From an uncultured Brevinematales bacterium (GTDB taxonomy: Bacteria; Spirochaetota; Brevinematia; Brevinematales; JAOACQ01): a stretch of DNA of 64,000 bases. The translations under genes and the position numbers were made by a program. Shown here piece by piece: positions 1 to 64,000 of this stretch (positions are counted from its first letter, which is position 1; every line of letters starts with the position of its first letter). The DNA is taken from assembly GCA_964533855.1 (NCBI GenBank), contig CAZHNM010000011.1, positions 6,293-70,292 of the forward strand, written 5' to 3'. The notes beneath the pieces were generated by a model. That model was not told the origin of the DNA. It ran no database searches and saw only the letters and a program-made list of their open reading frames with translations.

Positions 1-1
1 G

Positions 2-313
2 CTTTATGGCCTTGGTTTTTATACATTTTACACAGGAATGAACTCAGCGATGAATTCAAGCGGAAGCTCTCAACCAACGACATCTCCCTTCACATGGTTT
101 TTAATTGACATTGGAGCCGGCCTTGTTGTTAATATTGCCGGTGTGTTGATCGGTTCGGCAATTTATCCTTCTCGTGATGATTACAACGCCTTTATCAATA
201 AGCATAACAGGCTTGATCCGGATCATCCTCTGAAGATGGAAAAGATAACCATTCAATTAGGTTTTTTCCCTGCCCCTGACGGCGGAAATTTCGGTCTTGC
301 CTGCAGGTTTTAA
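2..313 (+). CDS. 3' end of a CDS entering from upstream of the window (hypothetical, one hydrophobic segment)
   Basis: The frame is open from base 2 with no stop, so listed ORF 38..313 is only the tail. Hydrophobic stretch FLIDIGAGLVVNIAGVLIGSAIY. A hairpin terminator follows. Confidence 0.4.
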   Translation, partial: LYGLGFYTFYTGMNSAMNSSGSSQPTTSPFTWFLIDIGAGLVVNIAGVLIGSAIYPSRDDYNAFINKHNRLDPDHPLKMEKITIQLGFFPAPDGGNFGLACRF

Positions 314-340
314 AATTGATAGATTGTTCCGTGTTCTTAA

Positions 341-388
341 AGGCCCTATGATAGTTTCATTTACGAGACCATAGGGCCTCTTTTTTTT
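341..388 (+). terminator. Rho-independent terminator
   Basis: Inverted repeat aggccctatg (341-350) / catagggcct (370-379), followed by a T8 run (381-388). Confidence 0.7.
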
Positions 389-420
389 CCTTACCCCTTA
401 ATTTAGTTGAAACACCTTGC

Positions 421-452
421 TTGACAATATTATAGTTGTGTGATACAATTGT
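421..452 (+). promoter_or_regulatory. Sigma70-type promoter of the regulator-hgcAB unit with an overlapping palindrome
   Basis: TTGACA (421-426), 17-nt spacer, TACAAT (444-449), with TG at 441-442 (extended -10). The 8-bp palindrome ACAATTGT (445-452) overlaps the -10. GGAG RBS at 474-477 precedes ATG 485. Confidence 0.65.
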
Positions 453-484
453 TGTATTAAACATTCAATAATCGGAGTAACCTG

Positions 485-931
485 ATGGATGAATTGGAGA
501 TCAGGGATTTTAGAAACGCAATCCGTGTAATCGAAAGGGAAGTGGAAAGGCAGTTTTCATCGAGCGATTGCTGCTGCGGAGTGACGGTGGGCCAATGCCA
601 CATGCTGATGGAACTTGAATCAAGGGGTGAAATGACAATAAAAGATCTTTCCCTGGCCCTGGAACTGGATAAAAGCACCCTGAGCAGGACAGCGGACGAA
701 TTATTTAAGTCTGGACTTATTGAAAGATCCGAAAATCAGAAAGACAGGAGATATACAAATATCCGGCTGACTGAACAGGGACGGAAAATTTCCGGTTCAA
801 TCAATGACATATGGAATAAAGTATATATCGATATCTTTAAATTTATACCTGGAGACAAACACTCCCCGGTTATTGAATCTTTCAAACTATTCGCGGTTGC
901 ACTGAGGAAAAACCATGAGAGAGGGGAATAA
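485..931 (+). CDS. MarR-family winged-HTH transcriptional regulator with an N-terminal Cys cluster (C29-C30-C31, C38)
   Basis: MarR-like wHTH signature (TIKDLSLALELDKSTLSRTADELFKSGLIERSENQKDRRYTNIRLTEQG). CCC codons at 569..577. Stop TAA overlaps the hgcA ATG by 1 nt (TAATG at 929-933). Confidence 0.8.
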   Translation: MDELEIRDFRNAIRVIEREVERQFSSSDCCCGVTVGQCHMLMELESRGEMTIKDLSLALELDKSTLSRTADELFKSGLIERSENQKDRRYTNIRLTEQGRKISGSINDIWNKVYIDIFKFIPGDKHSPVIESFKLFAVALRKNHERGE

Positions 932-1938
932 TGGAATATACTGAAATATCCGGCAGTAAAATTCCTTTAATATCGGCTAAACTTACCCTGGCAGACCTGC
1001 TTGGCGGCCTTATGGTCAGATTCGATATCAACAGAAATAATTATAAGGTCAGACCCGGGCTTTACGGGATCGGAAAACCCGGCCAGGACTCACCTGTTTT
1101 AGTCACGGCAAATTATAAGCTATCTTTTGATATCGTAAGAAAAAATCTCGAAGGTTTAAACGCCTGGCTGATAGTCCTCGATACAAAAGGCATCAATGTC
1201 TGGTGCGCCGCCGGAAAGGGGACTTTTGGAACTATTGAATTAGTCAAAAGGATTATTGAATCCGGGCTTGAAAAGATCGTATCTCACAGGACGGTCATAT
1301 TGCCCCAGCTTGGAGCTGTCGGCGTATCCGCTTATAAAGCCCGGATGATGACTAAGTTTAAAATCGTTTACGGCCCTGTCAGGGCGTGTGACATAAAAAA
1401 ATTCATTGCCGGCGGCATGGAAAAAGATGCCGGGATGAGCGAAGTGAGTTTTAACTGGAGGGACAGGCTTGCCGTAGCTCCGGTCGAACTGGTCCAGAGT
1501 TCGGCTCTGATAGCCGCGCTCATTATCCTGGGTGCTGTTTTCAGCCTGCCGTTCGACAAATCATATGCAGCCAGGCTGGCTCCATTGATGATCCAGTATA
1601 TCGCGGCAGTCCTCGCGGGGGTTTTTGTTTTTCCCCTTTTGCTGCCATATCTGCCCTTCAGAGCATTTTCTTTGAAAGGCGGAGTCCTGGGAATTCTCTA
1701 TTGCTTATTAATAGCATTTATATGCCATATATCTTTTTACGGGTCCCTGATAATGTCGTTTATAACGATCCCTGTAATATCATTTATAGCCATGAATTTC
1801 ACAGGTTCATCGACATTTACCAGCCAGGCCGGCGCAACACTTGAAGTAAAGAGATCCATTCCGGTAATGGCAGTTGTTTTTATTGCCGGAATATCGTTGA
1901 ATATCTTAAAAACTTTAAATATTTTAGGAGGGCATTAA
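931..1938 (+). CDS. hgcA: Mercury methylation corrinoid protein HgcA
   Basis: Contains the HgcA cap-helix motif N(V/I)WCA(A/G)GK as GINVWCAAGKG (Cys92 codon at 1204-1206). N-terminal soluble domain plus a C-terminal half with several hydrophobic helices. 335 aa. Followed by an hgcB-like ferredoxin. Confidence 0.85.
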   Translation: MEYTEISGSKIPLISAKLTLADLLGGLMVRFDINRNNYKVRPGLYGIGKPGQDSPVLVTANYKLSFDIVRKNLEGLNAWLIVLDTKGINVWCAAGKGTFGTIELVKRIIESGLEKIVSHRTVILPQLGAVGVSAYKARMMTKFKIVYGPVRACDIKKFIAGGMEKDAGMSEVSFNWRDRLAVAPVELVQSSALIAALIILGAVFSLPFDKSYAARLAPLMIQYIAAVLAGVFVFPLLLPYLPFRAFSLKGGVLGILYCLLIAFICHISFYGSLIMSFITIPVISFIAMNFTGSSTFTSQAGATLEVKRSIPVMAVVFIAGISLNILKTLNILGGH

Positions 1939-2042
1939 TACAAACGGCTATTACGGGACTCTTTCAATTGATAATAAGAATATTATTTTAATGGAATGGA
2001 TCAATGAATATTGATATTACAGGGAGCTTTAAGGAGGTGACA

Positions 2043-2318
2043 GTGGTCTGGAAATATATTAAAAATGGTGAAAGTCTTTTAATCGATGCTGATAAGTGCA
2101 CAGGTTGCGGTACCTGTTTAGAGGTTTGCCCGCATAGTGTTTTCATATTAAAGTATAAAAAGGCATTAATAAATTTAAGAGATGCCTGCATGGAATGCGG
2201 TGCCTGCAAGCTTAATTGCCCTGCAGGAGCTATCGAGGTTAATTCGGGTGTCGGATGTGCAGCAGCGGTTATAGGCGGTATGCTCGGTAAAAAGGCGCCC
2301 GACTGCGGCTGCTGTTAA
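2043..2318 (+). CDS. hgcB: Mercury methylation ferredoxin HgcB (2x[4Fe-4S])
   Basis: Two CX2CX2CX3CP motifs (CTGCGTCLEVCP, CMECGACKLNCP) and a C-terminal Cys-rich tail (DCGCC). The ORF is open from ATG 2004, but in-frame GTG 2043 sits 5 nt after AAGGAGG (2031-2037) and gives about 91 aa, typical of HgcB. Confidence 0.8.
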   Translation: MVWKYIKNGESLLIDADKCTGCGTCLEVCPHSVFILKYKKALINLRDACMECGACKLNCPAGAIEVNSGVGCAAAVIGGMLGKKAPDCGCC

Positions 2319-2324
2319 AACAAG

Positions 2325-2639
2325 ATGCTAAACGGAAGATATTGGTTAATATTTTTATTTTTATTTTTTTTCAGTTGCGGTTATTCAACAGGTCAACTGA
2401 TTTTTACGAATACATACATGTATGAAAAGCCGGATGACGGTTCAAAGATCGTTGCATCGATAAAACCCGGCACAATAGCAGACTCAAAGGGACCGATCCT
2501 TGCATCGGGAAGTAATCCGGAAGGCTGGCAGAAAATTTCATCGGCAGGTAAAACGGGATGGTGTCATGCGGAGAGTTTGCTCTCAGATCAGATCGATATA
2601 AACGATTTTACGTACGGGAAAAAGCTCGCCGGAATATAG
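2325..2639 (+). CDS. Putative lipoprotein with a bacterial SH3-like domain
   Basis: Signal/lipobox-like N-terminus (LIFLFLFFFSCG). SH3b-like ending (GWQKISSAGKTGWCHAESL). Starts 6 nt after the hgcB stop. Confidence 0.5.
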   Translation: MLNGRYWLIFLFLFFFSCGYSTGQLIFTNTYMYEKPDDGSKIVASIKPGTIADSKGPILASGSNPEGWQKISSAGKTGWCHAESLLSDQIDINDFTYGKKLAGI

Positions 2640-3298
2640 CCAGGCTGTCGATAAAAAAAACCTTAATCAGTGTCCTTTACGATGTCAGCAAGTATTCAGG
2701 AAACCCCTCTGGTTACGCCAAACAATACATCTACATGATCAGGGATGACGGTAGACTTGCCCTGATGAAAGATTTCATCTCCCAATATTATCATTTTGGA
2801 GTGCCGAACTTCGAATTTAATAAAATGTCCTGGCCGGAAACTGATATCATAGATATTTCCTACGGCTTCCAGAGGACAGGCGGATTGGCACACAACGGAG
2901 ACGGCGGCCTTATCCTGGAATATAAACTGGATAAAACAGGGATGGAATTTTTCTTATCTGATGTAAAAAGCAATATAAAAGACTCCGAAAGCAACACAGT
3001 CATCACAAACAGGGAGTCCCTTGTGGAAATTTTCCCTGAATTATCGGATATCTCGAATAAGTGCACCCGGATGAACACCTTTAAAACGAATGCGACATGC
3101 TATGTCTCTGCGCCGTCCGGCCTATATCTCCGAAAATCACCGGAGACAGGCGATAATAAAATATTCCTGATCCCTTTCAATTCGATAGTTATTATAACCG
3201 GAAAGAGCTATAACATTTATACTAACGATGGTATAACAAACTACTGGTACAGGGTTAATTATCACGGCCGGGAAGGCTGGACATTCGGGGGATATTAA
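2558..3298 (+). CDS. Hypothetical protein with a C-terminal SH3b-like domain (start uncertain)
   Basis: C-terminal NYWYRVNYHGREGWTFGGY. The first 82 nt overlap the preceding ORF in another frame. The next in-frame ATG is at 2735, so either the start is internal or the two ORFs are one frameshifted gene. Confidence 0.45.
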   Translation: MVSCGEFALRSDRYKRFYVREKARRNIARLSIKKTLISVLYDVSKYSGNPSGYAKQYIYMIRDDGRLALMKDFISQYYHFGVPNFEFNKMSWPETDIIDISYGFQRTGGLAHNGDGGLILEYKLDKTGMEFFLSDVKSNIKDSESNTVITNRESLVEIFPELSDISNKCTRMNTFKTNATCYVSAPSGLYLRKSPETGDNKIFLIPFNSIVIITGKSYNIYTNDGITNYWYRVNYHGREGWTFGGY

Positions 3299-3387
3299 AA
3301 GAAGAGCTATAACCTTGAATTTATTTTCATCGTTCCTTACAACATTCAGGTGTGTTATTTCAGGCTTATTGAAACCCGGAAAGTCAG

Positions 3388-3407
3388 CAGGCATTGCCTG
3401 ATTTTTT
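3388..3407 (+). terminator. Weak hairpin terminator
   Basis: caggc-att-gcctg stem-loop (3388-3400), followed by a T6 run (3402-3407). Confidence 0.4.
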
Positions 3408-3482
3408 GTGTTTATTCATCCTTTTGAATAAAATAATTGAATATTTTCCATTGATAATAAAATAAGTTCATAGGATGATTTA

Positions 3483-4217
3483 ATGATAGAAAAAAATTAT
3501 TGGCTTTCCGATGCCGGCAAAGACCAGATTGCTTTTTATTTAGAGGAATCGGATGAATTTTTAGTGGAAAGAAAAACCGCTCTGGAATTGATGTTATCGA
3601 TAGCAGGCTGGAATTTTAAAGGAAGGAATAATCTAAAGCTTTTAGATCTTGGCTGCGGAAGTGGCGTAGTTTCTAAAATATTTGCATCAGTCAACCCGGA
3701 ATTTCATTTTACTCTATTAGATGGATCGCAGGATATGCTTGAAGCCGCGGCAAAGAATATGAAGAGTTTTCATTGTGACTATATTCAAACATCCTTTGAG
3801 AAATGGATAGCCGAAGATGCGAACGATCAGAGTTTTGATTTTATTTATTCTGGTATGGCCATTCATCACTTAGATTATACACAAAAACAGCTTCTCTATG
3901 GACGTGTTTATAGGGAACTTCAATTTGGCGGACTATTCCTCAATTATGATGTGGTATTGCCTGCATCCGAACAGTCGGAAAAATGGCAGTTCCAGATGTG
4001 GCGGGACTGGATTAACAATAATATAGAAAAACTCGGGAAATCCGAATTTATTGGTAAACACAATAATATGCCGGAAGAAACTTATAAAATGAAAGCGGAA
4101 AACAAACCTTCCCTATTAAGGGACAATCTAGATATGCTTGAAAAATCAGGGTTTCGTGATGTGGATGTATTCATGAAACATGGGATTTTCGTTTTATACG
4201 GCGGGACAAAACCCTGA
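3483..4217 (+). CDS. Class I SAM-dependent methyltransferase
   Basis: Motif I LLDLGCGSGVVS plus post-I/II pattern (FDFIYSGMAIHHL). 244 aa, TGA stop. Confidence 0.8.
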   Translation: MIEKNYWLSDAGKDQIAFYLEESDEFLVERKTALELMLSIAGWNFKGRNNLKLLDLGCGSGVVSKIFASVNPEFHFTLLDGSQDMLEAAAKNMKSFHCDYIQTSFEKWIAEDANDQSFDFIYSGMAIHHLDYTQKQLLYGRVYRELQFGGLFLNYDVVLPASEQSEKWQFQMWRDWINNNIEKLGKSEFIGKHNNMPEETYKMKAENKPSLLRDNLDMLEKSGFRDVDVFMKHGIFVLYGGTKP

Positions 4218-4266
4218 AACCCTGAATCCTTGGCAATTCTAACACCAACCTGCTCCCCGGTCCATC

Positions 4267-5064
4267 TCATGTGGTCAGACTGTCGACATAGGCGAAGACC
4301 CGATCTTGGTCGGCTTCAACACGAGCCCCGCGAGAGGGTATTGCTGATTTTCGGCCCACCGTCTGATAGAGCGCTGTGCCGGGATCCATGATTACGGCTG
4401 CAAGTGAAGCTCCCGCTGCTTGGGTGCTTTGGAATACCGTAGCCCTGAGTAATTTCAGGATCCAGGAGGGAACTTGGTTGGCGGGAACGACCATCTTCGG
4501 ATGAAAAGCCCGGACCAGGATGCCGTCGGAAGCCCATCTTCGCGCCATGGATAGTGTGAACATTAGAAAGGCCCGCTTGGCCTGAGGGTAGTCAGCCTGG
4601 TTAAGAGAGCCGGTCTCCAGGGCGGCAACGGCAAATTCCCCCCTGGACTCTCCAATTGAGCTTGTATTCACAACCACTGCTCCTGGCGGCAGGACTGGAC
4701 GTAGCCTGAGGCAAATCTGTGCCGGTGCCAGGAAGTTGACTCTCCGGTTCAGAGACCGGCCTTCTGCATCGGCCTGCTTCGAGGGGAATACCGCTCCTGC
4801 GTTATTGACCAGGGCGTCCACCCGGGGATATCGTGCCTTTACCGTTTCAACAAAGTTTTGGGTTGACTCCGGATTGGACAGATCCCCCGGGATCAGATCG
4901 ACTTTGAGGCCGGGATGCTCCCCGGCGAGCCTATTAGCCAGACTCATGCCCCGTTCGGGGGTCCTGACCATCAGGACGAGAGTATCGGCGGAAGCCGCCA
5001 GATATCGGGCTGCCTCCAATCCGAAACCATGAGTAGCGCCAGTCATTACGATCGTAGGTTTCAT
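4267..5064 (-). CDS. Short-chain dehydrogenase/reductase (SDR) family oxidoreductase
   Basis: N-terminal Rossmann motif TGATHGFGLEAARYL, NNAG motif (LVNNAGAV) and YxxxK-like YPQAK. Markedly GC-richer than both flanks. Confidence 0.85.
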   Translation of the reverse strand: MKPTIVMTGATHGFGLEAARYLAASADTLVLMVRTPERGMSLANRLAGEHPGLKVDLIPGDLSNPESTQNFVETVKARYPRVDALVNNAGAVFPSKQADAEGRSLNRRVNFLAPAQICLRLRPVLPPGAVVVNTSSIGESRGEFAVAALETGSLNQADYPQAKRAFLMFTLSMARRWASDGILVRAFHPKMVVPANQVPSWILKLLRATVFQSTQAAGASLAAVIMDPGTALYQTVGRKSAIPSRGARVEADQDRVFAYVDSLTT

Positions 5065-5135
5065 ACCATACCCCGTTCAGAATTTTAGTAGCGAGCAAAT
5101 TTTTAGCTAAAATATAGCTTAAAAGGAGCTTGGGA

Positions 5136-5306
5136 ATGGGTCAAAGAAATAGTGCAAAAAGAAAGGCAGAATTGGTATTAAGAGTTCTTCGTGGTGAATC
5201 TCTTGAAGAAGTTAGTCGCTCAGAAAATGTCACAATCGCTGATTTAACCGAGTGGCGGGAATCCTGTAAAGGGGAATCAGCGCGGAGTATCTTTAGACAG
5301 CGTTGA
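5136..5306 (+). mobile_element. Remnant of an IS3-family OrfA-type transposase HTH (56-aa ORF, no catalytic part)
   Basis: ORF found by hand and absent from the track (<60 aa). AAGGAG RBS at 5123-5128, ATG 5136. The peptide MGQRNSAKRKAELVLRVLRGESLEEVSRSENVTIADLTEWRE matches the IS3 OrfA pattern (K..valeaLRGE.t..ELa...gV....i..W). No OrfB/DDE part follows. Confidence 0.4.
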
Positions 5307-5316
5307 GTTATTTTTC

Positions 5317-5688
5317 TCATTTTATTTTTTCACTTAAAAATATTTCGTTGCCTTCCGTATCATTTATAACCGCATAATAATATCCTGGAATTTCCTTTTT
5401 TGGAATAAAAACTTTGCCGCCTTCGGCCAGTACTTTTTTTAAGGCGTCATCAAGATCGGGAACTCTTATATCGATTCTTGTCGATGTTATTGTTTTATCC
5501 TTGAATTGAATTGCCCCGTTAATTTCTCCCGGATTCAGAGATTGTCTTTTATCATCGGATTTCGTTGTAAGGGCCCAATAAAATGAACGATAAGATGAAT
5601 CGATATCCCATCCGAATACTCTTTCATAAAAACTTTCGGCCCTCTTCATATCATTTGCCGGTAATTCAAAACGGACGGCTGGATTCAT
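5317..5688 (-). CDS. VOC (glyoxalase/bleomycin-resistance/dioxygenase) family protein
   Basis: 123 aa. N-terminal FELPANDMKRAESFYERVFGW and C-terminal DTEGNEIFL are typical VOC beta-alpha-beta-beta-beta module signatures. Confidence 0.7.
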   Translation of the reverse strand: MNPAVRFELPANDMKRAESFYERVFGWDIDSSYRSFYWALTTKSDDKRQSLNPGEINGAIQFKDKTITSTRIDIRVPDLDDALKKVLAEGGKVFIPKKEIPGYYYAVINDTEGNEIFLSEKIK

Positions 5689-5757
5689 TGAAAACCTCCT
5701 TATTATTTTTTTATCGAGATAAATAATGGCACAAAAAATTAATACCGAAGAAGATTA

Positions 5758-7182
5758 CTACTCCGGAAAGGCGGCGGGAAATTCCATGCCGATGCCGGTA
5801 TCCCGGGTCGAACTGTCACTGCTATCAAAAGACATAAGGTTGACAATGGTTTCTGCTTTTCGCGGCTCAGTAATCAGCTTGTGAATTTTCCCCCATTCCC
5901 GCCGCAACATCTCCGGCCCGGATTTAACAATTCTTTGAAAAGCTTGAGCGGCACTCTTACGGATCTCGAAATCGTAATCCTCCAAACGGCGTATCAAAAT
6001 TGTCAGGGCATCCGTATTACCGGCTATAATCAATCGTTCAAAATCTTCTTTTTCACCCCGGATGATATTTTCCCATTGCGGCTCTCCGCAAAGTGCCAGG
6101 GCTTTCGAACAGGCTAAACGGATCTGAGGAAGAGGATTTGCGAGTTTTTCCTTTAGAACGGGAAGAGCCCGGGTGTCTCCGGTCCGTCCCAGGATTTCCA
6201 GGATAAAAACTGTTAATTCAGGTTTGTAGGAATCGAGAAGCGGCGCCAGCATATCGCGTGACCAGTTTAGAGGCACCAGCCTGTTTAAAGCGGATGCGAT
6301 TTTTTCCTGTAATTCATCGGGATATTTCATCAGGGCCTTGATCAGCCAGGGTACGGCCCGTGAATTCTGAATGCGTTCCAGAGACTCCAGAGCATTCAGA
6401 CGCAGGTCAGTATCCTTTCCCAGAAGCGCATCACCGATAACATCAATGGCCCTGGGGTCCCCCAAAGCGCACAAGGTTCTGACAATGGATGGTACGTCGT
6501 CCTTTTCTGCTATGGAAAGCGCCGTCAGCATGGGTTCGACAGCTTGAGTTCCGAATGCTATGCATTCAGAGTATTGTTTTTTTGCCAGGCAGGCAAAAAC
6601 TTGTTCTTCGGTGCTTTGAGGATGCCAATTCAGTGCTTCCATCATATTTATCAGATTGGGGGTCTTATAAGCCCTTCCATTTTTTACTTCAGCGGCAAAC
6701 CAGTTTATAACAACGTTTTTCATGGAAATCAGAACAGGTAAAATTGAATCTCTAAATTCCTGTTTTTGGAAAAATTCCGCTAAAACCGGAACGGCCTGCG
6801 GACCGATCTGTTCCATGTACCGGATATTTTCAGGGTAAATACCGGATTGCGAGATTATGTTTCTGGCCAGGTCCTGCAGAGCCTTTATACTTTTTACCCT
6901 GAGCTGCGGCTGTTTTTCCATCTTTTGCAGGGCCGGGATGATCAAGGGGTCAGGTACACTGGAAAATAGAGAAATAATTTTTTCCTTAAGTTCGAGGCTG
7001 CCTTGATCGAGGGATTCCAGAAGGGCCTGGATGACTTTCGGCTGATCGGTGAAATACGACAGGACCGTTACCGCCGTACACTGCAGATTAATATCATTGC
7101 CCTTAAGAGCATGGATCAGTTTGTCAACTTTACCCTTTTTTCTCCATTCCCAAAGTTCGTTTTCCCTGGTCTGTAAGGACAT
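5758..7182 (-). CDS. HEAT/armadillo-type repeat protein
   Basis: 474 aa with repeated about 30-aa alpha-helical units containing (D/N)xR(A/V)(I/V)P(x)L(I/L)xAL-type motifs (DTRALPVLKEKL, NSRAVPWLIKAL, DPRAIDVIGDAL). Confidence 0.7.
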   Translation of the reverse strand: MSLQTRENELWEWRKKGKVDKLIHALKGNDINLQCTAVTVLSYFTDQPKVIQALLESLDQGSLELKEKIISLFSSVPDPLIIPALQKMEKQPQLRVKSIKALQDLARNIISQSGIYPENIRYMEQIGPQAVPVLAEFFQKQEFRDSILPVLISMKNVVINWFAAEVKNGRAYKTPNLINMMEALNWHPQSTEEQVFACLAKKQYSECIAFGTQAVEPMLTALSIAEKDDVPSIVRTLCALGDPRAIDVIGDALLGKDTDLRLNALESLERIQNSRAVPWLIKALMKYPDELQEKIASALNRLVPLNWSRDMLAPLLDSYKPELTVFILEILGRTGDTRALPVLKEKLANPLPQIRLACSKALALCGEPQWENIIRGEKEDFERLIIAGNTDALTILIRRLEDYDFEIRKSAAQAFQRIVKSGPEMLRREWGKIHKLITEPRKAETIVNLMSFDSSDSSTRDTGIGMEFPAAFPE

Positions 7183-7345
7183 AGACTCCTCCGTATTTGG
7201 CCGCTGCTATAGCAATTATAACACGGCCAAAATATCGTGGCAAATAAAATTTTTATGTCTCTTGAGTCCTTTCACTGCTGCCGGGGCAGGACAATCTGCA
7301 ATTGACTAAAATATCCTGAAATGTTATCATGATAAAATAATAAAG

Positions 7346-7846
7346 ATGGAGGGTTATATGTTAAAAATTGTCTTGAAATCAGCCATGGTTTTCGTGCTTT
7401 TTGCGGGTTTGGCCGCCTTTGTGTCATGTTCTAACCAGCCCGGAGCAAGCGCTAAAGTTGTTGCAACTGAAAAATGGAGCGCCGAATGTGAGGGATCTGC
7501 AACGGATATGGCGTATTTTACTCTGACCAAATATGATAACGGTTCGATCAGTGCTGCCGGCTCCTGGACAAATACGGACACTCCATATGAAACCATCTTT
7601 GACAATAATTCGAGCGGGTCGTGAAGCGTCAGCGGTACATCCATCACTGTGACTCTCAGCGGCACCGCTGATTGCCCCTCTATACCGTCGACTTCGCCTT
7701 ATACGATGGTTTTAAAGGGCATAACAGGCACAGGGAGCGCCGCCGGCACATTTACAATAACCTTTAATAATTCTGCATGGACCCCTTTTAACGGTTCAAG
7801 TACATGGAACGGTACGAGGACAAGCGGAAGCGGGATTACCGAGTAG
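7346..7846 (+). pseudogene. Putative lipoprotein interrupted by a single in-frame TGA (7622-7624)
   Basis: Lipobox LAAFVSC at the N-terminus. ORFs 7346..7624 and 7649..7846 are in the same frame, separated only by one TGA inside a Ser/Gly-rich linker (NNSSGS*SVSGTS). Confidence 0.5.
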
Positions 7847-7991
7847 CGTCGATCCCAAAGTTAAAGATGCTTAATTGTGATCCCGCGAAGTGTCTTTTAA
7901 GCCACGAAGTTATACCGGTGGTACGCGCGGTTGACGGACGCGGGATGGATCAATAATCATTTTTTACAGATTGTTGTTTTAAGGAGTCCTT

Positions 7992-9452
7992 ATGCCGTTT
8001 TTTAATGAAATGCTGGGGGGGAAGCCCGATATTAAAAAAATGACATCCAGCCATAATATAAATGGATTATTCAGGGCGATGAGCTACAAAAAAGACAAAT
8101 ACGTGCAGCTGGATGCCGCGGTGGCGCTGGCGAATTTCGGCGATGCCCGCGCCGTTAAGACGCTGGCGGCTGTGCTTCATAGCTACGAAATGCAGCCCGA
8201 TACTCGCAGAATCGCCGCGGAGGCGATGGGAACTATCGGTGATGCTGATTGTATTAAGAATCTCATATATGTCCTCGACGGCTCGGCCCCTGTCGCCGAA
8301 GCAGCCGTCATGTCGCTTGGCAGGATAGGCGAGACGGCAGTGGACCCCCTTCTTGCCGCCCTTAAAAGCGGCAGAGAATTAGCAAGGGTAAGAGCCTCCA
8401 ACGCCCTGGAAAAGATAGGCGATACCCGCGCTATCAAGCCCCTGATCGCAGCTCTGGGCGATAGCGATAAATATGTCCGCAGAGCCGCCGCAGGCGCCCT
8501 GGGAAGTTTTAGCGATGCCAGCGCACTTGAACCGCTTATAGCCGCTTCGCAGGAAAATGACGAATATCTGCCTGAAATAGCCCGCAAATCTCTGGATAAA
8601 ATAGCCGTATCGGCTGTGGAAGAGCTGATTGCGATGCTTAAGGACGATAACATTATCCGGCGCAAATCCGCAGCCTCAATTTTGGCAAATGTCGGCGATG
8701 CAAGGGCTTTTGAGCCGTTCATGGCCGCACTCAACGATAGTAATGAGGATATTCGCCAGAAAGCCGCTTACGGATTGGGAAAGATCGGCGACGCACGCGC
8801 CGTGGAAGTGCTGATTGCACTTCTTAACGACAACGAGATGCGCGTTCGTCAATTTGCCGCTGGCTCTTTGGGCATGATCCGCGACCCCCGCGCTGTCGAA
8901 CCGCTGATTAACCTCCTTAAAGACAGTGAAGTATATGTACGCCGGGATGCTGCAGCTGCATTGGGAGATATCGGCGATGCCCGCGCGGTTAAACCTTTGA
9001 TCGCCGCCCTGAAGGATAGCGATGAATATATGCGAAAAGACGCGGCTGAGGCGTTGCAAAAAATCGGCGGCCCCGAAGTGGAAGAGGCGCTATCCGGGAT
9101 GAAATCTGAGCAGCTGGAAGAGAATAAGCGGAAATATCAAAAAGAGCAGCTGGATGAGCAAGAGAGATTAGGACGGGTGGCCTCTTCCCGGGAGGAAATA
9201 CGCAGGCTGACCGCAGAATTGAAGACGATAGGCGCGTCCGACGGATTCCTTTCATTAAAGTCGGGTGGAAATTTCAATTCGGACAGGCGCCATAGCCGTG
9301 CGCGGGAGATTGGAAACCGTCTCAATCAGATAGGCGGTTTGGCCTTGATGCAGGCTGTCGGTTTTGAAGTTGGCAATTATTTTGACCCGGGCTCGGGCCG
9401 GGGCCGGGAGCTTGAAGCCGCATGGGACGGAATCGGCGGCTGGAAAGGATGA
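7992..9452 (+). CDS. HEAT-repeat (PBS-lyase HEAT-like) protein with a C-terminal coiled-coil/unknown domain
   Basis: About 10 tandem units of GDxRAVxPLIxALxDxxxxVRxxAAxALGxI. AAGGAG RBS at 7981-7986. C-terminal about 120 aa are charged/coiled (EQLEENKRKYQKEQLDEQERL). Confidence 0.8.
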   Translation: MPFFNEMLGGKPDIKKMTSSHNINGLFRAMSYKKDKYVQLDAAVALANFGDARAVKTLAAVLHSYEMQPDTRRIAAEAMGTIGDADCIKNLIYVLDGSAPVAEAAVMSLGRIGETAVDPLLAALKSGRELARVRASNALEKIGDTRAIKPLIAALGDSDKYVRRAAAGALGSFSDASALEPLIAASQENDEYLPEIARKSLDKIAVSAVEELIAMLKDDNIIRRKSAASILANVGDARAFEPFMAALNDSNEDIRQKAAYGLGKIGDARAVEVLIALLNDNEMRVRQFAAGSLGMIRDPRAVEPLINLLKDSEVYVRRDAAAALGDIGDARAVKPLIAALKDSDEYMRKDAAEALQKIGGPEVEEALSGMKSEQLEENKRKYQKEQLDEQERLGRVASSREEIRRLTAELKTIGASDGFLSLKSGGNFNSDRRHSRAREIGNRLNQIGGLALMQAVGFEVGNYFDPGSGRGRELEAAWDGIGGWKG

Positions 9453-9504
9453 CGGTTATTTCAGCCGGGAGGGGTGGAAAAAGGAAAAAATTTTTCGAAT
9501 CAAT

Positions 9505-10995
9505 TTACAGAGCCGAGTAAGTTACCTTTAACTTGAGGTTTTGCCCCTCCGGAAGACAGACATATCCCTCTTTTGCGTTAAATCCTGTCCAGCTTTTCCC
9601 GTTGATCATGACGCTTTTTATGAAAACCCCGGGATATTCCGTCAGAACTACGTAGTGCCTGTCTCCAGCTCCGGACGATTTTATCCTGAAATACAGGGTC
9701 GCGTCCTTCTTTTCGATGTAAAGGCTGAGGTAAAGATAGTTGAATAGAGCATGCTCCATGGTATGATAGGCCGATTTATAAAGGTCGCCTTTTGTCCATT
9801 CCTGCCCGGCCCACCCGTCCCTTGTAACTTCGGGATAGCATTCGCCGTATTCATGGTCGACTATGTATTTATCCCAGAACCAGGCCGATTCCCTGAACCT
9901 GTCGAGGTATTCCTGTTTATGATCGTAACCGTAAAGGTTGAGCATGAGGTTGTCGCCTTCCTCCTGGGTCCACCAGTCCTTATTCTCAAAATTGACCCTG
10001 GCGTTTGTATAGTTGAACCTGAAGAACCACCCGTAATACCTTGAATCCCAGTTGTTCGAAATCTGGACCCTGGCGATCTCTTCAGCCGTGTCGGCGTATT
10101 TTTTTATATGGGTCAGGTTATAAGCCCTCATAAGAACCCAGCCGGCCTTGAGATTATGTCCCGTCCAGAGATTGGTTTCATAAGTGGCCCAGTTCATGTA
10201 GAACCTTTCCCCGACGAAACCTGTTTCCGGGTCTATCATGTGATCCTTTACAAGGTCGGCAATACGGGTGATGTCGTTCAAAAGCGACCTGTCCCTGACG
10301 GCGAGGTAGTAATAAATGAGGTATGCGGAACAGGTGTCCATCTGGGCGCTGAAGGATTTCATGGAAGTCGTCATCTGCCAGTTGGTGCTTACCTGTTCGT
10401 AATATCCCTTGTAAACCGGGTCCCACACATGCGCCTGTATCAGTTCATGAGTTTTCTTGACATAGGCAAGCGGCGCCGGATCTCCGGTGGCAAAATAATA
10501 AAAGACGGGGCCGAGATTGCAGTAGTCTTCATCGAACATATTCCTTTCGTCCGGGTCCTGGTTATCGGTATTTGTGGCGGGCTCGTTGTTTGTGCCGAGG
10601 TATGTAAACCACCCGCCGTTAATTTTATCCCAGCCGAAATTGGTCAGGAATTTCAAGGCATGGTCCGCATAATCGAGGTAGGAATCGTCGCCGCTTAGCA
10701 TGTATGCGGCCGAGAAGCCGTATATTATCCTGGAAGCCATTCTCGGATATTTTCCGTTTGTCCTGTCGGAAGTGCCGTCGCGCATTACATTGTTGAAAAA
10801 TCCCCCGTTGGTCATGTCTATGGTTTTTTCCCAGAAAGGAATAATGTCTTTTAATGCCTGGTTTTTCCAGTATAAAGGGTTCATGTATGTGTCAAGTTCT
10901 CCCGGCCCGGGGCGTCTGACCGGGGCGGTTAAAATAGAAAAAATTATATAAGACAGGCAAAGCAGGGCCATGATTAAAACAGCCTTTTTCTGCAT
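9505..10995 (-). CDS. AGE-family (N-acylglucosamine 2-epimerase-like, alpha/alpha-6 barrel) protein with a signal/anchor sequence
   Basis: ALKDIIPFWEKTIDMTNGGFFNNV...RMASRIIYGFSAAYMLSGDDSYLDYADHALKFL matches AGE/cellobiose-2-epimerase family N-terminal repeats. ATG 10995 is preceded by AAGGAG. The track start at 11010 is a TTG that contains that RBS. Confidence 0.7.
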   Translation of the reverse strand: MQKKAVLIMALLCLSYIIFSILTAPVRRPGPGELDTYMNPLYWKNQALKDIIPFWEKTIDMTNGGFFNNVMRDGTSDRTNGKYPRMASRIIYGFSAAYMLSGDDSYLDYADHALKFLTNFGWDKINGGWFTYLGTNNEPATNTDNQDPDERNMFDEDYCNLGPVFYYFATGDPAPLAYVKKTHELIQAHVWDPVYKGYYEQVSTNWQMTTSMKSFSAQMDTCSAYLIYYYLAVRDRSLLNDITRIADLVKDHMIDPETGFVGERFYMNWATYETNLWTGHNLKAGWVLMRAYNLTHIKKYADTAEEIARVQISNNWDSRYYGWFFRFNYTNARVNFENKDWWTQEEGDNLMLNLYGYDHKQEYLDRFRESAWFWDKYIVDHEYGECYPEVTRDGWAGQEWTKGDLYKSAYHTMEHALFNYLYLSLYIEKKDATLYFRIKSSGAGDRHYVVLTEYPGVFIKSVMINGKSWTGFNAKEGYVCLPEGQNLKLKVTYSAL

Positions 10996-11011
10996 CGGCA
11001 ACTCCTTCAAT

Positions 11012-11722
11012 TTAACTTTTAAGGCCGCCCGTGAAACCCTCGATAAACTGGCGGTGGAACCTGATGAACAGGATCAGGGGGATTATAATCGCGATAAGGC
11101 CCGTCGCGAGGCCCGGGCCGGAACCCCCTATGAGGTACAGCAAAGCCGGAAGCGTCATCAGGGCATTATCCCTCAGGACGACAACGGGTATTAAGAAGTC
11201 ATTCCAGACGATCCTGAACTGTATTATTGCTAATGCCGCGAGAGCCGGCCTTGACATGGGCAGGATGATATGCCACCATATCTGCAGGTGGCCTGCACCG
11301 TCCATCCTGGCGCTTTCGATGAAAGCCGCCGGTATTCTGATGAAATACTGCCTGAGGAGGAAGACCCCGAATCCCGACAGCGACGACTGGAGTATAAGGC
11401 CCGTCCATGAATTCAGGATATGCAGGTCGATGTAAACCTTGAAGATCGAAACAATCAGGGCGTTCATGGGGACCATCATAGTGGAGAGGGCCAGGATGAA
11501 GAAAAATTTCTTCCATGGGATCCTGATAAAAACAAGGGAGTAGGCGAAAAGGGAGCTTATCACAAGTGTCATCACTATTGTCAGCGACGTAATTACGGCG
11601 GAATTCAGGAGGTGCCCCCCGGCGTTATACTGCCTGAAACTGACCACGTATGAATAGTTTGTATAATTTATAAACGATTCCCATATGGGCTTCTGGAACA
11701 TCAGGGGCGGATTGTGGAGCAT
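11012..11722 (-). CDS. Carbohydrate ABC transporter permease (MalG/BPD_transp_1 type); annotated start truncates TM1
   Basis: EAA-loop-like region (IESARMDGAGHLQIWWHIILPMSRPAL). The in-frame sequence upstream of ATG 11722 (to the stop at 11882-11884) encodes GYKQVILCLLALVFAYPLIWLFDASFRPPLE, a typical MalG TM1, but has no ATG/GTG/TTG. Confidence 0.75.
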   Translation of the reverse strand: MLHNPPLMFQKPIWESFINYTNYSYVVSFRQYNAGGHLLNSAVITSLTIVMTLVISSLFAYSLVFIRIPWKKFFFILALSTMMVPMNALIVSIFKVYIDLHILNSWTGLILQSSLSGFGVFLLRQYFIRIPAAFIESARMDGAGHLQIWWHIILPMSRPALAALAIIQFRIVWNDFLIPVVVLRDNALMTLPALLYLIGGSGPGLATGLIAIIIPLILFIRFHRQFIEGFTGGLKS

Positions 11723-13080
11723 TTCAAGCGGCGGCCTGAAAGAGGCGTCGAAAAGCCATATGAGGGGGTACGCGAAGACAAGGGCCAGGAGGCAGAGGAT
11801 AACCTGCTTATAACCTGTCCTGTCCTGATGCGGGCCTTTACTTTGTAAACTATCCGGGGGAAGCCGGTGAGCTCTTCCTTTTTAAGGTCCTTGTGGGCCC
11901 TGTCCATAAACGGCTTCTCCAGCAGGTAGTATGAAAGCGTGGCAATGACGTATGAACAGGCTATCATTATCATGGATGTATAAGCCCATGGGACCCATTC
12001 CCTCATCCCGGATTCATAGTAAAAATTCTGGTAATAAAATAACAATAAATTGATAACAATAAAATGCCATATGTAAAGCCCGAAGGATATCTTCGCGGTA
12101 AACCGGAAAAACGGATTGTCAAGCCACCCCCCCATGAACTTCGAATGGGCGAGGGTTACGAGAAGCCCGGCTATGAGCGCGGTGAGGTAGGGGAAATAAA
12201 AGGGCTGACCCTGGAAACCCACAGAAAACTCCTTCTCATTCCTGACTGTCCAGAGAAAGAGAACTATGGCCAGGAGAAAAAGCATTGCCCCGATATCGAA
12301 AAGGCCTTTCTCCCGAAGTTTTTCCTTCATCTCCGATGGAGCTGCAAGCCGGACGGTAAAACCCGAGGCAAGCACCCCCATTATAAAGTGGGCGAAAAAA
12401 CCGACCGGATTGTAGTTGGGCATCCACCACTTCGATCCGCCGGTCATGCCGTAATGCCAGCTCCTGTATAAACCGTCGGGTGTGAAGAGAACATGGACAA
12501 GGCCGTTTGCGCAAAGCACCAATATCTGGGCCCCTGCCCAGAAAAGAATAGCTTTGGCGAAGGAGCGCTTTTTCCCCGTAAAGAAGAATAAAACCGCCAT
12601 AAAAACAGGAAGCAGGATATAGCAGAAAACCTCGAAACTGATCGACCACAGGGGGCTGTCAAGCTGGGATGGAAAAAGGGTCAAATAATGAAAACAGGAT
12701 GTGAAAGTCATCCCCGTGAAAAATTTCAGGAAAATATACTGTAAATTGGGAAGGAATATCACGCCCATGATAGTCGAGATTATCATGGCAAGGTAATAGC
12801 CCGGCATGATCCTCGCGGCGCGTTTTACAATATACTGTCTGGACCCCGGAAAATTCCCGCCTTCGAGGTACCGGACCCAGAACGGATATGAAAGAAGGTA
12901 GCCGCTCAGGACGAAGAAAAAGCTTACACCGCTGTTGCCTAACAGGAAAAATTTCTGTATCTCCTGAGCCCATACGGGCTGGTCGTATATTGCCAGCCTC
13001 TGGAATACATGATGAAAAATCACCAGCAGGCATGCTATAGCCCTTACACCGTCCGCCCCGGACATTTTGTTATTCTTCAT
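11701..13080 (-). CDS. Acyltransferase family 3 (OafA/YrhL-like) membrane O-acyltransferase
   Basis: N-terminal RAIACLLVIFHHVF motif, about 10 hydrophobic helices and a C-terminal SYYLLEKPFM motif. The last about 55 aa (GFPRIVYKV...STIRP) are read-through across the permease N-terminal coding region in another frame. Confidence 0.8.
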   Translation of the reverse strand: MKNNKMSGADGVRAIACLLVIFHHVFQRLAIYDQPVWAQEIQKFFLLGNSGVSFFFVLSGYLLSYPFWVRYLEGGNFPGSRQYIVKRAARIMPGYYLAMIISTIMGVIFLPNLQYIFLKFFTGMTFTSCFHYLTLFPSQLDSPLWSISFEVFCYILLPVFMAVLFFFTGKKRSFAKAILFWAGAQILVLCANGLVHVLFTPDGLYRSWHYGMTGGSKWWMPNYNPVGFFAHFIMGVLASGFTVRLAAPSEMKEKLREKGLFDIGAMLFLLAIVLFLWTVRNEKEFSVGFQGQPFYFPYLTALIAGLLVTLAHSKFMGGWLDNPFFRFTAKISFGLYIWHFIVINLLLFYYQNFYYESGMREWVPWAYTSMIMIACSYVIATLSYYLLEKPFMDRAHKDLKKEELTGFPRIVYKVKARIRTGQVISRLSSASWPLSSRTPSYGFSTPLSGRRLKCSTIRP

Positions 13081-13987
13081 GGGACTTTCCTAATCCGAAA
13101 ATGGGGAACTGGAGGAAGCTTACCCCCAGGATGATGAAAAATATCACGATCCCTGCTGCGGCCCCGATCGCGAGATCCATGTTGTGATTATACATCAGGT
13201 TGTAGAATATATAATTCATTACCGTCAATCCGCCCTTGCGGGGCCCGCGGGGGAAAATCACGAATGTCAGCTCGTTTATTAAAAAGCTCGAGACCATTGA
13301 AGTGACTATCACATAGGTCAGGGCCGGGCGCATCAGGGGGATTTTAATATGGAAAAGTATATGCCTGGGCCTGGCGCCGTCCATTCTAGCGGCCTCGTAG
13401 AGGTCCTGGTTTATAGACTGCAGGAATGCGAGGAAGAAAACGGATTCGAAGCCGACGTTCTGCCAGAAGGATACGAATACAACCATGAAAAACTCGAGGT
13501 CCCTGTCGGCCAGCCAGCGGAAATTATGGGGGAGGTGAAGGGTTCCCAGAAACCAGTTCATGAAATCGGGCCCCAAGCCGGTGGGATCGGGGGTAAAAAG
13601 CATCTGGAAGAGTATGCCTATTATCACGGTAGCCATCAGGCATGGAACAAAAAATGCGGCCTGGATAAGCCCCTGTATTTTTTTAAAAGGTATCGAATTG
13701 ATCCAGTTGGCAAGCAGGAAAGCCGCCGGAACCTGCGTCACAAGGCATGCCAGAACCATCAAAAATGTGTTTAGCAGTGTCAGTTTAAAAAATCCGTCCG
13801 AGAAAAGCCTGGAAAAATTGGCAAAGCCGATGTAGCTGCCGAAGCTGTATCCCCTGGCGTTGGACAGGCTGAGGATCACCCCGCTGATTAAAACGTATAT
13901 GACAAAGACAGCCATGAGTATGAAAAACGGTGTCATGAACAGAAATCCTGTAAATATTTCCTTGCGGGAAGCAGAACTTTTCTTCAC
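13070..13987 (-). CDS. Carbohydrate ABC transporter permease (MalF/UgpA type)
   Basis: 305 aa, 6 TM pattern, EAA loop (LYEAARMDGARPRHILFHIKIPLMRPAL). 11-nt overlap with the acyltransferase start. Confidence 0.85.
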   Translation of the reverse strand: MKKSSASRKEIFTGFLFMTPFFILMAVFVIYVLISGVILSLSNARGYSFGSYIGFANFSRLFSDGFFKLTLLNTFLMVLACLVTQVPAAFLLANWINSIPFKKIQGLIQAAFFVPCLMATVIIGILFQMLFTPDPTGLGPDFMNWFLGTLHLPHNFRWLADRDLEFFMVVFVSFWQNVGFESVFFLAFLQSINQDLYEAARMDGARPRHILFHIKIPLMRPALTYVIVTSMVSSFLINELTFVIFPRGPRKGGLTVMNYIFYNLMYNHNMDLAIGAAAGIVIFFIILGVSFLQFPIFGLGKSHEE

Positions 13988-14105
13988 ATTTATCCTCTTT
14001 ATAAGAAATTCTCCGGCAATATTCTAACAGCGATCCTGTTTATATACTAAACATTTTCAGGCTTAAAATTTACATTTTCCCGCTTTATTAATAAAATCAG
14101 ATATA

Positions 14106-14297
14106 ATGATTAATTTTAGCGCATTGAAAAAACGTTTAATCATCCCTGCCGTCATAGGTCTTCCGTTAGCCTGCGCCCTTTATTATTCTCTGAAATCATA
14201 CAGACCCGACCTGGTTATCCTCCCGAACAGCGGCGAATACATAATAGGGCCCAAGCAATTTTTCCTCCCAGGGCAATTCGGATATCCTCGGGTTTGA
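14106..14297 (+). pseudogene. N-terminal (membrane-anchor) fragment of the downstream AraC-family gene, separated by a frameshift
   Basis: The 63-aa ORF has a TM anchor (LIIPAVIGLPLACALYY). The frame of the AraC ORF is open back to 14248. Removing one T from the T5 run at 14259-14263 joins the two ORFs. Confidence 0.45.
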
Positions 14298-14403
14298 AAA
14301 CGACGGAAAAACTGTCAGCCTTGAGTACAGGCTTGAGAAAAATTACAACTCTTTCCCGTTCGTCGGAGTATGGATATTTCTTGCCAGGACGAAATTCCTC
14401 GAT

Positions 14404-15258
14404 TTGAGGGGATATGATTATCTGCGGGTCAGGGTCAAGGATTCGGGAAGCGGCAGCCTTCAGTTCAGTTTCTTTAATTTCGACGACAGGACTTCAAAGC
14501 AGTACGATAATCTCAGTTATGTCATCATGATGTATGAATGCATACTCGACAAAATGAAAAATGTCTACAATCTTTCCCTCAGTGATTTCCATATCCAGGC
14601 GTGGTGGTATTCCCATAACAACATCCATGACGGCTTTTCAAAATATTACGATTATTCGCGGATAATGATCCTTGAAATCCAGTCGGGGTACCAATCGCCC
14701 ATAGGCGTTAAAGCAGGTTTTACCATTAGCGGATTGACGGTTATCCAGGACCATCTTCTATTGTTCATCCATGTTTTCGGTTTGCTTGTTTTATATTATT
14801 TGCTTGCGGCATTTCCAGCTATTATTTTCCTGAAAAGAAAGGGATCGCCCGGGGCTTCAGCCGTAATTATTCCCTATGCAAAGGTTCCCGAAGGCTTGCT
14901 GCCGGGCAGGGCCTCAAACGGGGAAAAAGATAGAATAACCGGATATATCGCTCTCAATTACATGCAGCCGGAACTTTCTCAGTCAAGGATGGCCCTGGAA
15001 TTGGGCATAACTCCGGCAAGAATTGGAGATATCGTCAAGAAATCTTTCAATCTCAGCTTCAAACAGTATTTAAATCTTATCAGGATCGCCGAAGCAAAAC
15101 GGCTCCTGGGAGAGACGGATCTTGCGGTTTCTGATATTGCGTTCAACGTCGGATTCGGCAATATAACTCATTTCAACAGGACGTTCAGGGCTGCGGGGGG
15201 AAAAACGCCGAAGGAATTCAGGAAAAATTCCCCGGGCCGGGACAATAAAATTTATTAA
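14404..15258 (+). CDS. AraC-family transcriptional regulator with N-terminal extracytoplasmic/TM region
   Basis: C-terminal AraC HTH pair (LSQSRMALELGITPARIGDIVKKSF...DIAFNVGFGNITHFNRTFRAAGGKTPKEFR). One internal TM (LLLFIHVFGLLVLYYLLAAFPAIIF). The track start is a TTG. Confidence 0.8.
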   Translation: MRGYDYLRVRVKDSGSGSLQFSFFNFDDRTSKQYDNLSYVIMMYECILDKMKNVYNLSLSDFHIQAWWYSHNNIHDGFSKYYDYSRIMILEIQSGYQSPIGVKAGFTISGLTVIQDHLLLFIHVFGLLVLYYLLAAFPAIIFLKRKGSPGASAVIIPYAKVPEGLLPGRASNGEKDRITGYIALNYMQPELSQSRMALELGITPARIGDIVKKSFNLSFKQYLNLIRIAEAKRLLGETDLAVSDIAFNVGFGNITHFNRTFRAAGGKTPKEFRKNSPGRDNKIY

Positions 15259-15391
15259 AAAAATCCTACAACCTGCGAGACTCTTCGGTAAAAAGTGCCT
15301 GAAATTCAGGCAGAATTTGTCCGTATGATTAGAAATCAGGCGATTAATTTTCACTGCGGCCGGGCTTTTCAAAATCTTTTAATTCCAATTT

Positions 15392-15407
15392 ATGCAATTA
15401 ATTGCAT
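15392..15407. promoter_or_regulatory. Perfect 16-bp palindrome; candidate enhancer-binding-protein (NtrC-like) site upstream of amtB
   Basis: ATGCAATTAATTGCAT is a perfect palindrome (TGCA-N6-TGCA core), 37 nt upstream of the -24 element. Confidence 0.4.
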
Positions 15408-15443
15408 GAATTATTATCGGAACATGGCCGGAAGCTGTGATTA

Positions 15444-15459
15444 TGGCGAAGTATTTGCT
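15444..15459 (+). promoter_or_regulatory. Sigma54 (-24/-12) promoter for amtB-glnK
   Basis: TGGCGA-AGTAT-TTGCT matches TGGCAC-N5-TTGCW, with GG (15445-46) and GC (15457-58) at the canonical spacing. Located 30 nt upstream of ATG 15489, which has a GGGAGG RBS. Confidence 0.6.
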
Positions 15460-15488
15460 GCAAGTGGCGGAAGAAGGGAGGTATTACA

Positions 15489-16808
15489 ATGGTTAAAAAA
15501 CTGGTGTATTTAGTGTCTGCGGCGCTCATAATACCTGCGGCTGTTTTTGCCCAGGACAAAGGAGCCGCACAGGTCAATCCGGGCGACTGCGCCTGGCTTT
15601 TGACTTCAAGCGCCCTGGTTTTGCTGATGACTATGCCGGGCCTGGCGCTTTTTTACGGCGGTATGGTCAGGAAAAAGAACATACTCTCCACCATGTACTA
15701 TAGTTTCGCAGCTGCAGTTATTGTCAGCGCTCTATGGGTGATAGGCCAGTACAGCCTGTCGTTCGGAAAAGACATCGGCGGAATTATAGGCAGCATGGAC
15801 AAGTTTTTCTTCTACGGCATAACTAAAGACAGTGTTTCAGGCACGGTCCCGGAATTTGTCTTTTCCGCTTTCCAGATGATGTTCGCTATCATTACGGTCG
15901 CGCTGATATCGGGAGCATTGGTTGAAAGGCTTAATTTCGGGGCATGGGTTGTTTTTATCGTCCTGTGGACCCTCCTTGTTTACACGCCTCTTGCTCACTG
16001 GGTCTGGGGCGGCGGATGGCTTTCAAAACTCGGAGACCGCCTGGGCGCTCCCGGTCTGGGGACGCTTGACTTTGCCGGCGGACTCGTCGTCCATCTGTCA
16101 TCAGGAATTTCGGCTCTTGTGGCAGTTATTTATCTGGGAAGGAGATCCGATATCGACAGGGAACCGCCCAGGCCCAACAGCATTACGCTGACTTTTATCG
16201 GAGCCGGGCTCCTGTGGTTCGGCTGGTTCGGCTTTAACGCCGGCAGCGCTCTATCGAGCGGCGGGCAGGCCGGCAGCGCCTTCATGGCAACAAACACGGC
16301 AGCCGCATTCGGAGCCATCACATGGATGATCATCGAATGGATCAGGATTAAAAAGCCGAGCGTTATAGGCGGCACCAGCGGACTGGTGGCCGGCCTTGCG
16401 ACAATAACTCCTGCGGCCGGTTTTGTCGATATACCCGGGGCGATAATGATAGGCATATTAGCCGGAATATCGACGTATTTCTTCGTGGCTGTCGTCAAGA
16501 AGGCTCTCGGTTACGATGATTCACTTGACGCTTTCGGCATTCATGGGATAAGCGGCACATTCGGGATACTTCTTACAGGCCTTTTTGCAAACCCGATAGT
16601 CGGAGGAGCCGCAGGCCTGTTTTACGGAAAACCTGTCCAGTTCGTTATCCAGGTTATTGCCGTTCTTGCAGGCATTGTCCTGTCAGTGGCAGGGACCCTT
16701 ATTATCTTGATATTAATAGACAAGGTCTTTAGAATCAAATTGAGGGTTTCCGCGCAATCCGAAGCTTCCGGTCTCGACATGGCTCTGCATGGCGAATCAG
16801 AAGAATAA
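15489..16808 (+). CDS. amtB: Ammonium transporter (Amt family)
   Basis: 439 aa with a signal-like N-terminus. Amt signatures DFAGGLVVHLSSG and AFGIHGISGTFGILLTG. Followed directly by a P-II gene. Confidence 0.95.
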   Translation: MVKKLVYLVSAALIIPAAVFAQDKGAAQVNPGDCAWLLTSSALVLLMTMPGLALFYGGMVRKKNILSTMYYSFAAAVIVSALWVIGQYSLSFGKDIGGIIGSMDKFFFYGITKDSVSGTVPEFVFSAFQMMFAIITVALISGALVERLNFGAWVVFIVLWTLLVYTPLAHWVWGGGWLSKLGDRLGAPGLGTLDFAGGLVVHLSSGISALVAVIYLGRRSDIDREPPRPNSITLTFIGAGLLWFGWFGFNAGSALSSGGQAGSAFMATNTAAAFGAITWMIIEWIRIKKPSVIGGTSGLVAGLATITPAAGFVDIPGAIMIGILAGISTYFFVAVVKKALGYDDSLDAFGIHGISGTFGILLTGLFANPIVGGAAGLFYGKPVQFVIQVIAVLAGIVLSVAGTLIILILIDKVFRIKLRVSAQSEASGLDMALHGESEE

Positions 16809-16824
16809 TAATGAGGAGATTGAT

Positions 16825-17163
16825 ATGAAGAGGATTGAAGCTATCATAAGGCCTGAAAAGATGGACGCCGTAGTCGAGAAGCTGGGCGAACTCGGGTACC
16901 CTGGCCTGAATTACACGGAGGTCCAGGGCCATGGACGCCAGAAAGGCATGAAAGAGATTTTCAGGGGAAGGGAATACGATGTAAAGTTCGTGCCAAAAAT
17001 AAAAATTGAAATAGTTGTTAAGGACGACCAGGCCGATAAGATTCTCGAAGCTATAATAAAGGTTTCTCAGACGGGCCAGATCGGCGATGGAAAGATCTTT
17101 GTCAGTGAAGTCCTTGACGCGATAAGGGTAAGGACAGAAGAGCGCGGAGACGAAGTTTTGTAA
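16825..17163 (+). CDS. glnK: Nitrogen regulatory protein P-II
   Basis: MKRIEAIIRPEKMD...TEVQGHGRQKGMKEIFRGREY (T-loop with Tyr51) ...TGQIGDGKIFV. GGAG RBS upstream of ATG 16825. The track start at 16789 adds 12 unlikely residues. Confidence 0.95.
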   Translation: MKRIEAIIRPEKMDAVVEKLGELGYPGLNYTEVQGHGRQKGMKEIFRGREYDVKFVPKIKIEIVVKDDQADKILEAIIKVSQTGQIGDGKIFVSEVLDAIRVRTEERGDEVL

Positions 17164-17176
17164 ATAATGATACAAC

Positions 17177-17218
17177 CCCCGTCGCCCTTTCAGGGAGGCG
17201 GGGCTTTCTTTTTTTTTT
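17177..17218 (+). terminator. Rho-independent terminator after glnK
   Basis: ccccgtcgccct / agggaggcgggg imperfect 12-bp stem (10 pairs) with a ttc loop, followed by cttTCTTTTTTTTTT. Confidence 0.75.
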
Positions 17219-17273
17219 CATTTCGTTTATAATAAACCCCGAAAAATCATGATTATTGCAAGGAGCACAGAAG

Positions 17274-18335
17274 ATGCATCCGAAAGCCGCAGCGCTGGTT
17301 CAAAAATACAAAGACATGGGAGACAGGCTCGCCGCAATGCAGCCTACAGGGCAGGAATATATCAAACTTGCCAAAGACAGGGCCGAATTAGCTCCTTTTG
17401 CCGAAAAATACGACGAACTTGTAAGATTGGACAGGGAGATTACCGATAACCGGGAGATGATCGCCGGTTCAGATGATGAAGAAATTAAAAAAATGGCAAG
17501 GGAAGATATAGAAAATCTTGAAAAAAGAAAAAATGAGCTCGATAAAGAGATCATCAAGCTGCTTCTTCCCAAGGACGAGCTTGAAAAAAGGAACGTTATC
17601 GTAGAGATAAGGGCCGGAACGGGGGGGGACGAGGCAGCTTTGTTCGCGGGCGACCTTTTCAGGATGTACAGCCGTTACGCTGAATTGAAGCGCTGGAAAT
17701 TGGAAGTGATGGATTTTAATGATACGGGGCTGGGCGGCTACAAGGAAATTGTCTTTTCCCTGAAGGGCAAAGAGGTATACTCGAAAATGAAATTCGAAAG
17801 CGGGGTTCACAGGGTCCAGAGGACTCCCGAGACCGAAAGCGCCGGAAGGATCCACACATCGACCGCTTCTGTGGTGGTTCTGCCGGAGGCAACCGAGGTC
17901 GAAGTCAGGATAGACCCGTCCGACCTCAAGATAGACACTTACAGGGCCGGGGGCGCAGGGGGCCAGTATGTCAACAAAACGGAATCCGCGGTAAGGATAA
18001 CCCACATGCCTACCGGAACGGTTGTTGCATGCCAGGAGGAAAGGTCGCAGATCCAGAACAGGGCAAGCTGCCTGAGGATCCTCCGTACGAAGCTTCTCGA
18101 TCTCGAAGCGCAGAAGCAGACTGATTCCAACGAGGCGTTAAGAAGGAGTTCCATCCGCAGCGGCGACCGTTCGGAAAAAATCAGGACATATAACTTTCCC
18201 CAGAACAGGCTTACGGACCACAGGATAAACCTTACGCTTTATAAATTAGAAATGATAATGAACGGTGACTGCGATGAAATGATCAACGCCTGCCTGATAA
18301 ATGAGCAGGAAGAGATGCTCAAAGCCTTGGAGTAA
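17274..18335 (+). CDS. prfA: Peptide chain release factor 1
   Basis: GGQ motif ([21 protein letters not shown]) and an RF1-type PxT tripeptide context ([17 protein letters not shown]). AGGAG at 17261-65 precedes ATG 17274. The track start at 17256 is a TTG. Confidence 0.95.
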
Positions 18336-18396
18336 AACCGGTTTTAATAATTAAGAAAAGATGAGTTACTATTTTGAATGAATCGGGGCTTAAAAC

Positions 18397-20712
18397 ATGC
18401 CTGGTAAAAGCAGACTGAAAATCGGGGTTTTTATCGATTGGGTTTATTCCGAATTCCAGCAAAAACTCTTATACGGGATAATGGAATATTACAAGGGTCT
18501 GCCCGCGGATATATTTTGTTTCCCTACGGGCTCCCTCGAATGCCCGGATGCCTGGGATAGAAAGAAAAACATACTTTTCGATTTTGTCGGGGACGATAAT
18601 TTCGACGGCCTTATCATCCTGACCGATCCCCTGCAGTGCGTGGTAGGCAGGAATAAATTTTCAAGATTTTTGAAAAAATACGGGAATATTCCTATAGTCA
18701 GCATGGCATTACGCCTGGACGGACATTATTCCGTGGAGATCGACAACAGGTCGGGAATGATACCTCTCCTGGACCACCTGATAATTAAACATCACTTCGA
18801 AAGGATCGCTTTTATAACCGGCCCTGAAGGAAGCGTAGAGTCGGCGGACAGGCTATCGGCTTTCATGGAATATTTTAAATCACATAACCTCCCTGTAGAC
18901 CCCAATCTTATAGTGGTAGGCAATTTTACAGCCCCTTCGGGCAAACAGGCCGTCAAAACCCTTCTTGATGAAAGAAAAGTCACCTTCGATTGTATTTTCG
19001 CAAGTGATGACGAAATGGCTATCGGGGCTATCGAGGAGCTTTCTTCGAGGGGGATCCGGGTGCCCGGAGACGCTTTTATCGCAGGATTCGATGATGTAAG
19101 CGCAAGCCTGAACGCATCGCTGACAACAGTCAGACAGCCGATCTTTGAGCTCGGCAGGAAATCTGCTGAAATTTTATACGCAGTGCTTTCCGGTAAAAAA
19201 GTAGAAAGCAGGACTTTCCTGCCCACGGCCCTTGCCGTCAGGGAGAGCTGCGGCTGCAACCTCCAGCAGCTCCTGGACTCGTCCGTATGGAAAAAGGATA
19301 TGGAAATAACCGAGGATTTCTATGAAAGTTTTACAAAATACAGCGAGAAAATCATCAACGAAATGATCGCGGGCTGGCCGGTGGAAAAATATTTCGAATT
19401 AAAATCCGATCTTTTCCCCGGGCTTGACGCTTTATGCTCCGGACTTGCCGAAGCGGTCAGGGCCTCCAGGATGACAAAGATTGTCGAGGCATGGAGCGAC
19501 CTTGTTTTCCAGTGCTATTCGAGTAAAATGGATAATACTTTTATAAACGAGATAATTTCGGGTTTGAGGAGGAGCGCTCTGCGCTGCCGTCTTGACACAG
19601 CAGAGATGATCTTTATCGAGGATATTTTTCACTGGATGAGGATAAAGGCGCATGATATCGAGTATAAGGAATTAATCAACAGGGAGCACTTTTCGGTTCT
19701 GAATTTCGGGAAATTCACTGCGGCCAGCGTCAGCCTTTCCGATGCGACCACTCTCGAAGAGCTTATTATCGTCATCCATAATATCCTGGAAAAGCTCGAG
19801 ATGAAAACGTTTTTTTTATCTCTTTACGAGAAACCCGAAGATCCCGTCGATTCGTCAATGATGATCCTTGCCGTCGACAATAAAAAAAAGGTCGATCTCT
19901 CGGATATAAGAACGGTTTTTAAAACGAGGGCCCTCCTTCCCGTAAAAGTCTACCCGCCGGAAGGCAATAACCGTTTTATAGTCCAGGCTCTGCATCAGAA
20001 GAACGAACACATCGGTTTTGTCATCCTGGACCTCGAGGATTACATAGAAAAGGTAACCATTTATGACGAGCTGCTATTGAAGGTCAGTTCAACCATCAGG
20101 CTTATAATGCTTATTGATAAAATATCGGCTCAGGCGCTCTCTCTTCAGGATGAAGTTAAAGAGAGGAAAAAGGCCGAAAAGAAATTGAAAAGCGCGATGA
20201 CAAAGCTGGAAAAATATAACGAGATACTCCATGACATGTCCCTGAAGGATGAACTTACAGGGCTTTATAACAGAAGGGGCCTCAATACCATCGGGGGGCA
20301 GCATATCAATTACGCCAGAAGGCATAACAAGCCTTTTGTACTTTTTTATTTCGACCTTGACGGTCTCAAGGTCATCAACGATTCCTACGGGCATAAAGAA
20401 GGCGATTATGCCATCAAAAAAACGGCGCAGCTTCTTCAAAAGTCATTCAGGGCGATCGACGTCATTGCGAGAATCGGCGGGGATGAGTTTACAGTCCTTG
20501 CGATGGAATGCGGAATGGCCGAGGCCGAAAAACTCAACAAGAGGGTAAAGATACTCTTCCAGAATTTTAATTCCCTTTCCGAGAAGGTATACAAGCTTTC
20601 TATAAGCACGGGTATCATCCCTTCGATAGGCAGGGATGATCTCGATTTCGGCGAACTGATCGCCCTGGCCGACCTGAAACTCTACGAGGATAAAAACAAG
20701 AAAGATCAATAG
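18397..20712 (+). CDS. Diguanylate cyclase with an N-terminal LacI/PBP type-1 sugar-binding-like core (no HTH, no signal peptide)
   Basis: The N-terminal about 290 aa resemble LacI-family ligand-binding cores (ERIAFITGPEGSVESADRLSAFMEYF...IFASDDEMAIGAIEELSSRGIRVPGDAFIAGFDD). A coiled coil follows, then a GGDEF domain (RIGGDEFTVL). Confidence 0.85.
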   Translation: MPGKSRLKIGVFIDWVYSEFQQKLLYGIMEYYKGLPADIFCFPTGSLECPDAWDRKKNILFDFVGDDNFDGLIILTDPLQCVVGRNKFSRFLKKYGNIPIVSMALRLDGHYSVEIDNRSGMIPLLDHLIIKHHFERIAFITGPEGSVESADRLSAFMEYFKSHNLPVDPNLIVVGNFTAPSGKQAVKTLLDERKVTFDCIFASDDEMAIGAIEELSSRGIRVPGDAFIAGFDDVSASLNASLTTVRQPIFELGRKSAEILYAVLSGKKVESRTFLPTALAVRESCGCNLQQLLDSSVWKKDMEITEDFYESFTKYSEKIINEMIAGWPVEKYFELKSDLFPGLDALCSGLAEAVRASRMTKIVEAWSDLVFQCYSSKMDNTFINEIISGLRRSALRCRLDTAEMIFIEDIFHWMRIKAHDIEYKELINREHFSVLNFGKFTAASVSLSDATTLEELIIVIHNILEKLEMKTFFLSLYEKPEDPVDSSMMILAVDNKKKVDLSDIRTVFKTRALLPVKVYPPEGNNRFIVQALHQKNEHIGFVILDLEDYIEKVTIYDELLLKVSSTIRLIMLIDKISAQALSLQDEVKERKKAEKKLKSAMTKLEKYNEILHDMSLKDELTGLYNRRGLNTIGGQHINYARRHNKPFVLFYFDLDGLKVINDSYGHKEGDYAIKKTAQLLQKSFRAIDVIARIGGDEFTVLAMECGMAEAEKLNKRVKILFQNFNSLSEKVYKLSISTGIIPSIGRDDLDFGELIALADLKLYEDKNKKDQ

Positions 20713-20733
20713 CCTGTCAGGCTGTATGCGCGC

Positions 20734-20850
20734 TTTCACCTGCGTGGGATTAATAGCCTGTAACGGCAGGCAGCCTAACAGGCCGGGTTATCCCGCGCAG
20801 TTTCACTTGCGTGGGATTAATAGCCTGTAACGGCAGGCAGCCTAACAGGC
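20734..20850. repeat. Two direct copies (period 67 bp) of a 50-bp hairpin-containing element between convergent genes
   Basis: tttcacCtgcgtgggattaatagcctgtaacggcaggcagcctaacaggc at 20734-20783 and again at 20801-20850, with 1 mismatch. Each copy contains GCCTGT...ACAGGC. A reduced version (aatagcctgtcaggc) spans the upstream stop codon at 20708-20722. Confidence 0.85.
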
Positions 20851-21809
20851 TATAAACTTCCAACACGGGTCCCGGCTTCCGACGAGAGGACTAATGAATT
20901 GGCAAGGTTCGACAGCACCAGCCGTTTTTCGCTCCTGTTAATGATCAGGCAGCCCGAAACATTCGATAATTCGGCGCCGCCTTCGACGAAATTTCCATGC
21001 CGGTCCCTGTCGAGAGTTCCTAAGAGTGCGGCCGGCGTGTCGATTTCCGCCGGCATAAGCGCGGCGTCGACTGCCAATTTTTCCTCCATGCCTGAAATGA
21101 CATCCTCGAACCTGATAGAATTAAGCCTGGCGGCAGAGTCTCTCAGGAATGCCTTAAGCGATGATTTATCCTTCCAGCATTTTTCCAGTTCGATGAAATT
21201 TTCATGAAGAACCGCATTATCCCCGGACAGATATTCTTTAAATCTGTAAGAGTTAAGAGTGAAAACGGAACTTAGCGGCAGGAACGCCCCTGCCGGAGCT
21301 TTATCGGGTTTCGGAAGAAAATTTTTTATTGAGAATATTTCACTGAAACTGCTCCTGAATACCCTTTCTCCTAATTCGATGGAGAGCGGAGACGGCCTTT
21401 CCGCGGAAGTGAAGAAAGCTAACGTCTCGGAGCCGAGAGGCGTATTCAGGAACTCCCCTGCCTGTATGCAGAGGCCCGGAAGAGACTCCGGGTCAAGATA
21501 TGCCGGGGCGAACAAAGAGAGGGGAGAAAGTGAAAAAGAGCATGCAAATGCCGAGAAAATAAAAATTTTTGAAAATAATCCGGTCGATGGCAGGTTGAGG
21601 GTATCGGAATTTCCGCAAAGTTCTGAAAAAACCCTGTTCCCGCTGGGATCGATAACAAAAAGCGGGGAATCCTGGAAATGCTTTTTCCATACCGTGTAAT
21701 TTTTTTCATAGAGGCTCCTGCCGCCGGCGTCAATAAGTTCGACCGGTACGGGCCCTTTATATAAAGGCTCCATATCTACGGGAGCCGAGAGAAACAGGAC
21801 AATATTCAT
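20850..21809 (-). CDS. Hypothetical protein, weakly sugar-nucleotidyltransferase-like
   Basis: 319 aa. 4-nt overlap with miaA (same operon). AEIDTPAALLGTL resembles the W.DiGTP..ll motif of NTP_transferase enzymes, but the N-terminal G-x-G-t-R-l motif is absent. Confidence 0.4.
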   Translation of the reverse strand: MNIVLFLSAPVDMEPLYKGPVPVELIDAGGRSLYEKNYTVWKKHFQDSPLFVIDPSGNRVFSELCGNSDTLNLPSTGLFSKIFIFSAFACSFSLSPLSLFAPAYLDPESLPGLCIQAGEFLNTPLGSETLAFFTSAERPSPLSIELGERVFRSSFSEIFSIKNFLPKPDKAPAGAFLPLSSVFTLNSYRFKEYLSGDNAVLHENFIELEKCWKDKSSLKAFLRDSAARLNSIRFEDVISGMEEKLAVDAALMPAEIDTPAALLGTLDRDRHGNFVEGGAELSNVSGCLIINRSEKRLVLSNLANSLVLSSEAGTRVGSL

Positions 21810-22717
21810 AAAAAGCCCCTCACTGCCCCTTTTATCCCTTCGGCATCCAGGATATCGAACCAGTGAATATCGCCGTTCTTTTTAAACCAGGTCATCTGCC
21901 TCTTTGCATAGCGCCTTGTGTCCCTTTTAAGGAAAAACACAAATTCCTCGTATGTCCAGACGCCGGATAAATAATTCGAGGCATGCCTGTATCCTATGCT
22001 TGAAAGGGCGTAAGCCTCTTTGCCGAATTTGCTTATTATATCCTCGGTTTCCTTTAAGAGCCCTTCACCGATCATGAAGTCCACACGCTTTTCTATCCTG
22101 CCGTAAAGGGTCTGCCTGTCGCATATCAGCCCTATGATAAACCAGTTTAGCTCCAGTTTTTTATTCTCGCGGTGAAGTTCCGATATGGGCCTGCCAGTGG
22201 AGTAATAAACCTCGAGAGCGCGCACTATTCTCCTCGTGTCGCCGGATTTTATCTTTCCGGCGCTTTCAGGATCTCTCTGCACGAGTTCTTCGTAGAGGCT
22301 GTCTTCCTGCCTTGAAGCAAGGTCATCGCGTATTTTATCGGAGCGGCCAGGGCCGCTGAACAGGCCGTAATAAAGAGAATTAAAATACATTCCGGTTCCG
22401 CCGGCGACAATGGGCGTCTGTCCGGATGCAAGGACTTCAAGGATTTTGCTTTCGGCAAGACTTTTATACATGCCGGCGTCGATCCTGCAATCAGGCTCGA
22501 TTAAGTCGATAAGGTGGTATTTGATCTTTCCGGTTTCCGACTGGGACGGCTTGGCGGAGCCGATGTCAAGATGTTTGAAAATCTGGACAGAATCGCATGA
22601 AATTATCTCGCCGTTAAACTCCCGCGCAAGGCCGAGGGCGATGCCGGTCTTGCCGGAGGCTGTAGGACCTACAATGCCTATGATTTTGGGGGGAGCGTTT
22701 GCGCTCTTTATTGCCAT
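21806..22717 (-). CDS. miaA: tRNA dimethylallyltransferase
   Basis: P-loop GPTASGKTGIAL, then ISCDSVQIFKHLDIGSAKP and the overall MiaA pattern. 303 aa. Confidence 0.95.
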   Translation of the reverse strand: MAIKSANAPPKIIGIVGPTASGKTGIALGLAREFNGEIISCDSVQIFKHLDIGSAKPSQSETGKIKYHLIDLIEPDCRIDAGMYKSLAESKILEVLASGQTPIVAGGTGMYFNSLYYGLFSGPGRSDKIRDDLASRQEDSLYEELVQRDPESAGKIKSGDTRRIVRALEVYYSTGRPISELHRENKKLELNWFIIGLICDRQTLYGRIEKRVDFMIGEGLLKETEDIISKFGKEAYALSSIGYRHASNYLSGVWTYEEFVFFLKRDTRRYAKRQMTWFKKNGDIHWFDILDAEGIKGAVRGFL

Positions 22718-22775
22718 CCGCTTATTATAGTTTTTCAGGCCGTTTTAGTCAAAAACGTACCGGTCAATAGATACC

Positions 22776-22804
22776 TTGACATTTCAGGGCTTAAATAGTA
22801 AAAT
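22776..22804 (+). promoter_or_regulatory. Sigma70-type promoter
   Basis: TTGACA (22776-81), 17-nt spacer, TAAAAT (22799-804). AGGAGG RBS precedes ATG 22837. Confidence 0.55.
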
Positions 22805-22836
22805 GAAGCTGAACAGGGTCGAAGAAGGAGGAAGGG

Positions 22837-23316
22837 ATGTACCAGATTATTTTCATTGTAGTTTTCATAGCAATTATCGGTATTTGCGCTTATTCCGGAA
22901 CAAGACAGGGATTTTTCCGGTCGCTTAATTCTTTTTTAAGAATTGCGCTGCCGATGCTTTTATCAGGAATAATAGTTCTTATCGCAAGCCTCATTTCGAA
23001 GGAGAGGATCGGTCTTATCTCTTATATCATCGGGCTTATCGGGACAATTATTTTCTATCTTGTCCTCAGGAACGTGATAAAAGACCCGGATGCTTCCGTT
23101 AGAAACGCAGGGATAGTCGATTATTTCCTCGGTTTCATAGTCGGGGTTATGAGAGGATGGGTCATAGCGGGTTTCTTGGTAGTTTATATAGATTTTTTCT
23201 GCAAGTTGTTAAAAATGCAGACCAATCTTCAGAATATAATTGATAATCAGTCTCTCTTCATCGCGATTAAAACGCCGATTGACTGGATTTTATTCTTAAG
23301 TTTTATTAAATTATAA
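22837..23316 (+). CDS. Small integral membrane protein, CvpA-like
   Basis: 159 aa, 4 predicted TM helices. The N-terminal pattern (IIFIVVFIAIIGICAYSGTRQGFFRSLNSF) resembles CvpA-family proteins. Confidence 0.45.
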   Translation: MYQIIFIVVFIAIIGICAYSGTRQGFFRSLNSFLRIALPMLLSGIIVLIASLISKERIGLISYIIGLIGTIIFYLVLRNVIKDPDASVRNAGIVDYFLGFIVGVMRGWVIAGFLVVYIDFFCKLLKMQTNLQNIIDNQSLFIAIKTPIDWILFLSFIKL

Positions 23317-23415
23317 TTGTAATGACTGCCTGGGGTATGCGTGTAGAATAGGATATTTTCGAGTTCTATATCCATTCACCAGGGATTCCGATCTCTATAT
23401 GGAATTGCCTCTCCG

Positions 23416-23829
23416 ATGAAAGCGCTTCGGTGCATTCGTCAGGGAAACGGGAAGTATAGGTACGAATCCCGCCTTGATAAAGGGACCGAAAAGGTTTCTT
23501 ACGGTACCCCGGGTTTACTTTTTATAGGGGGTCTTATGGACCATACCTCGATAGCGAAGATGTATATCGATGCTATTAAAAATGACTCTATCGATTCTTC
23601 CACGCTTACGAAACTGCCGGAACTCGTATCATGCGGCGACTGGAGCAAGGTGGAGGTAATGGGCAGCGTTAATTTCACATCGGACAGGACAAAGATTTTA
23701 TACGACGGCATAATCGTGACTCATGGAGGCGGCCTTTATTACATGAGGAAAAAGATCTCCGACGCCCTTGGTTCTGTTGACAGGAGATTCAAAAGCGCCA
23801 GAAAAGTTATCAATGTAATTCACCAGTAA
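23416..23829 (+). CDS. Hypothetical protein
   Basis: 137-aa ORF with no competing ORF of comparable length. No recognisable motif. Confidence 0.4.
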   Translation: MKALRCIRQGNGKYRYESRLDKGTEKVSYGTPGLLFIGGLMDHTSIAKMYIDAIKNDSIDSSTLTKLPELVSCGDWSKVEVMGSVNFTSDRTKILYDGIIVTHGGGLYYMRKKISDALGSVDRRFKSARKVINVIHQ

Positions 23830-23833
23830 AAAT

Positions 23834-25174
23834 TCAGATACCAAGCAGATTGACAAGTTCCTTGAATTTTTTACCCCTTTCTTCGTAGTTCCTGAACATA
23901 TCGAAGCTTGCGCATCCCGGTGAAAGGATTACGACATCGCCGCAGGATGCTGCCGCATAAGCGTATTTGACTGCCTCGTCAAGGCTGTCAGCCCTGCAGC
24001 TGCCGGGAAAAGAAAGCTCTTTTTCCAGTTTTTCCGCAGCCTCTCCGATCAGGATAAGTTTCTTAATTTTCTTATGCGCAAGGCTCCGTAAATTTCTGAA
24101 AGAAAGTCCTTTATCCCGGCCGCCTGCAATCAGAACGACCGGCGAGTCAAAAGACAGCAGCGCTTTTTCGAGGGAGTTGGCCGTCGTAGATTTTGCGTCA
24201 TTATAGTATTCGACGCCGTTTATTTTTCTTACGAATTCAAGGCGGTGTTCAAGACCTGAAAAGCTATTCAATGTTTCCCTGATCGCATTATCGCCTGCCC
24301 CTGCGAAATCCGACATGAGAATTGCGGCCATGGCGTTTTCAACATTGTGGACGCCTTTGAGCTTTATATCTTCCCTGCCGATATACGGGGCTCCTTTAAA
24401 GTAAATTACTCCCCCCTTCATGTAAATATCCGCGCGGGAATTTTGAATGCTGAAAGTCGAAATGCGCGATAAGAGGCCCTTTTTCAGATAATTGAAATAA
24501 GGAGAATCGAGATTGAGTATTGCGATATCATCCTTTGTCTGGTTTGAAAATATATTTTTCTTTGCATTTACATACGAAGTCATCGAAATGTACCTGTCGA
24601 GGTGGTCCTGAGCGATATTAAGACATGCCGCGGCTGCGGGTCTGAATGTTTCTATTGTCTCAAGCTGAAAACTGGACAGCTCGAGGACGACAATGGAATC
24701 AGGGCCGGCTTTACCGTAATGCTCGAAAACGGGTATTCCGACATTGCCGCCGATAAAGGCTTTATGATCCTTTTTTACCATTTCAAAAACGAGGTTTGTT
24801 GTTGTCGTTTTGCCGTCGGTGCCGGTTATTCCTATATACCTGCTTTTATTGTTGTAAGTGTAGAATAATTCTATGTCGCCTATAACCGGGATTTTCCTTT
24901 TCCTCGCTTCAGCGACAAGCGGTATTGAAAGGGGTACGCCGGGGCTGGGCAATACCGTGCTTACGCTGTATTCATCGAGTATATCAGGGGTCTGGCGGCC
25001 TAACAGGTCAATCACATTTCCTGGTCCGGCTGCGGCGAGTTTTGATATAAGGGCCTTTTTTTCAGGGTCGGAAACGAGGTCGCAGATGATTATTTTTTCA
25101 CCCCTCGAGAGAAGCGCCCCTGCCATGGAAAAGGATGTCCGCCTGGTGAAACCTGCAAGAAGTAAATAGCTCAT
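23834..25174 (-). CDS. murD: UDP-N-acetylmuramoylalanine--D-glutamate ligase
   Basis: Mur ligase P-loop GITGTDGKTTT and a MurD-type C-terminal region (GLEHRLEFVRKINGVEYYNDAKSTT). ATG 25174 forms an ATGA overlap with the upstream gene's stop. The track start at 25201 is less likely. Confidence 0.9.
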   Translation of the reverse strand: MSYLLLAGFTRRTSFSMAGALLSRGEKIIICDLVSDPEKKALISKLAAAGPGNVIDLLGRQTPDILDEYSVSTVLPSPGVPLSIPLVAEARKRKIPVIGDIELFYTYNNKSRYIGITGTDGKTTTTNLVFEMVKKDHKAFIGGNVGIPVFEHYGKAGPDSIVVLELSSFQLETIETFRPAAAACLNIAQDHLDRYISMTSYVNAKKNIFSNQTKDDIAILNLDSPYFNYLKKGLLSRISTFSIQNSRADIYMKGGVIYFKGAPYIGREDIKLKGVHNVENAMAAILMSDFAGAGDNAIRETLNSFSGLEHRLEFVRKINGVEYYNDAKSTTANSLEKALLSFDSPVVLIAGGRDKGLSFRNLRSLAHKKIKKLILIGEAAEKLEKELSFPGSCRADSLDEAVKYAYAAASCGDVVILSPGCASFDMFRNYEERGKKFKELVNLLGI

Positions 25175-25677
25175 TTTGATTTTTTTGAAATAATCTTCCA
25201 CTTATTATCGATTTTTTTCAGAAGGTAGTCGGTAAAGACGGTTGTTTCATGCTTTTGATCCTTGACGCTCGACTTGATCATCGCTTTATCCGGGTCGCTT
25301 TCCAGCGGCTGAGTTTCAACTTTAAGGATCCACTTCACAGTCACCACCATCATCTGGTTTGTCACATTATTGGTATAATCCTCGATGCCGACTAACTCGA
25401 AGCTCGTTATCTTTGAGGCTTCCTTGAGAAGCGCGCCCCTTGTTTGGGCGTTGGTGGCGGCGTCAATCGTTTGAAGCGTCCTTTTTTTCTCCGCCATGTC
25501 GGTAAGACCAAGCATGTATTGATAATCGGAATTCATCAGCATCAGGCATGCGGAATTCACTACCGACTTCGGGTCGTTGTAGTCATAGCTGTACTTATTT
25601 TCATCCGCATGAAGAGCGTTCTGCAGGAAAATCGCGGCTAAAAACATCGAAAATATAAAAGAGAATTTTCTTAACAT
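25171..25677 (-). CDS. Secreted hypothetical protein (possibly NTF2-like fold)
   Basis: Signal peptide MLRKFSFIFSMFLAAIFLQNALHA starting at internal ATG 25677. C-terminal DNKWKIIS pattern. Translationally coupled to murD. Confidence 0.5.
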   Translation of the reverse strand: MLRKFSFIFSMFLAAIFLQNALHADENKYSYDYNDPKSVVNSACLMLMNSDYQYMLGLTDMAEKKRTLQTIDAATNAQTRGALLKEASKITSFELVGIEDYTNNVTNQMMVVTVKWILKVETQPLESDPDKAMIKSSVKDQKHETTVFTDYLLKKIDNKWKIISKKSK

Positions 25678-25808
25678 AGAATGACCTCTTGTCTGCACCC
25701 TGAGGTGAGTAATCATATTATACCATAATATCGTAAATTAGACAAAAAACTTGATTTTTTGGATTGCGGGTGTTAACCTATTTAACAAATTATTTTATGG
25801 AGTTATAA

Positions 25809-26516
25809 ATGGATAAAAAATTCTGGATGTATTTAACCGGGGCTTTGATCGCCGGTATCCTTGTTGGCGGCGGAGTCGTATATTTTGTATCAGGCGGACT
25901 TGGCGGAAATGGCATTCTATATATGTACCCTCCGAAATCAAGCCCGGATTGGCTGGCTAAAATAGATGATTATGTCATTACCAAGGCTGATTTTGAAGCC
26001 GGGTACCAGCAGGTTCTTTCCCAGATCCCTGAGGAAAAACGTCCTTTCATCAGGCCCGACATGAAGAAACAGTATTTCGAAAGCCTGTTGAAAGAGTATA
26101 TCCTCTGCATTAAAGCTCTTAATGACGGGATTCAGAAAACGCCTGAAAACCAGACCATTTTAAAGAGCTATGTGAGGCAGCTTCTTTCCAACATGTACCT
26201 CCAGAAGAATGCTCCTGCCGACAAATCGGTCTTTATGCCTTCTAAAATGGATGTCGATGCTTATTATGCCCAGAATAAAGCCGACCTCGACAAGTCGGGT
26301 ATGAAGAGCGACCAGCTTAAACAGTACATTGTACAGATGCTTGGCAGGCAGAAAGAACAGGCCTGGATCGAATCTTTAGTCACAACCGTTAAAGAATCCA
26401 TCAAGGTTGAAAGGAACAATGCCGGCCTTCTCCAGGAAGGAGTCTCAGCCGCAGACGCCCAGGCTCCCCAGCTCTTTCCCCAGCAGCCTGCAGTACAGGG
26501 ATCGACCAACAAGTAA
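25809..26516 (+). CDS. Membrane-anchored SurA-N-terminal-like chaperone domain protein (no PPIase domain)
   Basis: N-terminal TM (YLTGALIAGILVGGGVVYFV). ITKADFEAGYQQVLSQIP...QYFESLLKEYILCIKALNDGI resembles SurA_N/PpiD N-terminal regions. Confidence 0.45.
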   Translation: MDKKFWMYLTGALIAGILVGGGVVYFVSGGLGGNGILYMYPPKSSPDWLAKIDDYVITKADFEAGYQQVLSQIPEEKRPFIRPDMKKQYFESLLKEYILCIKALNDGIQKTPENQTILKSYVRQLLSNMYLQKNAPADKSVFMPSKMDVDAYYAQNKADLDKSGMKSDQLKQYIVQMLGRQKEQAWIESLVTTVKESIKVERNNAGLLQEGVSAADAQAPQLFPQQPAVQGSTNK

Positions 26517-26535
26517 AAATTCTAGTTATAATTTG

Positions 26536-26567
26536 TCCCCGTCCTGTAAAAAGGGCGGGGATTTTTT
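26536..26567 (+). terminator. Rho-independent terminator
   Basis: tccccgtcc (26536-44) / gggcgggga (26553-61) stem, followed by T6 (26562-67). Confidence 0.7.
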
Positions 26568-26614
26568 ATGGATGAGCCCGGCAGGTTTAAGCCGCAAGGC
26601 CGGCAGGGGGTTTT

Positions 26615-29600
26615 ATGGAATTCAGATCAGGCGACGAATCTGCGGTTTATTCTATCAACACCCCGATGATGGTGGAAGCCCCGGCGGGGAGCGGTAAAAC
26701 GACACTGCTTGTGGATAAGTATATAGCTATGCTTATCTACCTGACTGCTTTCCGGAATAAAAGCGCCTTCGACGCCGTGAAGGAAATAACGGCCCTGACG
26801 TTTACCAGGAAGGCTGCTGAAGAAATGAAGGACAGGATAAGGAAAAAGATAGGGGAAAATTTTACTCCGGCCTACCTTGATTATGCCGTCGGTATGATAA
26901 ATATTCATGAAACGGGAGGCTCTCCCGTTCCGTCAGAACCGGCCGGCATGACGGCTGCAATTCTTGCGCAGAAGGAAACGCTTTCAGGCGCCATTTCTTC
27001 GGCTTCCATCTCGACAATCCACTCTTTCGCGTTAAATATACTCAAAACCCATCCCGTAGAAACCATGCTCGATCCTGCTTCGTCTCCCCGCGGCGAAGAA
27101 ATATCCGGCGGCGATGTTTTTATTACCGCCAGGGACGCCCTTTATTCCTCCCTGAGAAAGCAGATAGACACCGGCAGCCCCGATCTTTCGGCCCTTATCG
27201 GGATCTTAGGGTTTGAGAAAACGGAAGAAATGCTTGAAGCCCTTCTGGTGGCCTCCGATTCATACGGTTATAACGCCGTCATGGAGATGGCTGCCGCAGG
27301 AGGCTACCTCGAATATAAAGATGGAATAAGCGAACGGGAATGGCTGTCGAAAAAGGTGAAGCCTGAACTCATGTCCCTTCTTTCAGGCCTCGCGGCCGTG
27401 AGGCCTGACGTCGGTAAGACAGGTCTTCCCGCCCTTGAAAAGACTATACAGAAGATAGAATCCGCAATCCTGAAAGACAGCGCACCTGATTTTTTCCATG
27501 CCGATTTTTATTACCCCGGCCGGAGCGGACCGGTAAAAACGGTTTCGGATGCCCTTTACGCGAGGGTCTATTCGGAAATGCACAGGTACGTTTTCCAGCA
27601 CCTGTGGAAGGTGTTCCGGCATGTTTTGGCCGGATACGGGAACCTGAAGAGGGAAAGAAAGGAGATCAGCTTCAGCGATATAGAGCTCATCCTTCTCGAG
27701 ACGCTCAAGAAGGATAGGATTTTTACTGCGGACGTTAAAAAAAACAAGAGCTATATCCTGATCGATGAATACCAGGATACAAGCGATGTTCAAAAAGAGA
27801 TTTTCGATGCCCTGATCTATGATGAAAAAGGCGGATTATCAATGATCCCCTTTATAGTGGGCGACCCGAAACAGTCTATTTACGGATTCAGGAACGCCAA
27901 TATTGAGATATTCGGGAAGACGAAGCAGGAATTATTAAAATTCCGGGAAAAGTATCAAACTCCGGTTTACCGCGAACTTGACAGGAATTTCAGGTCAGGC
28001 AAAAAACTTCTTGATGATTTTAACGAGATATTCGCCGATGTTTTTAATAATGAAAAAACGGAATACAGGCCGTCCGTGACCGCGGGCCCGGCCTGCTGCA
28101 GCGCCGGTACTGCCGGGACTGGCAGCATGGGTCCGCAGGGCGTTTATTTTGTCCGTTCAGAAGAAAGCCATGCCGATGAAATGATGGCTTCCGCCAGCCG
28201 TAAGGCGGCCTGTATCATTGCCGGTCTCGTCGGTTCTCACGGATACAGGCCCGGAGAAATATTGGTGCTCGTCCGCAAGAAGACCAGGCTGCCCCTTCTC
28301 CGTGAATGCTTCGATGACATACTCGGCCGGAGAGGGATACCCTATTTTCATGTCGACAGTTCGAACATCCTCGATACAAAGGAAATACAGGACATCATAA
28401 TATACCTCCAGGCCCTTGAAAACCCGCACAGCAATTATTATTTTCTTCCCCTCCTGAAGTCGCCGTTCTTCAGAAAGAGCGATCCTGAGATCATTTCCTT
28501 CCTGAGGGATGGCCAGAGCCTTTACGATGTTCTCAATTCAGCCGGAGCTTCAGCCGAAATGGATCTCTTCAACCGTATAAGGCTGAAAAAGAACCGCATC
28601 AGCATTTCCGACCTCGCCGGAGAAATAATCGAGAGAAGCGGGTATTTCTCGTTTTTAAGCTCCCTTCCTTGTAAAAAAGAGGCTACCACGAACGTTCTTG
28701 TCTTTACCGATTACCTGCGCAGATTGCAGGAAATGGAGATGTTCAATCTCACCGATCTTCTTTATTACATTCAGGAATACGGCGTGTCTCTTTCGAAGCC
28801 CCGGGTAATAGGCGAAAAAAGCGATGTCGTCAGGGTAATGACAGTCCATTCTTCAAAGGGCCTTGAATCGAGGGCTGTTATCTATCTTGCTTCATCTCCC
28901 GGCGAAGGTGATCCCGGCGCTGTAATATTTTCGGGGAGCGGATCGAAAGCCGGGATGGGAATGAAACTTGTTAAACCGGACACTAATTATTTCGCTCTTG
29001 CCGAAGATTTGAAGGATGCCGGGGCCAGGGAGGAAAAACGCCTTGCCTATGTTACTTTCACGAGGGCAAGGGAGCTCTTTTACTACATAGGCATTGACGG
29101 AAATGACGGATGGAAATCTTTTATCAATACAGACAAGGTCTTTGCCGCTAAAAGATGCGCTGTCATCGATGAGATCCTCCAGGATCCGGTCCTTCTCAAA
29201 GACGATAAAGAGACCGCCGTCCGGGCGGAAAAACAGTACAGGCTTCTCAAGAAAAAAACTGTTCAGGAGGATTATTCCTCCTTTCCGCGTGTTATAACTG
29301 TGACCCAGCTGCTCGATATGGAATTCCTTGAAAAAGCCTTCAAAATGAGATATATAGAAAAGTCCTTTCCAGTCGATGAAGCGCTCAGGGAGATAGCTTC
29401 TTCAGAAGAAATTACAGCCCGGGGAGCCGCCGCAGCCGAAGAAGGGACTTTTCTTCACAGGATATTTCAATCGGCTTCGAAAGAAAATTACAGGGAATTT
29501 ATTGACTCGGCCCTCTCTATGGAAAGCGGCGGGCTTGAAAAGGACAGGAATAAAATTATCGAAGCGGCAGGAAACTTTTACGGGAGCGGATTTTACAGCA

Positions 29601-29980
29601 AATATTACTGCGAAGGGTTCGAGCGCAAAACGGAATGGGAGATCAACTATAACTTCATGTTCGGGCAAAGGCCGGTCCTGATCAAGGCCGTGCTCGACCT
29701 GTACCTTCGGGGAAAGGATGGAGCGGGAATTATTGCCGATTTTAAGCTCAAATATAAGCCGGAGAGCGCGAGGTATGCAAGACAGCTCAACTATTACGCA
29801 TATTTTTTAAACGAGCTCGGCTATCCCGCAGACGAGCTTTATATTTACGATATCGGCGGGGGAGGGGAAGTCGCTGTTCCGAAAGAAACAGGTTCCATGG
29901 ATGAAATAATCCGTAAAAATCTCGAGCGCATCCGTGATGTTTACAAGATGTCTTTGTCCGGAAATATAATAACAATATAA
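26615..29980 (+). CDS. AddA-like UvrD/PcrA superfamily-1 helicase fused to a C-terminal PD-(D/E)xK nuclease
   Basis: Walker A APAGSGKTTL. SF1 motifs TFTRKAAEEM, ILIDEYQDTS, VGDPKQSIYGFRNA, VMTVHSSKGLE and YVTFTRARE. The C-terminal nuclease pattern is GTFLHRIFQ ... DLYLR...IIADFKLK ... QLNYYAYFL. 1121 aa. Confidence 0.85.
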   Translation: MEFRSGDESAVYSINTPMMVEAPAGSGKTTLLVDKYIAMLIYLTAFRNKSAFDAVKEITALTFTRKAAEEMKDRIRKKIGENFTPAYLDYAVGMINIHETGGSPVPSEPAGMTAAILAQKETLSGAISSASISTIHSFALNILKTHPVETMLDPASSPRGEEISGGDVFITARDALYSSLRKQIDTGSPDLSALIGILGFEKTEEMLEALLVASDSYGYNAVMEMAAAGGYLEYKDGISEREWLSKKVKPELMSLLSGLAAVRPDVGKTGLPALEKTIQKIESAILKDSAPDFFHADFYYPGRSGPVKTVSDALYARVYSEMHRYVFQHLWKVFRHVLAGYGNLKRERKEISFSDIELILLETLKKDRIFTADVKKNKSYILIDEYQDTSDVQKEIFDALIYDEKGGLSMIPFIVGDPKQSIYGFRNANIEIFGKTKQELLKFREKYQTPVYRELDRNFRSGKKLLDDFNEIFADVFNNEKTEYRPSVTAGPACCSAGTAGTGSMGPQGVYFVRSEESHADEMMASASRKAACIIAGLVGSHGYRPGEILVLVRKKTRLPLLRECFDDILGRRGIPYFHVDSSNILDTKEIQDIIIYLQALENPHSNYYFLPLLKSPFFRKSDPEIISFLRDGQSLYDVLNSAGASAEMDLFNRIRLKKNRISISDLAGEIIERSGYFSFLSSLPCKKEATTNVLVFTDYLRRLQEMEMFNLTDLLYYIQEYGVSLSKPRVIGEKSDVVRVMTVHSSKGLESRAVIYLASSPGEGDPGAVIFSGSGSKAGMGMKLVKPDTNYFALAEDLKDAGAREEKRLAYVTFTRARELFYYIGIDGNDGWKSFINTDKVFAAKRCAVIDEILQDPVLLKDDKETAVRAEKQYRLLKKKTVQEDYSSFPRVITVTQLLDMEFLEKAFKMRYIEKSFPVDEALREIASSEEITARGAAAAEEGTFLHRIFQSASKENYREFIDSALSMESGGLEKDRNKIIEAAGNFYGSGFYSKYYCEGFERKTEWEINYNFMFGQRPVLIKAVLDLYLRGKDGAGIIADFKLKYKPESARYARQLNYYAYFLNELGYPADELYIYDIGGGGEVAVPKETGSMDEIIRKNLERIRDVYKMSLSGNIITI

Positions 29981-29982
29981 TG

Positions 29983-30011
29983 TTGACAAAACGCCGTTTC
30001 GGATGTAAAAT
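29983..30011 (+). promoter_or_regulatory. Sigma70-type promoter between the helicase and the TrwB-like ATPase gene
   Basis: TTGACA (29983-88), 17-nt spacer, TAAAAT (30006-11), 20 nt upstream of ATG 30032. Confidence 0.55.
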
Positions 30012-30031
30012 TTCCTTATCCGGGGTGGCGT

Positions 30032-31369
30032 ATGGACAACAACGGGTTATTATACCGCGAACAATGGGTCAGGGGGACCCGTTTTATTTCCGAAGATGAT
30101 TACAATGAGCGTGTCCGGAGGGATATGAAAGCTTCAGGCCTGAAGGAACGCGCATTAATGATAGGCAGCTGCATGCTTGCCGCCGCCGCCGAGACCGAAC
30201 ATGTCTTTATAATCGGAAAACCCGGGGTCGGAAAATCCGTTCTCGCTTATTCCATAGTCGAACAGCTCATCGATAACGGAAGGAAAGCTGTGGTCTACGA
30301 TTTCAAAGGAGATTTCCTCTCGAAATTTTACGATGAAAAACATGACCTGATTTTTAATCCCCTCGACGAACGTTCTTTAAAATGGAACATAATCGATGAA
30401 ATCACCGGCGCAGGGGACTGCCTGAAAGTTTCCGCCGCCGCCAAAAGGATCTGCCATTCTCTCATACCGGAACCGCCCGAGGGAGGGAATGAAAAATTCT
30501 TCCGAGACGGGGCAAGGGCCGTTCTCAAGAGCATTTTTGAATATCTGATAAATAATTCTTCCCCGGAAGGATCCGGCAACAGGGGCCTGCTGGACCTGAT
30601 AAGCTCCCGGGCCGATGATTTGCTGCCGATAGTAATGTCTGTAAGCCCGATAGCCGCCAATTTCATTTCAATGCCCGGCTCAAACCAGACGGCTGGAGTG
30701 CTCGCTGTATTGTCCCAGTTTACGGAATCCCTTTTATGCATGAATTATCAGGATGGAAATTTCACGGTAAAAGACTGGATTTGCGACGGGAAACCCGGGA
30801 TTTTATATGTGACGGGCTTCGCCGACGTCAGGGACACCCTGAGGCCGGTCCTGTCCCTGCTCATCGATACGATCGCCTCCAGTCTTTTATCGCTGCCGGA
30901 TTCCCTGGACAGGAGGCTGTTTTTTATTCTTGACGAATTCGCAACCCTCCAGCGGCTCAATTCCCTGGTGGAATTGCTGACCCTTTCCAGGTCCAAGGGT
31001 GGGTCTGTCTGGCTGGCTACGCAGGATCTTTCACAGGTTGAGAATTTATACGGGACCCTGAAGAATTCCATAGTAAATGCCTGCGGGACAAAGGTTATTT
31101 TCGCAGTGGCCGATCCGAAAGACGCCGGGGAGTTTTCGGATTTCATATCCGAGGCCGAGTATCTTCTCGAAACGGTGCAGGACAGCGGAACGCCGGTAAA
31201 GGGCGGAGGCATATCGGACACCGACGGGCTGTCGAGGAACTACAGCAGGACTCTTGTTACAAAAAACGTCGTGCTCCCCTCGAATATAATGAATATGCCG
31301 AAATTCGGCTTTATTTTGAGGTCTTACCCTTATTCTTTCGTCAAATCGGGCTTGAGGCCGCCCCCGTGA
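30032..31369 (+). CDS. TrwB/TraD/VirD4-like (type IV coupling protein family, FtsK-HerA superfamily) ATPase lacking the N-terminal TM anchor
   Basis: VRGTRFIS...ETEHVFIIGKPGVGKSV (Walker A at 30215-30238), then VVYDFKGDFLSKFYDEKHDLIFNPLDERSLKWNI (TrwB_AAD_bind-like), and Walker B/sensor region RRLFFILDEFATLQRLNSLVELLTLSRSKGGSVWLATQDLSQVENLYG. No hydrophobic N-terminus. Confidence 0.7.
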   Translation: MDNNGLLYREQWVRGTRFISEDDYNERVRRDMKASGLKERALMIGSCMLAAAAETEHVFIIGKPGVGKSVLAYSIVEQLIDNGRKAVVYDFKGDFLSKFYDEKHDLIFNPLDERSLKWNIIDEITGAGDCLKVSAAAKRICHSLIPEPPEGGNEKFFRDGARAVLKSIFEYLINNSSPEGSGNRGLLDLISSRADDLLPIVMSVSPIAANFISMPGSNQTAGVLAVLSQFTESLLCMNYQDGNFTVKDWICDGKPGILYVTGFADVRDTLRPVLSLLIDTIASSLLSLPDSLDRRLFFILDEFATLQRLNSLVELLTLSRSKGGSVWLATQDLSQVENLYGTLKNSIVNACGTKVIFAVADPKDAGEFSDFISEAEYLLETVQDSGTPVKGGGISDTDGLSRNYSRTLVTKNVVLPSNIMNMPKFGFILRSYPYSFVKSGLRPPP

Positions 31370-32298
31370 AAATGCTGCATGCCATGACTTATTTCATTGA
31401 TAAGGCCGGCGCCGCCATCCATATATCCGGCGCAATTTATCTGGATCTGCTGAACAGGTCAATCCTTGCCGCCGTATCGGCAGCCATTTTTCTGTTTATC
31501 CAGAATTTCCAGTCGATAATGCGCAGAATGATGAGGAACACCCTCGACAGCTACCGTTATTCCGGGCTTCTCGCCTTCAAGGCCGTCTGGGATGAAATAG
31601 AAAATAAAACGGAAAGAGGGAAGCTCGGCCAGTATGCTCTCATCTGCATGGCAATAGATATTTTTGCGAGTTTCTCTCTCTTCCCGGTTTTAAGCACGGC
31701 GGGCGCATTCATGGCTGCGCCTTTCTTTTCCCTCTCCGCTTTCGCGATAGAGCTTCACCTGGTCTTTTCCTGGTTCTACAACAGCAAGCCTTTTCCCGTG
31801 GAAAGGAACAAAAACATCTCGAGGCCTGTTCTTGCCGTATTTTCCTTATCCTGCGCATTGTCAATAACTGTCTCAGGATGTTTTTACTTTAGCGAAGTCA
31901 AACGGCTGCCATGGCTTGAATACGGGCTTATTCTTGCGATAGTCAGCGCGGCGCTAACTCTTGTCTTGCTTTCGGGCTCCCTGTTCAATCCCGGAAGGGG
32001 GCTCAGGTTTGTAAAAAGAATAAATTTCGGCTTCGCGGTATCTTTTTATATCGTACCGGGCTTAACGGGTTTTCTTATGACGAATTCTTTGATTTTTGCA
32101 CGGGTTTTTATCCCGGCAGACAGGGTCTTGCATGAATTCATCAAAATACCTGAAATTATGCTGCCTGTCATATCGGTCTTGATGATAATGCTCTATAACG
32201 CATCGGGCAGCTACCTCGGGCACAGGCTTGTCGCGGCGGCGCCCTCCCGGGTTAAAACCTCCGAAGATCCGGCGGATCCGTTCAGGGGGAGCGAATAA
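31366..32298 (+). CDS. Polytopic membrane protein of unknown function, translationally coupled to the TrwB-like ATPase
   Basis: GTG start overlaps the ATPase TGA (GTGA at 31366-31369). 310 aa with about 7-8 hydrophobic helices. No recognisable family motif. Confidence 0.6.
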   Translation: MKMLHAMTYFIDKAGAAIHISGAIYLDLLNRSILAAVSAAIFLFIQNFQSIMRRMMRNTLDSYRYSGLLAFKAVWDEIENKTERGKLGQYALICMAIDIFASFSLFPVLSTAGAFMAAPFFSLSAFAIELHLVFSWFYNSKPFPVERNKNISRPVLAVFSLSCALSITVSGCFYFSEVKRLPWLEYGLILAIVSAALTLVLLSGSLFNPGRGLRFVKRINFGFAVSFYIVPGLTGFLMTNSLIFARVFIPADRVLHEFIKIPEIMLPVISVLMIMLYNASGSYLGHRLVAAAPSRVKTSEDPADPFRGSE

Positions 32299-32316
32299 GC
32301 GGTTTTAATGTCAGCC

Positions 32317-32368
32317 GGTAAAATCCAACTTTTCGGCGGATTTACAATCATGATATTTTTTGTATAAT
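32317..32368 (+). promoter_or_regulatory. Promoter plus operator-like inverted repeat (copy 1 of a shared element)
   Basis: AAATCC (32321-26)-N11-GGATTT (32338-43) overlaps the -35 TTTACA (32341-46). 16-nt spacer, then TATAAT (32363-68). 33/36 nt identical to 35660-35695. Confidence 0.6.
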
Positions 32369-32403
32369 ATCTTGCATTTTAAAACATAGAGGGCGGTGAT
32401 CGG

Positions 32404-33042
32404 ATGTCCTTAAGCAACGGATGGATTGTATATACCGATTGGACAAAACCTGCGGGACGGTTTATAAAACGATTCGCGACAACATGGATTGTTCCCCCTC
32501 CGCCGTTAAAAAAATCGGGCCAAAAAGTTTATCTTTTCAATGGAATTCAAAGCCCTGATAATATGATCTTACAGCCGGTGCTTCAGTGGGGAAATTCTGC
32601 TGTCGGAGGCGGTGATTTCTGGTCGGTCTCATGCTGGTACGCCGGCGGAGGCGGAGGGCCGGCAAATTACTCCAGGCTTGTGCCTGTAAATTCTTCACAA
32701 TCTCTCACGGGAGTCATCGAATTAGTTGATTGCGACAATATCGGGTTTTCCCCTGTTTTCAGCTATATGTGTTCTTTCGAAGGAATCGACGATACTAAAT
32801 TGATAAAGAATAGGATTCAAGAACTATCATTATGTTATGAAGTTCTTGAAGCATACGGATTGCAGGCTAAGGATAATTATCCTGCTTCTGATAAAACCGT
32901 CATGGGAGGCATTGAAATAATGCTTGACAACGGCGAAGCGGTTTTAAACTGGAAGGTGAATAATCGCATAACCGATTGCGGCCAGCATATTGATGTTGTA
33001 AGTAATAATTCACCTGGCGGCGAGGTTGATATATTTTATTGA
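32404..33042 (+). CDS. Leaderless eqolisin (peptidase G1)-like beta-sandwich protein
   Basis: Its pattern parallels scytalidoglutamic-peptidase-type proteins: SNGW..., ATTWIVPPPP (cf. sAtw.VP), VYLFNGIQ...MILQPVLQWG (cf. WVGIDG...ILQTG with the catalytic Gln), WSVSCWY, and CYEVLEAY...YP...V (cf. AEWIVED with the catalytic Glu). This is motif-level only. Confidence 0.4.
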   Translation: MSLSNGWIVYTDWTKPAGRFIKRFATTWIVPPPPLKKSGQKVYLFNGIQSPDNMILQPVLQWGNSAVGGGDFWSVSCWYAGGGGGPANYSRLVPVNSSQSLTGVIELVDCDNIGFSPVFSYMCSFEGIDDTKLIKNRIQELSLCYEVLEAYGLQAKDNYPASDKTVMGGIEIMLDNGEAVLNWKVNNRITDCGQHIDVVSNNSPGGEVDIFY

Positions 33043-33081
33043 AAACCGATGAAAACCATAAATATATCGGGAGGTATTTTT

Positions 33082-33582
33082 ATGAAAAGGTTATTGTCCG
33101 CTATGTTTTTAGTTGCATTTCTTTTTGGTATCGCAGGATCTTTCTACGGCATTCTGAACAGCGACAGTTCTCCCTTGATCCCCAATCCAAGCATACCTGC
33201 CGCCGCTCCGATAATTACCGTTCCCGTGCTTGATACCTCTTTAGGATTGGTAGGCCTTTCATATCTTCCTAATGTGAATGGAAGTCCTCAATTTTTCCCC
33301 AATTTCGGGCCTTTCTTCAGGTTATCCAGGAACTTTATCGGTTACCAGCAGTCGGACGGTAGCTGGAAATCTTATGTCGATATCGGGTGTATATTATTTG
33401 CCGACGGAACATCAAATCCGGCTATAAGCCAGGATACCATATACAATCTGGGCGCGGGTATCGGACTGGGCTTCCTTGACGATGCCGTTACGGTTTCCTT
33501 CGCTTTTATCTGGCTTTTTAATGGAAGCGTCAATATTCCCGCTTATTCTATTATCATAACCAGCACAGCATATAAATTTTAG
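33082..33582 (+). CDS. Small secreted, possibly outer-membrane beta-barrel-like protein
   Basis: Signal peptide MKRLLSAMFLVAFLFGIAGSFYG (internal ATG 33082). Alternating hydrophobic pattern and a C-terminal aromatic residue (TSTAYKF). Confidence 0.45.
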   Translation: MKRLLSAMFLVAFLFGIAGSFYGILNSDSSPLIPNPSIPAAAPIITVPVLDTSLGLVGLSYLPNVNGSPQFFPNFGPFFRLSRNFIGYQQSDGSWKSYVDIGCILFADGTSNPAISQDTIYNLGAGIGLGFLDDAVTVSFAFIWLFNGSVNIPAYSIIITSTAYKF

Positions 33583-33596
33583 CGGGGGGGTGAAAT

Positions 33597-34472
33597 ATGT
33601 TCGGATCCGTAATTCTTGAAATCGCGATCGGGGTAATTTTTATTTATCTGGCGCTAAGCCTGCTCTGCACTGCTATTAACGAAGGAATATCGGGCTTCTT
33701 TTCAATGAGGTCCAGGACTTTAAGCATTTGGCTGGAGAATTTTCTGGGCGACAGAGATTTAATTGCTAATTTCTACAATAACCCGCTTATCAGAAACCTT
33801 GTGCAAAAACCCGGCAAAAAACCGTCCTATATCCCTTCGAGTATCTTTTCGGCGACAATTTTAGATAATATCCTTAAAGTATATACCACGATTCCCGGCG
33901 TTACAGCCGACCTGGTAAATGCAATCGCAACATCTCCCATTCCTCAGAATCTTAAAGATACTCTTAGCACGCTTGCCAGGACCGCCGAGAATAAAATCGA
34001 AAACCTTAAAACAAGCCTTGAAAAATATTTCGACGACGCAATGGACAGGGTTTCAGGCTGGTATAAAAGGTATGTGAATAATATCATACTTGCAATTTCA
34101 ATAGTTATTTGCGGATCGATGAATATCGATACGATCGATATGGTAAAGGAACTAAGCAGCAATTCTAATATGCGCATTGCCTTATCGAGTTATGCGGTCC
34201 AGTCAGTGAGTACGGTGACAAATCAAAGCCAGGCTGTCGGACCGGTTTTGGATGTAATAAACGGCGTTGTTACAAATACTCAAATTCCATTCGGCTGGAA
34301 TAATTTATCAGCTGAAATACCGGCTAGATCGAACAATGAATGCTGGCTCTGGATTGAAAAAATTCTAGGCATCATCGTTTCGGCGATTGCCGTTTCGTTA
34401 GGCTCGCCGTTCTGGTTCAATATGCTGGAGCAGGCGATCAAATTAGCCGGTATCGAACCTAAAAAGGCTTAA
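33597..34472 (+). CDS. Integral membrane protein of unknown function
   Basis: 291 aa. N-terminal TM (VILEIAIGVIFIYLALSLLCTAI), central TM (IILAISIVICGSM) and C-terminal TM (ILGIIVSAIAVSLGSPFWF). GGGGG-rich RBS region upstream. Confidence 0.55.
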   Translation: MFGSVILEIAIGVIFIYLALSLLCTAINEGISGFFSMRSRTLSIWLENFLGDRDLIANFYNNPLIRNLVQKPGKKPSYIPSSIFSATILDNILKVYTTIPGVTADLVNAIATSPIPQNLKDTLSTLARTAENKIENLKTSLEKYFDDAMDRVSGWYKRYVNNIILAISIVICGSMNIDTIDMVKELSSNSNMRIALSSYAVQSVSTVTNQSQAVGPVLDVINGVVTNTQIPFGWNNLSAEIPARSNNECWLWIEKILGIIVSAIAVSLGSPFWFNMLEQAIKLAGIEPKKA

Positions 34473-34491
34473 AAAGACATAAGGAGTTTTT

Positions 34492-34578
34492 ATGCCGGAA
34501 ATTAAATTCTGGACTCTGAACGCCTCGGCACGGTGCATGACTGGCGGAACGGGTAATTTGTATAACCCTCAAAAGTAA
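34492..34578 (+). CDS. Candidate 28-aa small ORF (MPEIKFWTLNASARCMTGGTGNLYNPQK)
   Basis: Found by hand. Strong TAAGGAG RBS (34480-86) lies 5 nt before ATG 34492, 19 nt after the preceding stop. There is no homology evidence. Confidence 0.25.
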   Translation: MPEIKFWTLNASARCMTGGTGNLYNPQK

Positions 34579-34666
34579 AACAAGTTACAATTCTGATGAT
34601 CAAACACCGAAAATAACTTAGGGTAAGAGCAACCGCGGTCCTTTTTGAAATTACCCCGAGGGCATT

Positions 34667-35602
34667 TTGCAAAATATTATCCTCTTTTATTACATTTTAG
34701 CTTTTTCGATAGGTGTAGCCTCGATGCTTTTTGTCATGGTCGCCTGGATGAAATTTAAAAATTCCGTTTTAAAATATTATTTTATTTTTCTTCTTCTGTT
34801 CACGGTTTATCTCGTTATTAACCTTGTCAGGATTTATATAACTGAAATCTTGAATGAAAAAGAAATATGGATTAATATTTTTTCTTTTTCGGTATACTTC
34901 ATCTGGTATCCTTTCTTCCTTTACTTTGTTCCATACTTCTTCCATAAGCTGACCGAAGTTGATTATTCCGCGGCTAAAAAGGCCGCTTTTGCCGTCCTTG
35001 GGATCAGCTATCCTTTAATGCTGATTACGGCATTTTTAATCGGGAAAAATCCTGAGAACATCTATAGTATTATGAGGTTTGAAATGCGGACCACCGGCGG
35101 TATTCTTATCCTTTTTATAATCGCTTATATTACCATATTTATGATAAGAAGTTATATCCGCCTGGAAAACGAGATGGTAAAGAAAATACTAAAAATTTTC
35201 GCATTAATTACAATCGTTTTTATTCCCGGTTTTATCCTCGATTCAAAAATCGATTATTTCCAGTATCAGATAAAGATTTTTCCCGTCGGTTTTTTCTTTT
35301 CAGTAATCTATTATCTGGTCTTGAATGTAATCAGCATTTTCCTGCTCGCAAGGTATTTTTTATTAAAGATCAATCTTCTGGAAAACAAGCTCATAACCGA
35401 TAAATTTATTTCTAAATTTTCTATAACGGTAAGGGAAAAAGAGATCATGCTCCTCCTGATGGAAGGCTGTACTTATGATCAAATCAGCGCTAAATTATTC
35501 ATAGCGGTATCGACTGTTAAAAGCCATATCCATAATGTTTATCAAAAAACAGGCTCAAAGACCAAGACGCAATTCAAACAAATCATCTCGGGTGAATTCT
35601 GA
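34667..35602 (+). CDS. Membrane-embedded (about 7 TM) LuxR/FixJ-type HTH transcriptional regulator
   Basis: C-terminal LuxR-type HTH (TVREKEIMLLLMEGCTYDQISAKLFIAVSTVKSHIHNVYQKTGS), preceded by about 240 aa of hydrophobic helices. TTG start in the track. Confidence 0.75.
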   Translation: MQNIILFYYILAFSIGVASMLFVMVAWMKFKNSVLKYYFIFLLLFTVYLVINLVRIYITEILNEKEIWINIFSFSVYFIWYPFFLYFVPYFFHKLTEVDYSAAKKAAFAVLGISYPLMLITAFLIGKNPENIYSIMRFEMRTTGGILILFIIAYITIFMIRSYIRLENEMVKKILKIFALITIVFIPGFILDSKIDYFQYQIKIFPVGFFFSVIYYLVLNVISIFLLARYFLLKINLLENKLITDKFISKFSITVREKEIMLLLMEGCTYDQISAKLFIAVSTVKSHIHNVYQKTGSKTKTQFKQIISGEF

Positions 35603-35659
35603 AAAACTATTGATCCAAAACCATTAACTTTTCCTCAATCTATTGCAGCTGATGACATT

Positions 35660-35711
35660 GGGAAAATCCAACTTTTTGGTGGATTTACAATCATGCCGCC
35701 GCTTCCATAAT
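35660..35711 (+). promoter_or_regulatory. Promoter plus operator-like inverted repeat (copy 2 of the shared element)
   Basis: AAATCC (35664-69)-N11-GGATTT (35681-86) overlaps TTTACA (35684-89). 16-nt spacer, then CATAAT (35706-11). Partial third copy at 35721-30 (tttacaatca) and 35735-46 (gggaaaaatcca). Confidence 0.55.
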
Positions 35712-35791
35712 ATGATGCTTTTTACAATCAGGTCGGGAAAAATCCAGGAAAACCTGCTTGAAAAGTCAGCTGAAAATCGGAGGCCAATATT

Positions 35792-35941
35792 ATGAAAAGA
35801 CAAAAAAAAGCAGCGGTTGTCAGAGAAGGTTTTATGAAATCCGGACTTCTTAAAGAAGTCTCTTTCGGAAAAATTTTAGAGCCGATGAGTTTCTGTGTAA
35901 AATCCATAAATAAGAGAGTATTTCCCGTTCATCTCGGTTAA
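35792..35941 (+). CDS. Candidate 49-aa small ORF abutting the next gene
   Basis: Found by hand. GGAGG (35779-83) lies 8 nt before ATG 35792. Stop TAA at 35939-41 is immediately followed by ATG 35942. The peptide is basic: MKRQKKAAVVREGFMKSGLLKEV... Confidence 0.35.
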   Translation: MKRQKKAAVVREGFMKSGLLKEVSFGKILEPMSFCVKSINKRVFPVHLG

Positions 35942-37117
35942 ATGGTTAAGGAAAGGACCAATCCCTTTAAAATTCCTGGAATCCTTCCCAATTTCCTGTT
36001 TGAATTGAAAAAAAGTTTTATAAGTCTGATTTTGAGAAAATTAATATTTATTTACGGATTATTTTATTATTTAGTCTATAAAATGAAAACATTCCCGGTT
36101 ATTAAAACGCCGATCCAGTTTCCCATTGAAAAAATAATATATTTCTCTTTAATCCGGAATATGATGGGCACTATTCTCGGAGAAGGGGAAACAAAGGATA
36201 GCATAAAAAGAATGTGCGGGGTTTTCCTTTATTATCAAATTATTGAAAATAGCCTTTTAGACCTTGGAATCTACTGCCCTATATTATTCCTTAAATATAT
36301 CTTTTTTGTCTACCCCGAAAAAAAGCGCATGCTTTTGTCTCCGGGGTCCGGCAGGAAAACATTTTTATTTCATAATTTTATAGGCTCGAAATTCGGAGTC
36401 ATTTTACAAATTATTTCTTTTGCCGAAAAAGGGGAAAACGCATTGGTGCTTGTAGACACCGCGGCTCTATCTTCAGCGAGAATGATCTTAGAGAAGGTAT
36501 GCCCCGATGCGATCATATACGGCAATGGAAGAATCGATTTACGGATGGGATATTTCAGAAATTATATAAAAAACGACGATTGCTCGAAATCTATCATAAC
36601 CTTTATAGATATCCGGGATATCGGGAATTACCGGATCATTTTAAAAAAATTGAAAGAGCCGTCTTTTAATTGCGTTCTAATTCCCGAAACTCCCCTGCTG
36701 CGGCCGTCTCAAAACTTTTTTTCGGACCTTCTTGGAGCGCAAATAGCTTTTCCCGGCGCCATAAAAAAATTCATCCGGTTTTCCGATTCGATCGTTTCAA
36801 TAATCCCGGATTTCGGGAAAGGGCTGAATAATATTCAATTTCACTCTGAAATCGTAGAAAGATTTCATGATGATGAGACTGTCCTGAATCATATCGTGAA
36901 AAATTATGAAAGATTCGTTTTCATCAAGCCATATTTATTCATACCGTTTGAATATAATGAAATCTGGAAAGGACTTTTCAGCAGTCAAAATCTCGATAAG
37001 GATACCGTTGTCCAAACCCTGGTATGGGGGAAGAAGTGCCTTCTGTTATTATCGGACGGTAAAATGTTTTCCTGCCTGAAGAAAGACCTGAAATCCATCC
37101 TGAATTCCAATAGCTGA
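35942..37117 (+). CDS. Hypothetical protein (N-terminal hydrophobic region, AT-rich gene)
   Basis: 391-aa ORF with no competing long ORF. N-terminal TM-like segment (LIFIYGLFYYLVY). No recognisable motif. Confidence 0.5.
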   Translation: MVKERTNPFKIPGILPNFLFELKKSFISLILRKLIFIYGLFYYLVYKMKTFPVIKTPIQFPIEKIIYFSLIRNMMGTILGEGETKDSIKRMCGVFLYYQIIENSLLDLGIYCPILFLKYIFFVYPEKKRMLLSPGSGRKTFLFHNFIGSKFGVILQIISFAEKGENALVLVDTAALSSARMILEKVCPDAIIYGNGRIDLRMGYFRNYIKNDDCSKSIITFIDIRDIGNYRIILKKLKEPSFNCVLIPETPLLRPSQNFFSDLLGAQIAFPGAIKKFIRFSDSIVSIIPDFGKGLNNIQFHSEIVERFHDDETVLNHIVKNYERFVFIKPYLFIPFEYNEIWKGLFSSQNLDKDTVVQTLVWGKKCLLLLSDGKMFSCLKKDLKSILNSNS

Positions 37118-37146
37118 TAAAAATCTTTGTTTAAAAGAGGCTGCAA

Positions 37147-37875
37147 ATGGACGGTAAAACTTTGAAAGTGCTGATATACACACAATCGGACACCTTTGCC
37201 GATGCGCTATTTCATATGGGAATAACTTTATACCGTTCAAAAAATCCCGGTGACCTGATAGATAAAATTCAGAAGTATTTTCCTGAAATAGTCGTTTTAG
37301 ATTTCACTAATGAAGATTCTACTGCCACATTTAAATTAGTTAATCAAATAAAAGACCACCCCGATGAAAAAATCAAAAAAACGGCGATCATTCTTCTCTT
37401 CGGATCTATCGATATCGGGAATATTTCTTCGGCAATTCAGGCCGGCGTAGCAGGTTTTATAAAAATTAATGCCGCGGCAGATCTTATATATGATTATATT
37501 ACGACTCTTTATCAAAAGGTCAGGGATGTTCCGCCCGAAAGAAAATATGTCAGGATTCAAATCGACCCTAAAGAGAGGATCGGCGTCAGATTCTGGTCCC
37601 CGGTAAATTTAATTCTTATTGTAGGACGGATTAAAGATATAAGCTTCGGCGGGATCGCGGTGGAATTAGTCGGGACATATCCCGCGGATTCATTGGCAAT
37701 AGGGACAGAATTAAAATCAATGCAGTTTGTTTTAGACGGAAAATATGTATTTATCGATGGGGTAGTGGCGGCCTGCCTGGAAAAATTTTGCGCCATACAA
37801 TTCAGGGACATAACTCCGGAAATAAAGGAAATAATTTCCCGGTATATTTTTGAAAAAATATGCCTTTACGTATAA
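37147..37875 (+). CDS. Receiver-like domain fused to a PilZ (c-di-GMP-binding) domain
   Basis: N-terminal CheY-like pattern (LKVLIYTQSD...EIVVLDFTNED...). C-terminal PilZ motifs RKYVRIQ (RxxxR) and GRIKDISFGGIAV (D/NxSxxG). Confidence 0.7.
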   Translation: MDGKTLKVLIYTQSDTFADALFHMGITLYRSKNPGDLIDKIQKYFPEIVVLDFTNEDSTATFKLVNQIKDHPDEKIKKTAIILLFGSIDIGNISSAIQAGVAGFIKINAAADLIYDYITTLYQKVRDVPPERKYVRIQIDPKERIGVRFWSPVNLILIVGRIKDISFGGIAVELVGTYPADSLAIGTELKSMQFVLDGKYVFIDGVVAACLEKFCAIQFRDITPEIKEIISRYIFEKICLYV

Positions 37876-37906
37876 GCGGAAGGCTGGTTGCAGAGCTTTA
37901 AAAGTG

Positions 37907-38281
37907 TTATTTTTTTTTCCTGTTTTTCCAGTAGAGGTCTTCTTCGCGGAGATGATCGATAAGCACATTGAGCGGCCACCTGATATTCTCCGCAGTCAGC
38001 GCGCAGAATATCGGACGCCTGATTTCCGCCCCTCTAATCAGCTGAAGGGTTTTATGTATATCGTCGTCGCCGAACGATAGAAAGATCAGGATGGGAGGTT
38101 CGGCCTGTTCATAATCCCAATCAGTGCGCGCGAGGCAGTCTTTTAGGGTCAATTCCTCCCTGCCTGAAGCGCTCAGAAGCGCGACGTCCTTCTTAAGTCC
38201 GTCCCTGATAATACTATGAAGGCTTTCAGCGTCGTCCTTATTGTATCCGTAGAGCATAATGCCCAATTCATTTTTTAACAT
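37907..38281 (-). CDS. Hypothetical protein, DUF3783-like
   Basis: 124 aa. The pattern IMLYGYNKDDAESL...PILIFLSFGDDDIHKTLQLIRGAEIRRPIFCALTAENIRWPLNVLIDHLREE resembles DUF3783 members, recalled from memory only. Confidence 0.4.
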   Translation of the reverse strand: MLKNELGIMLYGYNKDDAESLHSIIRDGLKKDVALLSASGREELTLKDCLARTDWDYEQAEPPILIFLSFGDDDIHKTLQLIRGAEIRRPIFCALTAENIRWPLNVLIDHLREEDLYWKNRKKK

Positions 38282-38430
38282 ATAAAATTATTCTGGAAAG
38301 CTTGAAAAAAGTCAATTGAAATCCGAAATTGTAAATCCGGAATTGCTTCGGAGTGAGAGTTTCATCATCCCTTTTGACATTTTTACCTGCGGTTCTTAAA
38401 ATCAAGGCCATAGAAATCTACGGAGATATT

Positions 38431-39729
38431 ATGCGGGGACTTATCGATTGGATGGTGAAACGCAAAACCGCCCTTTTCCTGCTGCTTGGGATTTTCTTCG
38501 TCCTGGCCCTTGCCGGGAGGCTGATCGTCACTAAAAGCGTTATCGGCGGGGATGCGGTCAATTACTACAGCACCGTTCATGCATTTGTGATGAGCCACAA
38601 ATTAGACCTGAAGGCGGAGCTTGAGCATTATTATAACGAAAGATCGGGCTTCACAGGTAACAGGAAGCTCAGCGGCCCTCCCCATCCATCGTCCACGGGA
38701 TTGGTCCCTATTAATTACCCGATCGGACTGGCCCTAATGCTTGTCCCCTTCTTTTTTCTCGGCCACCTCGTTACCCTGGCGCTCAGCCCTTTCATACCCG
38801 GCCTCTCTCCTGACGGATACGGTCCGGTTTACCAGCTGCTGACCGGGCTTGGGAGCATGCTTTATGCATTCCTGGGCCTTTTTGCGATTTACCGTTTCGG
38901 CAGGAAACGTTACGCCGAAACATCCGTATTGCTCGCTGTAATGCTAACCTGCCTGGGTACCCCGCTGGTTTATTATATGACTATGGAACCTCTTTTATCC
39001 CATACAATGTCGGTTTTCAGCATATCCGTCTTCCTGGCCGTCTGGTATTCTAACAGGAACGATATGAAGCTTCAGCACTGGGTTATCCTGGGCCTCCTGG
39101 GCGGACTTGCCGGAATTACAAGATACCAGGACGGGCTGATAATAGTCATCCCCCCGGTCTATGCCCTGGTCAGTTTTATTAAAACGCGGCAGTGGAAGAA
39201 CCTTCAAATTCCAGGAGGGCTCGTATATGTTCTCATATTCGCGGCAGTCTATTCCCTCCAGCTCATTGTTAATAAAATAGATTACGGTTCTTTTTTTACA
39301 ACGAGTTATGCCTCCAATAAGGAAGGTTTTATATACTGGGCAAATCCGAAAATATTGTTCAGCCTGTTTTCACCCTATTGCGGGCTCTTAACCAGATCGC
39401 CCGTTGTATTGTTCTCTTTTATCGGGCTTTATTATTTATTTAAGAAAGACATGACCGCGGCCATCCTGCTTGCAGGTTTCTTCTTAGCCCAGCTCTACCT
39501 TGTCAGCAGCTGGTGGATACCATACCAGGGCGACACTTTCGGAAACCGTATGCTGCTCAATTGCGTGTTTATCTTTGCCGTCGGGATGATGGAGTTTTTT
39601 GACAGGATACATGAAAACAGGAAAGTCTTTAACCTGTGCCTGTCCTTAGCCCTTCTCATGGTGATTATCAATCTTGCCCTTGTCCCCCTGTATTGTTTCC
39701 GGCTGATCGGGAATTCCTACGCCCGCTAA
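38431..39729 (+). CDS. GT-C-type (ArnT/PMT-like) polytopic membrane glycosyltransferase candidate
   Basis: About 11-12 hydrophobic helices. TM1 (ALFLLLGIFFVLALAGRL) is followed by a loop with GGDAVNYYS. ATG 38431 is preferred over the GTG at 38353. Confidence 0.6.
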   Translation: MRGLIDWMVKRKTALFLLLGIFFVLALAGRLIVTKSVIGGDAVNYYSTVHAFVMSHKLDLKAELEHYYNERSGFTGNRKLSGPPHPSSTGLVPINYPIGLALMLVPFFFLGHLVTLALSPFIPGLSPDGYGPVYQLLTGLGSMLYAFLGLFAIYRFGRKRYAETSVLLAVMLTCLGTPLVYYMTMEPLLSHTMSVFSISVFLAVWYSNRNDMKLQHWVILGLLGGLAGITRYQDGLIIVIPPVYALVSFIKTRQWKNLQIPGGLVYVLIFAAVYSLQLIVNKIDYGSFFTTSYASNKEGFIYWANPKILFSLFSPYCGLLTRSPVVLFSFIGLYYLFKKDMTAAILLAGFFLAQLYLVSSWWIPYQGDTFGNRMLLNCVFIFAVGMMEFFDRIHENRKVFNLCLSLALLMVIINLALVPLYCFRLIGNSYAR

Positions 39730-39751
39730 AATTCAGACATAAGGATGTTTT

Positions 39752-40858
39752 ATGAAATTATCTATCGTGATCCCCGTTTATAATGAAAAAAATACCATAG
39801 AAGAGATCCTCAGGACGGTGGAGAAAGCTCCCCTGCCCGAAGGAATAAAGGAAAGAGAGATAATCGTTGTGGACGACTGTTCCAGGGACGGGACAAGGGA
39901 CTATCTCTCGACCCTGAAAAAGGCTCCCTTCAAAGTCCTGTTCCATGAGAAAAACACGGGCAAGGGCGGCGCTTTAAGAACGGGTTTCAGGAACGCTACG
40001 GGAGACATCGTCCTCATTCAGGATGCGGACCTGGAATACGATCCCAACGAGTACCCGAAGCTTTTGAAGCCGATCATAGAGGACAGGGCGGATGTTGTTT
40101 ACGGTTCGAGGTTTGTGGGCGACGAACCCCATCGCGTTCTTTATTTCTGGCATACTGTCGCCAATCAGCTCCTGACCCTGTTATCGAATATGTTCTCGGA
40201 TTTAAACCTGACGGATATGGAAACCTGCTACAAGGTATTCCGGAAAAATATAATAGACAGGTTCGACATAGAAGAAAACCGCTTCGGTTTCGAACCGGAA
40301 ATAACGGCGAAGATCGGAGAGCTTTCAAGGGAGGAAGACTGCCGCGTATATGAAGTAGGCATTTCTTATTACGGAAGGACCTACAAGGAAGGCAAAAAGA
40401 TAGGGATGAAAGACGCTTTCCGCACCTTCTGGTGCATCTTCAGCTACAATACATCCCATTTCGCCCACCTTGTGAAATACGGTTTTAACGGCCTGCTTGT
40501 GGCCCTGTCCCAGTTCGCGGTTATTGTCCTTCTCATAGACGGTTTAGGGTTCAAAACCGCTTTTCTTCAAAACATATCGAACGCCGTCAGCATCGAGGTT
40601 TCCATCATTGCAGGTTTTATACTGCATTCTATAGTGACATGGCGCTACAGGTATAAAAATGCCGGGGAGTTCATCACCAAATGCCTGCAGTTCCATCTTA
40701 TAACAGGCATTTCTTTTGTCGCAAGAGTGCTTTTGTTCAGTCTCCTTCTTAATATGGGAATGCACTACAAGCTCAATACGCTCATAGGCATAGGCGTGGC
40801 GATCCTGATGAATTTCATCGGGTATGACTTCCTGGTGTTTAAAAAGAAAACTATCTGA
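39752..40858 (+). CDS. Family-2 glycosyltransferase (polyprenyl-phosphate sugar synthase type) fused to a C-terminal GtrA-like 4-TM domain
   Basis: LSIVIPVYNEKNTIEEIL, VVDDCSRDGT and LIQDADLEYDP (DxD) are DPM1/GtrB-like. The C-terminal about 130 aa have 4 TM helices with the GtrA-like pattern (HLVKYGFNGLLVALSQFAV...). Confidence 0.85.
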   Translation: MKLSIVIPVYNEKNTIEEILRTVEKAPLPEGIKEREIIVVDDCSRDGTRDYLSTLKKAPFKVLFHEKNTGKGGALRTGFRNATGDIVLIQDADLEYDPNEYPKLLKPIIEDRADVVYGSRFVGDEPHRVLYFWHTVANQLLTLLSNMFSDLNLTDMETCYKVFRKNIIDRFDIEENRFGFEPEITAKIGELSREEDCRVYEVGISYYGRTYKEGKKIGMKDAFRTFWCIFSYNTSHFAHLVKYGFNGLLVALSQFAVIVLLIDGLGFKTAFLQNISNAVSIEVSIIAGFILHSIVTWRYRYKNAGEFITKCLQFHLITGISFVARVLLFSLLLNMGMHYKLNTLIGIGVAILMNFIGYDFLVFKKKTI

Positions 40859-42296
40859 GCCTGTAAAGCCCCATCCTGCCGTTGCCGAAGATTAGACGGG
40901 CCGGGCCAGTGTTCGTGTGATTGCCTTCTTTATCGATGATGTATATCAGAGCCGCCCCGGCTTTTTCATTCCACTGCCTGTGCAGTATCCTCCCCGCGAT
41001 AGCCTGGTACAGATAATGGTCGTCTCCCGCCCTGACCTCGAAAGGCCTGCCCGCGGCGTCATCGAGCATTGCATTTACGTAACCGTACCTCATCCCGATG
41101 CTTATAGGCGTTACAAGGTATGCGAAATAATAAAGCGTAAGGGCCGATCCTCCAATGATGAATGCTATCGACGCTCTCAGCAGCAGTCTGGCGTTTAAAC
41201 GCCTCAGAAGGACAAGCAAAGGGAAGAATGAAAAAGCGTAAGCCGAATAATAGTAGCTCGTAGGATAGGACGGCACCCTGAAGATCGTGAAGGAGAGGAT
41301 AAGGCTTGCCATTGTAAGAAAATATATTGTCAGAAGTCGCCTGTCCATATCATCCGGCAGACCTTTCCTTAAGAGGGCGGTGACGCAGAAAACCAGCGAC
41401 CATACCGCCAGGCCCAGGCTTGCGAGGTAAACGGCGGCCAGGGGCCATAAGGCATACCAGGGCAGCATGGAGAGGAAGCGCAGTCCGTCCGAAATATATC
41501 CGCTGATCATAAAATCGAGGCTCGGGAAAAGCAGCAGGTAAGAGAGGGCAGGGAAAGAAGCCCCTTTCTGTAAGGGTCCCGAAGAGAGCATGCCTAAAGT
41601 ATTGCTGAAATGGTTCCCGATCTCGCTGACAAGGTAAGGCACGTAAAGCAGGGCGGCCCCTGTTATCCCCAGCCAGAAAAAAGATCTGTTCCTGCCCCTG
41701 TAAAAAAATATAAAATATGCGGCCAATGTCAGCGGGATATAGAAGATGCTCGGAATGTGCACCTGCGCCATCAGCGCCGCGAGGGGAAGGATCAAAAATA
41801 ATAGCAGGGGTTTTTCATTGCCCGAAAAGACCTCCATGAGAATGGACGCGAGCACCATGGAAAGCATTATCTCGTAGCAGCCGTTTGTCATGCCCGCTTC
41901 GAAGAGGACAAACCTGGTGCTGAAAAGCAGGAGAGAGGCTATTGTAAAGGCGGCCCATTTTCCGTAATGCCTTTTTATCGTAAACAGGAAAAGAGCTGCA
42001 GCGCCGAGGATAAGAACAGCCGAGTAGATGTAAAACACCTGCGGAGAGGCGTTCAGCAGGGCGGGTATGGAAAGGAGCAGGTCATATCCGCCCCCGGGTA
42101 TTTTGACTGGCGACGAGCTCATATGGGGCCCCATAACCGGGAACCTCCCGGACGCGTAAATGTCCCTGGCCTCGAGAATATTGTCGACGTCATCCGACGA
42201 AAAATAAGCGTTGAACCATGTATAAGACCTTGTCCCCACGACAGCCGCAGCGAGCAGCAGGATCATGAGGAGCTCTTTTTTGAAAGTTTTTTTCAT
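40851..42296 (-). CDS. GT-C-like polytopic membrane protein, paralog A, with a C-terminal soluble domain
   Basis: TM1, then the acidic loop FSSDDVDNILEARDIY. At least 10 TM helices. About half the residues are identical by eye to 43699..45156. C-terminal GRPFEVR...NEKAGAALIYIIDK...NTGPARLIFGNGRMGLYRLR. Confidence 0.6.
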   Translation of the reverse strand: MKKTFKKELLMILLLAAAVVGTRSYTWFNAYFSSDDVDNILEARDIYASGRFPVMGPHMSSSPVKIPGGGYDLLLSIPALLNASPQVFYIYSAVLILGAAALFLFTIKRHYGKWAAFTIASLLLFSTRFVLFEAGMTNGCYEIMLSMVLASILMEVFSGNEKPLLLFLILPLAALMAQVHIPSIFYIPLTLAAYFIFFYRGRNRSFFWLGITGAALLYVPYLVSEIGNHFSNTLGMLSSGPLQKGASFPALSYLLLFPSLDFMISGYISDGLRFLSMLPWYALWPLAAVYLASLGLAVWSLVFCVTALLRKGLPDDMDRRLLTIYFLTMASLILSFTIFRVPSYPTSYYYSAYAFSFFPLLVLLRRLNARLLLRASIAFIIGGSALTLYYFAYLVTPISIGMRYGYVNAMLDDAAGRPFEVRAGDDHYLYQAIAGRILHRQWNEKAGAALIYIIDKEGNHTNTGPARLIFGNGRMGLYRLR

Positions 42297-42316
42297 ATGA
42301 CTTTCCTTTATAAGGT

Positions 42317-43702
42317 TTACTTTGTAGTTACCGGTTTTTTATTCAGGAGGGTTATATTGTATAACTCTCCGTTAACGGTAAAAGTGGTTACCGGATCCGA
42401 TGTATAATTTTTCTTCAGGTATTCGTTATAAGAACCGCGCAGCCCGGAATCGTTGTAATTATTCCTGAAAGTATCGTCCTCGATGTTGTACAGAGCCGGT
42501 GCGTTCGTATCGAACTCATGGGTGTCGGTCGAAGCGTAGAAATCCCGTCCGACAAAAGCGAACCAGTCGTCCGGGGTTCCGAGAACGGGGGTTGTGCCGC
42601 CCGGGATTGATGATTTCAGCATTGAAATCTTTTTATTGAAATCGAAAGTTCCGTTATGAAGCCAGGAGTATCCGTAATGAACCGAGACAAGAAGGAAAAG
42701 CGCAAGCGGGGCGGCCCTGCTCCATTTTGTCCCTTCGAGGCAGACAAATACCGTAAAGAGTAAAGACACGTAAAAATAAAGCATGTAATGATAATTGTCC
42801 CTGGGATTTATAAAGTTCACAAGGATGGAGAGAAGGAGTATATAAAGCGCGAACGGGTAATTTTTCCAGCCTTTTCTCCATAAGAAAACGGCTGTGCAGA
42901 GTACTAAAAATGCGAAAATGATAATATGGAGGCTGACCTTATTCTGGAAGAAATAATATCCGAGGACGGTGTATGTCCGCGTCGCGGAGGCCGCTTTGAG
43001 GCCTGCATAGAACTCATTCATGTAGGCCATATGGTTGAGCAGGAAATACACCGCCCCGGCCGCCGCTCCCGCAAGGAAAAGCCCTGCCGGGAGGATTTTT
43101 ATTTTTTTCAATCCGCCGCTGTAAACGATATAGGCGGCGATAAACACGAGGGCAAAGAGCCCCATCGGATGGTTTTCGAAAGCGATCAAGGTCAGAAGGC
43201 CCGACAGGAAAGGTTTATTATAAATGAAAAGCAGGAATGACAGCGTTATTATGAAAAATGTGAGGCTTTCGGGGCGGGCCAGGTTGGCTTCCCTGAAAAA
43301 CGGGTCGCACCAGAGGATCATCAGGGAGAATAAAACCGCGCTTTTTACCGTGAAATCGAGTTTCCTCGATATAAAATACCATGACAGGGCAGATGCGGCC
43401 ATAAAAAAGGTCGATATAAGGTGGGCGTTGTTCTTTGTCCATCCGGCAATATTGAGAATAAAAGAGTATACATAAGCCTGTGTCATGCCGAAGATATGCG
43501 GGCTGGCCAGTCCCCCGCCGAAAGTGACTGAGGGGTCTATATGCCTGACCATCATATTGTAAATGAACGAGAGGGTCCAGGCGTCGTCGACGTCCTCCTT
43601 TACGAAGCGAAGATGAAGCAGCACGTATGCGAGTATCACCGATACGGCGATACCGGTTATTATTATAAGATCGGCATCGATCCTTTTCCTTTTCATAATC
43701 AT
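42317..43702 (-). CDS. GT-C-like polytopic membrane protein
   Basis: TM1, then the acidic loop VKEDVDDAWTLSFIYNM. About 11 TM helices. Soluble C-terminal about 110 aa. ATGA overlap with the upstream paralog. Confidence 0.55.
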   Translation of the reverse strand: MIMKRKRIDADLIIITGIAVSVILAYVLLHLRFVKEDVDDAWTLSFIYNMMVRHIDPSVTFGGGLASPHIFGMTQAYVYSFILNIAGWTKNNAHLISTFFMAASALSWYFISRKLDFTVKSAVLFSLMILWCDPFFREANLARPESLTFFIITLSFLLFIYNKPFLSGLLTLIAFENHPMGLFALVFIAAYIVYSGGLKKIKILPAGLFLAGAAAGAVYFLLNHMAYMNEFYAGLKAASATRTYTVLGYYFFQNKVSLHIIIFAFLVLCTAVFLWRKGWKNYPFALYILLLSILVNFINPRDNYHYMLYFYVSLLFTVFVCLEGTKWSRAAPLALFLLVSVHYGYSWLHNGTFDFNKKISMLKSSIPGGTTPVLGTPDDWFAFVGRDFYASTDTHEFDTNAPALYNIEDDTFRNNYNDSGLRGSYNEYLKKNYTSDPVTTFTVNGELYNITLLNKKPVTTK

Positions 43703-45156
43703 CCCCTGATCCTGTACAGGGCCATCCTGTCGTCGCCGTAAATCCTGTCGGCAGGACCTGTATTAGTCAGATTGATTTTTTTATCTATAATGTATTTTAA
43801 AGGCGCGCCGTCTTTTTCATTCCACTCCCTGTGAAGGAGTTCTTTTGCGGTTATTTCATAAAAAACCTTTTTATATTCCGTCCTGACCTGGAAAGGCCTG
43901 CCCCTCGCGTCGTCGAGCAGGGCATTCACGTAGCCGTACTGCCTGGGGAGGCTTGACGGCCCGATAACGATCAGGAAATAATAAATCGCCAGCGCCGAAC
44001 CGGCAGCCGTGAAGATGACCGGGGGCGCATACTTTATATTATCGATAATTGCGGGGGCGCCTTCAAGCCTTCTTAAAAGCAGGAGGAGCGGGAAGAATGC
44101 GAAGCCGTATACCGGCAGGTAATAATGGGTCGGAAGCGAGGGTATTCTGAACGCCGTAAAGCCGAAAATAAGGCCCCCGATGACCAGGAAGAAAAATATC
44201 AATGCGCCCCTGTCCGTTTCATTCAATTTTTTAATCCTGAATAAAGCGGCAACGGAGTATACGGCGGCGGACACGCTGAGTATGAGGCTTGCGAAATAAA
44301 CCGCTCCCGCCGGCCAGGCCGCATACCATGGGACGAGCCCCAGAAAATTGGAGACTTCCGACATATATCCGTTCAAAACTATGTCGAGGGTAGGGAACAG
44401 CAGGAGGTACGACAGGACCGGGAAGGAAGCGCTTCCCGATTTCCCCATCGACAATATAGCGAGGGTGTTTTGAAAATGATTTCCGAGCTCGCTTAAGAGG
44501 TAGGGAACGTAAAGCAGGGCGGCTCCCGATATCCCCAGCCAGAAATATTTTTTATTCCGCCCCCTGTAAAAACAGAGGAAATAAACTGCGAGAATCAGGG
44601 GAAGGTAAAAAAATGCGGTGAAATGGAGCTGCGCCATCAGGGCGCTCAGGGGAAGGAGCAGGAACAATAACACGGGATTATCTTTCCCGGAAAACACCTC
44701 GAGCAGCATCGCCGCAAGGACAAGGGACAGCATCGCCGCGTAGTACGGGTTCCATGTCCCCGACTCCATCATCATGATCCTGGGGCTGAAGAGAAGAAGG
44801 GAAGCGGCGATAAACATTGCAGGCGGCCCGTAATGCTTGCGGACGGTATAGAGGAAGAATACGGCGGCGCACAGCATGAGAGCCGTCGAATAAAGGTCGA
44901 ATGCCAGAGGCGTATCGAAGAGCAGGGCCGGGATGGAAAGCAGAATATAATACCCTCCCCCCGGTATGCATGCGCTGTTCCCCGAGAGGTTCGGCCCCTT
45001 GAAGGGGATAACCGCATGGGCGTAAAGACTTTTAGCGTCCCTGATATGGTCGAAGTCATCCAGGAGAAAATAATCATTGAAGCATGTAAAGGACCTTGTA
45101 ATAATAAAAGCGGCGATAATAAAGAGAAGCAGCAATAGTTCCTTACGCTGCTTCAT
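43699..45156 (-). CDS. GT-C-like polytopic membrane protein, paralog B
   Basis: Start at ATG 45156 (MKQRKELLLLLFII). Acidic loop FLLDDFDHIRDAKSLY. C-terminal GRPFQVR...NEKDGAPLKYIIDK...NTGPADRIYGDDRMALYRIRG. The track start at 45243 adds a non-hydrophobic leader overlapping the upstream gene. Confidence 0.6.
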   Translation of the reverse strand: MKQRKELLLLLFIIAAFIITRSFTCFNDYFLLDDFDHIRDAKSLYAHAVIPFKGPNLSGNSACIPGGGYYILLSIPALLFDTPLAFDLYSTALMLCAAVFFLYTVRKHYGPPAMFIAASLLLFSPRIMMMESGTWNPYYAAMLSLVLAAMLLEVFSGKDNPVLLFLLLPLSALMAQLHFTAFFYLPLILAVYFLCFYRGRNKKYFWLGISGAALLYVPYLLSELGNHFQNTLAILSMGKSGSASFPVLSYLLLFPTLDIVLNGYMSEVSNFLGLVPWYAAWPAGAVYFASLILSVSAAVYSVAALFRIKKLNETDRGALIFFFLVIGGLIFGFTAFRIPSLPTHYYLPVYGFAFFPLLLLLRRLEGAPAIIDNIKYAPPVIFTAAGSALAIYYFLIVIGPSSLPRQYGYVNALLDDARGRPFQVRTEYKKVFYEITAKELLHREWNEKDGAPLKYIIDKKINLTNTGPADRIYGDDRMALYRIRG

Positions 45157-46351
45157 TGTTTTCCCCGATGACCGGCAATTTTTTGAAATTATCGTACAAT
45201 AGTTTAATAACTGCGATGAAAACCCCGAATGTGAGGAACTCATAATTCATTAATTTAGGGCCCCCGAGCGGGGAGAGATAGCATAAAAACGACGCTGCCC
45301 AGATAATGACAGGCAGGTAAAAATTTCGCGGTTTATAAAACAGGTATAATAAACCAAGGGCATCCGCGACATAAAAATAGCGTTCATGCATGCGCGGGAG
45401 GAAAAACGGAATTATCACGCTTAAAGTATATGCATATTCTATTACTATCGATTTTTCTTTTTCAAGGCCCCCGTCTTTCCATTTCCTGGCAAGCCAGGCG
45501 AAAACCAGCAGTCCCGTGAAAATAATTCCCGATATGAGGATCAAATCATATAGATCCCGGTTGAAAAACCACCTGTAATCCGACCACTGGTAAATATTCG
45601 GAAGCCCCATTTTTATATCGTATTTGTATTCGCTTATCTGGTTCCCGTAGATCCAGAACAGGCTGCTCAAAGGACGGCCGGCTAAAGCCGCCGGAATTAT
45701 CGTTAAAATGTAAACGCCGGGCAGGAATAAGAAATGCCATGTTTTCAAATACTTTTTCAGCCAGAATAGTATAAATAAGGGAAAAATAAATACAGCCTGC
45801 AATTTTATGGATAGGGCGACGGCGTAAGATAATATCGAAGACAACATTTTATTCTTCAGGAAGAAATAAATGGAAATGATGATAAATGTTGTGAATATTA
45901 TATCGCACTGGCCCCAGTAAGAGGAATTGACAACAACGGTAGGAATAAAAAGAAAGGAAACATAACCTATCGCGGGCAGGATGGAGCCTTTGCCGTATAA
46001 TTCTTTGAGGATCTTATAAATATAAAAAGCCCCTATGAAATCGAATAAAATTGACAGCATCTTGATCGCAATCATCGCCGGAATGGGCAGAGCTGTTATA
46101 ATTGAAATTCCATAAAGGTATAATGGGGTATAATCATAAAATGCCGATTTAAACGCCTGGATAAACCCCAGCTTCTTTATATGATCCGCCCAGGGCTGCA
46201 TTGAAACAACCATATCGTTGGAAATTCCGTTTATAAGGGCTATTCTTATCACTAAAGCCATTATCGAACCGGCTGTAAAAATCAATAATATCATGTTCTT
46301 TTGCATGAATATTTTAATTGAATTAAAAGCAACTAAAGTACCGATCCTCAT
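45143..46351 (-). CDS. Polytopic membrane glycosyltransferase candidate (GT87/DUF2029/PIG-V-like)
   Basis: TM1, then ISNDMVVSMQPWADHIKKLGF...FYDYTPLYLY, reminiscent of DUF2029/GT87 mannosyltransferases. About 11 TM helices. Confidence 0.55.
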   Translation of the reverse strand: MRIGTLVAFNSIKIFMQKNMILLIFTAGSIMALVIRIALINGISNDMVVSMQPWADHIKKLGFIQAFKSAFYDYTPLYLYGISIITALPIPAMIAIKMLSILFDFIGAFYIYKILKELYGKGSILPAIGYVSFLFIPTVVVNSSYWGQCDIIFTTFIIISIYFFLKNKMLSSILSYAVALSIKLQAVFIFPLFILFWLKKYLKTWHFLFLPGVYILTIIPAALAGRPLSSLFWIYGNQISEYKYDIKMGLPNIYQWSDYRWFFNRDLYDLILISGIIFTGLLVFAWLARKWKDGGLEKEKSIVIEYAYTLSVIIPFFLPRMHERYFYVADALGLLYLFYKPRNFYLPVIIWAASFLCYLSPLGGPKLMNYEFLTFGVFIAVIKLLYDNFKKLPVIGENNEAA

Positions 46352-46472
46352 CCCGTTATCCTTTTAAATCATTCGATCAGGGCAATATTATATTGGAAGG
46401 TCTCGAAATGTTCAAGAAAGAAATGGCAAATGCGTAATTGGATTTTTTAAGAGCGTCCTATTATAATTTGGT

Positions 46473-48167
46473 ATGTTTAAAAAGCCTGACTTCAGGAAAT
46501 TGACGCCTTACGCCATTGTCTGCGCGATGGCCCTGCTCGCCTGCATTGTCCCAGCGCTCCGTAACAGGTGGCCCGATAACCATGACGGCGACGCCGTATT
46601 TAAAAGCGTTACTGTATTCAAGGATATGGTTTTCCGTTTCCATGAATATTTCCCGGCCTGGACCGCCTACGGCAGCTACGGTCTGGGCTCTCCGATGCCC
46701 TTTTTTTACCATCACGTCTATTTTTACATTGCTTCATCCATAGACCTGATTTTCAATGATGTTATCGTTTCAGTTAAAATTTCGATATTTCTGCTTTTGA
46801 CAGCGGGCGGCACGGCTGTTTACATGACCGTGAAAAAGCTTTTTAACAGGACCTTCTACGGCATTGTCGCGGCAGGCCTTTTTATCTTCTCGAGTTATAC
46901 TTATACCCAGTGGCTTATAAGGGGAGCTTATGCCGAATTAACTGCTTCCGTTGTATTTGTCTGGATTCTGTTTATTTTCTCGAGGATCGGATCCAGATTC
47001 GCCTCCATCGATTTCCTGACCGCCGGGATCCTCTTTTCCATTTTACTCTATTCTCATAACCTGATCTTCCTCTTTGCACTTTTCTCCTTTGCCGTTTTTT
47101 TAGCAGTCCATATAAAAGAATGCCTCAGGGCCCCTTTTAAGCCCCTGCTTTCAGCCGTTTTCCCCGTAATTACTATCCTTCCTTATATTTTTCCGTACAT
47201 CGCCTTAAAAGGCCTCTTCGATATGGATCATCCGATTATGGCTTTTAAAATTAAAGATTCTTTTATCGAAATATACAGGTACTTTTTCGATAATCATTAC
47301 AACATGGGAGAGACATGGCTGAACCTTTCCCCCGAGATCGGGAGGTTCTTTTTCCTGCCCCTTGTTGTCCTCATTATAATATTCCTGGTCAGGAAGAGGC
47401 GCCTCCTGCCCGATCCGCCTGAAAGCGGAAATGAAATTCCTGTAAAAAAATACATGATCTTTGTTTTTATTATGCTTGTCTTTTACATTTTCCTCCAGCT
47501 TCCCGCTTCAATACCCTTTTATTACAGCTTCGTTTATTTCAAGTATCTGCAGTTTCCCTGGCGTCTTTTATGCATGATAACACCCCTGGCAATCATCCTT
47601 TTTATTTATTACTCGCACGCATCTGCCGCTCTTTTCAAAAAAATAAACGGTAAAAAAGCCGTAGATGCGGGCCTGGCCTTGATACTCCTTGTACAGGCAG
47701 TCTGGGTCGGCGGAAATTATCAGTTTTACAGGTACAGGGCGTTTTCCTCGGAAGAGCTGCATAAAAGGGTTTCAAGGGAGAACCTGGTTGCCAACTTCTA
47801 CTGGGGAGAATATATGCCTCCCGGATTCAGGCAGAAGAATATTTCGTCGCTTCTTGAAAACAGGGGCCTGAAAGTTATTTCATCGAGCGATCCCGGCCTC
47901 TTCTCGGAAATACGGGAATTCGATAAAATACATATAGAGCTCGCGCCGGGCGATGGGAAAGGGACTATCGTTCTTAACCAGATACGCAGCCCGTTCATAA
48001 CCCTGAAGTATTCCTCAAATATCAGCGTCTCAAACGGAGATTACCAGGAGGCCGTTTTTCACCAGGCCGGCGACGGGAAGCCCTCTTATATCGACATAGC
48101 AAAAACCTCACTTATCGGGCTTGACGCTTACTGCATCGGAGAAGAACTTGTGAAAGCGGGATTATAA
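46473..48167 (+). CDS. Large polytopic membrane protein, possibly GT-C-like, with a C-terminal soluble domain
   Basis: TM1, then the loop WPDNHDGDAVFKSVTVF. About 12 TM helices. The C-terminal about 170 aa are soluble. Transcribed divergently from the minus-strand GT-C operon. Confidence 0.55.
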   Translation: MFKKPDFRKLTPYAIVCAMALLACIVPALRNRWPDNHDGDAVFKSVTVFKDMVFRFHEYFPAWTAYGSYGLGSPMPFFYHHVYFYIASSIDLIFNDVIVSVKISIFLLLTAGGTAVYMTVKKLFNRTFYGIVAAGLFIFSSYTYTQWLIRGAYAELTASVVFVWILFIFSRIGSRFASIDFLTAGILFSILLYSHNLIFLFALFSFAVFLAVHIKECLRAPFKPLLSAVFPVITILPYIFPYIALKGLFDMDHPIMAFKIKDSFIEIYRYFFDNHYNMGETWLNLSPEIGRFFFLPLVVLIIIFLVRKRRLLPDPPESGNEIPVKKYMIFVFIMLVFYIFLQLPASIPFYYSFVYFKYLQFPWRLLCMITPLAIILFIYYSHASAALFKKINGKKAVDAGLALILLVQAVWVGGNYQFYRYRAFSSEELHKRVSRENLVANFYWGEYMPPGFRQKNISSLLENRGLKVISSSDPGLFSEIREFDKIHIELAPGDGKGTIVLNQIRSPFITLKYSSNISVSNGDYQEAVFHQAGDGKPSYIDIAKTSLIGLDAYCIGEELVKAGL

Positions 48168-48268
48168 TATCACCACGGCTCAATTATTATTATGGGGCGA
48201 TAGGAGGTGGACTATTTGGAGGAGCGTTCGGAGCATTTGCGGGCGCCGAGGCGGCGGCCGGGAATTTA

Positions 48269-49096
48269 GTGGCTGAATACGGGCTTTTGATTTGCGGTGG
48301 AGGCGGTGATATATATGTTACAGCGGATACTGTCAACCAGATGTTAAACAACGGTAATGGTGCTGCAGGCTTGTACCCTGAAGGCGGTTCTGGTCCCGGA
48401 GGGGACGAAGAGGGGAATAGCTCGGATCCCTCATTTGACGAATACACACAGCAGCAAGCATTGCAAGAGAGAATTGATGAAAAGGCGGAGGCAGGAGCTG
48501 AAGAAGATATGAACCAAATGAGCTTACAATATGTCGAATATGTCTATATGCAAAGCCATGCGCCGGATACATTACAGATGTTGAATAATTTAAAGGATTG
48601 CGGTACTAATTATTCTTCTACTGTAGATGGTATAAACTTTATCTTTCCTAAAAAAGAATTTAGCCCACCAGGTTCGACATTAACTCCTAGTCAGCCGACT
48701 CCTATCGATCAGGCTATTGAAAATTTAAATCCGCAAGCTCTTGACCTTTTGATAGATATGGCGACTCAAAATAATATATCGGATATAGAGATATCTAGTA
48801 TGTGGAGAAATGATCCCAAGAAATATGGAACTGATGACCCGCACAATGACGGTTATAGTGTTGATGTTTTAGCGGTGTGGTCAACCGGTACTCGATACTC
48901 TTTCAATAATCTTGCAAGCGATAATACTTTTCAAAATGGAATATATAATTGGCTTCAACCAAATTCCAGTGAACTTTTAGATCCATGGCAAATGTATTAT
49001 GGAAGCGGTAATCCTGTACCTAATTATAATAGAACACAAGTTGAAAAAGATCACCAATCCCATTTTCATATAACAGGTTGGATTCTATTATGGTGA
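48269..49096 (+). CDS. Putative LAS/M15-type zinc peptidase (peptidoglycan hydrolase-like) with a Gly-zipper N-terminal extension; start unresolved
   Basis: HNDGYSVD fits the M15 metal motif HxxGxAxD (A->S), and KDHQSHFHITG fits the terminal (D/E)xxH / HxH motif. The in-frame upstream sequence (from about 48191) encodes GAIGGGLFGGAFGAFAGAEAAAG but has no in-frame ATG. The track start is a GTG. Confidence 0.45.
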   Translation: MAEYGLLICGGGGDIYVTADTVNQMLNNGNGAAGLYPEGGSGPGGDEEGNSSDPSFDEYTQQQALQERIDEKAEAGAEEDMNQMSLQYVEYVYMQSHAPDTLQMLNNLKDCGTNYSSTVDGINFIFPKKEFSPPGSTLTPSQPTPIDQAIENLNPQALDLLIDMATQNNISDIEISSMWRNDPKKYGTDDPHNDGYSVDVLAVWSTGTRYSFNNLASDNTFQNGIYNWLQPNSSELLDPWQMYYGSGNPVPNYNRTQVEKDHQSHFHITGWILLW

Positions 49097-49123
49097 CAAG
49101 TATAATTTAATTAGGAGTTTTCA

Positions 49124-49963
49124 ATGTATAGATTTTTTTCATGTTTGACTATCATTAATATGTTTTTGTTTAGTGAATTATTTGCAAAAAGCTACAATTT
49201 TACTCTAACCTTAGAAAAAGATGTGAGTGTTTATCCAGCACCTGAATTTAGCCCGTCAAATTTAATAAAAATGGAAATTGGGCATATTATTATGATTATC
49301 TCTAATTCATTTAAACAGGTAACATTAAGCAACAAGACCGGCAATTGGTTGTTCATTGATGCTGGTTATTATAATAGCGGTGAGAATACTACAATAAAGG
49401 GGTGGGTGCCGAGTTTTTATATAGCGGAAAAGAAGGATTTTAAAAAAGTAACTAAATTTGGAGAATATGAACTTGAAGGCTGGGTTGGAGATTACAGATT
49501 TGATTACAAATTTAACAAAGATGGAACAGTTATAGATACATTGTATAAAGAGGGGATTTATGAAGCGACTATAAAATGTAATCTTTATTGTAAAGATAAA
49601 GTTTTATTTGTTGAAGTTCAATATAAAGGTGATGATTCATTTCAAATATTCTATTTAAACGAAACGGGTGATTTATTCCTTCAAGAAATGCCCATCAAAG
49701 CCAAACGCATCGATGTTGTACCTTTATTGAATACTAATAATTTATTCTATTCGATAACAGGTGACAATGTAAATGTGCGCGCGGATGCCTCGGTAGATGG
49801 CAAAATATTAACCCTGTTATCGAAAGGTGCACGAGTGAAGTTGATCAAGAGGTCAGATATAGAACTCTATATCGGTGATAAGAAGGGTCATTGGGCATAT
49901 ATAGAAACCGGTGTGATCAAGGGATGGGTCTTTGATTATTATCTCAAGGAAGAAGGGAATTAA
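49124..49963 (+). CDS. Secreted protein with a C-terminal bacterial SH3 domain
   Basis: Signal-like N-terminus (FFSCLTIINMFLFSELFA). C-terminal SH3b pattern (VNVRADASVDGKILTLLSKGARVKLIKRS...GHWAYIETGVIKGWVFDYYL). AGGAG RBS. Very AT-rich. Confidence 0.6.
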   Translation: MYRFFSCLTIINMFLFSELFAKSYNFTLTLEKDVSVYPAPEFSPSNLIKMEIGHIIMIISNSFKQVTLSNKTGNWLFIDAGYYNSGENTTIKGWVPSFYIAEKKDFKKVTKFGEYELEGWVGDYRFDYKFNKDGTVIDTLYKEGIYEATIKCNLYCKDKVLFVEVQYKGDDSFQIFYLNETGDLFLQEMPIKAKRIDVVPLLNTNNLFYSITGDNVNVRADASVDGKILTLLSKGARVKLIKRSDIELYIGDKKGHWAYIETGVIKGWVFDYYLKEEGN

Positions 49964-50265
49964 TTTAGTACTAATGTTAGAGTAAATTATTCTTTGTTCT
50001 GGTAGAATTTAAATTAAGGTCAAAAAATGATAACTTCTTGTAATGAGTTTCACCGGGACAGGTAATAAGGACAGGTTTGAGTATTGCCCCGAATGCGGAA
50101 AGGAATATTCGGCGGAATCGGCGATTCCTCCGAGGGTTAAACTGATAAATCGAAGATCCGGATGGCAAAACTTAATAGAAAATAATTAATGATATTTTAA
50201 TAAAAATGCACAGTGAATAAATAATTTCGATTAAATTAGTTGAAATTTTAATACAGGAGTTAAAT

Positions 50266-50757
50266 ATGAAGAAAAACTTTTTGTTTGCCGGAGTCATTAT
50301 CGCAATGTTATCAGGTTTTGCCTCAACAGGTTTCGGCGCTGCATGGACCCAGTGGATGAATTTTAATGGATGTGGAGGTCAGGGTAATGAAACTAATCCG
50401 GTTCAGTATGATTATTATTCTATTAATTATGATGTTAATTTAAAAAGTGCGTATATCGAAGTCGATTATTATGGCGGCAACGCTTCATCAGATACAGGCG
50501 GCTCTCAATCACGGACTTATAGACTGTATGAGAATACAAATCCAAAGTTATTTTCATATGTAAATAATATCCTCATGCTATGTTTGAATTCTGTTAACCA
50601 GATCGCTGAACCTGCCGCAAATAATGATGCTGATAATGATTCAGGATATATGTATTTTAGTTTTTTTACTGAAACAACTAATTCCACAGGAGGAGACGGC
50701 GTTTCTTACCGGGCTATACTGGGTATCAAGACAGGATCATTGAGACAGAAAAGTTAA
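50266..50757 (+). CDS. Secreted hypothetical protein
   Basis: Signal peptide MKKNFLFAGVIIAMLSGFASTGFGAA. AGGAG RBS at 50254-58. No recognisable domain. Confidence 0.45.
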   Translation: MKKNFLFAGVIIAMLSGFASTGFGAAWTQWMNFNGCGGQGNETNPVQYDYYSINYDVNLKSAYIEVDYYGGNASSDTGGSQSRTYRLYENTNPKLFSYVNNILMLCLNSVNQIAEPAANNDADNDSGYMYFSFFTETTNSTGGDGVSYRAILGIKTGSLRQKS

Positions 50758-50882
50758 ATGATGTGGAAAAAGGTGCATATTGCCGGTCTGTCTGATTGCC
50801 CCGTTGCTTGTCAGATTATCATATTTGATTTAAAATAAATCCTGTTTATCAAATTATAGAAGAATTGCAGGATTTAAGAAAT

Positions 50883-51842
50883 ATGAATAAAACCTTTAAA
50901 CTCTCGGTTATTGTTCCCGTCTATAACGAGGAAAAAAATATACCCGTCCTGCTCGAACGGCTTAAAAAAGTCATAGATACGATAGGCTGCGGTTATGAAA
51001 TAATATTTTCGATGGACCCATGCAAAGACAGGACCGGGGAATTGATTCTTGAAGCCAGGAAAAAGGACAATAATATAAAACTGATCAGGATGTCCCGGCG
51101 TTTCGGACAGCCTGCCAGCACGATAGCCGGGATACATTACTGCACGGGCGACGCCTGCGTCGTGATCGACGCGGACCTGCAGGACCCTCCCGAACTGATA
51201 AAAGATATGGTGGAGAAGTGGAAAGAGGGGTACCATGTCGTATATGCCCAGAGGAAAAGCAGGAAGGGAGAGACCTTCATCAAGAGGATCGTCGCATTTC
51301 TCGGGTATAAAATAATAAACAGGATCTCCGATGTCAATATTCCCAGGAACACCGGGGATTTCCGCCTGATGAGCAGGGAAGTGATAGACAACCTGAAGCT
51401 TTTGAAGGAAAACGACGCCTTCTTGAGGGGCCTTGTCGGCTACATCGGCTTCAACCAGATAGGCATACAATATGAAAGGGATTCGAGGCTCAGCGGAAAG
51501 GGCAAGTATAACAGGTTTTTCGGCTCCCTTAAAATAGGCCTGAACGGAATCCTCAGCTTTTCGAAATATCCCCTGGACCTTATATCGATCTCAGGCGTCA
51601 TAATCGCATGCTTGAGCTTTCTGCTCGGGATTTTTTACATAGTTTTCAGCCTGATGCATATCAGAATACCATGGGGTAATCCCACCCTCGTCATTTTAAT
51701 ATCGTTTTACAGCGGAATCCAGCTTTTGAGCCTGGGAATCATCGGGCAGTATCTCGCGAGAATGTTCGACGAGGTCAAAGGCAGGCCCGTCTTTATAGTC
51801 CAGGAAGCCCATGGATTTGAAATCAAAAATATTAATAAGTAA
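50883..51842 (+). CDS. Family-2 glycosyltransferase, polyprenyl-phosphate sugar synthase type (GtrB/ArnC/DPM1-like)
   Basis: LSVIVPVYNEEKNI, VIDADLQDPPELI (DxD...QDPP) and two C-terminal TM helices, as in GtrB/ArnC. ATG 50883 is preferred over the TTG at 50865. Confidence 0.85.
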   Translation: MNKTFKLSVIVPVYNEEKNIPVLLERLKKVIDTIGCGYEIIFSMDPCKDRTGELILEARKKDNNIKLIRMSRRFGQPASTIAGIHYCTGDACVVIDADLQDPPELIKDMVEKWKEGYHVVYAQRKSRKGETFIKRIVAFLGYKIINRISDVNIPRNTGDFRLMSREVIDNLKLLKENDAFLRGLVGYIGFNQIGIQYERDSRLSGKGKYNRFFGSLKIGLNGILSFSKYPLDLISISGVIIACLSFLLGIFYIVFSLMHIRIPWGNPTLVILISFYSGIQLLSLGIIGQYLARMFDEVKGRPVFIVQEAHGFEIKNINK

Positions 51843-51854
51843 CCCGCGGGTATT

Positions 51855-52298
51855 ATGAGAAAGAGATTATGGACATATTTAAAGGAATTATACTTTAAAA
51901 TAGAAATTTTTAAAAAAATAAAATTTTTATCGATAGGCGGCACGACCTATTTATTGAACATGTCCGCCGTTTATTTAACGCATGAAATTTTAAGGCTTGA
52001 CAGCAACACGTCTTTTACGATTTCGTATGTTATCGGGCTGATCTATCATTTTACACTCAACAAGATTTTTGTTTTCCAGGAAAAGAAATTATCGCGGCTT
52101 AAATACCAGATAATACAATATTTAATACTGTCCCTTATAAATTACCTGATCCAGCTTGGCGTCCTTAACCTTTTCCTCCTGCTGAAAGTCAGTATTTATA
52201 TAGGCGTTTCCGCAGGAATTGCGCTGACATTGACATTGACATATTTTATAATGAACAGTCTGATCTTCAAAAAAAACAAGGAATTGGAGTTAAAATGA
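51855..52298 (+). CDS. GtrA-family small membrane protein (putative polyprenyl-P-sugar flippase)
   Basis: 147 aa with 4 TM helices. KFLSIGGTTYLLNMSAVYLTHEIL pattern. Located directly after the GtrB-like GT2. ATGA overlap with the next gene. Confidence 0.7.
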   Translation: MRKRLWTYLKELYFKIEIFKKIKFLSIGGTTYLLNMSAVYLTHEILRLDSNTSFTISYVIGLIYHFTLNKIFVFQEKKLSRLKYQIIQYLILSLINYLIQLGVLNLFLLLKVSIYIGVSAGIALTLTLTYFIMNSLIFKKNKELELK

Positions 52299-53248
52299 AA
52301 TATTTTGTCACCGGCGGAGCCGGGTTTATCGGAAGCAGCATCACGGACAGGCTTCTTGCAGACGGCCACTCTGTGAGCGTTTACGATAATTTTTCCACGG
52401 GTCTCCCCGAGTTTTTAGTAAAAGCGAAAGAGAGCGGCAGTTTCAGGCTCTTCGATGGCGACCTGTTAGACCCCGAAAAGCTGTCCGGGGCGATGGAGGG
52501 TTGCGATTTTGTAATACATTTTGCGGCAAACGCGGACGTAAGGTTCGGGACCGAGCATCCGGGGAAAGACCTTAACCAGAACATCATAGCGACTTTTAAC
52601 GTCCTGGAGGCCATGAGGAAGAACGGCATCGGGAAAATCGCGTTTTCCTCCACGGGGTCCATATACGGCGAATCGAAGACGATTCCGACCCCTGAGAACG
52701 CACCTTTTCCTGTCCAGACATCCCTTTACGGAGCTTCCAAATTGTCGGGAGAGGGCCTGATACAGGCTTACTGCGAGGGTTTCGGATATAAAGCCTGGAT
52801 ATTCAGGTTCGTATCAATCCTCGGGGAAAGGTACACTCATGGCCATATTTTCGATTTTTACAGGATGCTGCTGAAAAATCCAGCCGAACTGAAAGTCCTC
52901 GGGAACGGCAGGCAGAGGAAATCATATTTATACATCCAGGACTGCATCGACGCGATCTTTTTCGCGCTTGAAAAAGCTGATGAAAAGGTTAATATTTTCA
53001 ATCTTGGGACCAACGAATACTGCGAGGTCAACAATTCGATCGGCTGGATATCTGAAAATCTCGGCCTTTCCCCCGAGCTCAAATATACGGGAGAAGACCG
53101 TGGCTGGATCGGGGATAATCCTTTTATATTCCTCGATTGCTCTAAAATCAACAAACTCGGCTGGACCCCGAAATTAACCATAAAGGAAGCCGTTATTAAG
53201 ACCCTCGAATATTTGAAGGAAAATAAATGGGTCCTGGAAAGGAGATAA
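52295..53248 (+). CDS. NAD-dependent epimerase/dehydratase (extended SDR)
   Basis: VTGGAGFIGSSI Rossmann motif, catalytic YGASKLSGE (YxxxK). 317 aa. Confidence 0.85.
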   Translation: MKYFVTGGAGFIGSSITDRLLADGHSVSVYDNFSTGLPEFLVKAKESGSFRLFDGDLLDPEKLSGAMEGCDFVIHFAANADVRFGTEHPGKDLNQNIIATFNVLEAMRKNGIGKIAFSSTGSIYGESKTIPTPENAPFPVQTSLYGASKLSGEGLIQAYCEGFGYKAWIFRFVSILGERYTHGHIFDFYRMLLKNPAELKVLGNGRQRKSYLYIQDCIDAIFFALEKADEKVNIFNLGTNEYCEVNNSIGWISENLGLSPELKYTGEDRGWIGDNPFIFLDCSKINKLGWTPKLTIKEAVIKTLEYLKENKWVLERR

Positions 53249-53252
53249 GTTC

Positions 53253-54086
53253 TTGGAATCTGTAATTGTTTTCGGCGGAAGCCTGGGAATAGGAAGGGCC
53301 GCAGCGAAGGATTTTTTAGAGAAGGGCTTCAAGGTTTCGGCTTTCGCAAGGAATATGCCGGGCCTCGAATCGCTGCGGGATGAAGCCCGTGAAAGCGGGA
53401 TGTTTATTAATATCATACGGGGCGACGTCGGAAATATGGATGAAGTCGCGGATGCCTTCGATTCCCATAAAAAAGCTTACGGCGAGTATCCCTCTTTCAC
53501 GATAAACGCCGCCGGCATCCAGGGGGCTCTCGGCCCCGCCTGGACATTGTCCCAGGAGGATTTCGAAGCTGTAATAAAAGTCAATCTCACGGGCTGCTTC
53601 AATGTTTCGAAGACAGCAGTTTCAGCCTTGATAGAGGAAAACCGGCCGGGTTCGATCATACATTTTTCGGGCGGAGGCTCATGCAACGCCCGGCCAAATT
53701 TTTCATCCTACGGAGTTTCAAAAACAGGGGTGCTCCGGCTTGTCGAAACTATCGCGGAAGAACTGAAGCTTGCCGGGTATGAAGATATCATTATCAACGC
53801 GGTTGCGCCCGGCGCCGTAAAAACAAGGATGACGGAAGAAGTGATCATTGCGGGCGAAAAGGCCGGCGGCAGCGCCCTCCTGGAGGCGGAGAAAACATCG
53901 GCCGGCGGCGGCACGGACCTGAAGGATGTCATAAAGCTTGTCGGCTTTTTATGCGATAGAAATCAGAACATGGGTATCAGCGGCCGGCTGATCCATTTCA
54001 GGGATGAATACGGGAAATTCGCCCTGGTGCACAGGGGCGCCGCTTACAGGCAGGCCGGGATGCTGCGGAGGATAAAATTAATTTAA
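53253..54086 (+). CDS. Classical SDR family oxidoreductase
   Basis: VFGGSLGIGRAAA (TGxxxGxG-like), YGVSKTGV (YxxxK), NAVAPGAV. TTG start. Confidence 0.8.
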   Translation: MESVIVFGGSLGIGRAAAKDFLEKGFKVSAFARNMPGLESLRDEARESGMFINIIRGDVGNMDEVADAFDSHKKAYGEYPSFTINAAGIQGALGPAWTLSQEDFEAVIKVNLTGCFNVSKTAVSALIEENRPGSIIHFSGGGSCNARPNFSSYGVSKTGVLRLVETIAEELKLAGYEDIIINAVAPGAVKTRMTEEVIIAGEKAGGSALLEAEKTSAGGGTDLKDVIKLVGFLCDRNQNMGISGRLIHFRDEYGKFALVHRGAAYRQAGMLRRIKLI

Positions 54087-54102
54087 ATTACGGGGTTGAC
54101 TG

Positions 54103-55089
54103 ATGAATATAGCTATAATCGGCTGCGGACTGATCGGGGAAAAAAGGGCGCGGGCGCTGGGAGCCATGGGCGGCGGCCATAAGCTCGTGATGGTTTCTGA
54201 CAGGGAAAGGGGAAGGGCTGAAAAAGTCGCCAGGATAAATAAAGAGAACGCCGCTATAGCTTCTTCATGGGAAGAAGCGGCAGCCTGCCCTGACGCGGAC
54301 CTGGTCATAGTTTCGACGTCCAACGATTCCCTGACTGCTGTCGGCATGTACGCGCTCAGGCATAACAAGCATGTCCTGATCGAGAAGCCGGGAGCCAGGA
54401 ATTCTTCCGAGATTGAACCTTTTTACATGGAAAGCCTCGAATCGGACAGGAAGGTGAAAGTCGGCTTCAACCTCCGTTATCATCCTGCAATGCTTAAGGC
54501 CAAGGAGATCGCCTCCTCGCCGGAATTCGGAAGCCTTATGTTCATCCGGGGGCGTTACGGTCATGGCGGCAGGATAGGCTATGACAAAGAATGGCGCGCA
54601 AATCCTGAAATATCGGGGGGCGGGGAGCTCATCGACCAGGGCGTCCACCTGATAGATCTATCCCGCCATTTTATGGGCGATTTTGAAAAGGTCGAGGGCT
54701 TTGCCGAGACATATTTCTGGGATATGAAAGTGGATGATAACGGGTTTATATCCCTGAGAAATCCCGGGAACCGGGCCGCATGGCTTCAGGTCAGCTGCAC
54801 GGAATGGAAGAATATGTTCTGCTTTGAAATATACGGGAAATACGGCAAATTGCAGATCGACGGGCTTGGAGGAAGCTACGGGCTTGAAAGGCTCTCCTAC
54901 TATAAAATGCTTCCCGAGATGGGGCCGCCGCAGACAACGATATGGGAGTATCCCGGCGGCGATCTTTCATGGGACCTCGAATTCAAAGATTTTATTTTTG
55001 CGATAGAGAATGACAGGCCTGTAAACGGAAGCCTTAATGACGCATTCGAGGCTTTGAAAATCGTCGATAAAATCTATGGGAGAATTTAA
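54103..55089 (+). CDS. Gfo/Idh/MocA family oxidoreductase
   Basis: N-terminal IAIIGCGLIGEKRA Rossmann motif and the EKP motif (HVLIEKPGA). 328 aa. Confidence 0.85.
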   Translation: MNIAIIGCGLIGEKRARALGAMGGGHKLVMVSDRERGRAEKVARINKENAAIASSWEEAAACPDADLVIVSTSNDSLTAVGMYALRHNKHVLIEKPGARNSSEIEPFYMESLESDRKVKVGFNLRYHPAMLKAKEIASSPEFGSLMFIRGRYGHGGRIGYDKEWRANPEISGGGELIDQGVHLIDLSRHFMGDFEKVEGFAETYFWDMKVDDNGFISLRNPGNRAAWLQVSCTEWKNMFCFEIYGKYGKLQIDGLGGSYGLERLSYYKMLPEMGPPQTTIWEYPGGDLSWDLEFKDFIFAIENDRPVNGSLNDAFEALKIVDKIYGRI

Positions 55090-56073
55090 ATGATAATAAC
55101 GAGAAGCCCTCTGCGTGTTACCCTGGGCGGCGGGGGGACAGACCTGGCCTCTTACTACAGGGATTTCGGCGGATTCGTGATCGCGGCGGCAATAGATAAA
55201 TACATCTATATCACCCTCCATAAGACTTTCCAGCCGGGATATATAATCAAGTATTCCCTGATGGAAAAAGTTATGGAGATATCCGAAATACAGCATCCCA
55301 TAATCAGGGAGTCCCTGAAGATGCTCGAATTCCAGGATAATTACCTGGAACTCACAAGCATGGCGGATATACCCTCGGGAACGGGGCTGGGCTCCTCGAG
55401 CTCTTTCACGACGGCCCTTCTCAAGGCTCTCCATATGTACAAGAGGGATTTTATACATCCGATGGAGCTCGCGCAGGAGGCCTGCGATATTGAAATCAAA
55501 AGGCTTGGTGAGCCTATCGGCAAACAGGACCAGTTCATTTCCGCGTACGGGGGGCTTACCTGCTTCGAGTTCAACGGGGACGGCAGCGTAAATTCCTACC
55601 CCCTGAGGATTGGCAAAGAGACATTATACGACCTCGAGGACAACCTCCTCCTGTTTTTTACGGGCTTTACGAGGAGCGCGTCTTCGATACTCAAGGACCA
55701 GAACGATAAAAGCAAGGATAATAACAAGGAAATGATAGAAAACCTTCATTTTGTAAAAGAATTAGGCCTGAAAAGCAAGGAAGTCCTCGAGAAGGGCGAT
55801 CTGCAAAAATTCGGCGAACTGCTCAACGTCCATTGGGAGCATAAGAAGAAGAGATCCGGGTCCATCTCGAATCCGAAGATAAACGAATGGTACGACTTAG
55901 CGATGAAAAACGGGGCCGTGGGCGGCAAGCTTATCGGAGCCGGCGGCGGCGGGTTTTTCATGTTCTACGCCCAGGATAAACTCAAGCTCAGGCACACGCT
56001 GATGAAGGCGGGCCTGGAGGAGATACGGTTCAGGTTCGACTTCGAGGGGACAAAGGTAGTAACGGAGTCATGA
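55090..56073 (+). CDS. hddA: GHMP kinase, D-glycero-alpha-D-manno-heptose 7-phosphate kinase type
   Basis: N-terminal MIITRSPLRVTLGGGGTDLASYY (HddA-like) and the GHMP motif PSGTGLGSSSSF. Flanked by gmhA/gmhB/hddC-type genes. Confidence 0.75.
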   Translation: MIITRSPLRVTLGGGGTDLASYYRDFGGFVIAAAIDKYIYITLHKTFQPGYIIKYSLMEKVMEISEIQHPIIRESLKMLEFQDNYLELTSMADIPSGTGLGSSSSFTTALLKALHMYKRDFIHPMELAQEACDIEIKRLGEPIGKQDQFISAYGGLTCFEFNGDGSVNSYPLRIGKETLYDLEDNLLLFFTGFTRSASSILKDQNDKSKDNNKEMIENLHFVKELGLKSKEVLEKGDLQKFGELLNVHWEHKKKRSGSISNPKINEWYDLAMKNGAVGGKLIGAGGGGFFMFYAQDKLKLRHTLMKAGLEEIRFRFDFEGTKVVTES

Positions 56074-56762
56074 TTACCGATATCGCGCTTTTAAGCGGAG
56101 GACTGGCAACCCGGCTTTACCCTGTAACCCGGGATATTCCCAAAGCGATGATAGATATAAACGGCAGGCCTTTTATCCATCACCAGCTGGAATTATTGAA
56201 GAGGAACGGGCTGGAAAAAGTAGTATTGTGCGTTGGATACCTCGGGGATATGATACGCGATTATGCCGGTGACGGGAAAAGTTTCGGGCTCGACATCAGG
56301 TATTCCTATGACGGGGACCGGCTTCTGGGAACGGGAGGCGCGATTAAAAAAGCCTTGAAAGAATTGTCGGGAGAGTTTTTTGTCATGTACGGGGATTCTT
56401 ATCTGCCGGTCGATTTCAGGGCGGTTTCAGAAAGCTTCTCGAAAGACGGGAAAAAGGCCCTGATGACTGTTATCAGGAATAACAACGAATGGGATAAAAG
56501 CAATGTAATTTTTGATAAAGGCGTCATTAAAGAGTATAATAAAAAGATCAGTCTTCCCGAAATGGAATATATAGATTACGGCCTGGGCATAATCAGGAAG
56601 TCCTGTTTCGACGGCCTTAAGGAAAACGAGGCCTGCGACCTGGCGGACATATACCGGGGCCTTGTATCGGAAAATGAGCTTGCGGGTTTCGAAGTAAATG
56701 AAAGGTTTTATGAGATCGGATCCTTTAAAGGAATCGAGGAAACGAAAGAATTTTTAAAATAA
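56070..56762 (+). CDS. hddC: Sugar-phosphate nucleotidyltransferase, D-glycero-alpha-D-manno-heptose 1-phosphate guanylyltransferase type
   Basis: LSGGLATRLYPVTRDIPKAMIDINGRPF (G-x-G-t-R-l motif). 230 aa. ATGA overlap with the kinase. Confidence 0.75.
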   Translation: MITDIALLSGGLATRLYPVTRDIPKAMIDINGRPFIHHQLELLKRNGLEKVVLCVGYLGDMIRDYAGDGKSFGLDIRYSYDGDRLLGTGGAIKKALKELSGEFFVMYGDSYLPVDFRAVSESFSKDGKKALMTVIRNNNEWDKSNVIFDKGVIKEYNKKISLPEMEYIDYGLGIIRKSCFDGLKENEACDLADIYRGLVSENELAGFEVNERFYEIGSFKGIEETKEFLK

Positions 56763-57379
56763 TGGCGGTGAATATGGATATCAGGACATACATGGAAGCG
56801 TACTTCGAAGGCGTAATTAAAATCGCGCAGACCATCGATAAGAACGCGGTGGAAAAAGCCGTGAAAGTCCTCCTCGGGATCAAGAACGGCGGGGGGAGGC
56901 TTTTTATCCTGGGGGTCGGCGGAAGCGCGGGCAATGCCGGGCATGCCGTTAACGATTTCAGGAAACTTGTCGGCCTTGAATCCTATGCTCCCACGGACAA
57001 TGTTTCCGAACTTACGGCCCGCACTAACGATGAAGGGTGGGATACCGTTTTCGAGAAGTGGCTCGAGGGAAGCAGGCTTAAACCGGCCGACGGGATACTT
57101 GTCATTTCGGTGGGCGGGGGAAACGAGGAAAAAAATATAAGCGTCAATATAGTCAAAGCCCTGAAATACGCAAAGGAAACCGGCTCGAAAATCATCGGCC
57201 TTGTCGGCCGTGACGGCGGTTTTACCGCGAAGGTGGCCGACGCGGCAGTGATCATCCCGGTTGTGCGCGATGACATGATCACACCCCTGACAGAGGCTTA
57301 CCATGCCGTTATATGGCACATGTTCGTTTCCCATCCGGAATTAAAAACTTCGAACGCTAAATGGGAGTCGACGAGATAA
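56762..57379 (+). CDS. gmhA: SIS-domain sedoheptulose 7-phosphate isomerase-like protein
   Basis: SIS motif LFILGVGGSAGNAGHAVNDF, about 200 aa. TAATG overlaps at both ends, with hddC and gmhB. Confidence 0.75.
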   Translation: MAVNMDIRTYMEAYFEGVIKIAQTIDKNAVEKAVKVLLGIKNGGGRLFILGVGGSAGNAGHAVNDFRKLVGLESYAPTDNVSELTARTNDEGWDTVFEKWLEGSRLKPADGILVISVGGGNEEKNISVNIVKALKYAKETGSKIIGLVGRDGGFTAKVADAAVIIPVVRDDMITPLTEAYHAVIWHMFVSHPELKTSNAKWESTR

Positions 57380-57960
57380 TGAATAAGGCTATCTTTCTCG
57401 ACAGGGACGGGGTTATAAACAGGCCCGTATTCTCGGGCATCAGAAGCGAATTCGAACCTCCCCACAGGGTTGAGGATTTAAGCCTCTATCCATGGACGCT
57501 TGAGAGTTTGAAAATCGCTCAGGATAACGGTTTTTTGCTATTTATAGTTTCGAACCAGCCCGATTATGCGAAGGGCAAGTGCAGCCTCGAAGATTTGATG
57601 GAGGTTCACAGCAGACTGGATGAAATATTCAGAGCGAACAATATAATATTCAGCGAATATTACTACTGCTATCATCATCCCAACGGTATCGTTGCCGGAT
57701 ATTCCCTGGCCTGCGAGTGCAGGAAGCCCGGGACGTATTTTCTGAAAAAAGCGGAAAAAGAGTATTCGATAGATATGAGCCGCTCATGGATGATCGGGGA
57801 CAGGGAAACGGATATCGCCTGCGGGAAAAGGGGCGGACTCAGGACTATCCTTGTCAAAAGCGAGGAGCAGGCTGCCGGGCAGACCCGCTCCGAAGAAGCC
57901 GATTTTAAAGCGGATAACCTCCTCGACAGCGTGAAACTTATAATAAATTACAAATTTTAA
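57379..57960 (+). CDS. gmhB: HAD-family D,D-heptose 1,7-bisphosphate phosphatase
   Basis: IFLDRDGVIN (DxDGT/V motif), Zn-finger insertion CYHHP...CECRKP, and GDRETDI. ATG 57379 overlaps the gmhA stop by 1 nt. Confidence 0.85.
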   Translation: MNKAIFLDRDGVINRPVFSGIRSEFEPPHRVEDLSLYPWTLESLKIAQDNGFLLFIVSNQPDYAKGKCSLEDLMEVHSRLDEIFRANNIIFSEYYYCYHHPNGIVAGYSLACECRKPGTYFLKKAEKEYSIDMSRSWMIGDRETDIACGKRGGLRTILVKSEEQAAGQTRSEEADFKADNLLDSVKLIINYKF

Positions 57961-57969
57961 AAATAAAGG

Positions 57970-58698
57970 ATGGAAAATATGTTTAAGACTTCCGACTTGA
58001 AGATCAAAATCTTTGCTGACGGCGCGAAACTTGAAGACATGCTTAAAGCCTATAAAGAAGGATGGGTAAGCGGTTTTACGACAAATCCGACCCTGATGAA
58101 GCAGGCCGGGGTAACCGATTACAAGGCCTTCGCCAGGGAGGTGCTCTCGAAGATCACCGATCTCCCGGTCTCTTTCGAGGTATTTTCCGACGATTTTGAA
58201 GATATGGAAATCCAGGCCAGGAAGATAGCCGGTTGGGGAAAAAATGTCAATGTAAAGATCCCCGTAACAAATACCAGGGGCGAGTCTTCGATCCCCCTCA
58301 TTAAAAAATTGAGCGGGAGCGGGATATCGCTTAACATAACGGCAATAATGACCATAGAACAGGTTGAAGAAGTCGCGAAGGCGATAAATCCCGGAATAAA
58401 AAATATCATTTCGATTTTCGCCGGAAGGATAGCGGACACCGGCCGCGACCCTGTCCCTATGATGAAGCGGGCCGTCGAAATCTGCAGGGGCAATACCAAT
58501 GCGCATATCCTCTGGGCAAGCCCCAGGGAGCTTTTGAATATAATACAGGCGGAAGAAGCCGGCTGCCATATCATCACGGTTGCGCCGGATATTTTGAAAA
58601 AGCTGCCGCTGATCGGCAAAGATCTCGGCGAATATTCGCTGGACACGGTGAAAATGTTTTACAGCGACGGGAAAAGCCAGGGATTCAGGATCGAGTGA
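57970..58698 (+). CDS. Transaldolase/fructose-6-phosphate aldolase family protein
   Basis: GFTTNPTLM motif and the Schiff-base Lys context NVNVKIPVT. 242 aa. Confidence 0.8.
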   Translation: MENMFKTSDLKIKIFADGAKLEDMLKAYKEGWVSGFTTNPTLMKQAGVTDYKAFAREVLSKITDLPVSFEVFSDDFEDMEIQARKIAGWGKNVNVKIPVTNTRGESSIPLIKKLSGSGISLNITAIMTIEQVEEVAKAINPGIKNIISIFAGRIADTGRDPVPMMKRAVEICRGNTNAHILWASPRELLNIIQAEEAGCHIITVAPDILKKLPLIGKDLGEYSLDTVKMFYSDGKSQGFRIE

Positions 58699-58804
58699 AC
58701 AGAATAGAGAACGGATATACCGGTTACTGCTATTTGATTTGAGAAAATTCTTCCCTCGTTTTATAATATCTATCTGTATTTTTTATGCCTTAGAGGAGTG
58801 CAAT

Positions 58805-59632
58805 ATGAAAACGATTGACGCATCGAACCTGCATTATAAAGAGCTGAACACGATGATCTTCGATTCGATCAAAGGCGGTGAAAAGCATATCGTTGTCAAT
58901 AATTGCCTGGGCCACAGGTATATAGGCGACGGCCTGTGCGGTGAAGACATCAAGATAGATATTAACGGAACTGCCGGCAACGACCTTGCGGCTTTCATGA
59001 ACGGGCCGACGATACATGTCCATGGCAACGCCCAGGACGGAATAGGCAATACGATGAACGCCGGGAAGGTGTTCGTCGACGGCGATGCGGGCGACGTCCT
59101 CTGCTACGGCATGAGGGGCGGCGAGGTCTATGTCAGGGGCAATGTAGGCTACCGCGTAGGAATACACATGAAAGAATACATGGATTTCATCCCCAAGGCC
59201 GTCATCGGGGGATGCGCAGGGGACTTTTTCGGGGAATATATGGCAGGGGGTTTCCTCGTCATTCTAGGCCTCGATGCGGGAGACAGGCCAATACTCGGGA
59301 AAAATATAGCCACCGGAATGCATGGCGGAAGGGTATATGTCCGCGGCACTGTGGATAAAACAAGAACGGATAAGGCGACCAGGCCGTCCGATATAGACGA
59401 TGAAGACATGAAGATCCTCAAGGCCCTTGTCGGAGAGTTCTGCTCGGCTTTCGGGCTGGACAGCGCTAAAATCCTCAAGGATAAATTCACGAAGCTTACA
59501 CCGTCGAGCAAGAGGCCTTACGGCAAGCATTACACGCCGTTCTGGCATACTATTACCGACAGGAAGATGGTTGTGCCGGGTTCGTACGAAGCCAACGGCT
59601 ATCCCGCCGTCAGGAACATAAGGGAAAGATAA
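58805..59632 (+). CDS. GXGXG-motif protein (glutamate synthase alpha-subunit C-terminal domain / GltB3-like)
   Basis: Repeated beta-helix G-rich turns (INGTAGNDLAAFMNGPTIHVHGNAQDGIGNTMNAGKVFVDGDAGD...GGEVYVRGNVGYRVG). GAGGAG RBS precedes ATG 58805. The track start is further upstream. Confidence 0.8.
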   Translation: MKTIDASNLHYKELNTMIFDSIKGGEKHIVVNNCLGHRYIGDGLCGEDIKIDINGTAGNDLAAFMNGPTIHVHGNAQDGIGNTMNAGKVFVDGDAGDVLCYGMRGGEVYVRGNVGYRVGIHMKEYMDFIPKAVIGGCAGDFFGEYMAGGFLVILGLDAGDRPILGKNIATGMHGGRVYVRGTVDKTRTDKATRPSDIDDEDMKILKALVGEFCSAFGLDSAKILKDKFTKLTPSSKRPYGKHYTPFWHTITDRKMVVPGSYEANGYPAVRNIRER

Positions 59633-59645
59633 ATTTCGGGAGGAA

Positions 59646-61163
59646 ATGATGCTCTATCAGCCGAATGTTACCAATTATTACGATTTCAGGGTTGTAAGAG
59701 ATCAGGATAGATGTATTAAATGCCAGGGCTGCGTGACTCAGTGTTCATACGGCTCAAACTTCTGGGACGGCGACAGGCAGAAGATCGACTCCATCCACAG
59801 CAAATGCGTAGGCTGCCACCGCTGCGAGGCTTTCTGCCCTACGGACGCCATCTCTATACAGCGCAACCCGTCCCAGTTCAGGGAAAACGGGTACTGGTCA
59901 AAGGGAGACATTAAAAACATTTACCTGAATGCAGAATCGGGAGCCATTGTAACGACAGGAATGGGCAACGATCTCAAGACGCAGCCCGTATATTTCGACA
60001 GGATACTCTTCGACGCCTGCCAGGTTACGAACCCGTCGATCGACCCCCTCAGGGAGCCGATGGAGCTGATAACATACATAGGCAACAGGGGAAGGGAGCT
60101 TTCCGGCACAAAAAAGAAAAATTCAGGCAAGAGGACCATAAGGCTCGATGTTCCGATAATGTTCGGCCCTATGTCATACGGCTCAATAAACCTCAACGTC
60201 CAGAAGGCCTTAGCCGCCACCGCGGAAGGGCATGGCACGCTCTGGAGCACGGGAGAAGGCGGGCTTCATAAGGATCTTTACAAGTACGGTCCTAACACGA
60301 TAGTCCAGGTGGCGTCCGGAAGGTTCGGCGTCCATGAAGAATACCTCAAGGCCGGCGCGATGATCGAGATCAAGATCGGACAGGGCGCCAAGCCCGGCAT
60401 CGGCGGGCATCTCCCCGGCGAAAAAGTCGTGGCGGATGTTTCAAGGACAAGGATGATCCCGCTAGGCAGCGACGCGATTTCGCCCGCCCCCCACCATGAT
60501 ATATATTCTATCGAGGACCTCAGGCAGCTTATATACGCCCTCAAAGAGGCGACAAGGTATGAAAAGCCTGTCGGAGTCAAGGTCTCTGCAGTGCATAATA
60601 TAGCCGCGATCGCTTCGGGGATCGCGAGAGCGGGAGCGGATATAATAGTGATCGACGGGTACCGCGGCGGCACAGGGGCTACCCCCCTTATCGTCCGCGA
60701 CCATACAGGCATACCAATAGAACTTGCGATAGCCGTTGTCGACGAGAGATTACGGGCGGAAGGGATCAGGGAAAACGTCGGATTGGTCGCCGCGGGCGGA
60801 ATCAGGAGCGCGGCGGATGTGCTGAAATCTATCGCTCTTGGCGCCGACGCCGTTTACATATCCACAGCCGCCCTGATATCCGTGGGCTGCACTCTCTGCC
60901 AGCAGTGCCATACAGGCCGCTGCGCATGGGGCATCACGACCAACGACCCGTATCTGGCGAAAAGGCAGAACCCGGAAATTGCGGCGGAATTAGTTTCCAA
61001 TCTTTTAGGCGCCTGGGAGATTGAAATGAGGGAAGTACTTGGAAGCATGGGCCTTAACGCCATTGAAAGTCTCAGGGGCAACAGGGAAAGGCTCCGCGCA
61101 GTGGGTATGACTGAAAGCGAAATGCAGGTCCTGGGCCTCAAGCAAGCCGGCCTGGGAATGTAG
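59646..61163 (+). CDS. Glutamate synthase FMN-binding domain protein (GltB2-like) with N-terminal 4Fe-4S ferredoxin motifs
   Basis: CIKCQGCVTQC and CVGCHRCEAFCP at the N-terminus. GltS_FMN signatures KIGQGAKPGIGGHLPG, ISPAPHHDIYSIEDL, VIDGYRGGTGATP and the 3Fe-4S-region-like CTLCQQCHTGRC. Confidence 0.85.
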   Translation: MMLYQPNVTNYYDFRVVRDQDRCIKCQGCVTQCSYGSNFWDGDRQKIDSIHSKCVGCHRCEAFCPTDAISIQRNPSQFRENGYWSKGDIKNIYLNAESGAIVTTGMGNDLKTQPVYFDRILFDACQVTNPSIDPLREPMELITYIGNRGRELSGTKKKNSGKRTIRLDVPIMFGPMSYGSINLNVQKALAATAEGHGTLWSTGEGGLHKDLYKYGPNTIVQVASGRFGVHEEYLKAGAMIEIKIGQGAKPGIGGHLPGEKVVADVSRTRMIPLGSDAISPAPHHDIYSIEDLRQLIYALKEATRYEKPVGVKVSAVHNIAAIASGIARAGADIIVIDGYRGGTGATPLIVRDHTGIPIELAIAVVDERLRAEGIRENVGLVAAGGIRSAADVLKSIALGADAVYISTAALISVGCTLCQQCHTGRCAWGITTNDPYLAKRQNPEIAAELVSNLLGAWEIEMREVLGSMGLNAIESLRGNRERLRAVGMTESEMQVLGLKQAGLGM

Positions 61164-61171
61164 GAGGAAAT

Positions 61172-61702
61172 GTGAAAAGAGTTTATCCTGTCGAGGATTT
61201 CTGCGTAGCTTGCCACCTCTGCGAAGTGGCATGCATTGTAGAGCATTCGAAATCAAAGAATTTATTTTACGCCTTTTCTGAAAAACCGAAGGTGAATTCT
61301 AAAATAGAAGTTGAAATGGAAGGCCCCCTTTCATTTTCCGCGAACTGCAGGATCTGCGAGCATGCGGAATGCGTCGAAGCATGCCCCGTCGCGGCAATGT
61401 GGCGCGACGACACAACCGGGCTTGTCAGGGTGGAAGATAAGCGCTGCATAGGCTGCTGGATGTGCATCATGGCATGCCCCCAGGGTTCGATCACGAACCG
61501 CCAGGACAGGGATGAAGGCCTCCGGGTCGCCGACAAGTGCGATCTCTGCGCCGGAAGGGACTCGGGCCCCGCCTGCGTCGAAGCATGCCCGAACAACGCC
61601 CTGCTCTATGAAGACAGGGATGAGTCGGCTAAAGACCTGCGCACAATGAAGGGATCGATGCATGTCTTTATAGAAAGCGACGATTCCGCGAACCAGGATT
61701 AA
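61172..61702 (+). CDS. 4Fe-4S dicluster (polyferredoxin-like) protein
   Basis: Four Cys clusters (CVACHLCEVAC; CRICEHAECVEACP; CIGCWMCIMACP; CDLCAGRDSGPACVEACP). AGGAGG RBS precedes GTG 61172. Confidence 0.8.
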   Translation: MKRVYPVEDFCVACHLCEVACIVEHSKSKNLFYAFSEKPKVNSKIEVEMEGPLSFSANCRICEHAECVEACPVAAMWRDDTTGLVRVEDKRCIGCWMCIMACPQGSITNRQDRDEGLRVADKCDLCAGRDSGPACVEACPNNALLYEDRDESAKDLRTMKGSMHVFIESDDSANQD

Positions 61703-61718
61703 CGGAGGAAAGACAGCA

Positions 61719-63008
61719 ATGAAATCGAAGTTTGTCAGCATAGGGTATTCCGCCGGTGCGATAGGCATGGTCGAGGCGATAAGAAAGGTGGATAAAAAAT
61801 CTAAAATACTCGCCCTAACAAAAGAAAATTTCACGGCATACGGCAGGCCCGCTATCGTGGATTACGCAATGGGCAAGATCGATGATGACGGGATAGCCTA
61901 CAAGGGTAAGGATTATTCCCGGATGCGCGGAGTAGACACGCTGCTCGGTAAAGAGGCTGTCAAAATCAATCCCGTTGAGCATACCGTCAAAACCTCCGAC
62001 GGAATGACGATAGAGTATGAAAAACTTCTCCTTAACATAGGCGGCAGACCCATAAGCCCGCCGATCCCCGGAAAGGAATTAAAAGGGGTCATGTATTTTT
62101 TCAACATAGAGGACGCAAGGCAGATGCGGCGGATGGTCCTAGAGAACGGCGCTAAAAGGGCTGTTGTAATAGGCGGAGGCCTGATAGGCCTGAAAGCCAC
62201 GGAGGCTCTTTCCCATCTCGGGGTTAGCGTGTCCATCGTCGAACTTGCGCCGGCGATACTTTCGAGAGGCCTGGATCCGGTAGGATCCGGTCTGATGACA
62301 AAAAAACTCTGCGAATTCGGGGTTAATATCTATACAGGCGACGAGGTCGTCGAGATCCTAGGAGATAAAAAGGTAAAATCCGTCAGGCTAAAGAGCGGTA
62401 TTGTTATAGAAACCGACATGGTATTCATATCGATAGGCGTTTACCCCGATACAAAACTCGCCGAGGAATGCGGCCTCAAGGTCTCGAAAGGCATCGAGGT
62501 CGACAGGAATATGAAAACAAGCGCAAAGGATATTTACGCGGCCGGCGACGCCGCCAAGGGCTATAACTTCGTAACAAAAGAAAATATGGTCATAGCCATC
62601 TGGCCGGTTGCCAGGAAGATGGGATACTTTGCCGGACTGTCGATGATGGGTATCGAATGCGAATACGACGGTTCCATACCGATGAATTCCCTCTATTTTG
62701 ACGATCTTTACACGATATCCTTCGGGGAGACCAATCCGCGCGATCCCTCGTCATACGAGATCCTCGAGAGATTTTACGACAGCCGCACTTACAGAAAGAT
62801 ATTTATCAAAGACGGCCTCATTGCAGGCGCGGTCTTCGTGGGAGATATATCGAGATCGGGAATCGTGAAAGGAATGATCTACGAAAAGATTCCTGTCGCC
62901 TCTTTCATGGACAAGCTGCTTCAAAAGGATTTCTCGTTTATAAACGCGCCTAAAAAATACAGGGACCTCATTTATACGAATCCCTTTATAGACCTGGAAG
63001 CCGTTTAA
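61719..63008 (+). CDS. FAD/NAD(P)-dependent pyridine nucleotide-disulfide-type oxidoreductase
   Basis: Two dinucleotide-binding motifs (IGYSAGAIG; VVIGGGLIGLKATEAL) and the IYAAGDAA motif. 429 aa. Confidence 0.85.
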   Translation: MKSKFVSIGYSAGAIGMVEAIRKVDKKSKILALTKENFTAYGRPAIVDYAMGKIDDDGIAYKGKDYSRMRGVDTLLGKEAVKINPVEHTVKTSDGMTIEYEKLLLNIGGRPISPPIPGKELKGVMYFFNIEDARQMRRMVLENGAKRAVVIGGGLIGLKATEALSHLGVSVSIVELAPAILSRGLDPVGSGLMTKKLCEFGVNIYTGDEVVEILGDKKVKSVRLKSGIVIETDMVFISIGVYPDTKLAEECGLKVSKGIEVDRNMKTSAKDIYAAGDAAKGYNFVTKENMVIAIWPVARKMGYFAGLSMMGIECEYDGSIPMNSLYFDDLYTISFGETNPRDPSSYEILERFYDSRTYRKIFIKDGLIAGAVFVGDISRSGIVKGMIYEKIPVASFMDKLLQKDFSFINAPKKYRDLIYTNPFIDLEAV

Positions 63009-63032
63009 TAAAAAGATTAACGGATGATAAAG

Positions 63033-63072
63033 AAAAGGGGCTGTCCCGAAAGGGATGGCCCCTTTTCCTTTT
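63033..63072. terminator. Bidirectional hairpin terminator between convergent genes
   Basis: aaggggctgtccc-gaaa-gggatggcccctt (11/13 paired), flanked by an A-run upstream and ttttcctttt downstream. Confidence 0.7.
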
Positions 63073-63080
63073 AAAGGATA

Positions 63081-63587
63081 TTATTTTTTGCTTTCTATGA
63101 ACTTGTTCAGGGATTCGACGAGGTCCTGGAGTTCATCGCCCTTTCTGAGGCGGAAACGCAGGGTCTTGATATCGATCTTGCCTGAAGCGGCTTCATCGAG
63201 GGTCCTCTTGATCCTGTAGACAGGGCCGGCCATTTTATGTGAAATAAACAGCCCGAAGAGAGCGATAACAAGTATAAAGATGATGCTCATGCCGACGAGA
63301 GGCTTTAAATAAATTTCAAATATATTCTCGGGTTTGCCCATATTGAAATATTTGTTCAGGATGACAGTATCCTTGGCCTTATCGGTATCCGATTCATTGT
63401 AAAGGGCCTGGAGTTTTTTACTGTCAGTCATGAAATACAGGCCTTTGTTATATCTGAAATTGTTTACTACACCGAGGGCCAGAATAGCGACAGCAAGGCT
63501 GATTATTATAAGGACTGAAAACCTGTAAATAAACCTTAACTGGAAAGGTTTGTCGATGAAGTATCTCCACCTGAATTTTTTATTCAC
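63081..63587 (-). CDS. Two-TM HAMP-domain protein (no output domain)
   Basis: TM1 (FSVLIIISLAVAILALGVV), periplasmic loop, TM2, then a HAMP-like segment (ISHKMAGPVYRIKRTLDEAASGKID...GDELQDLVESLNKFIE). 168 aa. Confidence 0.6.
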   Translation of the reverse strand: MNKKFRWRYFIDKPFQLRFIYRFSVLIIISLAVAILALGVVNNFRYNKGLYFMTDSKKLQALYNESDTDKAKDTVILNKYFNMGKPENIFEIYLKPLVGMSIIFILVIALFGLFISHKMAGPVYRIKRTLDEAASGKIDIKTLRFRLRKGDELQDLVESLNKFIESKK

Positions 63588-63786
63588 AAAAGCCTCCTAC
63601 TGATAATTTACCTTTTATGATCGGCATCGGGCCTTCAATAGTTTAAGCAGGGCCGGATATCCATTATTTTATCGTAATAAGCTGTTAAGTCAATACATGA
63701 AATGTAATTTCCAAATTTCGATAAATCTGCGGTATATTATATATAGCATTGCCGGCATTTCGATCCGGGAGGGGGAGGTGGAGGGT

Positions 63787-64000
63787 TGAATTTTTATTCT
63801 TTGCTTTCCGCAATAGCTTTTACAATTTATTTAGAGCTGTCCGTATTCGTGTTTTTAAGGTGCAAAAAATCCCTTGAGAATTTTCTCGCAGCAGTGACGT
63901 TCTTTATGCTGGGGATTGTTTCCCTCTGCCATGCATATATATACAGCGCTCCCGACGCCGGAGCAGCCCTTGTTTTCCTGCAGGCAGGCACCATATTTGT
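63787..64000 (+). CDS. 5' end of a membrane protein CDS running out of the window
   Basis: TTG 63787 is preceded by GGAGGTGGAGG. The frame is open to the window end and hydrophobic (LLSAIAFTIYLELSVFVFL...). It is not in the ORF track because it is truncated. Confidence 0.3.

Follow-up and report, generated by a model that had tools for sequence, protein, structure and literature searches.

Does the run of ten co-directional genes extending from a GT2 to a transaldolase gene (50865–58698, + strand) in the 64-kb stretch of DNA analysed here (the window) provide a heptose carried on polyprenyl phosphate? The earlier note had described eight of these ORFs as a tightly coupled heptose operon, and had offered a link to the upstream GT2 and GtrA genes by inference only. 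We recovered all eight on the + strand with the same coordinates (Table 1), and their tight coupling was confirmed, the junctions from GtrA to the transaldolase ranging from a 19-nt overlap to a gap of 16 nt, which is the widest. ATGA overlaps join GtrA to the extended SDR and the kinase to the nucleotidyltransferase (NTase), the NTase and SIS genes overlap at TAATG, the Gfo and kinase genes abut, and the SIS and HAD genes share 19 nt. In a pattern scan, nothing from GT2 to the transaldolase looked convincingly like a terminator, and a promoter-like site lay at 50808–50836. On account of the close junctions, this promoter-like site and the absence of a convincing internal terminator, we read the genes as an operon. 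All Pfam calls for the cassette genes exceed the gathering thresholds.

Table 1. Coordinates of the cassette genes and of nearby multi-TM proteins in the window
Feature	Coordinates	Strand	Remarks
481-aa multi-TM protein	40851-42296	-	6-8 hydrophobic segments
461-aa multi-TM protein	42317-43702	-	6-8 hydrophobic segments
514-aa multi-TM protein	43699-45243	-	called as 485 aa; 6-8 hydrophobic segments
564-aa membrane protein	46473-48167	+	~10 TM, GT-C fold
GT2	50865-51842	+	directly upstream of GtrA
GtrA	51855-52298	+	directly upstream of extended SDR
Extended SDR	52295-53248	+	NDP-sugar 4-epimerase type
Classical SDR	53253-54086	+	TTG start; adh_short
Gfo/Idh/MocA	54103-55089	+	GFO_IDH_MocA N- and C-terminal domains
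GHMP kinase	55090-56073	+	HddA/WcbL-type
Nucleotidyltransferase	56070-56762	+	Pfam NTP_transferase
SIS isomerase	56762-57379	+	Pfam SIS_2, GmhA-like
HAD-IIIA phosphatase	57361-57960	+	GmhB-like; may start instead at the ATG of Met7
Transaldolase	57970-58698	+	TAL_FSA; TIGR02134

The nearest solved relatives of the core quartet (SIS, GHMP kinase, HAD-IIIA and NTase) are heptose-pathway enzymes. All four fall under the corresponding NCBIfam equivalog cut-offs (bits/cut-off: HddA 190.8/600, HddC 101.6/300, GmhA 62.5/209, GmhB 106.3/178), and this was counted against the heptose-donor reading. The kinase is closest to heptokinases of the PDB (3K85, E=2e-51; WcbL 4USK, 1.9e-50; C. jejuni 4N3O, 4e-42), the next relative being a fucokinase (1e-19). 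It has the GGGGTD motif at 13–18, and its R9, D18, S102–105 and Q146-D147 correspond to R13, D22, S118–120, Q162 and D163 of WcbL. Its top NCBIfam model is HddA, although the score of 190.8 bits is below the equivalog level. We predict it to be a heptose-7-phosphate 1-kinase of the HddA/WcbL type.

The SIS protein matches the GmhA and DiaA families only (E=4e-12 to 1e-8 against GmhAs in the PDB); it is GmhA-like and belongs to a distinct subfamily (366 clusters at E<=1e-30 among 1.84 billion representatives). Its tetrad is H61/D65/E178/H186 in place of the H/E/Q/H of GmhA, and the phosphate loop (SVGGGNEEKN) has a 6-residue insertion relative to GmhA; both features recur in six aligned cassette orthologues from several phyla. 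Because Asp replaces the catalytic Glu, Glu replaces Gln and the phosphate loop is remodelled, the product could differ from manno-heptose, and the stereochemistry proposed earlier, D-glycero-alpha-D-manno, is not assured.

The HAD protein contains the motifs quoted for GmhB (DRDG 14–17, CYHHP 103–107, CECRKP 118–123), together with SNQ at 64–66. The DxD, the Zn loop (C103/H105/C118/C120) and R121-K122 are kept, and it matches E. coli GmhB (3L8E) at E=1.1e-18. Two NCBIfam models are passed, that of HAD-IIIA at 87.9 bits (cut-off 44.6) and that of the histidinol-phosphatase domain at 111.8 (cut-off 84.15), but not the GmhB equivalog. We propose it as a candidate heptose 1,7-bisphosphate 7-phosphatase.

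The NTase (GGLATRL, 10–16) matches Yersinia HddC (6JQ8, E=1.9e-21) over its N-terminal 120 aa only, and MurU, a uridylyltransferase (4Y7T, 3.5e-19), over its full length. By NCBIfam bits it is slightly closer to MurU (115.5, cut-off 250) than to HddC (101.6, cut-off 300), which qualifies its description as HddC-type. The product nucleotide is probably GDP, as suggested by the epimerase subgroup described below and the weak HddC resemblance.

Fusions of SIS-HAD and HAD-SIS exist, an NTase-HAD fusion occurs in Lachnospiraceae, and NTase-SIS fusions are present at loci P0165 and P0184; these tie the core steps together. The transaldolase (Pfam TAL_FSA, 158.5 bits) is the only one of these five enzymes to pass its NCBIfam equivalog model (TIGR02134, 367.3 bits against 281.95). 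It is a short transaldolase of the Staphylococcus/Coxiella type, and we propose that it is dedicated to the supply of sedoheptulose-7-phosphate. A heptose-like four-step sugar-nucleotide core, as predicted from these family resemblances, is therefore upheld.

The extended SDR had been described as an epimerase/dehydratase. Its best PDB matches are 3EHE (E=2e-88) and PhGal4E_1 (8RDG, E=1.4e-72), epimerases of a GDP-preferring, promiscuous subgroup (PMC12171764), followed by 3ICP/3AW9. It keeps Y145/K149, H182 and W271, and P80 is replaced by Ala. By these sequence criteria it is an NDP-sugar 4-epimerase of the GDP-sugar subgroup. A function as 4,6-dehydratase was ruled out, as S118-S-T-G stands where dehydratases have T-D-E; the 6-deoxy-heptose route is therefore unlikely.

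The classical SDR (Pfam adh_short, 127.9 bits) has only generic, FabG-like or glucose-DH-like relatives. Its motifs (GGSLGIG 8–14, Arg33 in FARN, NAAG 85–88, Y153xxxK157) suggest an NADPH-type ketoreductase that would reduce a keto-sugar with inverted stereochemistry. The best matches of the Gfo protein are weak and are to C3-oxidising enzymes (levoglucosan DH, 89 bits; DgpA and 6JW6, E=2.4e-17), and its GCGLIG 7–12, Asp33, EKP 94–96 and DQGVHLID 178–185 point to an NAD+-type dehydrogenase of a sugar secondary alcohol.

We examined the gene neighbourhoods of 26 Gfo-orthologue loci (51–67% identity), four loci from other searches (L063, L064, L067, L068) and one further locus. At least nine phyla have the block in shuffled gene order, made up of a GtrB-like GT2 with or without GtrA, epimerase, SDR, Gfo, kinase, NTase, SIS, HAD and transaldolase; cultured carriers include Rhizobium jaguaris and Lachnospiraceae. 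Chance falls far short of explaining the arrangement, since dozens of unrelated genomes share this gene set. We found no description of this cassette in the literature. Among the cassette genes, Gfo has the tightest linkage to the kinase, which lies immediately downstream in 21 of the 26 loci. Epimerase orthologues are 61–72% identical, and a classical SDR partner (29–49%) is present in most cassettes. Transaldolase orthologues (52–66%) occur in cassettes of Elusimicrobia, Lachnospiraceae, Legionellales, Coxiellaceae, Acidobacteria, Rhizobium, Lawsonia and Omnitrophota. From this synteny, the three oxidoreductases and the transaldolase are conserved partners of the heptose core and not chance neighbours. 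A UGDH-like dehydrogenase is inserted beside the epimerase in about a third of the cassettes; this would be compatible with a hexuronate route as well, and was counted against the heptose-donor reading.

The GT2 protein consists of a GT-A domain (Pfam Glycos_transf_2, 110 bits) and two C-terminal TM helices (hydrophobic segments 235–253 and 274–292). Its best PDB match is Synechocystis GtrB (5EKP, E=6.8e-83), ahead of ArnC (E~1e-40) and DPMS (9e-19), and DADLQD 102–107 and RKSRK 130–134 match the DxD/Q98/D99 and R122/R125 motifs of GtrB; it is under the PgfS and ArnC equivalog cut-offs of NCBIfam. It is a GtrB-type polyprenyl-phosphate glycosyltransferase by homology, and a candidate for transferring the finished heptose from its nucleotide to undecaprenyl phosphate. 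GtrA (Pfam GtrA_DPMS_TM, 54.5 bits, cut-off 26.1) is a small membrane protein and candidate flippase for the lipid-linked sugar; its homologues lie within cassettes L016, L018, L024 and L068 and at the P0009 locus.

Homologues of the GT2 (51–72% identity) adjoin the cassette in many phyla. The groups in which the block comes with a GT2 orthologue, or at two loci with a 549–552-aa protein that has a GT2 domain (by Pfam a methyltransferase-GT2 fusion in L016), are Spirochaetota, Elusimicrobia, Planctomycetales, Lachnospiraceae, Coxiellaceae/Legionellales, Rhizobium, Kiritimatiellae, Oligoflexia/Halobacteriovoraceae and Omnitrophota. The GT2 gene lies beside the epimerase, NTase or transaldolase. 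In a reciprocal look-up from four GT2 homologues (64–74% identity), chosen solely for their long contigs, three adjoined the cassette; one 74%-identical GT2-GtrA pair had none within the visible flank. Acidobacteria and Lawsonia have the heptose block without GT2, epimerase and SDR, and a Tepidisphaerales MAG has the epimerase-SDR-Gfo trio without the kinase. As some genomes carry the block without GT2, the coupling is frequent, not obligatory.

The glycosyltransferase-family proteins of the window are limited to two GT2s of the polyprenyl-P type and five or six membrane proteins that are GT-C-like; Leloir transferases of GT1, GT4 or GT9 are absent. Most loci with sufficient flanking sequence also have large multi-TM proteins beside the cassette. 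The 564-aa protein has no Pfam match of its own, but PF10131 or PF13231 is present in its homologues. When its AF2 model (pLDDT 88.7, pTM 0.91) was compared with the PDB by Foldseek, the top 31 matches were all GT-C enzymes (PglB, STT3, AglB, Emb, AftA, ArnT, ALG3, Pmt4; probability 0.93–1.0, 1.0 for most; TMq 0.25–0.45). H37 in the first loop (consensus HD) is nearly invariant, and E155 and FPWRL 361–365 are invariant. We infer that it is the nearest candidate periplasmic transferase for the lipid-linked sugar. At locus L009 a 22%-identical protein, also of 564 aa, neighbours the GT2; two other homologues, 43% and 28% identical, do not adjoin the cassette, which was counted against the heptose-donor reading.

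The three minus-strand multi-TM proteins have no Pfam or NCBIfam matches, and among 5.8 billion proteins there are only seven homologues. Two of the three, of 481 and 514 aa, are paralogues (54% identical). The 485-aa form gave a poor AF2 model (pLDDT 54.7), for which 20 of the 21 top Foldseek matches were GT-C (best ArnT 5F15, E=5.8e-5). Both paralogues may tentatively be regarded as ArnT-like GT-C proteins and alternative users of either lipid-linked donor.

The shuffled-order synteny across phyla, the reciprocal look-up, the absence of Leloir transferases from the window and the nearby GT-C fold back the GT2/GtrA link. A polyprenyl-phosphate heptose donor is the best explanation of the synteny, fusions, core relatives, GT-C-fold protein and lack of Leloir transferases in the window. 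We infer the following substrates and products. The transaldolase would raise the supply of sedoheptulose-7-phosphate, which the SIS protein would turn into aldoheptose-7-phosphate; the kinase would give the alpha-1,7-bisphosphate, the HAD protein would take off the 7-phosphate, and the NTase would form NDP-heptose, probably GDP-heptose. The epimerase would invert C4, and Gfo and the classical SDR would oxidise and then reduce, inverting a second centre on the nucleotide sugar or the lipid-linked sugar. The inverting GT2 would load the sugar on undecaprenyl phosphate, GtrA would flip it across the membrane, and a GT-C enzyme, possibly the 564-aa protein or a neighbouring multi-TM protein, would pass it to an envelope acceptor. 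In our estimate it is slightly favoured that the cassette provides a heptose, remodelled in its stereochemistry and linked to polyprenyl phosphate, for glycosylation outside the cytoplasm, and we rate it as a form of three-component glycosylation.

The window itself comes from a metagenome-assembled genome (MAG) of Brevinematales (Spirochaetota). The open reading frames from the GT2 gene to the transaldolase gene formed an unbroken run on the forward strand (table). From GtrA to the transaldolase no gap was longer than 16 nt. ATGA overlaps were seen at the GtrA/extended SDR and kinase/nucleotidyltransferase junctions and a TAATG overlap at the nucleotidyltransferase/SIS junction; the Gfo/Idh/MocA (Gfo) and kinase genes abut, and the SIS and HAD genes overlap by 19 nt. 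Inspection of the junctions therefore bore out the tight ATGA and TAATG coupling described in the earlier note. A promoter/terminator scan placed a promoter-like site directly 5' of the GT2 gene and found no convincing terminator between this gene and the transaldolase; with counts near the shuffled expectation, both results are weak evidence.

Coordinates of the cassette genes and of neighbouring features in the window
Feature	Position	Strand	Basis and remarks
SH3_3 protein	2558-3298		
Helicase/coupling-protein region	26615-37875		
PMT_2-like protein and GT2-GtrA fusion	38353-40858	+	
Four multi-TM proteins	40851-46351	-	
564-aa protein	46473-48167	+	
Three small proteins	48269-50757	+	
GT2	50865-51842	+	ORF call
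GtrA	51855-52298	+	ORF call; PF04138 54.5 bits (gathering score 26.1)
Extended SDR	52295-53248	+	ORF call
Classical SDR	53253-54086	+	ORF call; TTG start, start codon uncertain
Gfo/Idh/MocA	54103-55089	+	ORF call
GHMP kinase	55090-56073	+	ORF call
Nucleotidyltransferase	56070-56762	+	ORF call
SIS	56762-57379	+	ORF call
HAD-IIIA	57361-57960	+	ORF call; alternative ATG at Met7, just before the DRDG motif
Transaldolase	57970-58698	+	ORF call
Glutamate-synthase-like set	58739-63008	+	

GC content rises within the operon, from ∼0.40 in the 2-kb bin 50001-52000 (GT2 and most of GtrA) to 0.48-0.51 in the epimerase-to-kinase bins. This step could reflect either the composition of membrane proteins or a mosaic origin of the cassette. 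The gene that starts 40 nt after the transaldolase encodes a GXGXG glutamate-synthase-type subunit, functionally unrelated to the cassette, and is followed by a GltB-type FMN/Fe-S subunit, a 4Fe-4S protein and a pyridine-nucleotide-disulfide oxidoreductase; the same arrangement is kept in a contig of a related MAG (L002). Elsewhere in the window, a UvrD-like helicase (1121 aa) and a TraG/TrwB-type type IV coupling protein (445 aa), with four ORFs lacking a Pfam match, a LuxR-type regulator and a PilZ protein after the latter, may be the remnant of a conjugative element. GC content falls to 0.37 at 34-38 kb. Rfam and tRNA scans across the window found nothing.

The GT2 protein matched Synechocystis GtrB (5EKP) with E = 6.8e-83 over residues 7-321 and has the same length, with ArnC as the second relative (1e-40). 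It has DADLQD at residues 102-107, corresponding to the DxD-x-Q-D of GtrB, RKSRK at 130-134, with the Arg/Lys for the lipid phosphate, and two hydrophobic C-terminal helices (235-253 and 274-292). Its top NCBIfam match is PgfS, and JGI annotators label its homologues as polyisoprenyl-phosphate glycosyltransferases. By these motifs the protein is a predicted GtrB-type polyisoprenyl-phosphate glycosyltransferase, and with a GtrA protein scoring above the gathering threshold, the GtrB-like GT2 plus GtrA that the earlier note had placed directly upstream of the heptose genes is indeed present. The same features bear on the proposal that the operon supplies sugar nucleotides for O-antigen or capsule in the conventional way and that its GT2 is an ordinary glycosyltransferase of the glycan chain. 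The GT2 family is very large, and cassette loci often lie in polysaccharide regions with Wzy, Wzx, WecG and Bac_transf genes; but the GtrB match at the same length, the two C-terminal TM helices, the lipid-phosphate motif, the GtrA gene directly after GT2 and the JGI label all speak against this proposal, and we consider it very improbable.

The GtrB structural papers list no uracil-contact residues from which the nucleotide used by the GT2 could be predicted; the genomic context argues for a sugar made by the cassette rather than UDP-glucose as the donor. A second lipid-linked-sugar module is present in the window, in which a 458-aa PMT_2-like, LA_3751/3752-like GT-C protein is followed by a 368-aa GT2-GtrA fusion. 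The best NCBIfam matches of the fusion were AglJ, ArnC, PgfS and PpgS, all under cut-off. As it is unrelated to the cassette GT2 (24% identity), the association with the cassette is specific to this type of GT2.

We scored the sugar-nucleotide enzymes against the NCBIfam equivalog models (cut-offs in bits: HddA NF049969, 600; HddC NF049965, 300; GmhA TIGR00441, 209; GmhB NF006506, 178; transaldolase TIGR02134, 281.95). None of the HddA, HddC, GmhA and GmhB models was passed by the cassette proteins. The kinase obtained 190.8 bits with the HddA model, which was still its top family (fucokinase, 97 bits). Its close solved relatives are heptokinases only (Bacteroides thetaiotaomicron 3K85, 2e-51; Burkholderia pseudomallei WcbL, 2e-50; Campylobacter jejuni 4N3O, 4e-42), and the next PDB relative is a fucokinase at 1e-19. 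R9, D18, S102-105 and Q146-D147, located in the motifs PLRV, GGGGTD, GLGSSSS and KQDQ, match R13, D22, S118-120 and Q162-D163 of WcbL, the correspondence being drawn from motifs through the 3K85 alignment and not from a direct WcbL alignment. The WcbL study found these catalytic and substrate residues to be essential, among them the Gln, specific to heptokinases, beside the catalytic Asp.

The HAD protein matched Escherichia coli GmhB (3L8E) at ∼1e-18. In this alignment the DxD motif (D14-R-D16), the zinc loop (C103, H105, C118 and C120) and R121-K122 are all present. It scored above the cut-offs for HAD-IIIA (87.9; cut-off 44.6) and for the histidinol-phosphatase-type domain (111.8; 84.15) and below that for the GmhB equivalog (106.3; 178). 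The nucleotidyltransferase scored 101.6 bits with the HddC model and marginally higher, 115.5 bits (cut-off 250), with MurU, a uridylyltransferase, and its match to Yersinia HddC in the PDB covers only the N-terminal half (residues 4-122). Hence, of the assignments made in the earlier note, the HddA-type GHMP kinase holds in its heptokinase relatives and WcbL-type residues, and GmhB in its DRDG motif and zinc site, though neither reaches equivalog level, while HddC is reduced to a partial resemblance that MurU exceeds. The transaldolase-family enzyme was confirmed outright, as the protein passed TIGR02134 (Staphylococcus/Coxiella type) with 367.3 bits over residues 8-241. The normal product of a transaldolase is sedoheptulose-7-phosphate.

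The SIS protein obtained 62.5 bits with the gmhA equivalog, its best PDB GmhA match was at 4e-12, and the relatives found, GmhA and DiaA, were weak. It was aligned with two GmhA structures and with the orthologues of six cassettes from several phyla. The GmhA signature (His-Glu-Gln-His and an S-T-S-G phosphate loop) was absent: His61 and His186 are kept, the Glu of GmhA is replaced by Asp65 and the Gln by Glu178, and the phosphate loop, SVGGGNEEKN, has a 6-residue insertion relative to S-T-S-G. Both the H/D/E/H tetrad and the inserted loop (SVGGGNxEKN) recur in all six aligned orthologues. The site is probably still that of a metal-dependent isomerase. Among 1.84 billion representatives, 366 clusters (50% identity) matched the SIS protein at E ≤ 1e-30, far more strongly than canonical GmhA does. 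On this sequence comparison these proteins are a separate subfamily of GmhA-like putative isomerases, so the description of the protein as a GmhA-like SIS isomerase survives at the level of the GmhA/DiaA family and not at that of GmhA itself. Since the active site is altered, the aldoheptose formed may be other than the manno isomer.

Gene fusions tie the SIS subfamily to the neighbouring enzymes. Many of its members are fusions by Pfam, of the types HAD-SIS, SIS-HAD and NTase-SIS (metagenomic homologues P0159-P0205), and five Lachnospiraceae loci (L013, L020, L022, L023 and L029) encode a 451-aa fusion of the nucleotidyltransferase and the HAD phosphatase. These fusions are independent evidence that the isomerase, the phosphatase and the nucleotidyltransferase serve one pathway.

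The divergence of the SIS protein opens the question of whether the lipid-linked sugar is a D-glycero-D-manno-type heptose at all. The SIS protein and the transaldolase might act on another ketose phosphate, for example another heptulose stereoisomer, or an octulose formed by adding a dihydroxyacetone unit to a pentose phosphate, and the kinase, phosphatase and nucleotidyltransferase would then activate that sugar instead. Two of the four catalytic/metal residues of GmhA and its phosphate-binding loop are changed in the SIS protein, all four core enzymes score well under their equivalog cut-offs, and heptose clusters do not usually have a transaldolase of their own (none was described in the literature titles and abstracts found). 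Antibiotic pathways contain isomerases of this family whose products are non-manno heptoses. Against this, the Gln-Asp pair specific to heptokinases is retained in the kinase, which has no close relatives other than heptokinases; the phosphatase has the zinc loop of GmhB together with its Arg and Lys substrate residues; and the transaldolase passes a bona fide transaldolase equivalog. The kinase and phosphatase signatures make a non-heptose product less likely, and we hold this alternative to be improbable.

The extended SDR had been proposed in the earlier note as an epimerase or dehydratase. In a 4,6-dehydratase the catalytic Ser/Thr is immediately followed by Asp-Glu (or Glu); the motif here is S118-S-T-G-S-I-Y-G, with no acid pair at that place, and the scores with the dehydratase models were far below cut-off (dTDP-glucose dehydratase, 133.7 against 365 bits; Gmd, 46 against 415 bits). 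The dehydratase option, of either the GMD or the RmlB type, was therefore dropped, and we assign the protein as a predicted 4-epimerase. Its best relatives are Archaeoglobus fulgidus 3EHE (2e-88, 300 bits) and PhGal4E_1 of Pyrococcus horikoshii (8RDG; 1.4e-72, 248 bits), enzymes of a Gal4E subgroup that prefers GDP-sugars and is highly promiscuous (PMC12171764). The cassette protein keeps Tyr145/Lys149, His182 and the guanine-stacking Trp (W271). Pro80, which contacts the keto intermediate and is present in PhGal4E_1, 3EHE and 3ICP, was not found: the segment AANADV (77-82) has Ala80. Membership of this subgroup is the best argument available that the sugar is GDP-linked, and the use of GTP/GDP by the cassette is suggested from it. 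It also weakens the idea of a GalE that serves the GT2 alone, in the manner of PgfS/PgfE, which is considered below as part of a two-module arrangement.

The relatives of the Gfo protein are weak and are mostly oxidisers of sugar ring hydroxyls (levoglucosan dehydrogenase, DgpA and inositol dehydrogenases). The second strand of the Gfo protein ends in an Asp, as is typical of NAD+ users, whereas the corresponding residue of the classical SDR is an Arg, typical of NADPH users. From this NAD+-type and NADPH-type pairing we infer that the two proteins may form an oxidise-then-reduce pair inverting one further stereocentre. The substrate would be either the nucleotide sugar or the lipid-linked sugar, the latter as with DprE1/DprE2, of which DprE2 is a classical SDR.

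The Gfo protein was searched against a set with a single genome for each GTDB species, which gave 26 loci from many phyla, with orthologues of 51-67% identity. The kinase gene lies directly downstream of Gfo in 21 of the 26; it is missing in L012, L019 and L025, and the contig ends first in L026 and L030. The remaining cassette genes are usually present in varying order: GT2-epimerase-Gfo-kinase-NTase/HAD-SDR-SIS-transaldolase in Lachnospiraceae, GtrA-epimerase-GT2-SDR-Gfo...kinase-NTase-SIS-HAD-transaldolase in Legionellales, SIS-HAD-transaldolase-GT2-epimerase-...-SDR-Gfo in Leptospiraceae and SIS-HAD-epimerase-UGDH-SDR-Gfo-kinase-NTase-GT2 in Oligoflexia. The order of the window recurs on a chromid of Rhizobium jaguaris CCGE525 (L068, pRCCGE525c 965521-990474), a locus found by searching a plasmid collection, where the cassette is complete and has a UGDH-like insert. 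In this PLSDB record, unannotated here, a divergent gene for a 664-aa, 9-TM protein lies upstream and transposase-sized ORFs (516 and 245 aa) lie downstream. No Gfo homologue was found in the phage collection.

Reciprocally, we took four GT2 homologues of 64-74% identity, selected only for their long contigs. Three of them adjoin the cassette (on a 213-kb contig, in an Omnitrophota MAG and in a Halobacteriovoraceae MAG); the fourth is a 74%-identical GT2-GtrA pair with no cassette nearby. Altogether, the GT2 and the heptose genes occur together in at least nine phylum-level lineages, the GT2 adjoining the transaldolase (L064), the nucleotidyltransferase (L042) or the epimerase. The coupling of GT2 to the heptose block is not universal. 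Three Acidobacteria loci (L027, L028 and L031) have the Gfo-to-transaldolase block without GT2, epimerase and SDR, and plasmid 3 of Lawsonia intracellularis PHE/MN1-00 (L067, 4594-29520) has the heptose block with an SDR and without GT2, GtrA and epimerase, which are replaced by an LPG_synthase_TM ('flippase-like') protein and a UGDH-like nucleotide-sugar dehydrogenase. The cassette genes of Lawsonia, a pig pathogen, carry only generic PGAP names, and two paralogous hypothetical proteins of ∼1090 aa flank the block. Conversely, a Tepidisphaerales locus (L012) has the epimerase-SDR-Gfo trio without the kinase.

The cassette is also variable in its tailoring genes. About one-third of the cassettes have a gene for a divergent UGDH-like dehydrogenase beside the epimerase (L015, L016, L042, L063 and L068 among them); the only model that these proteins pass is the generic one for NDP-sugar dehydrogenases. 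B12-binding radical SAM enzymes between GT2 and epimerase and one to three SAM methyltransferases were observed among L009, L063, L015, L016 and L018. L016 encodes a 552-aa methyltransferase-GT2 fusion, and L007 a similar protein of 549 aa whose GT2 match was by BLAST only. Legionellales cassettes have a fatty-acid-desaturase/GntB-like hydroxylase.

These variants are relevant to the proposal that two modules merely share a surface-glycan locus. The GT2, GtrA and 4-epimerase, with the UGDH and SDR where present, would make an ordinary polyprenyl-phosphate sugar, either a hexose or a hexuronate (for instance Und-P-Gal or Und-P-GalA, Und-P being undecaprenyl phosphate), and the block of Gfo, kinase, nucleotidyltransferase, SIS, HAD and transaldolase would make an NDP-heptose for Leloir glycosyltransferases of the cytoplasm that are encoded elsewhere. 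Such modules have precedents in mycobacterial PpgS/Rv3632/GalE and in PgfS/PgfE of Streptococcus mutans, where the PgfS system includes an epimerase. The solitary heptose blocks of Acidobacteria and Lawsonia, the kinase-less trio, the GT2-GtrA pair without a cassette, the UGDH-like gene adjoining the epimerase and the PgfS match of the GT2 would all fit. On the other side, the recurrence of GT2 and heptose genes in shuffled positions across at least nine phylum-level lineages would be difficult to account for if they did not share a function, and three of the four independently chosen GT2 homologues were linked to the cassette. The epimerase falls in a GDP-preferring subgroup, whereas UDP-sugars are the known hexose donors of the GtrB type; the GtrA and epimerase genes overlap translationally and the operon continues unbroken; and no Leloir enzyme of GT1, GT4 or GT9 was found anywhere in the 64-kb window. 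We regard the two-module arrangement as rather unlikely, though these variants keep it as a competitor to a single pathway that loads a heptose onto the lipid.

The third component of such a pathway would be a GT-C enzyme. The 564-aa protein, encoded 2.7 kb upstream of GT2, has no Pfam match, and its distant homologues carry PF10131 or PF13231. Its AlphaFold (AF2) model was of high confidence (pLDDT 88.7, pTM 0.91), and every one of the 31 highest-ranking PDB structures by Foldseek was a GT-C protein, with probabilities of 0.93-1.0 (1.0 for most), including PglB, STT3, AglB, EmbA/B, AftA, ArnT, AftD, ALG3, DPY19 and Pmt4. In its family His37 is nearly invariant, with the consensus HD at 37-38, and Glu155 is invariant. 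Judged by the modelled structure, the protein is a predicted GT-C fold glycosyltransferase. The predicted synthase, flippase and GT-C are thus encoded together, and four to five further GT-C-like proteins are present within 12 kb. Among the neighbouring membrane proteins, the 481- and 514-aa pair (the latter called as 485 aa) are paralogues with 54% identity; seven homologues were found among 5.8 billion proteins, all apparently from MAGs of related spirochaetes. The model of this family was poor (pLDDT 54.7); its structural matches were GT-C proteins with ArnT first, and the pair are tentative GT-C candidates only.

Four consecutive multi-TM proteins are encoded on the reverse strand between two GT2 genes, with no family match beyond one weak PMT_2. 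Three small proteins are encoded between the GT-C gene and GT2: one of 275 aa with a Gly/Pro-rich N-terminus, one of 279 aa with a C-terminal SH3_3 domain, which is similar to another SH3_3 protein of the window, and one of 163 aa with a signal-peptide-like start. They could be targets of glycosylation.

A fixed GT-C partner of the cassette was looked for and rejected. Homologues of the 564-aa protein (43% and 28% identity) were not beside a cassette elsewhere, a comparison by hhalign of its family profile with the large membrane proteins next to the cassettes of L013, L018, L027 and L064 gave no match (probability below 5%), and by BLAST these neighbours are of several unrelated families. Most of the other loci whose contigs extend far enough have large, mutually unrelated multi-TM proteins on the flanks of the cassette. 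They resemble the acceptor-specific transferases of three-component systems and are, by this analogy, candidate GT-C enzymes.

At slightly less than an even chance we put a further-reaching view, namely that the cassette is the first donor system for a polyprenyl-phosphate-heptose. It would be horizontally mobile in at least nine phyla (including Rhizobium, Lawsonia, Legionellales/Coxiellaceae, Leptospiraceae and gut Lachnospiraceae), would make its own sedoheptulose-7-phosphate and, through an undescribed GmhA-like subfamily and the Gfo/SDR pair (perhaps acting on the lipid-linked sugar as DprE1/DprE2 do), a doubly epimerised NDP-heptose, and would thereby let GT-C enzymes add heptose, outside the cytoplasm, to envelope glycans, lipids or proteins.

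Compared with the GDP-heptose pathway, the cassette has the same four enzyme families, and the reactions inferred for them follow the same order starting from sedoheptulose-7-phosphate; the kinase residues and the GmhB zinc loop are kept. It differs in that all four proteins are under equivalog cut-offs, the isomerase is of a separate subfamily and a transaldolase is built into the operon. That pathway feeds cytoplasmic Leloir glycosyltransferases, whereas the product here apparently passes to a polyprenyl-phosphate GT2. To our knowledge, Leloir transferases of the cytoplasm, with ADP- or GDP-heptose as donor, are the only enzymes that add heptoses in bacteria. The GDP-heptose toolkit of C. 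jejuni comprises a C4-dehydrogenase, a 4,6-dehydratase, cupin C3/C5-epimerases, C4-reductases and mutases (PMC10680097). There, as would be the case here, the stereochemistry of a nucleotide-linked heptose is remodelled by NAD(P)-dependent enzymes encoded beside the core pathway; but the C. jejuni heptoses are used in the cytoplasm, and the cassette has a GalE-like GDP-sugar 4-epimerase, a Gfo protein and a classical SDR, and neither a cupin epimerase nor a 4,6-dehydratase. The LPS genes cbu0674-0678 of Coxiella burnetii were rejected as a known counterpart, as CBU0678 is an HldE-type bifunctional kinase/adenylyltransferase and not a GHMP kinase.

On the side of the lipid carrier, the GtrA/GtrB/GtrC systems of Shigella and Salmonella phages, which glucosylate O-antigen, likewise have a GtrB-type GT2, a GtrA-family protein and GT-C transferases in one neighbourhood. 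Their GtrB uses housekeeping UDP-glucose, whereas the cassette GT2 travels in a ten-gene set with a dedicated sugar-nucleotide pathway; its donor sugar is probably made to order, and a heptose. The same logic of a pathway-specific nucleotide sugar, a GT2 synthase of the Und-P-sugar, a flippase and a GT-C enzyme underlies the ArnC/ArnT pathway for aminoarabinose, ArnC being the second-best structural relative of the GT2. The RgtE/RgtA-D galacturonate pathway follows this dedicated-donor logic also, and both differ from the cassette in sugar class and biosynthetic enzymes. Glucose, GlcNAc/GalNAc, mannose, aminoarabinose, galacturonate and pentofuranoses all have known donors linked to a lipid phosphate. 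Three-component systems are on record for hexoses and amino sugars and, more recently, for pentofuranoses (PMC11127046). The mycobacterial DPA pathway with DprE1/DprE2 and the Citrobacter three-component systems (PMC11127046) share with our proposal a lipid-linked monosaccharide for GT-C enzymes and epimerisation by an oxidase and a reductase. Their pentofuranose donors come from PRPP through a UbiA-type transferase and an FAD-dependent oxidase, in contrast to a nucleotide sugar loaded by a GT2. The GDP-sugar 4-epimerases (8RDG, 3EHE and Pyrobaculum calidifontis 3AW9; PMC12171764) share with the cassette epimerase the catalytic residues Tyr145 and Lys149, His182 and the Trp stacking against guanine; those characterised are archaeal and belong to no known physiological pathway, whereas the present protein lies in a bacterial heptose cassette and has Ala in place of Pro80.

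A phrase search of the searchable library found no mention of undecaprenyl- or polyprenyl-phosphate heptose, and none of the papers returned by cluster-specific and broader searches described a gene cluster of this type, as judged by title and abstract. The parts, namely the GDP-heptose pathway, GtrABC-type glycosylation and Arn-type dedicated donors, are known; their combination is not. If the cassette works as proposed, it would bring a new class of sugar into extracytoplasmic glycosylation, define a new GmhA-like isomerase subfamily and give a physiological role to a 4-epimerase subgroup for which the only studies so far concern its use as a promiscuous biocatalyst. The hosts include cultured, tractable or medically relevant bacteria (R. 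jaguaris, L. intracellularis and mouse-gut Lachnospiraceae) besides MAGs of Legionellales and Coxiellaceae, which makes the hypothesis directly testable. In such hosts the product could matter for serotype variation, for evasion of phages or of immunity and for the innate sensing of heptose metabolites.
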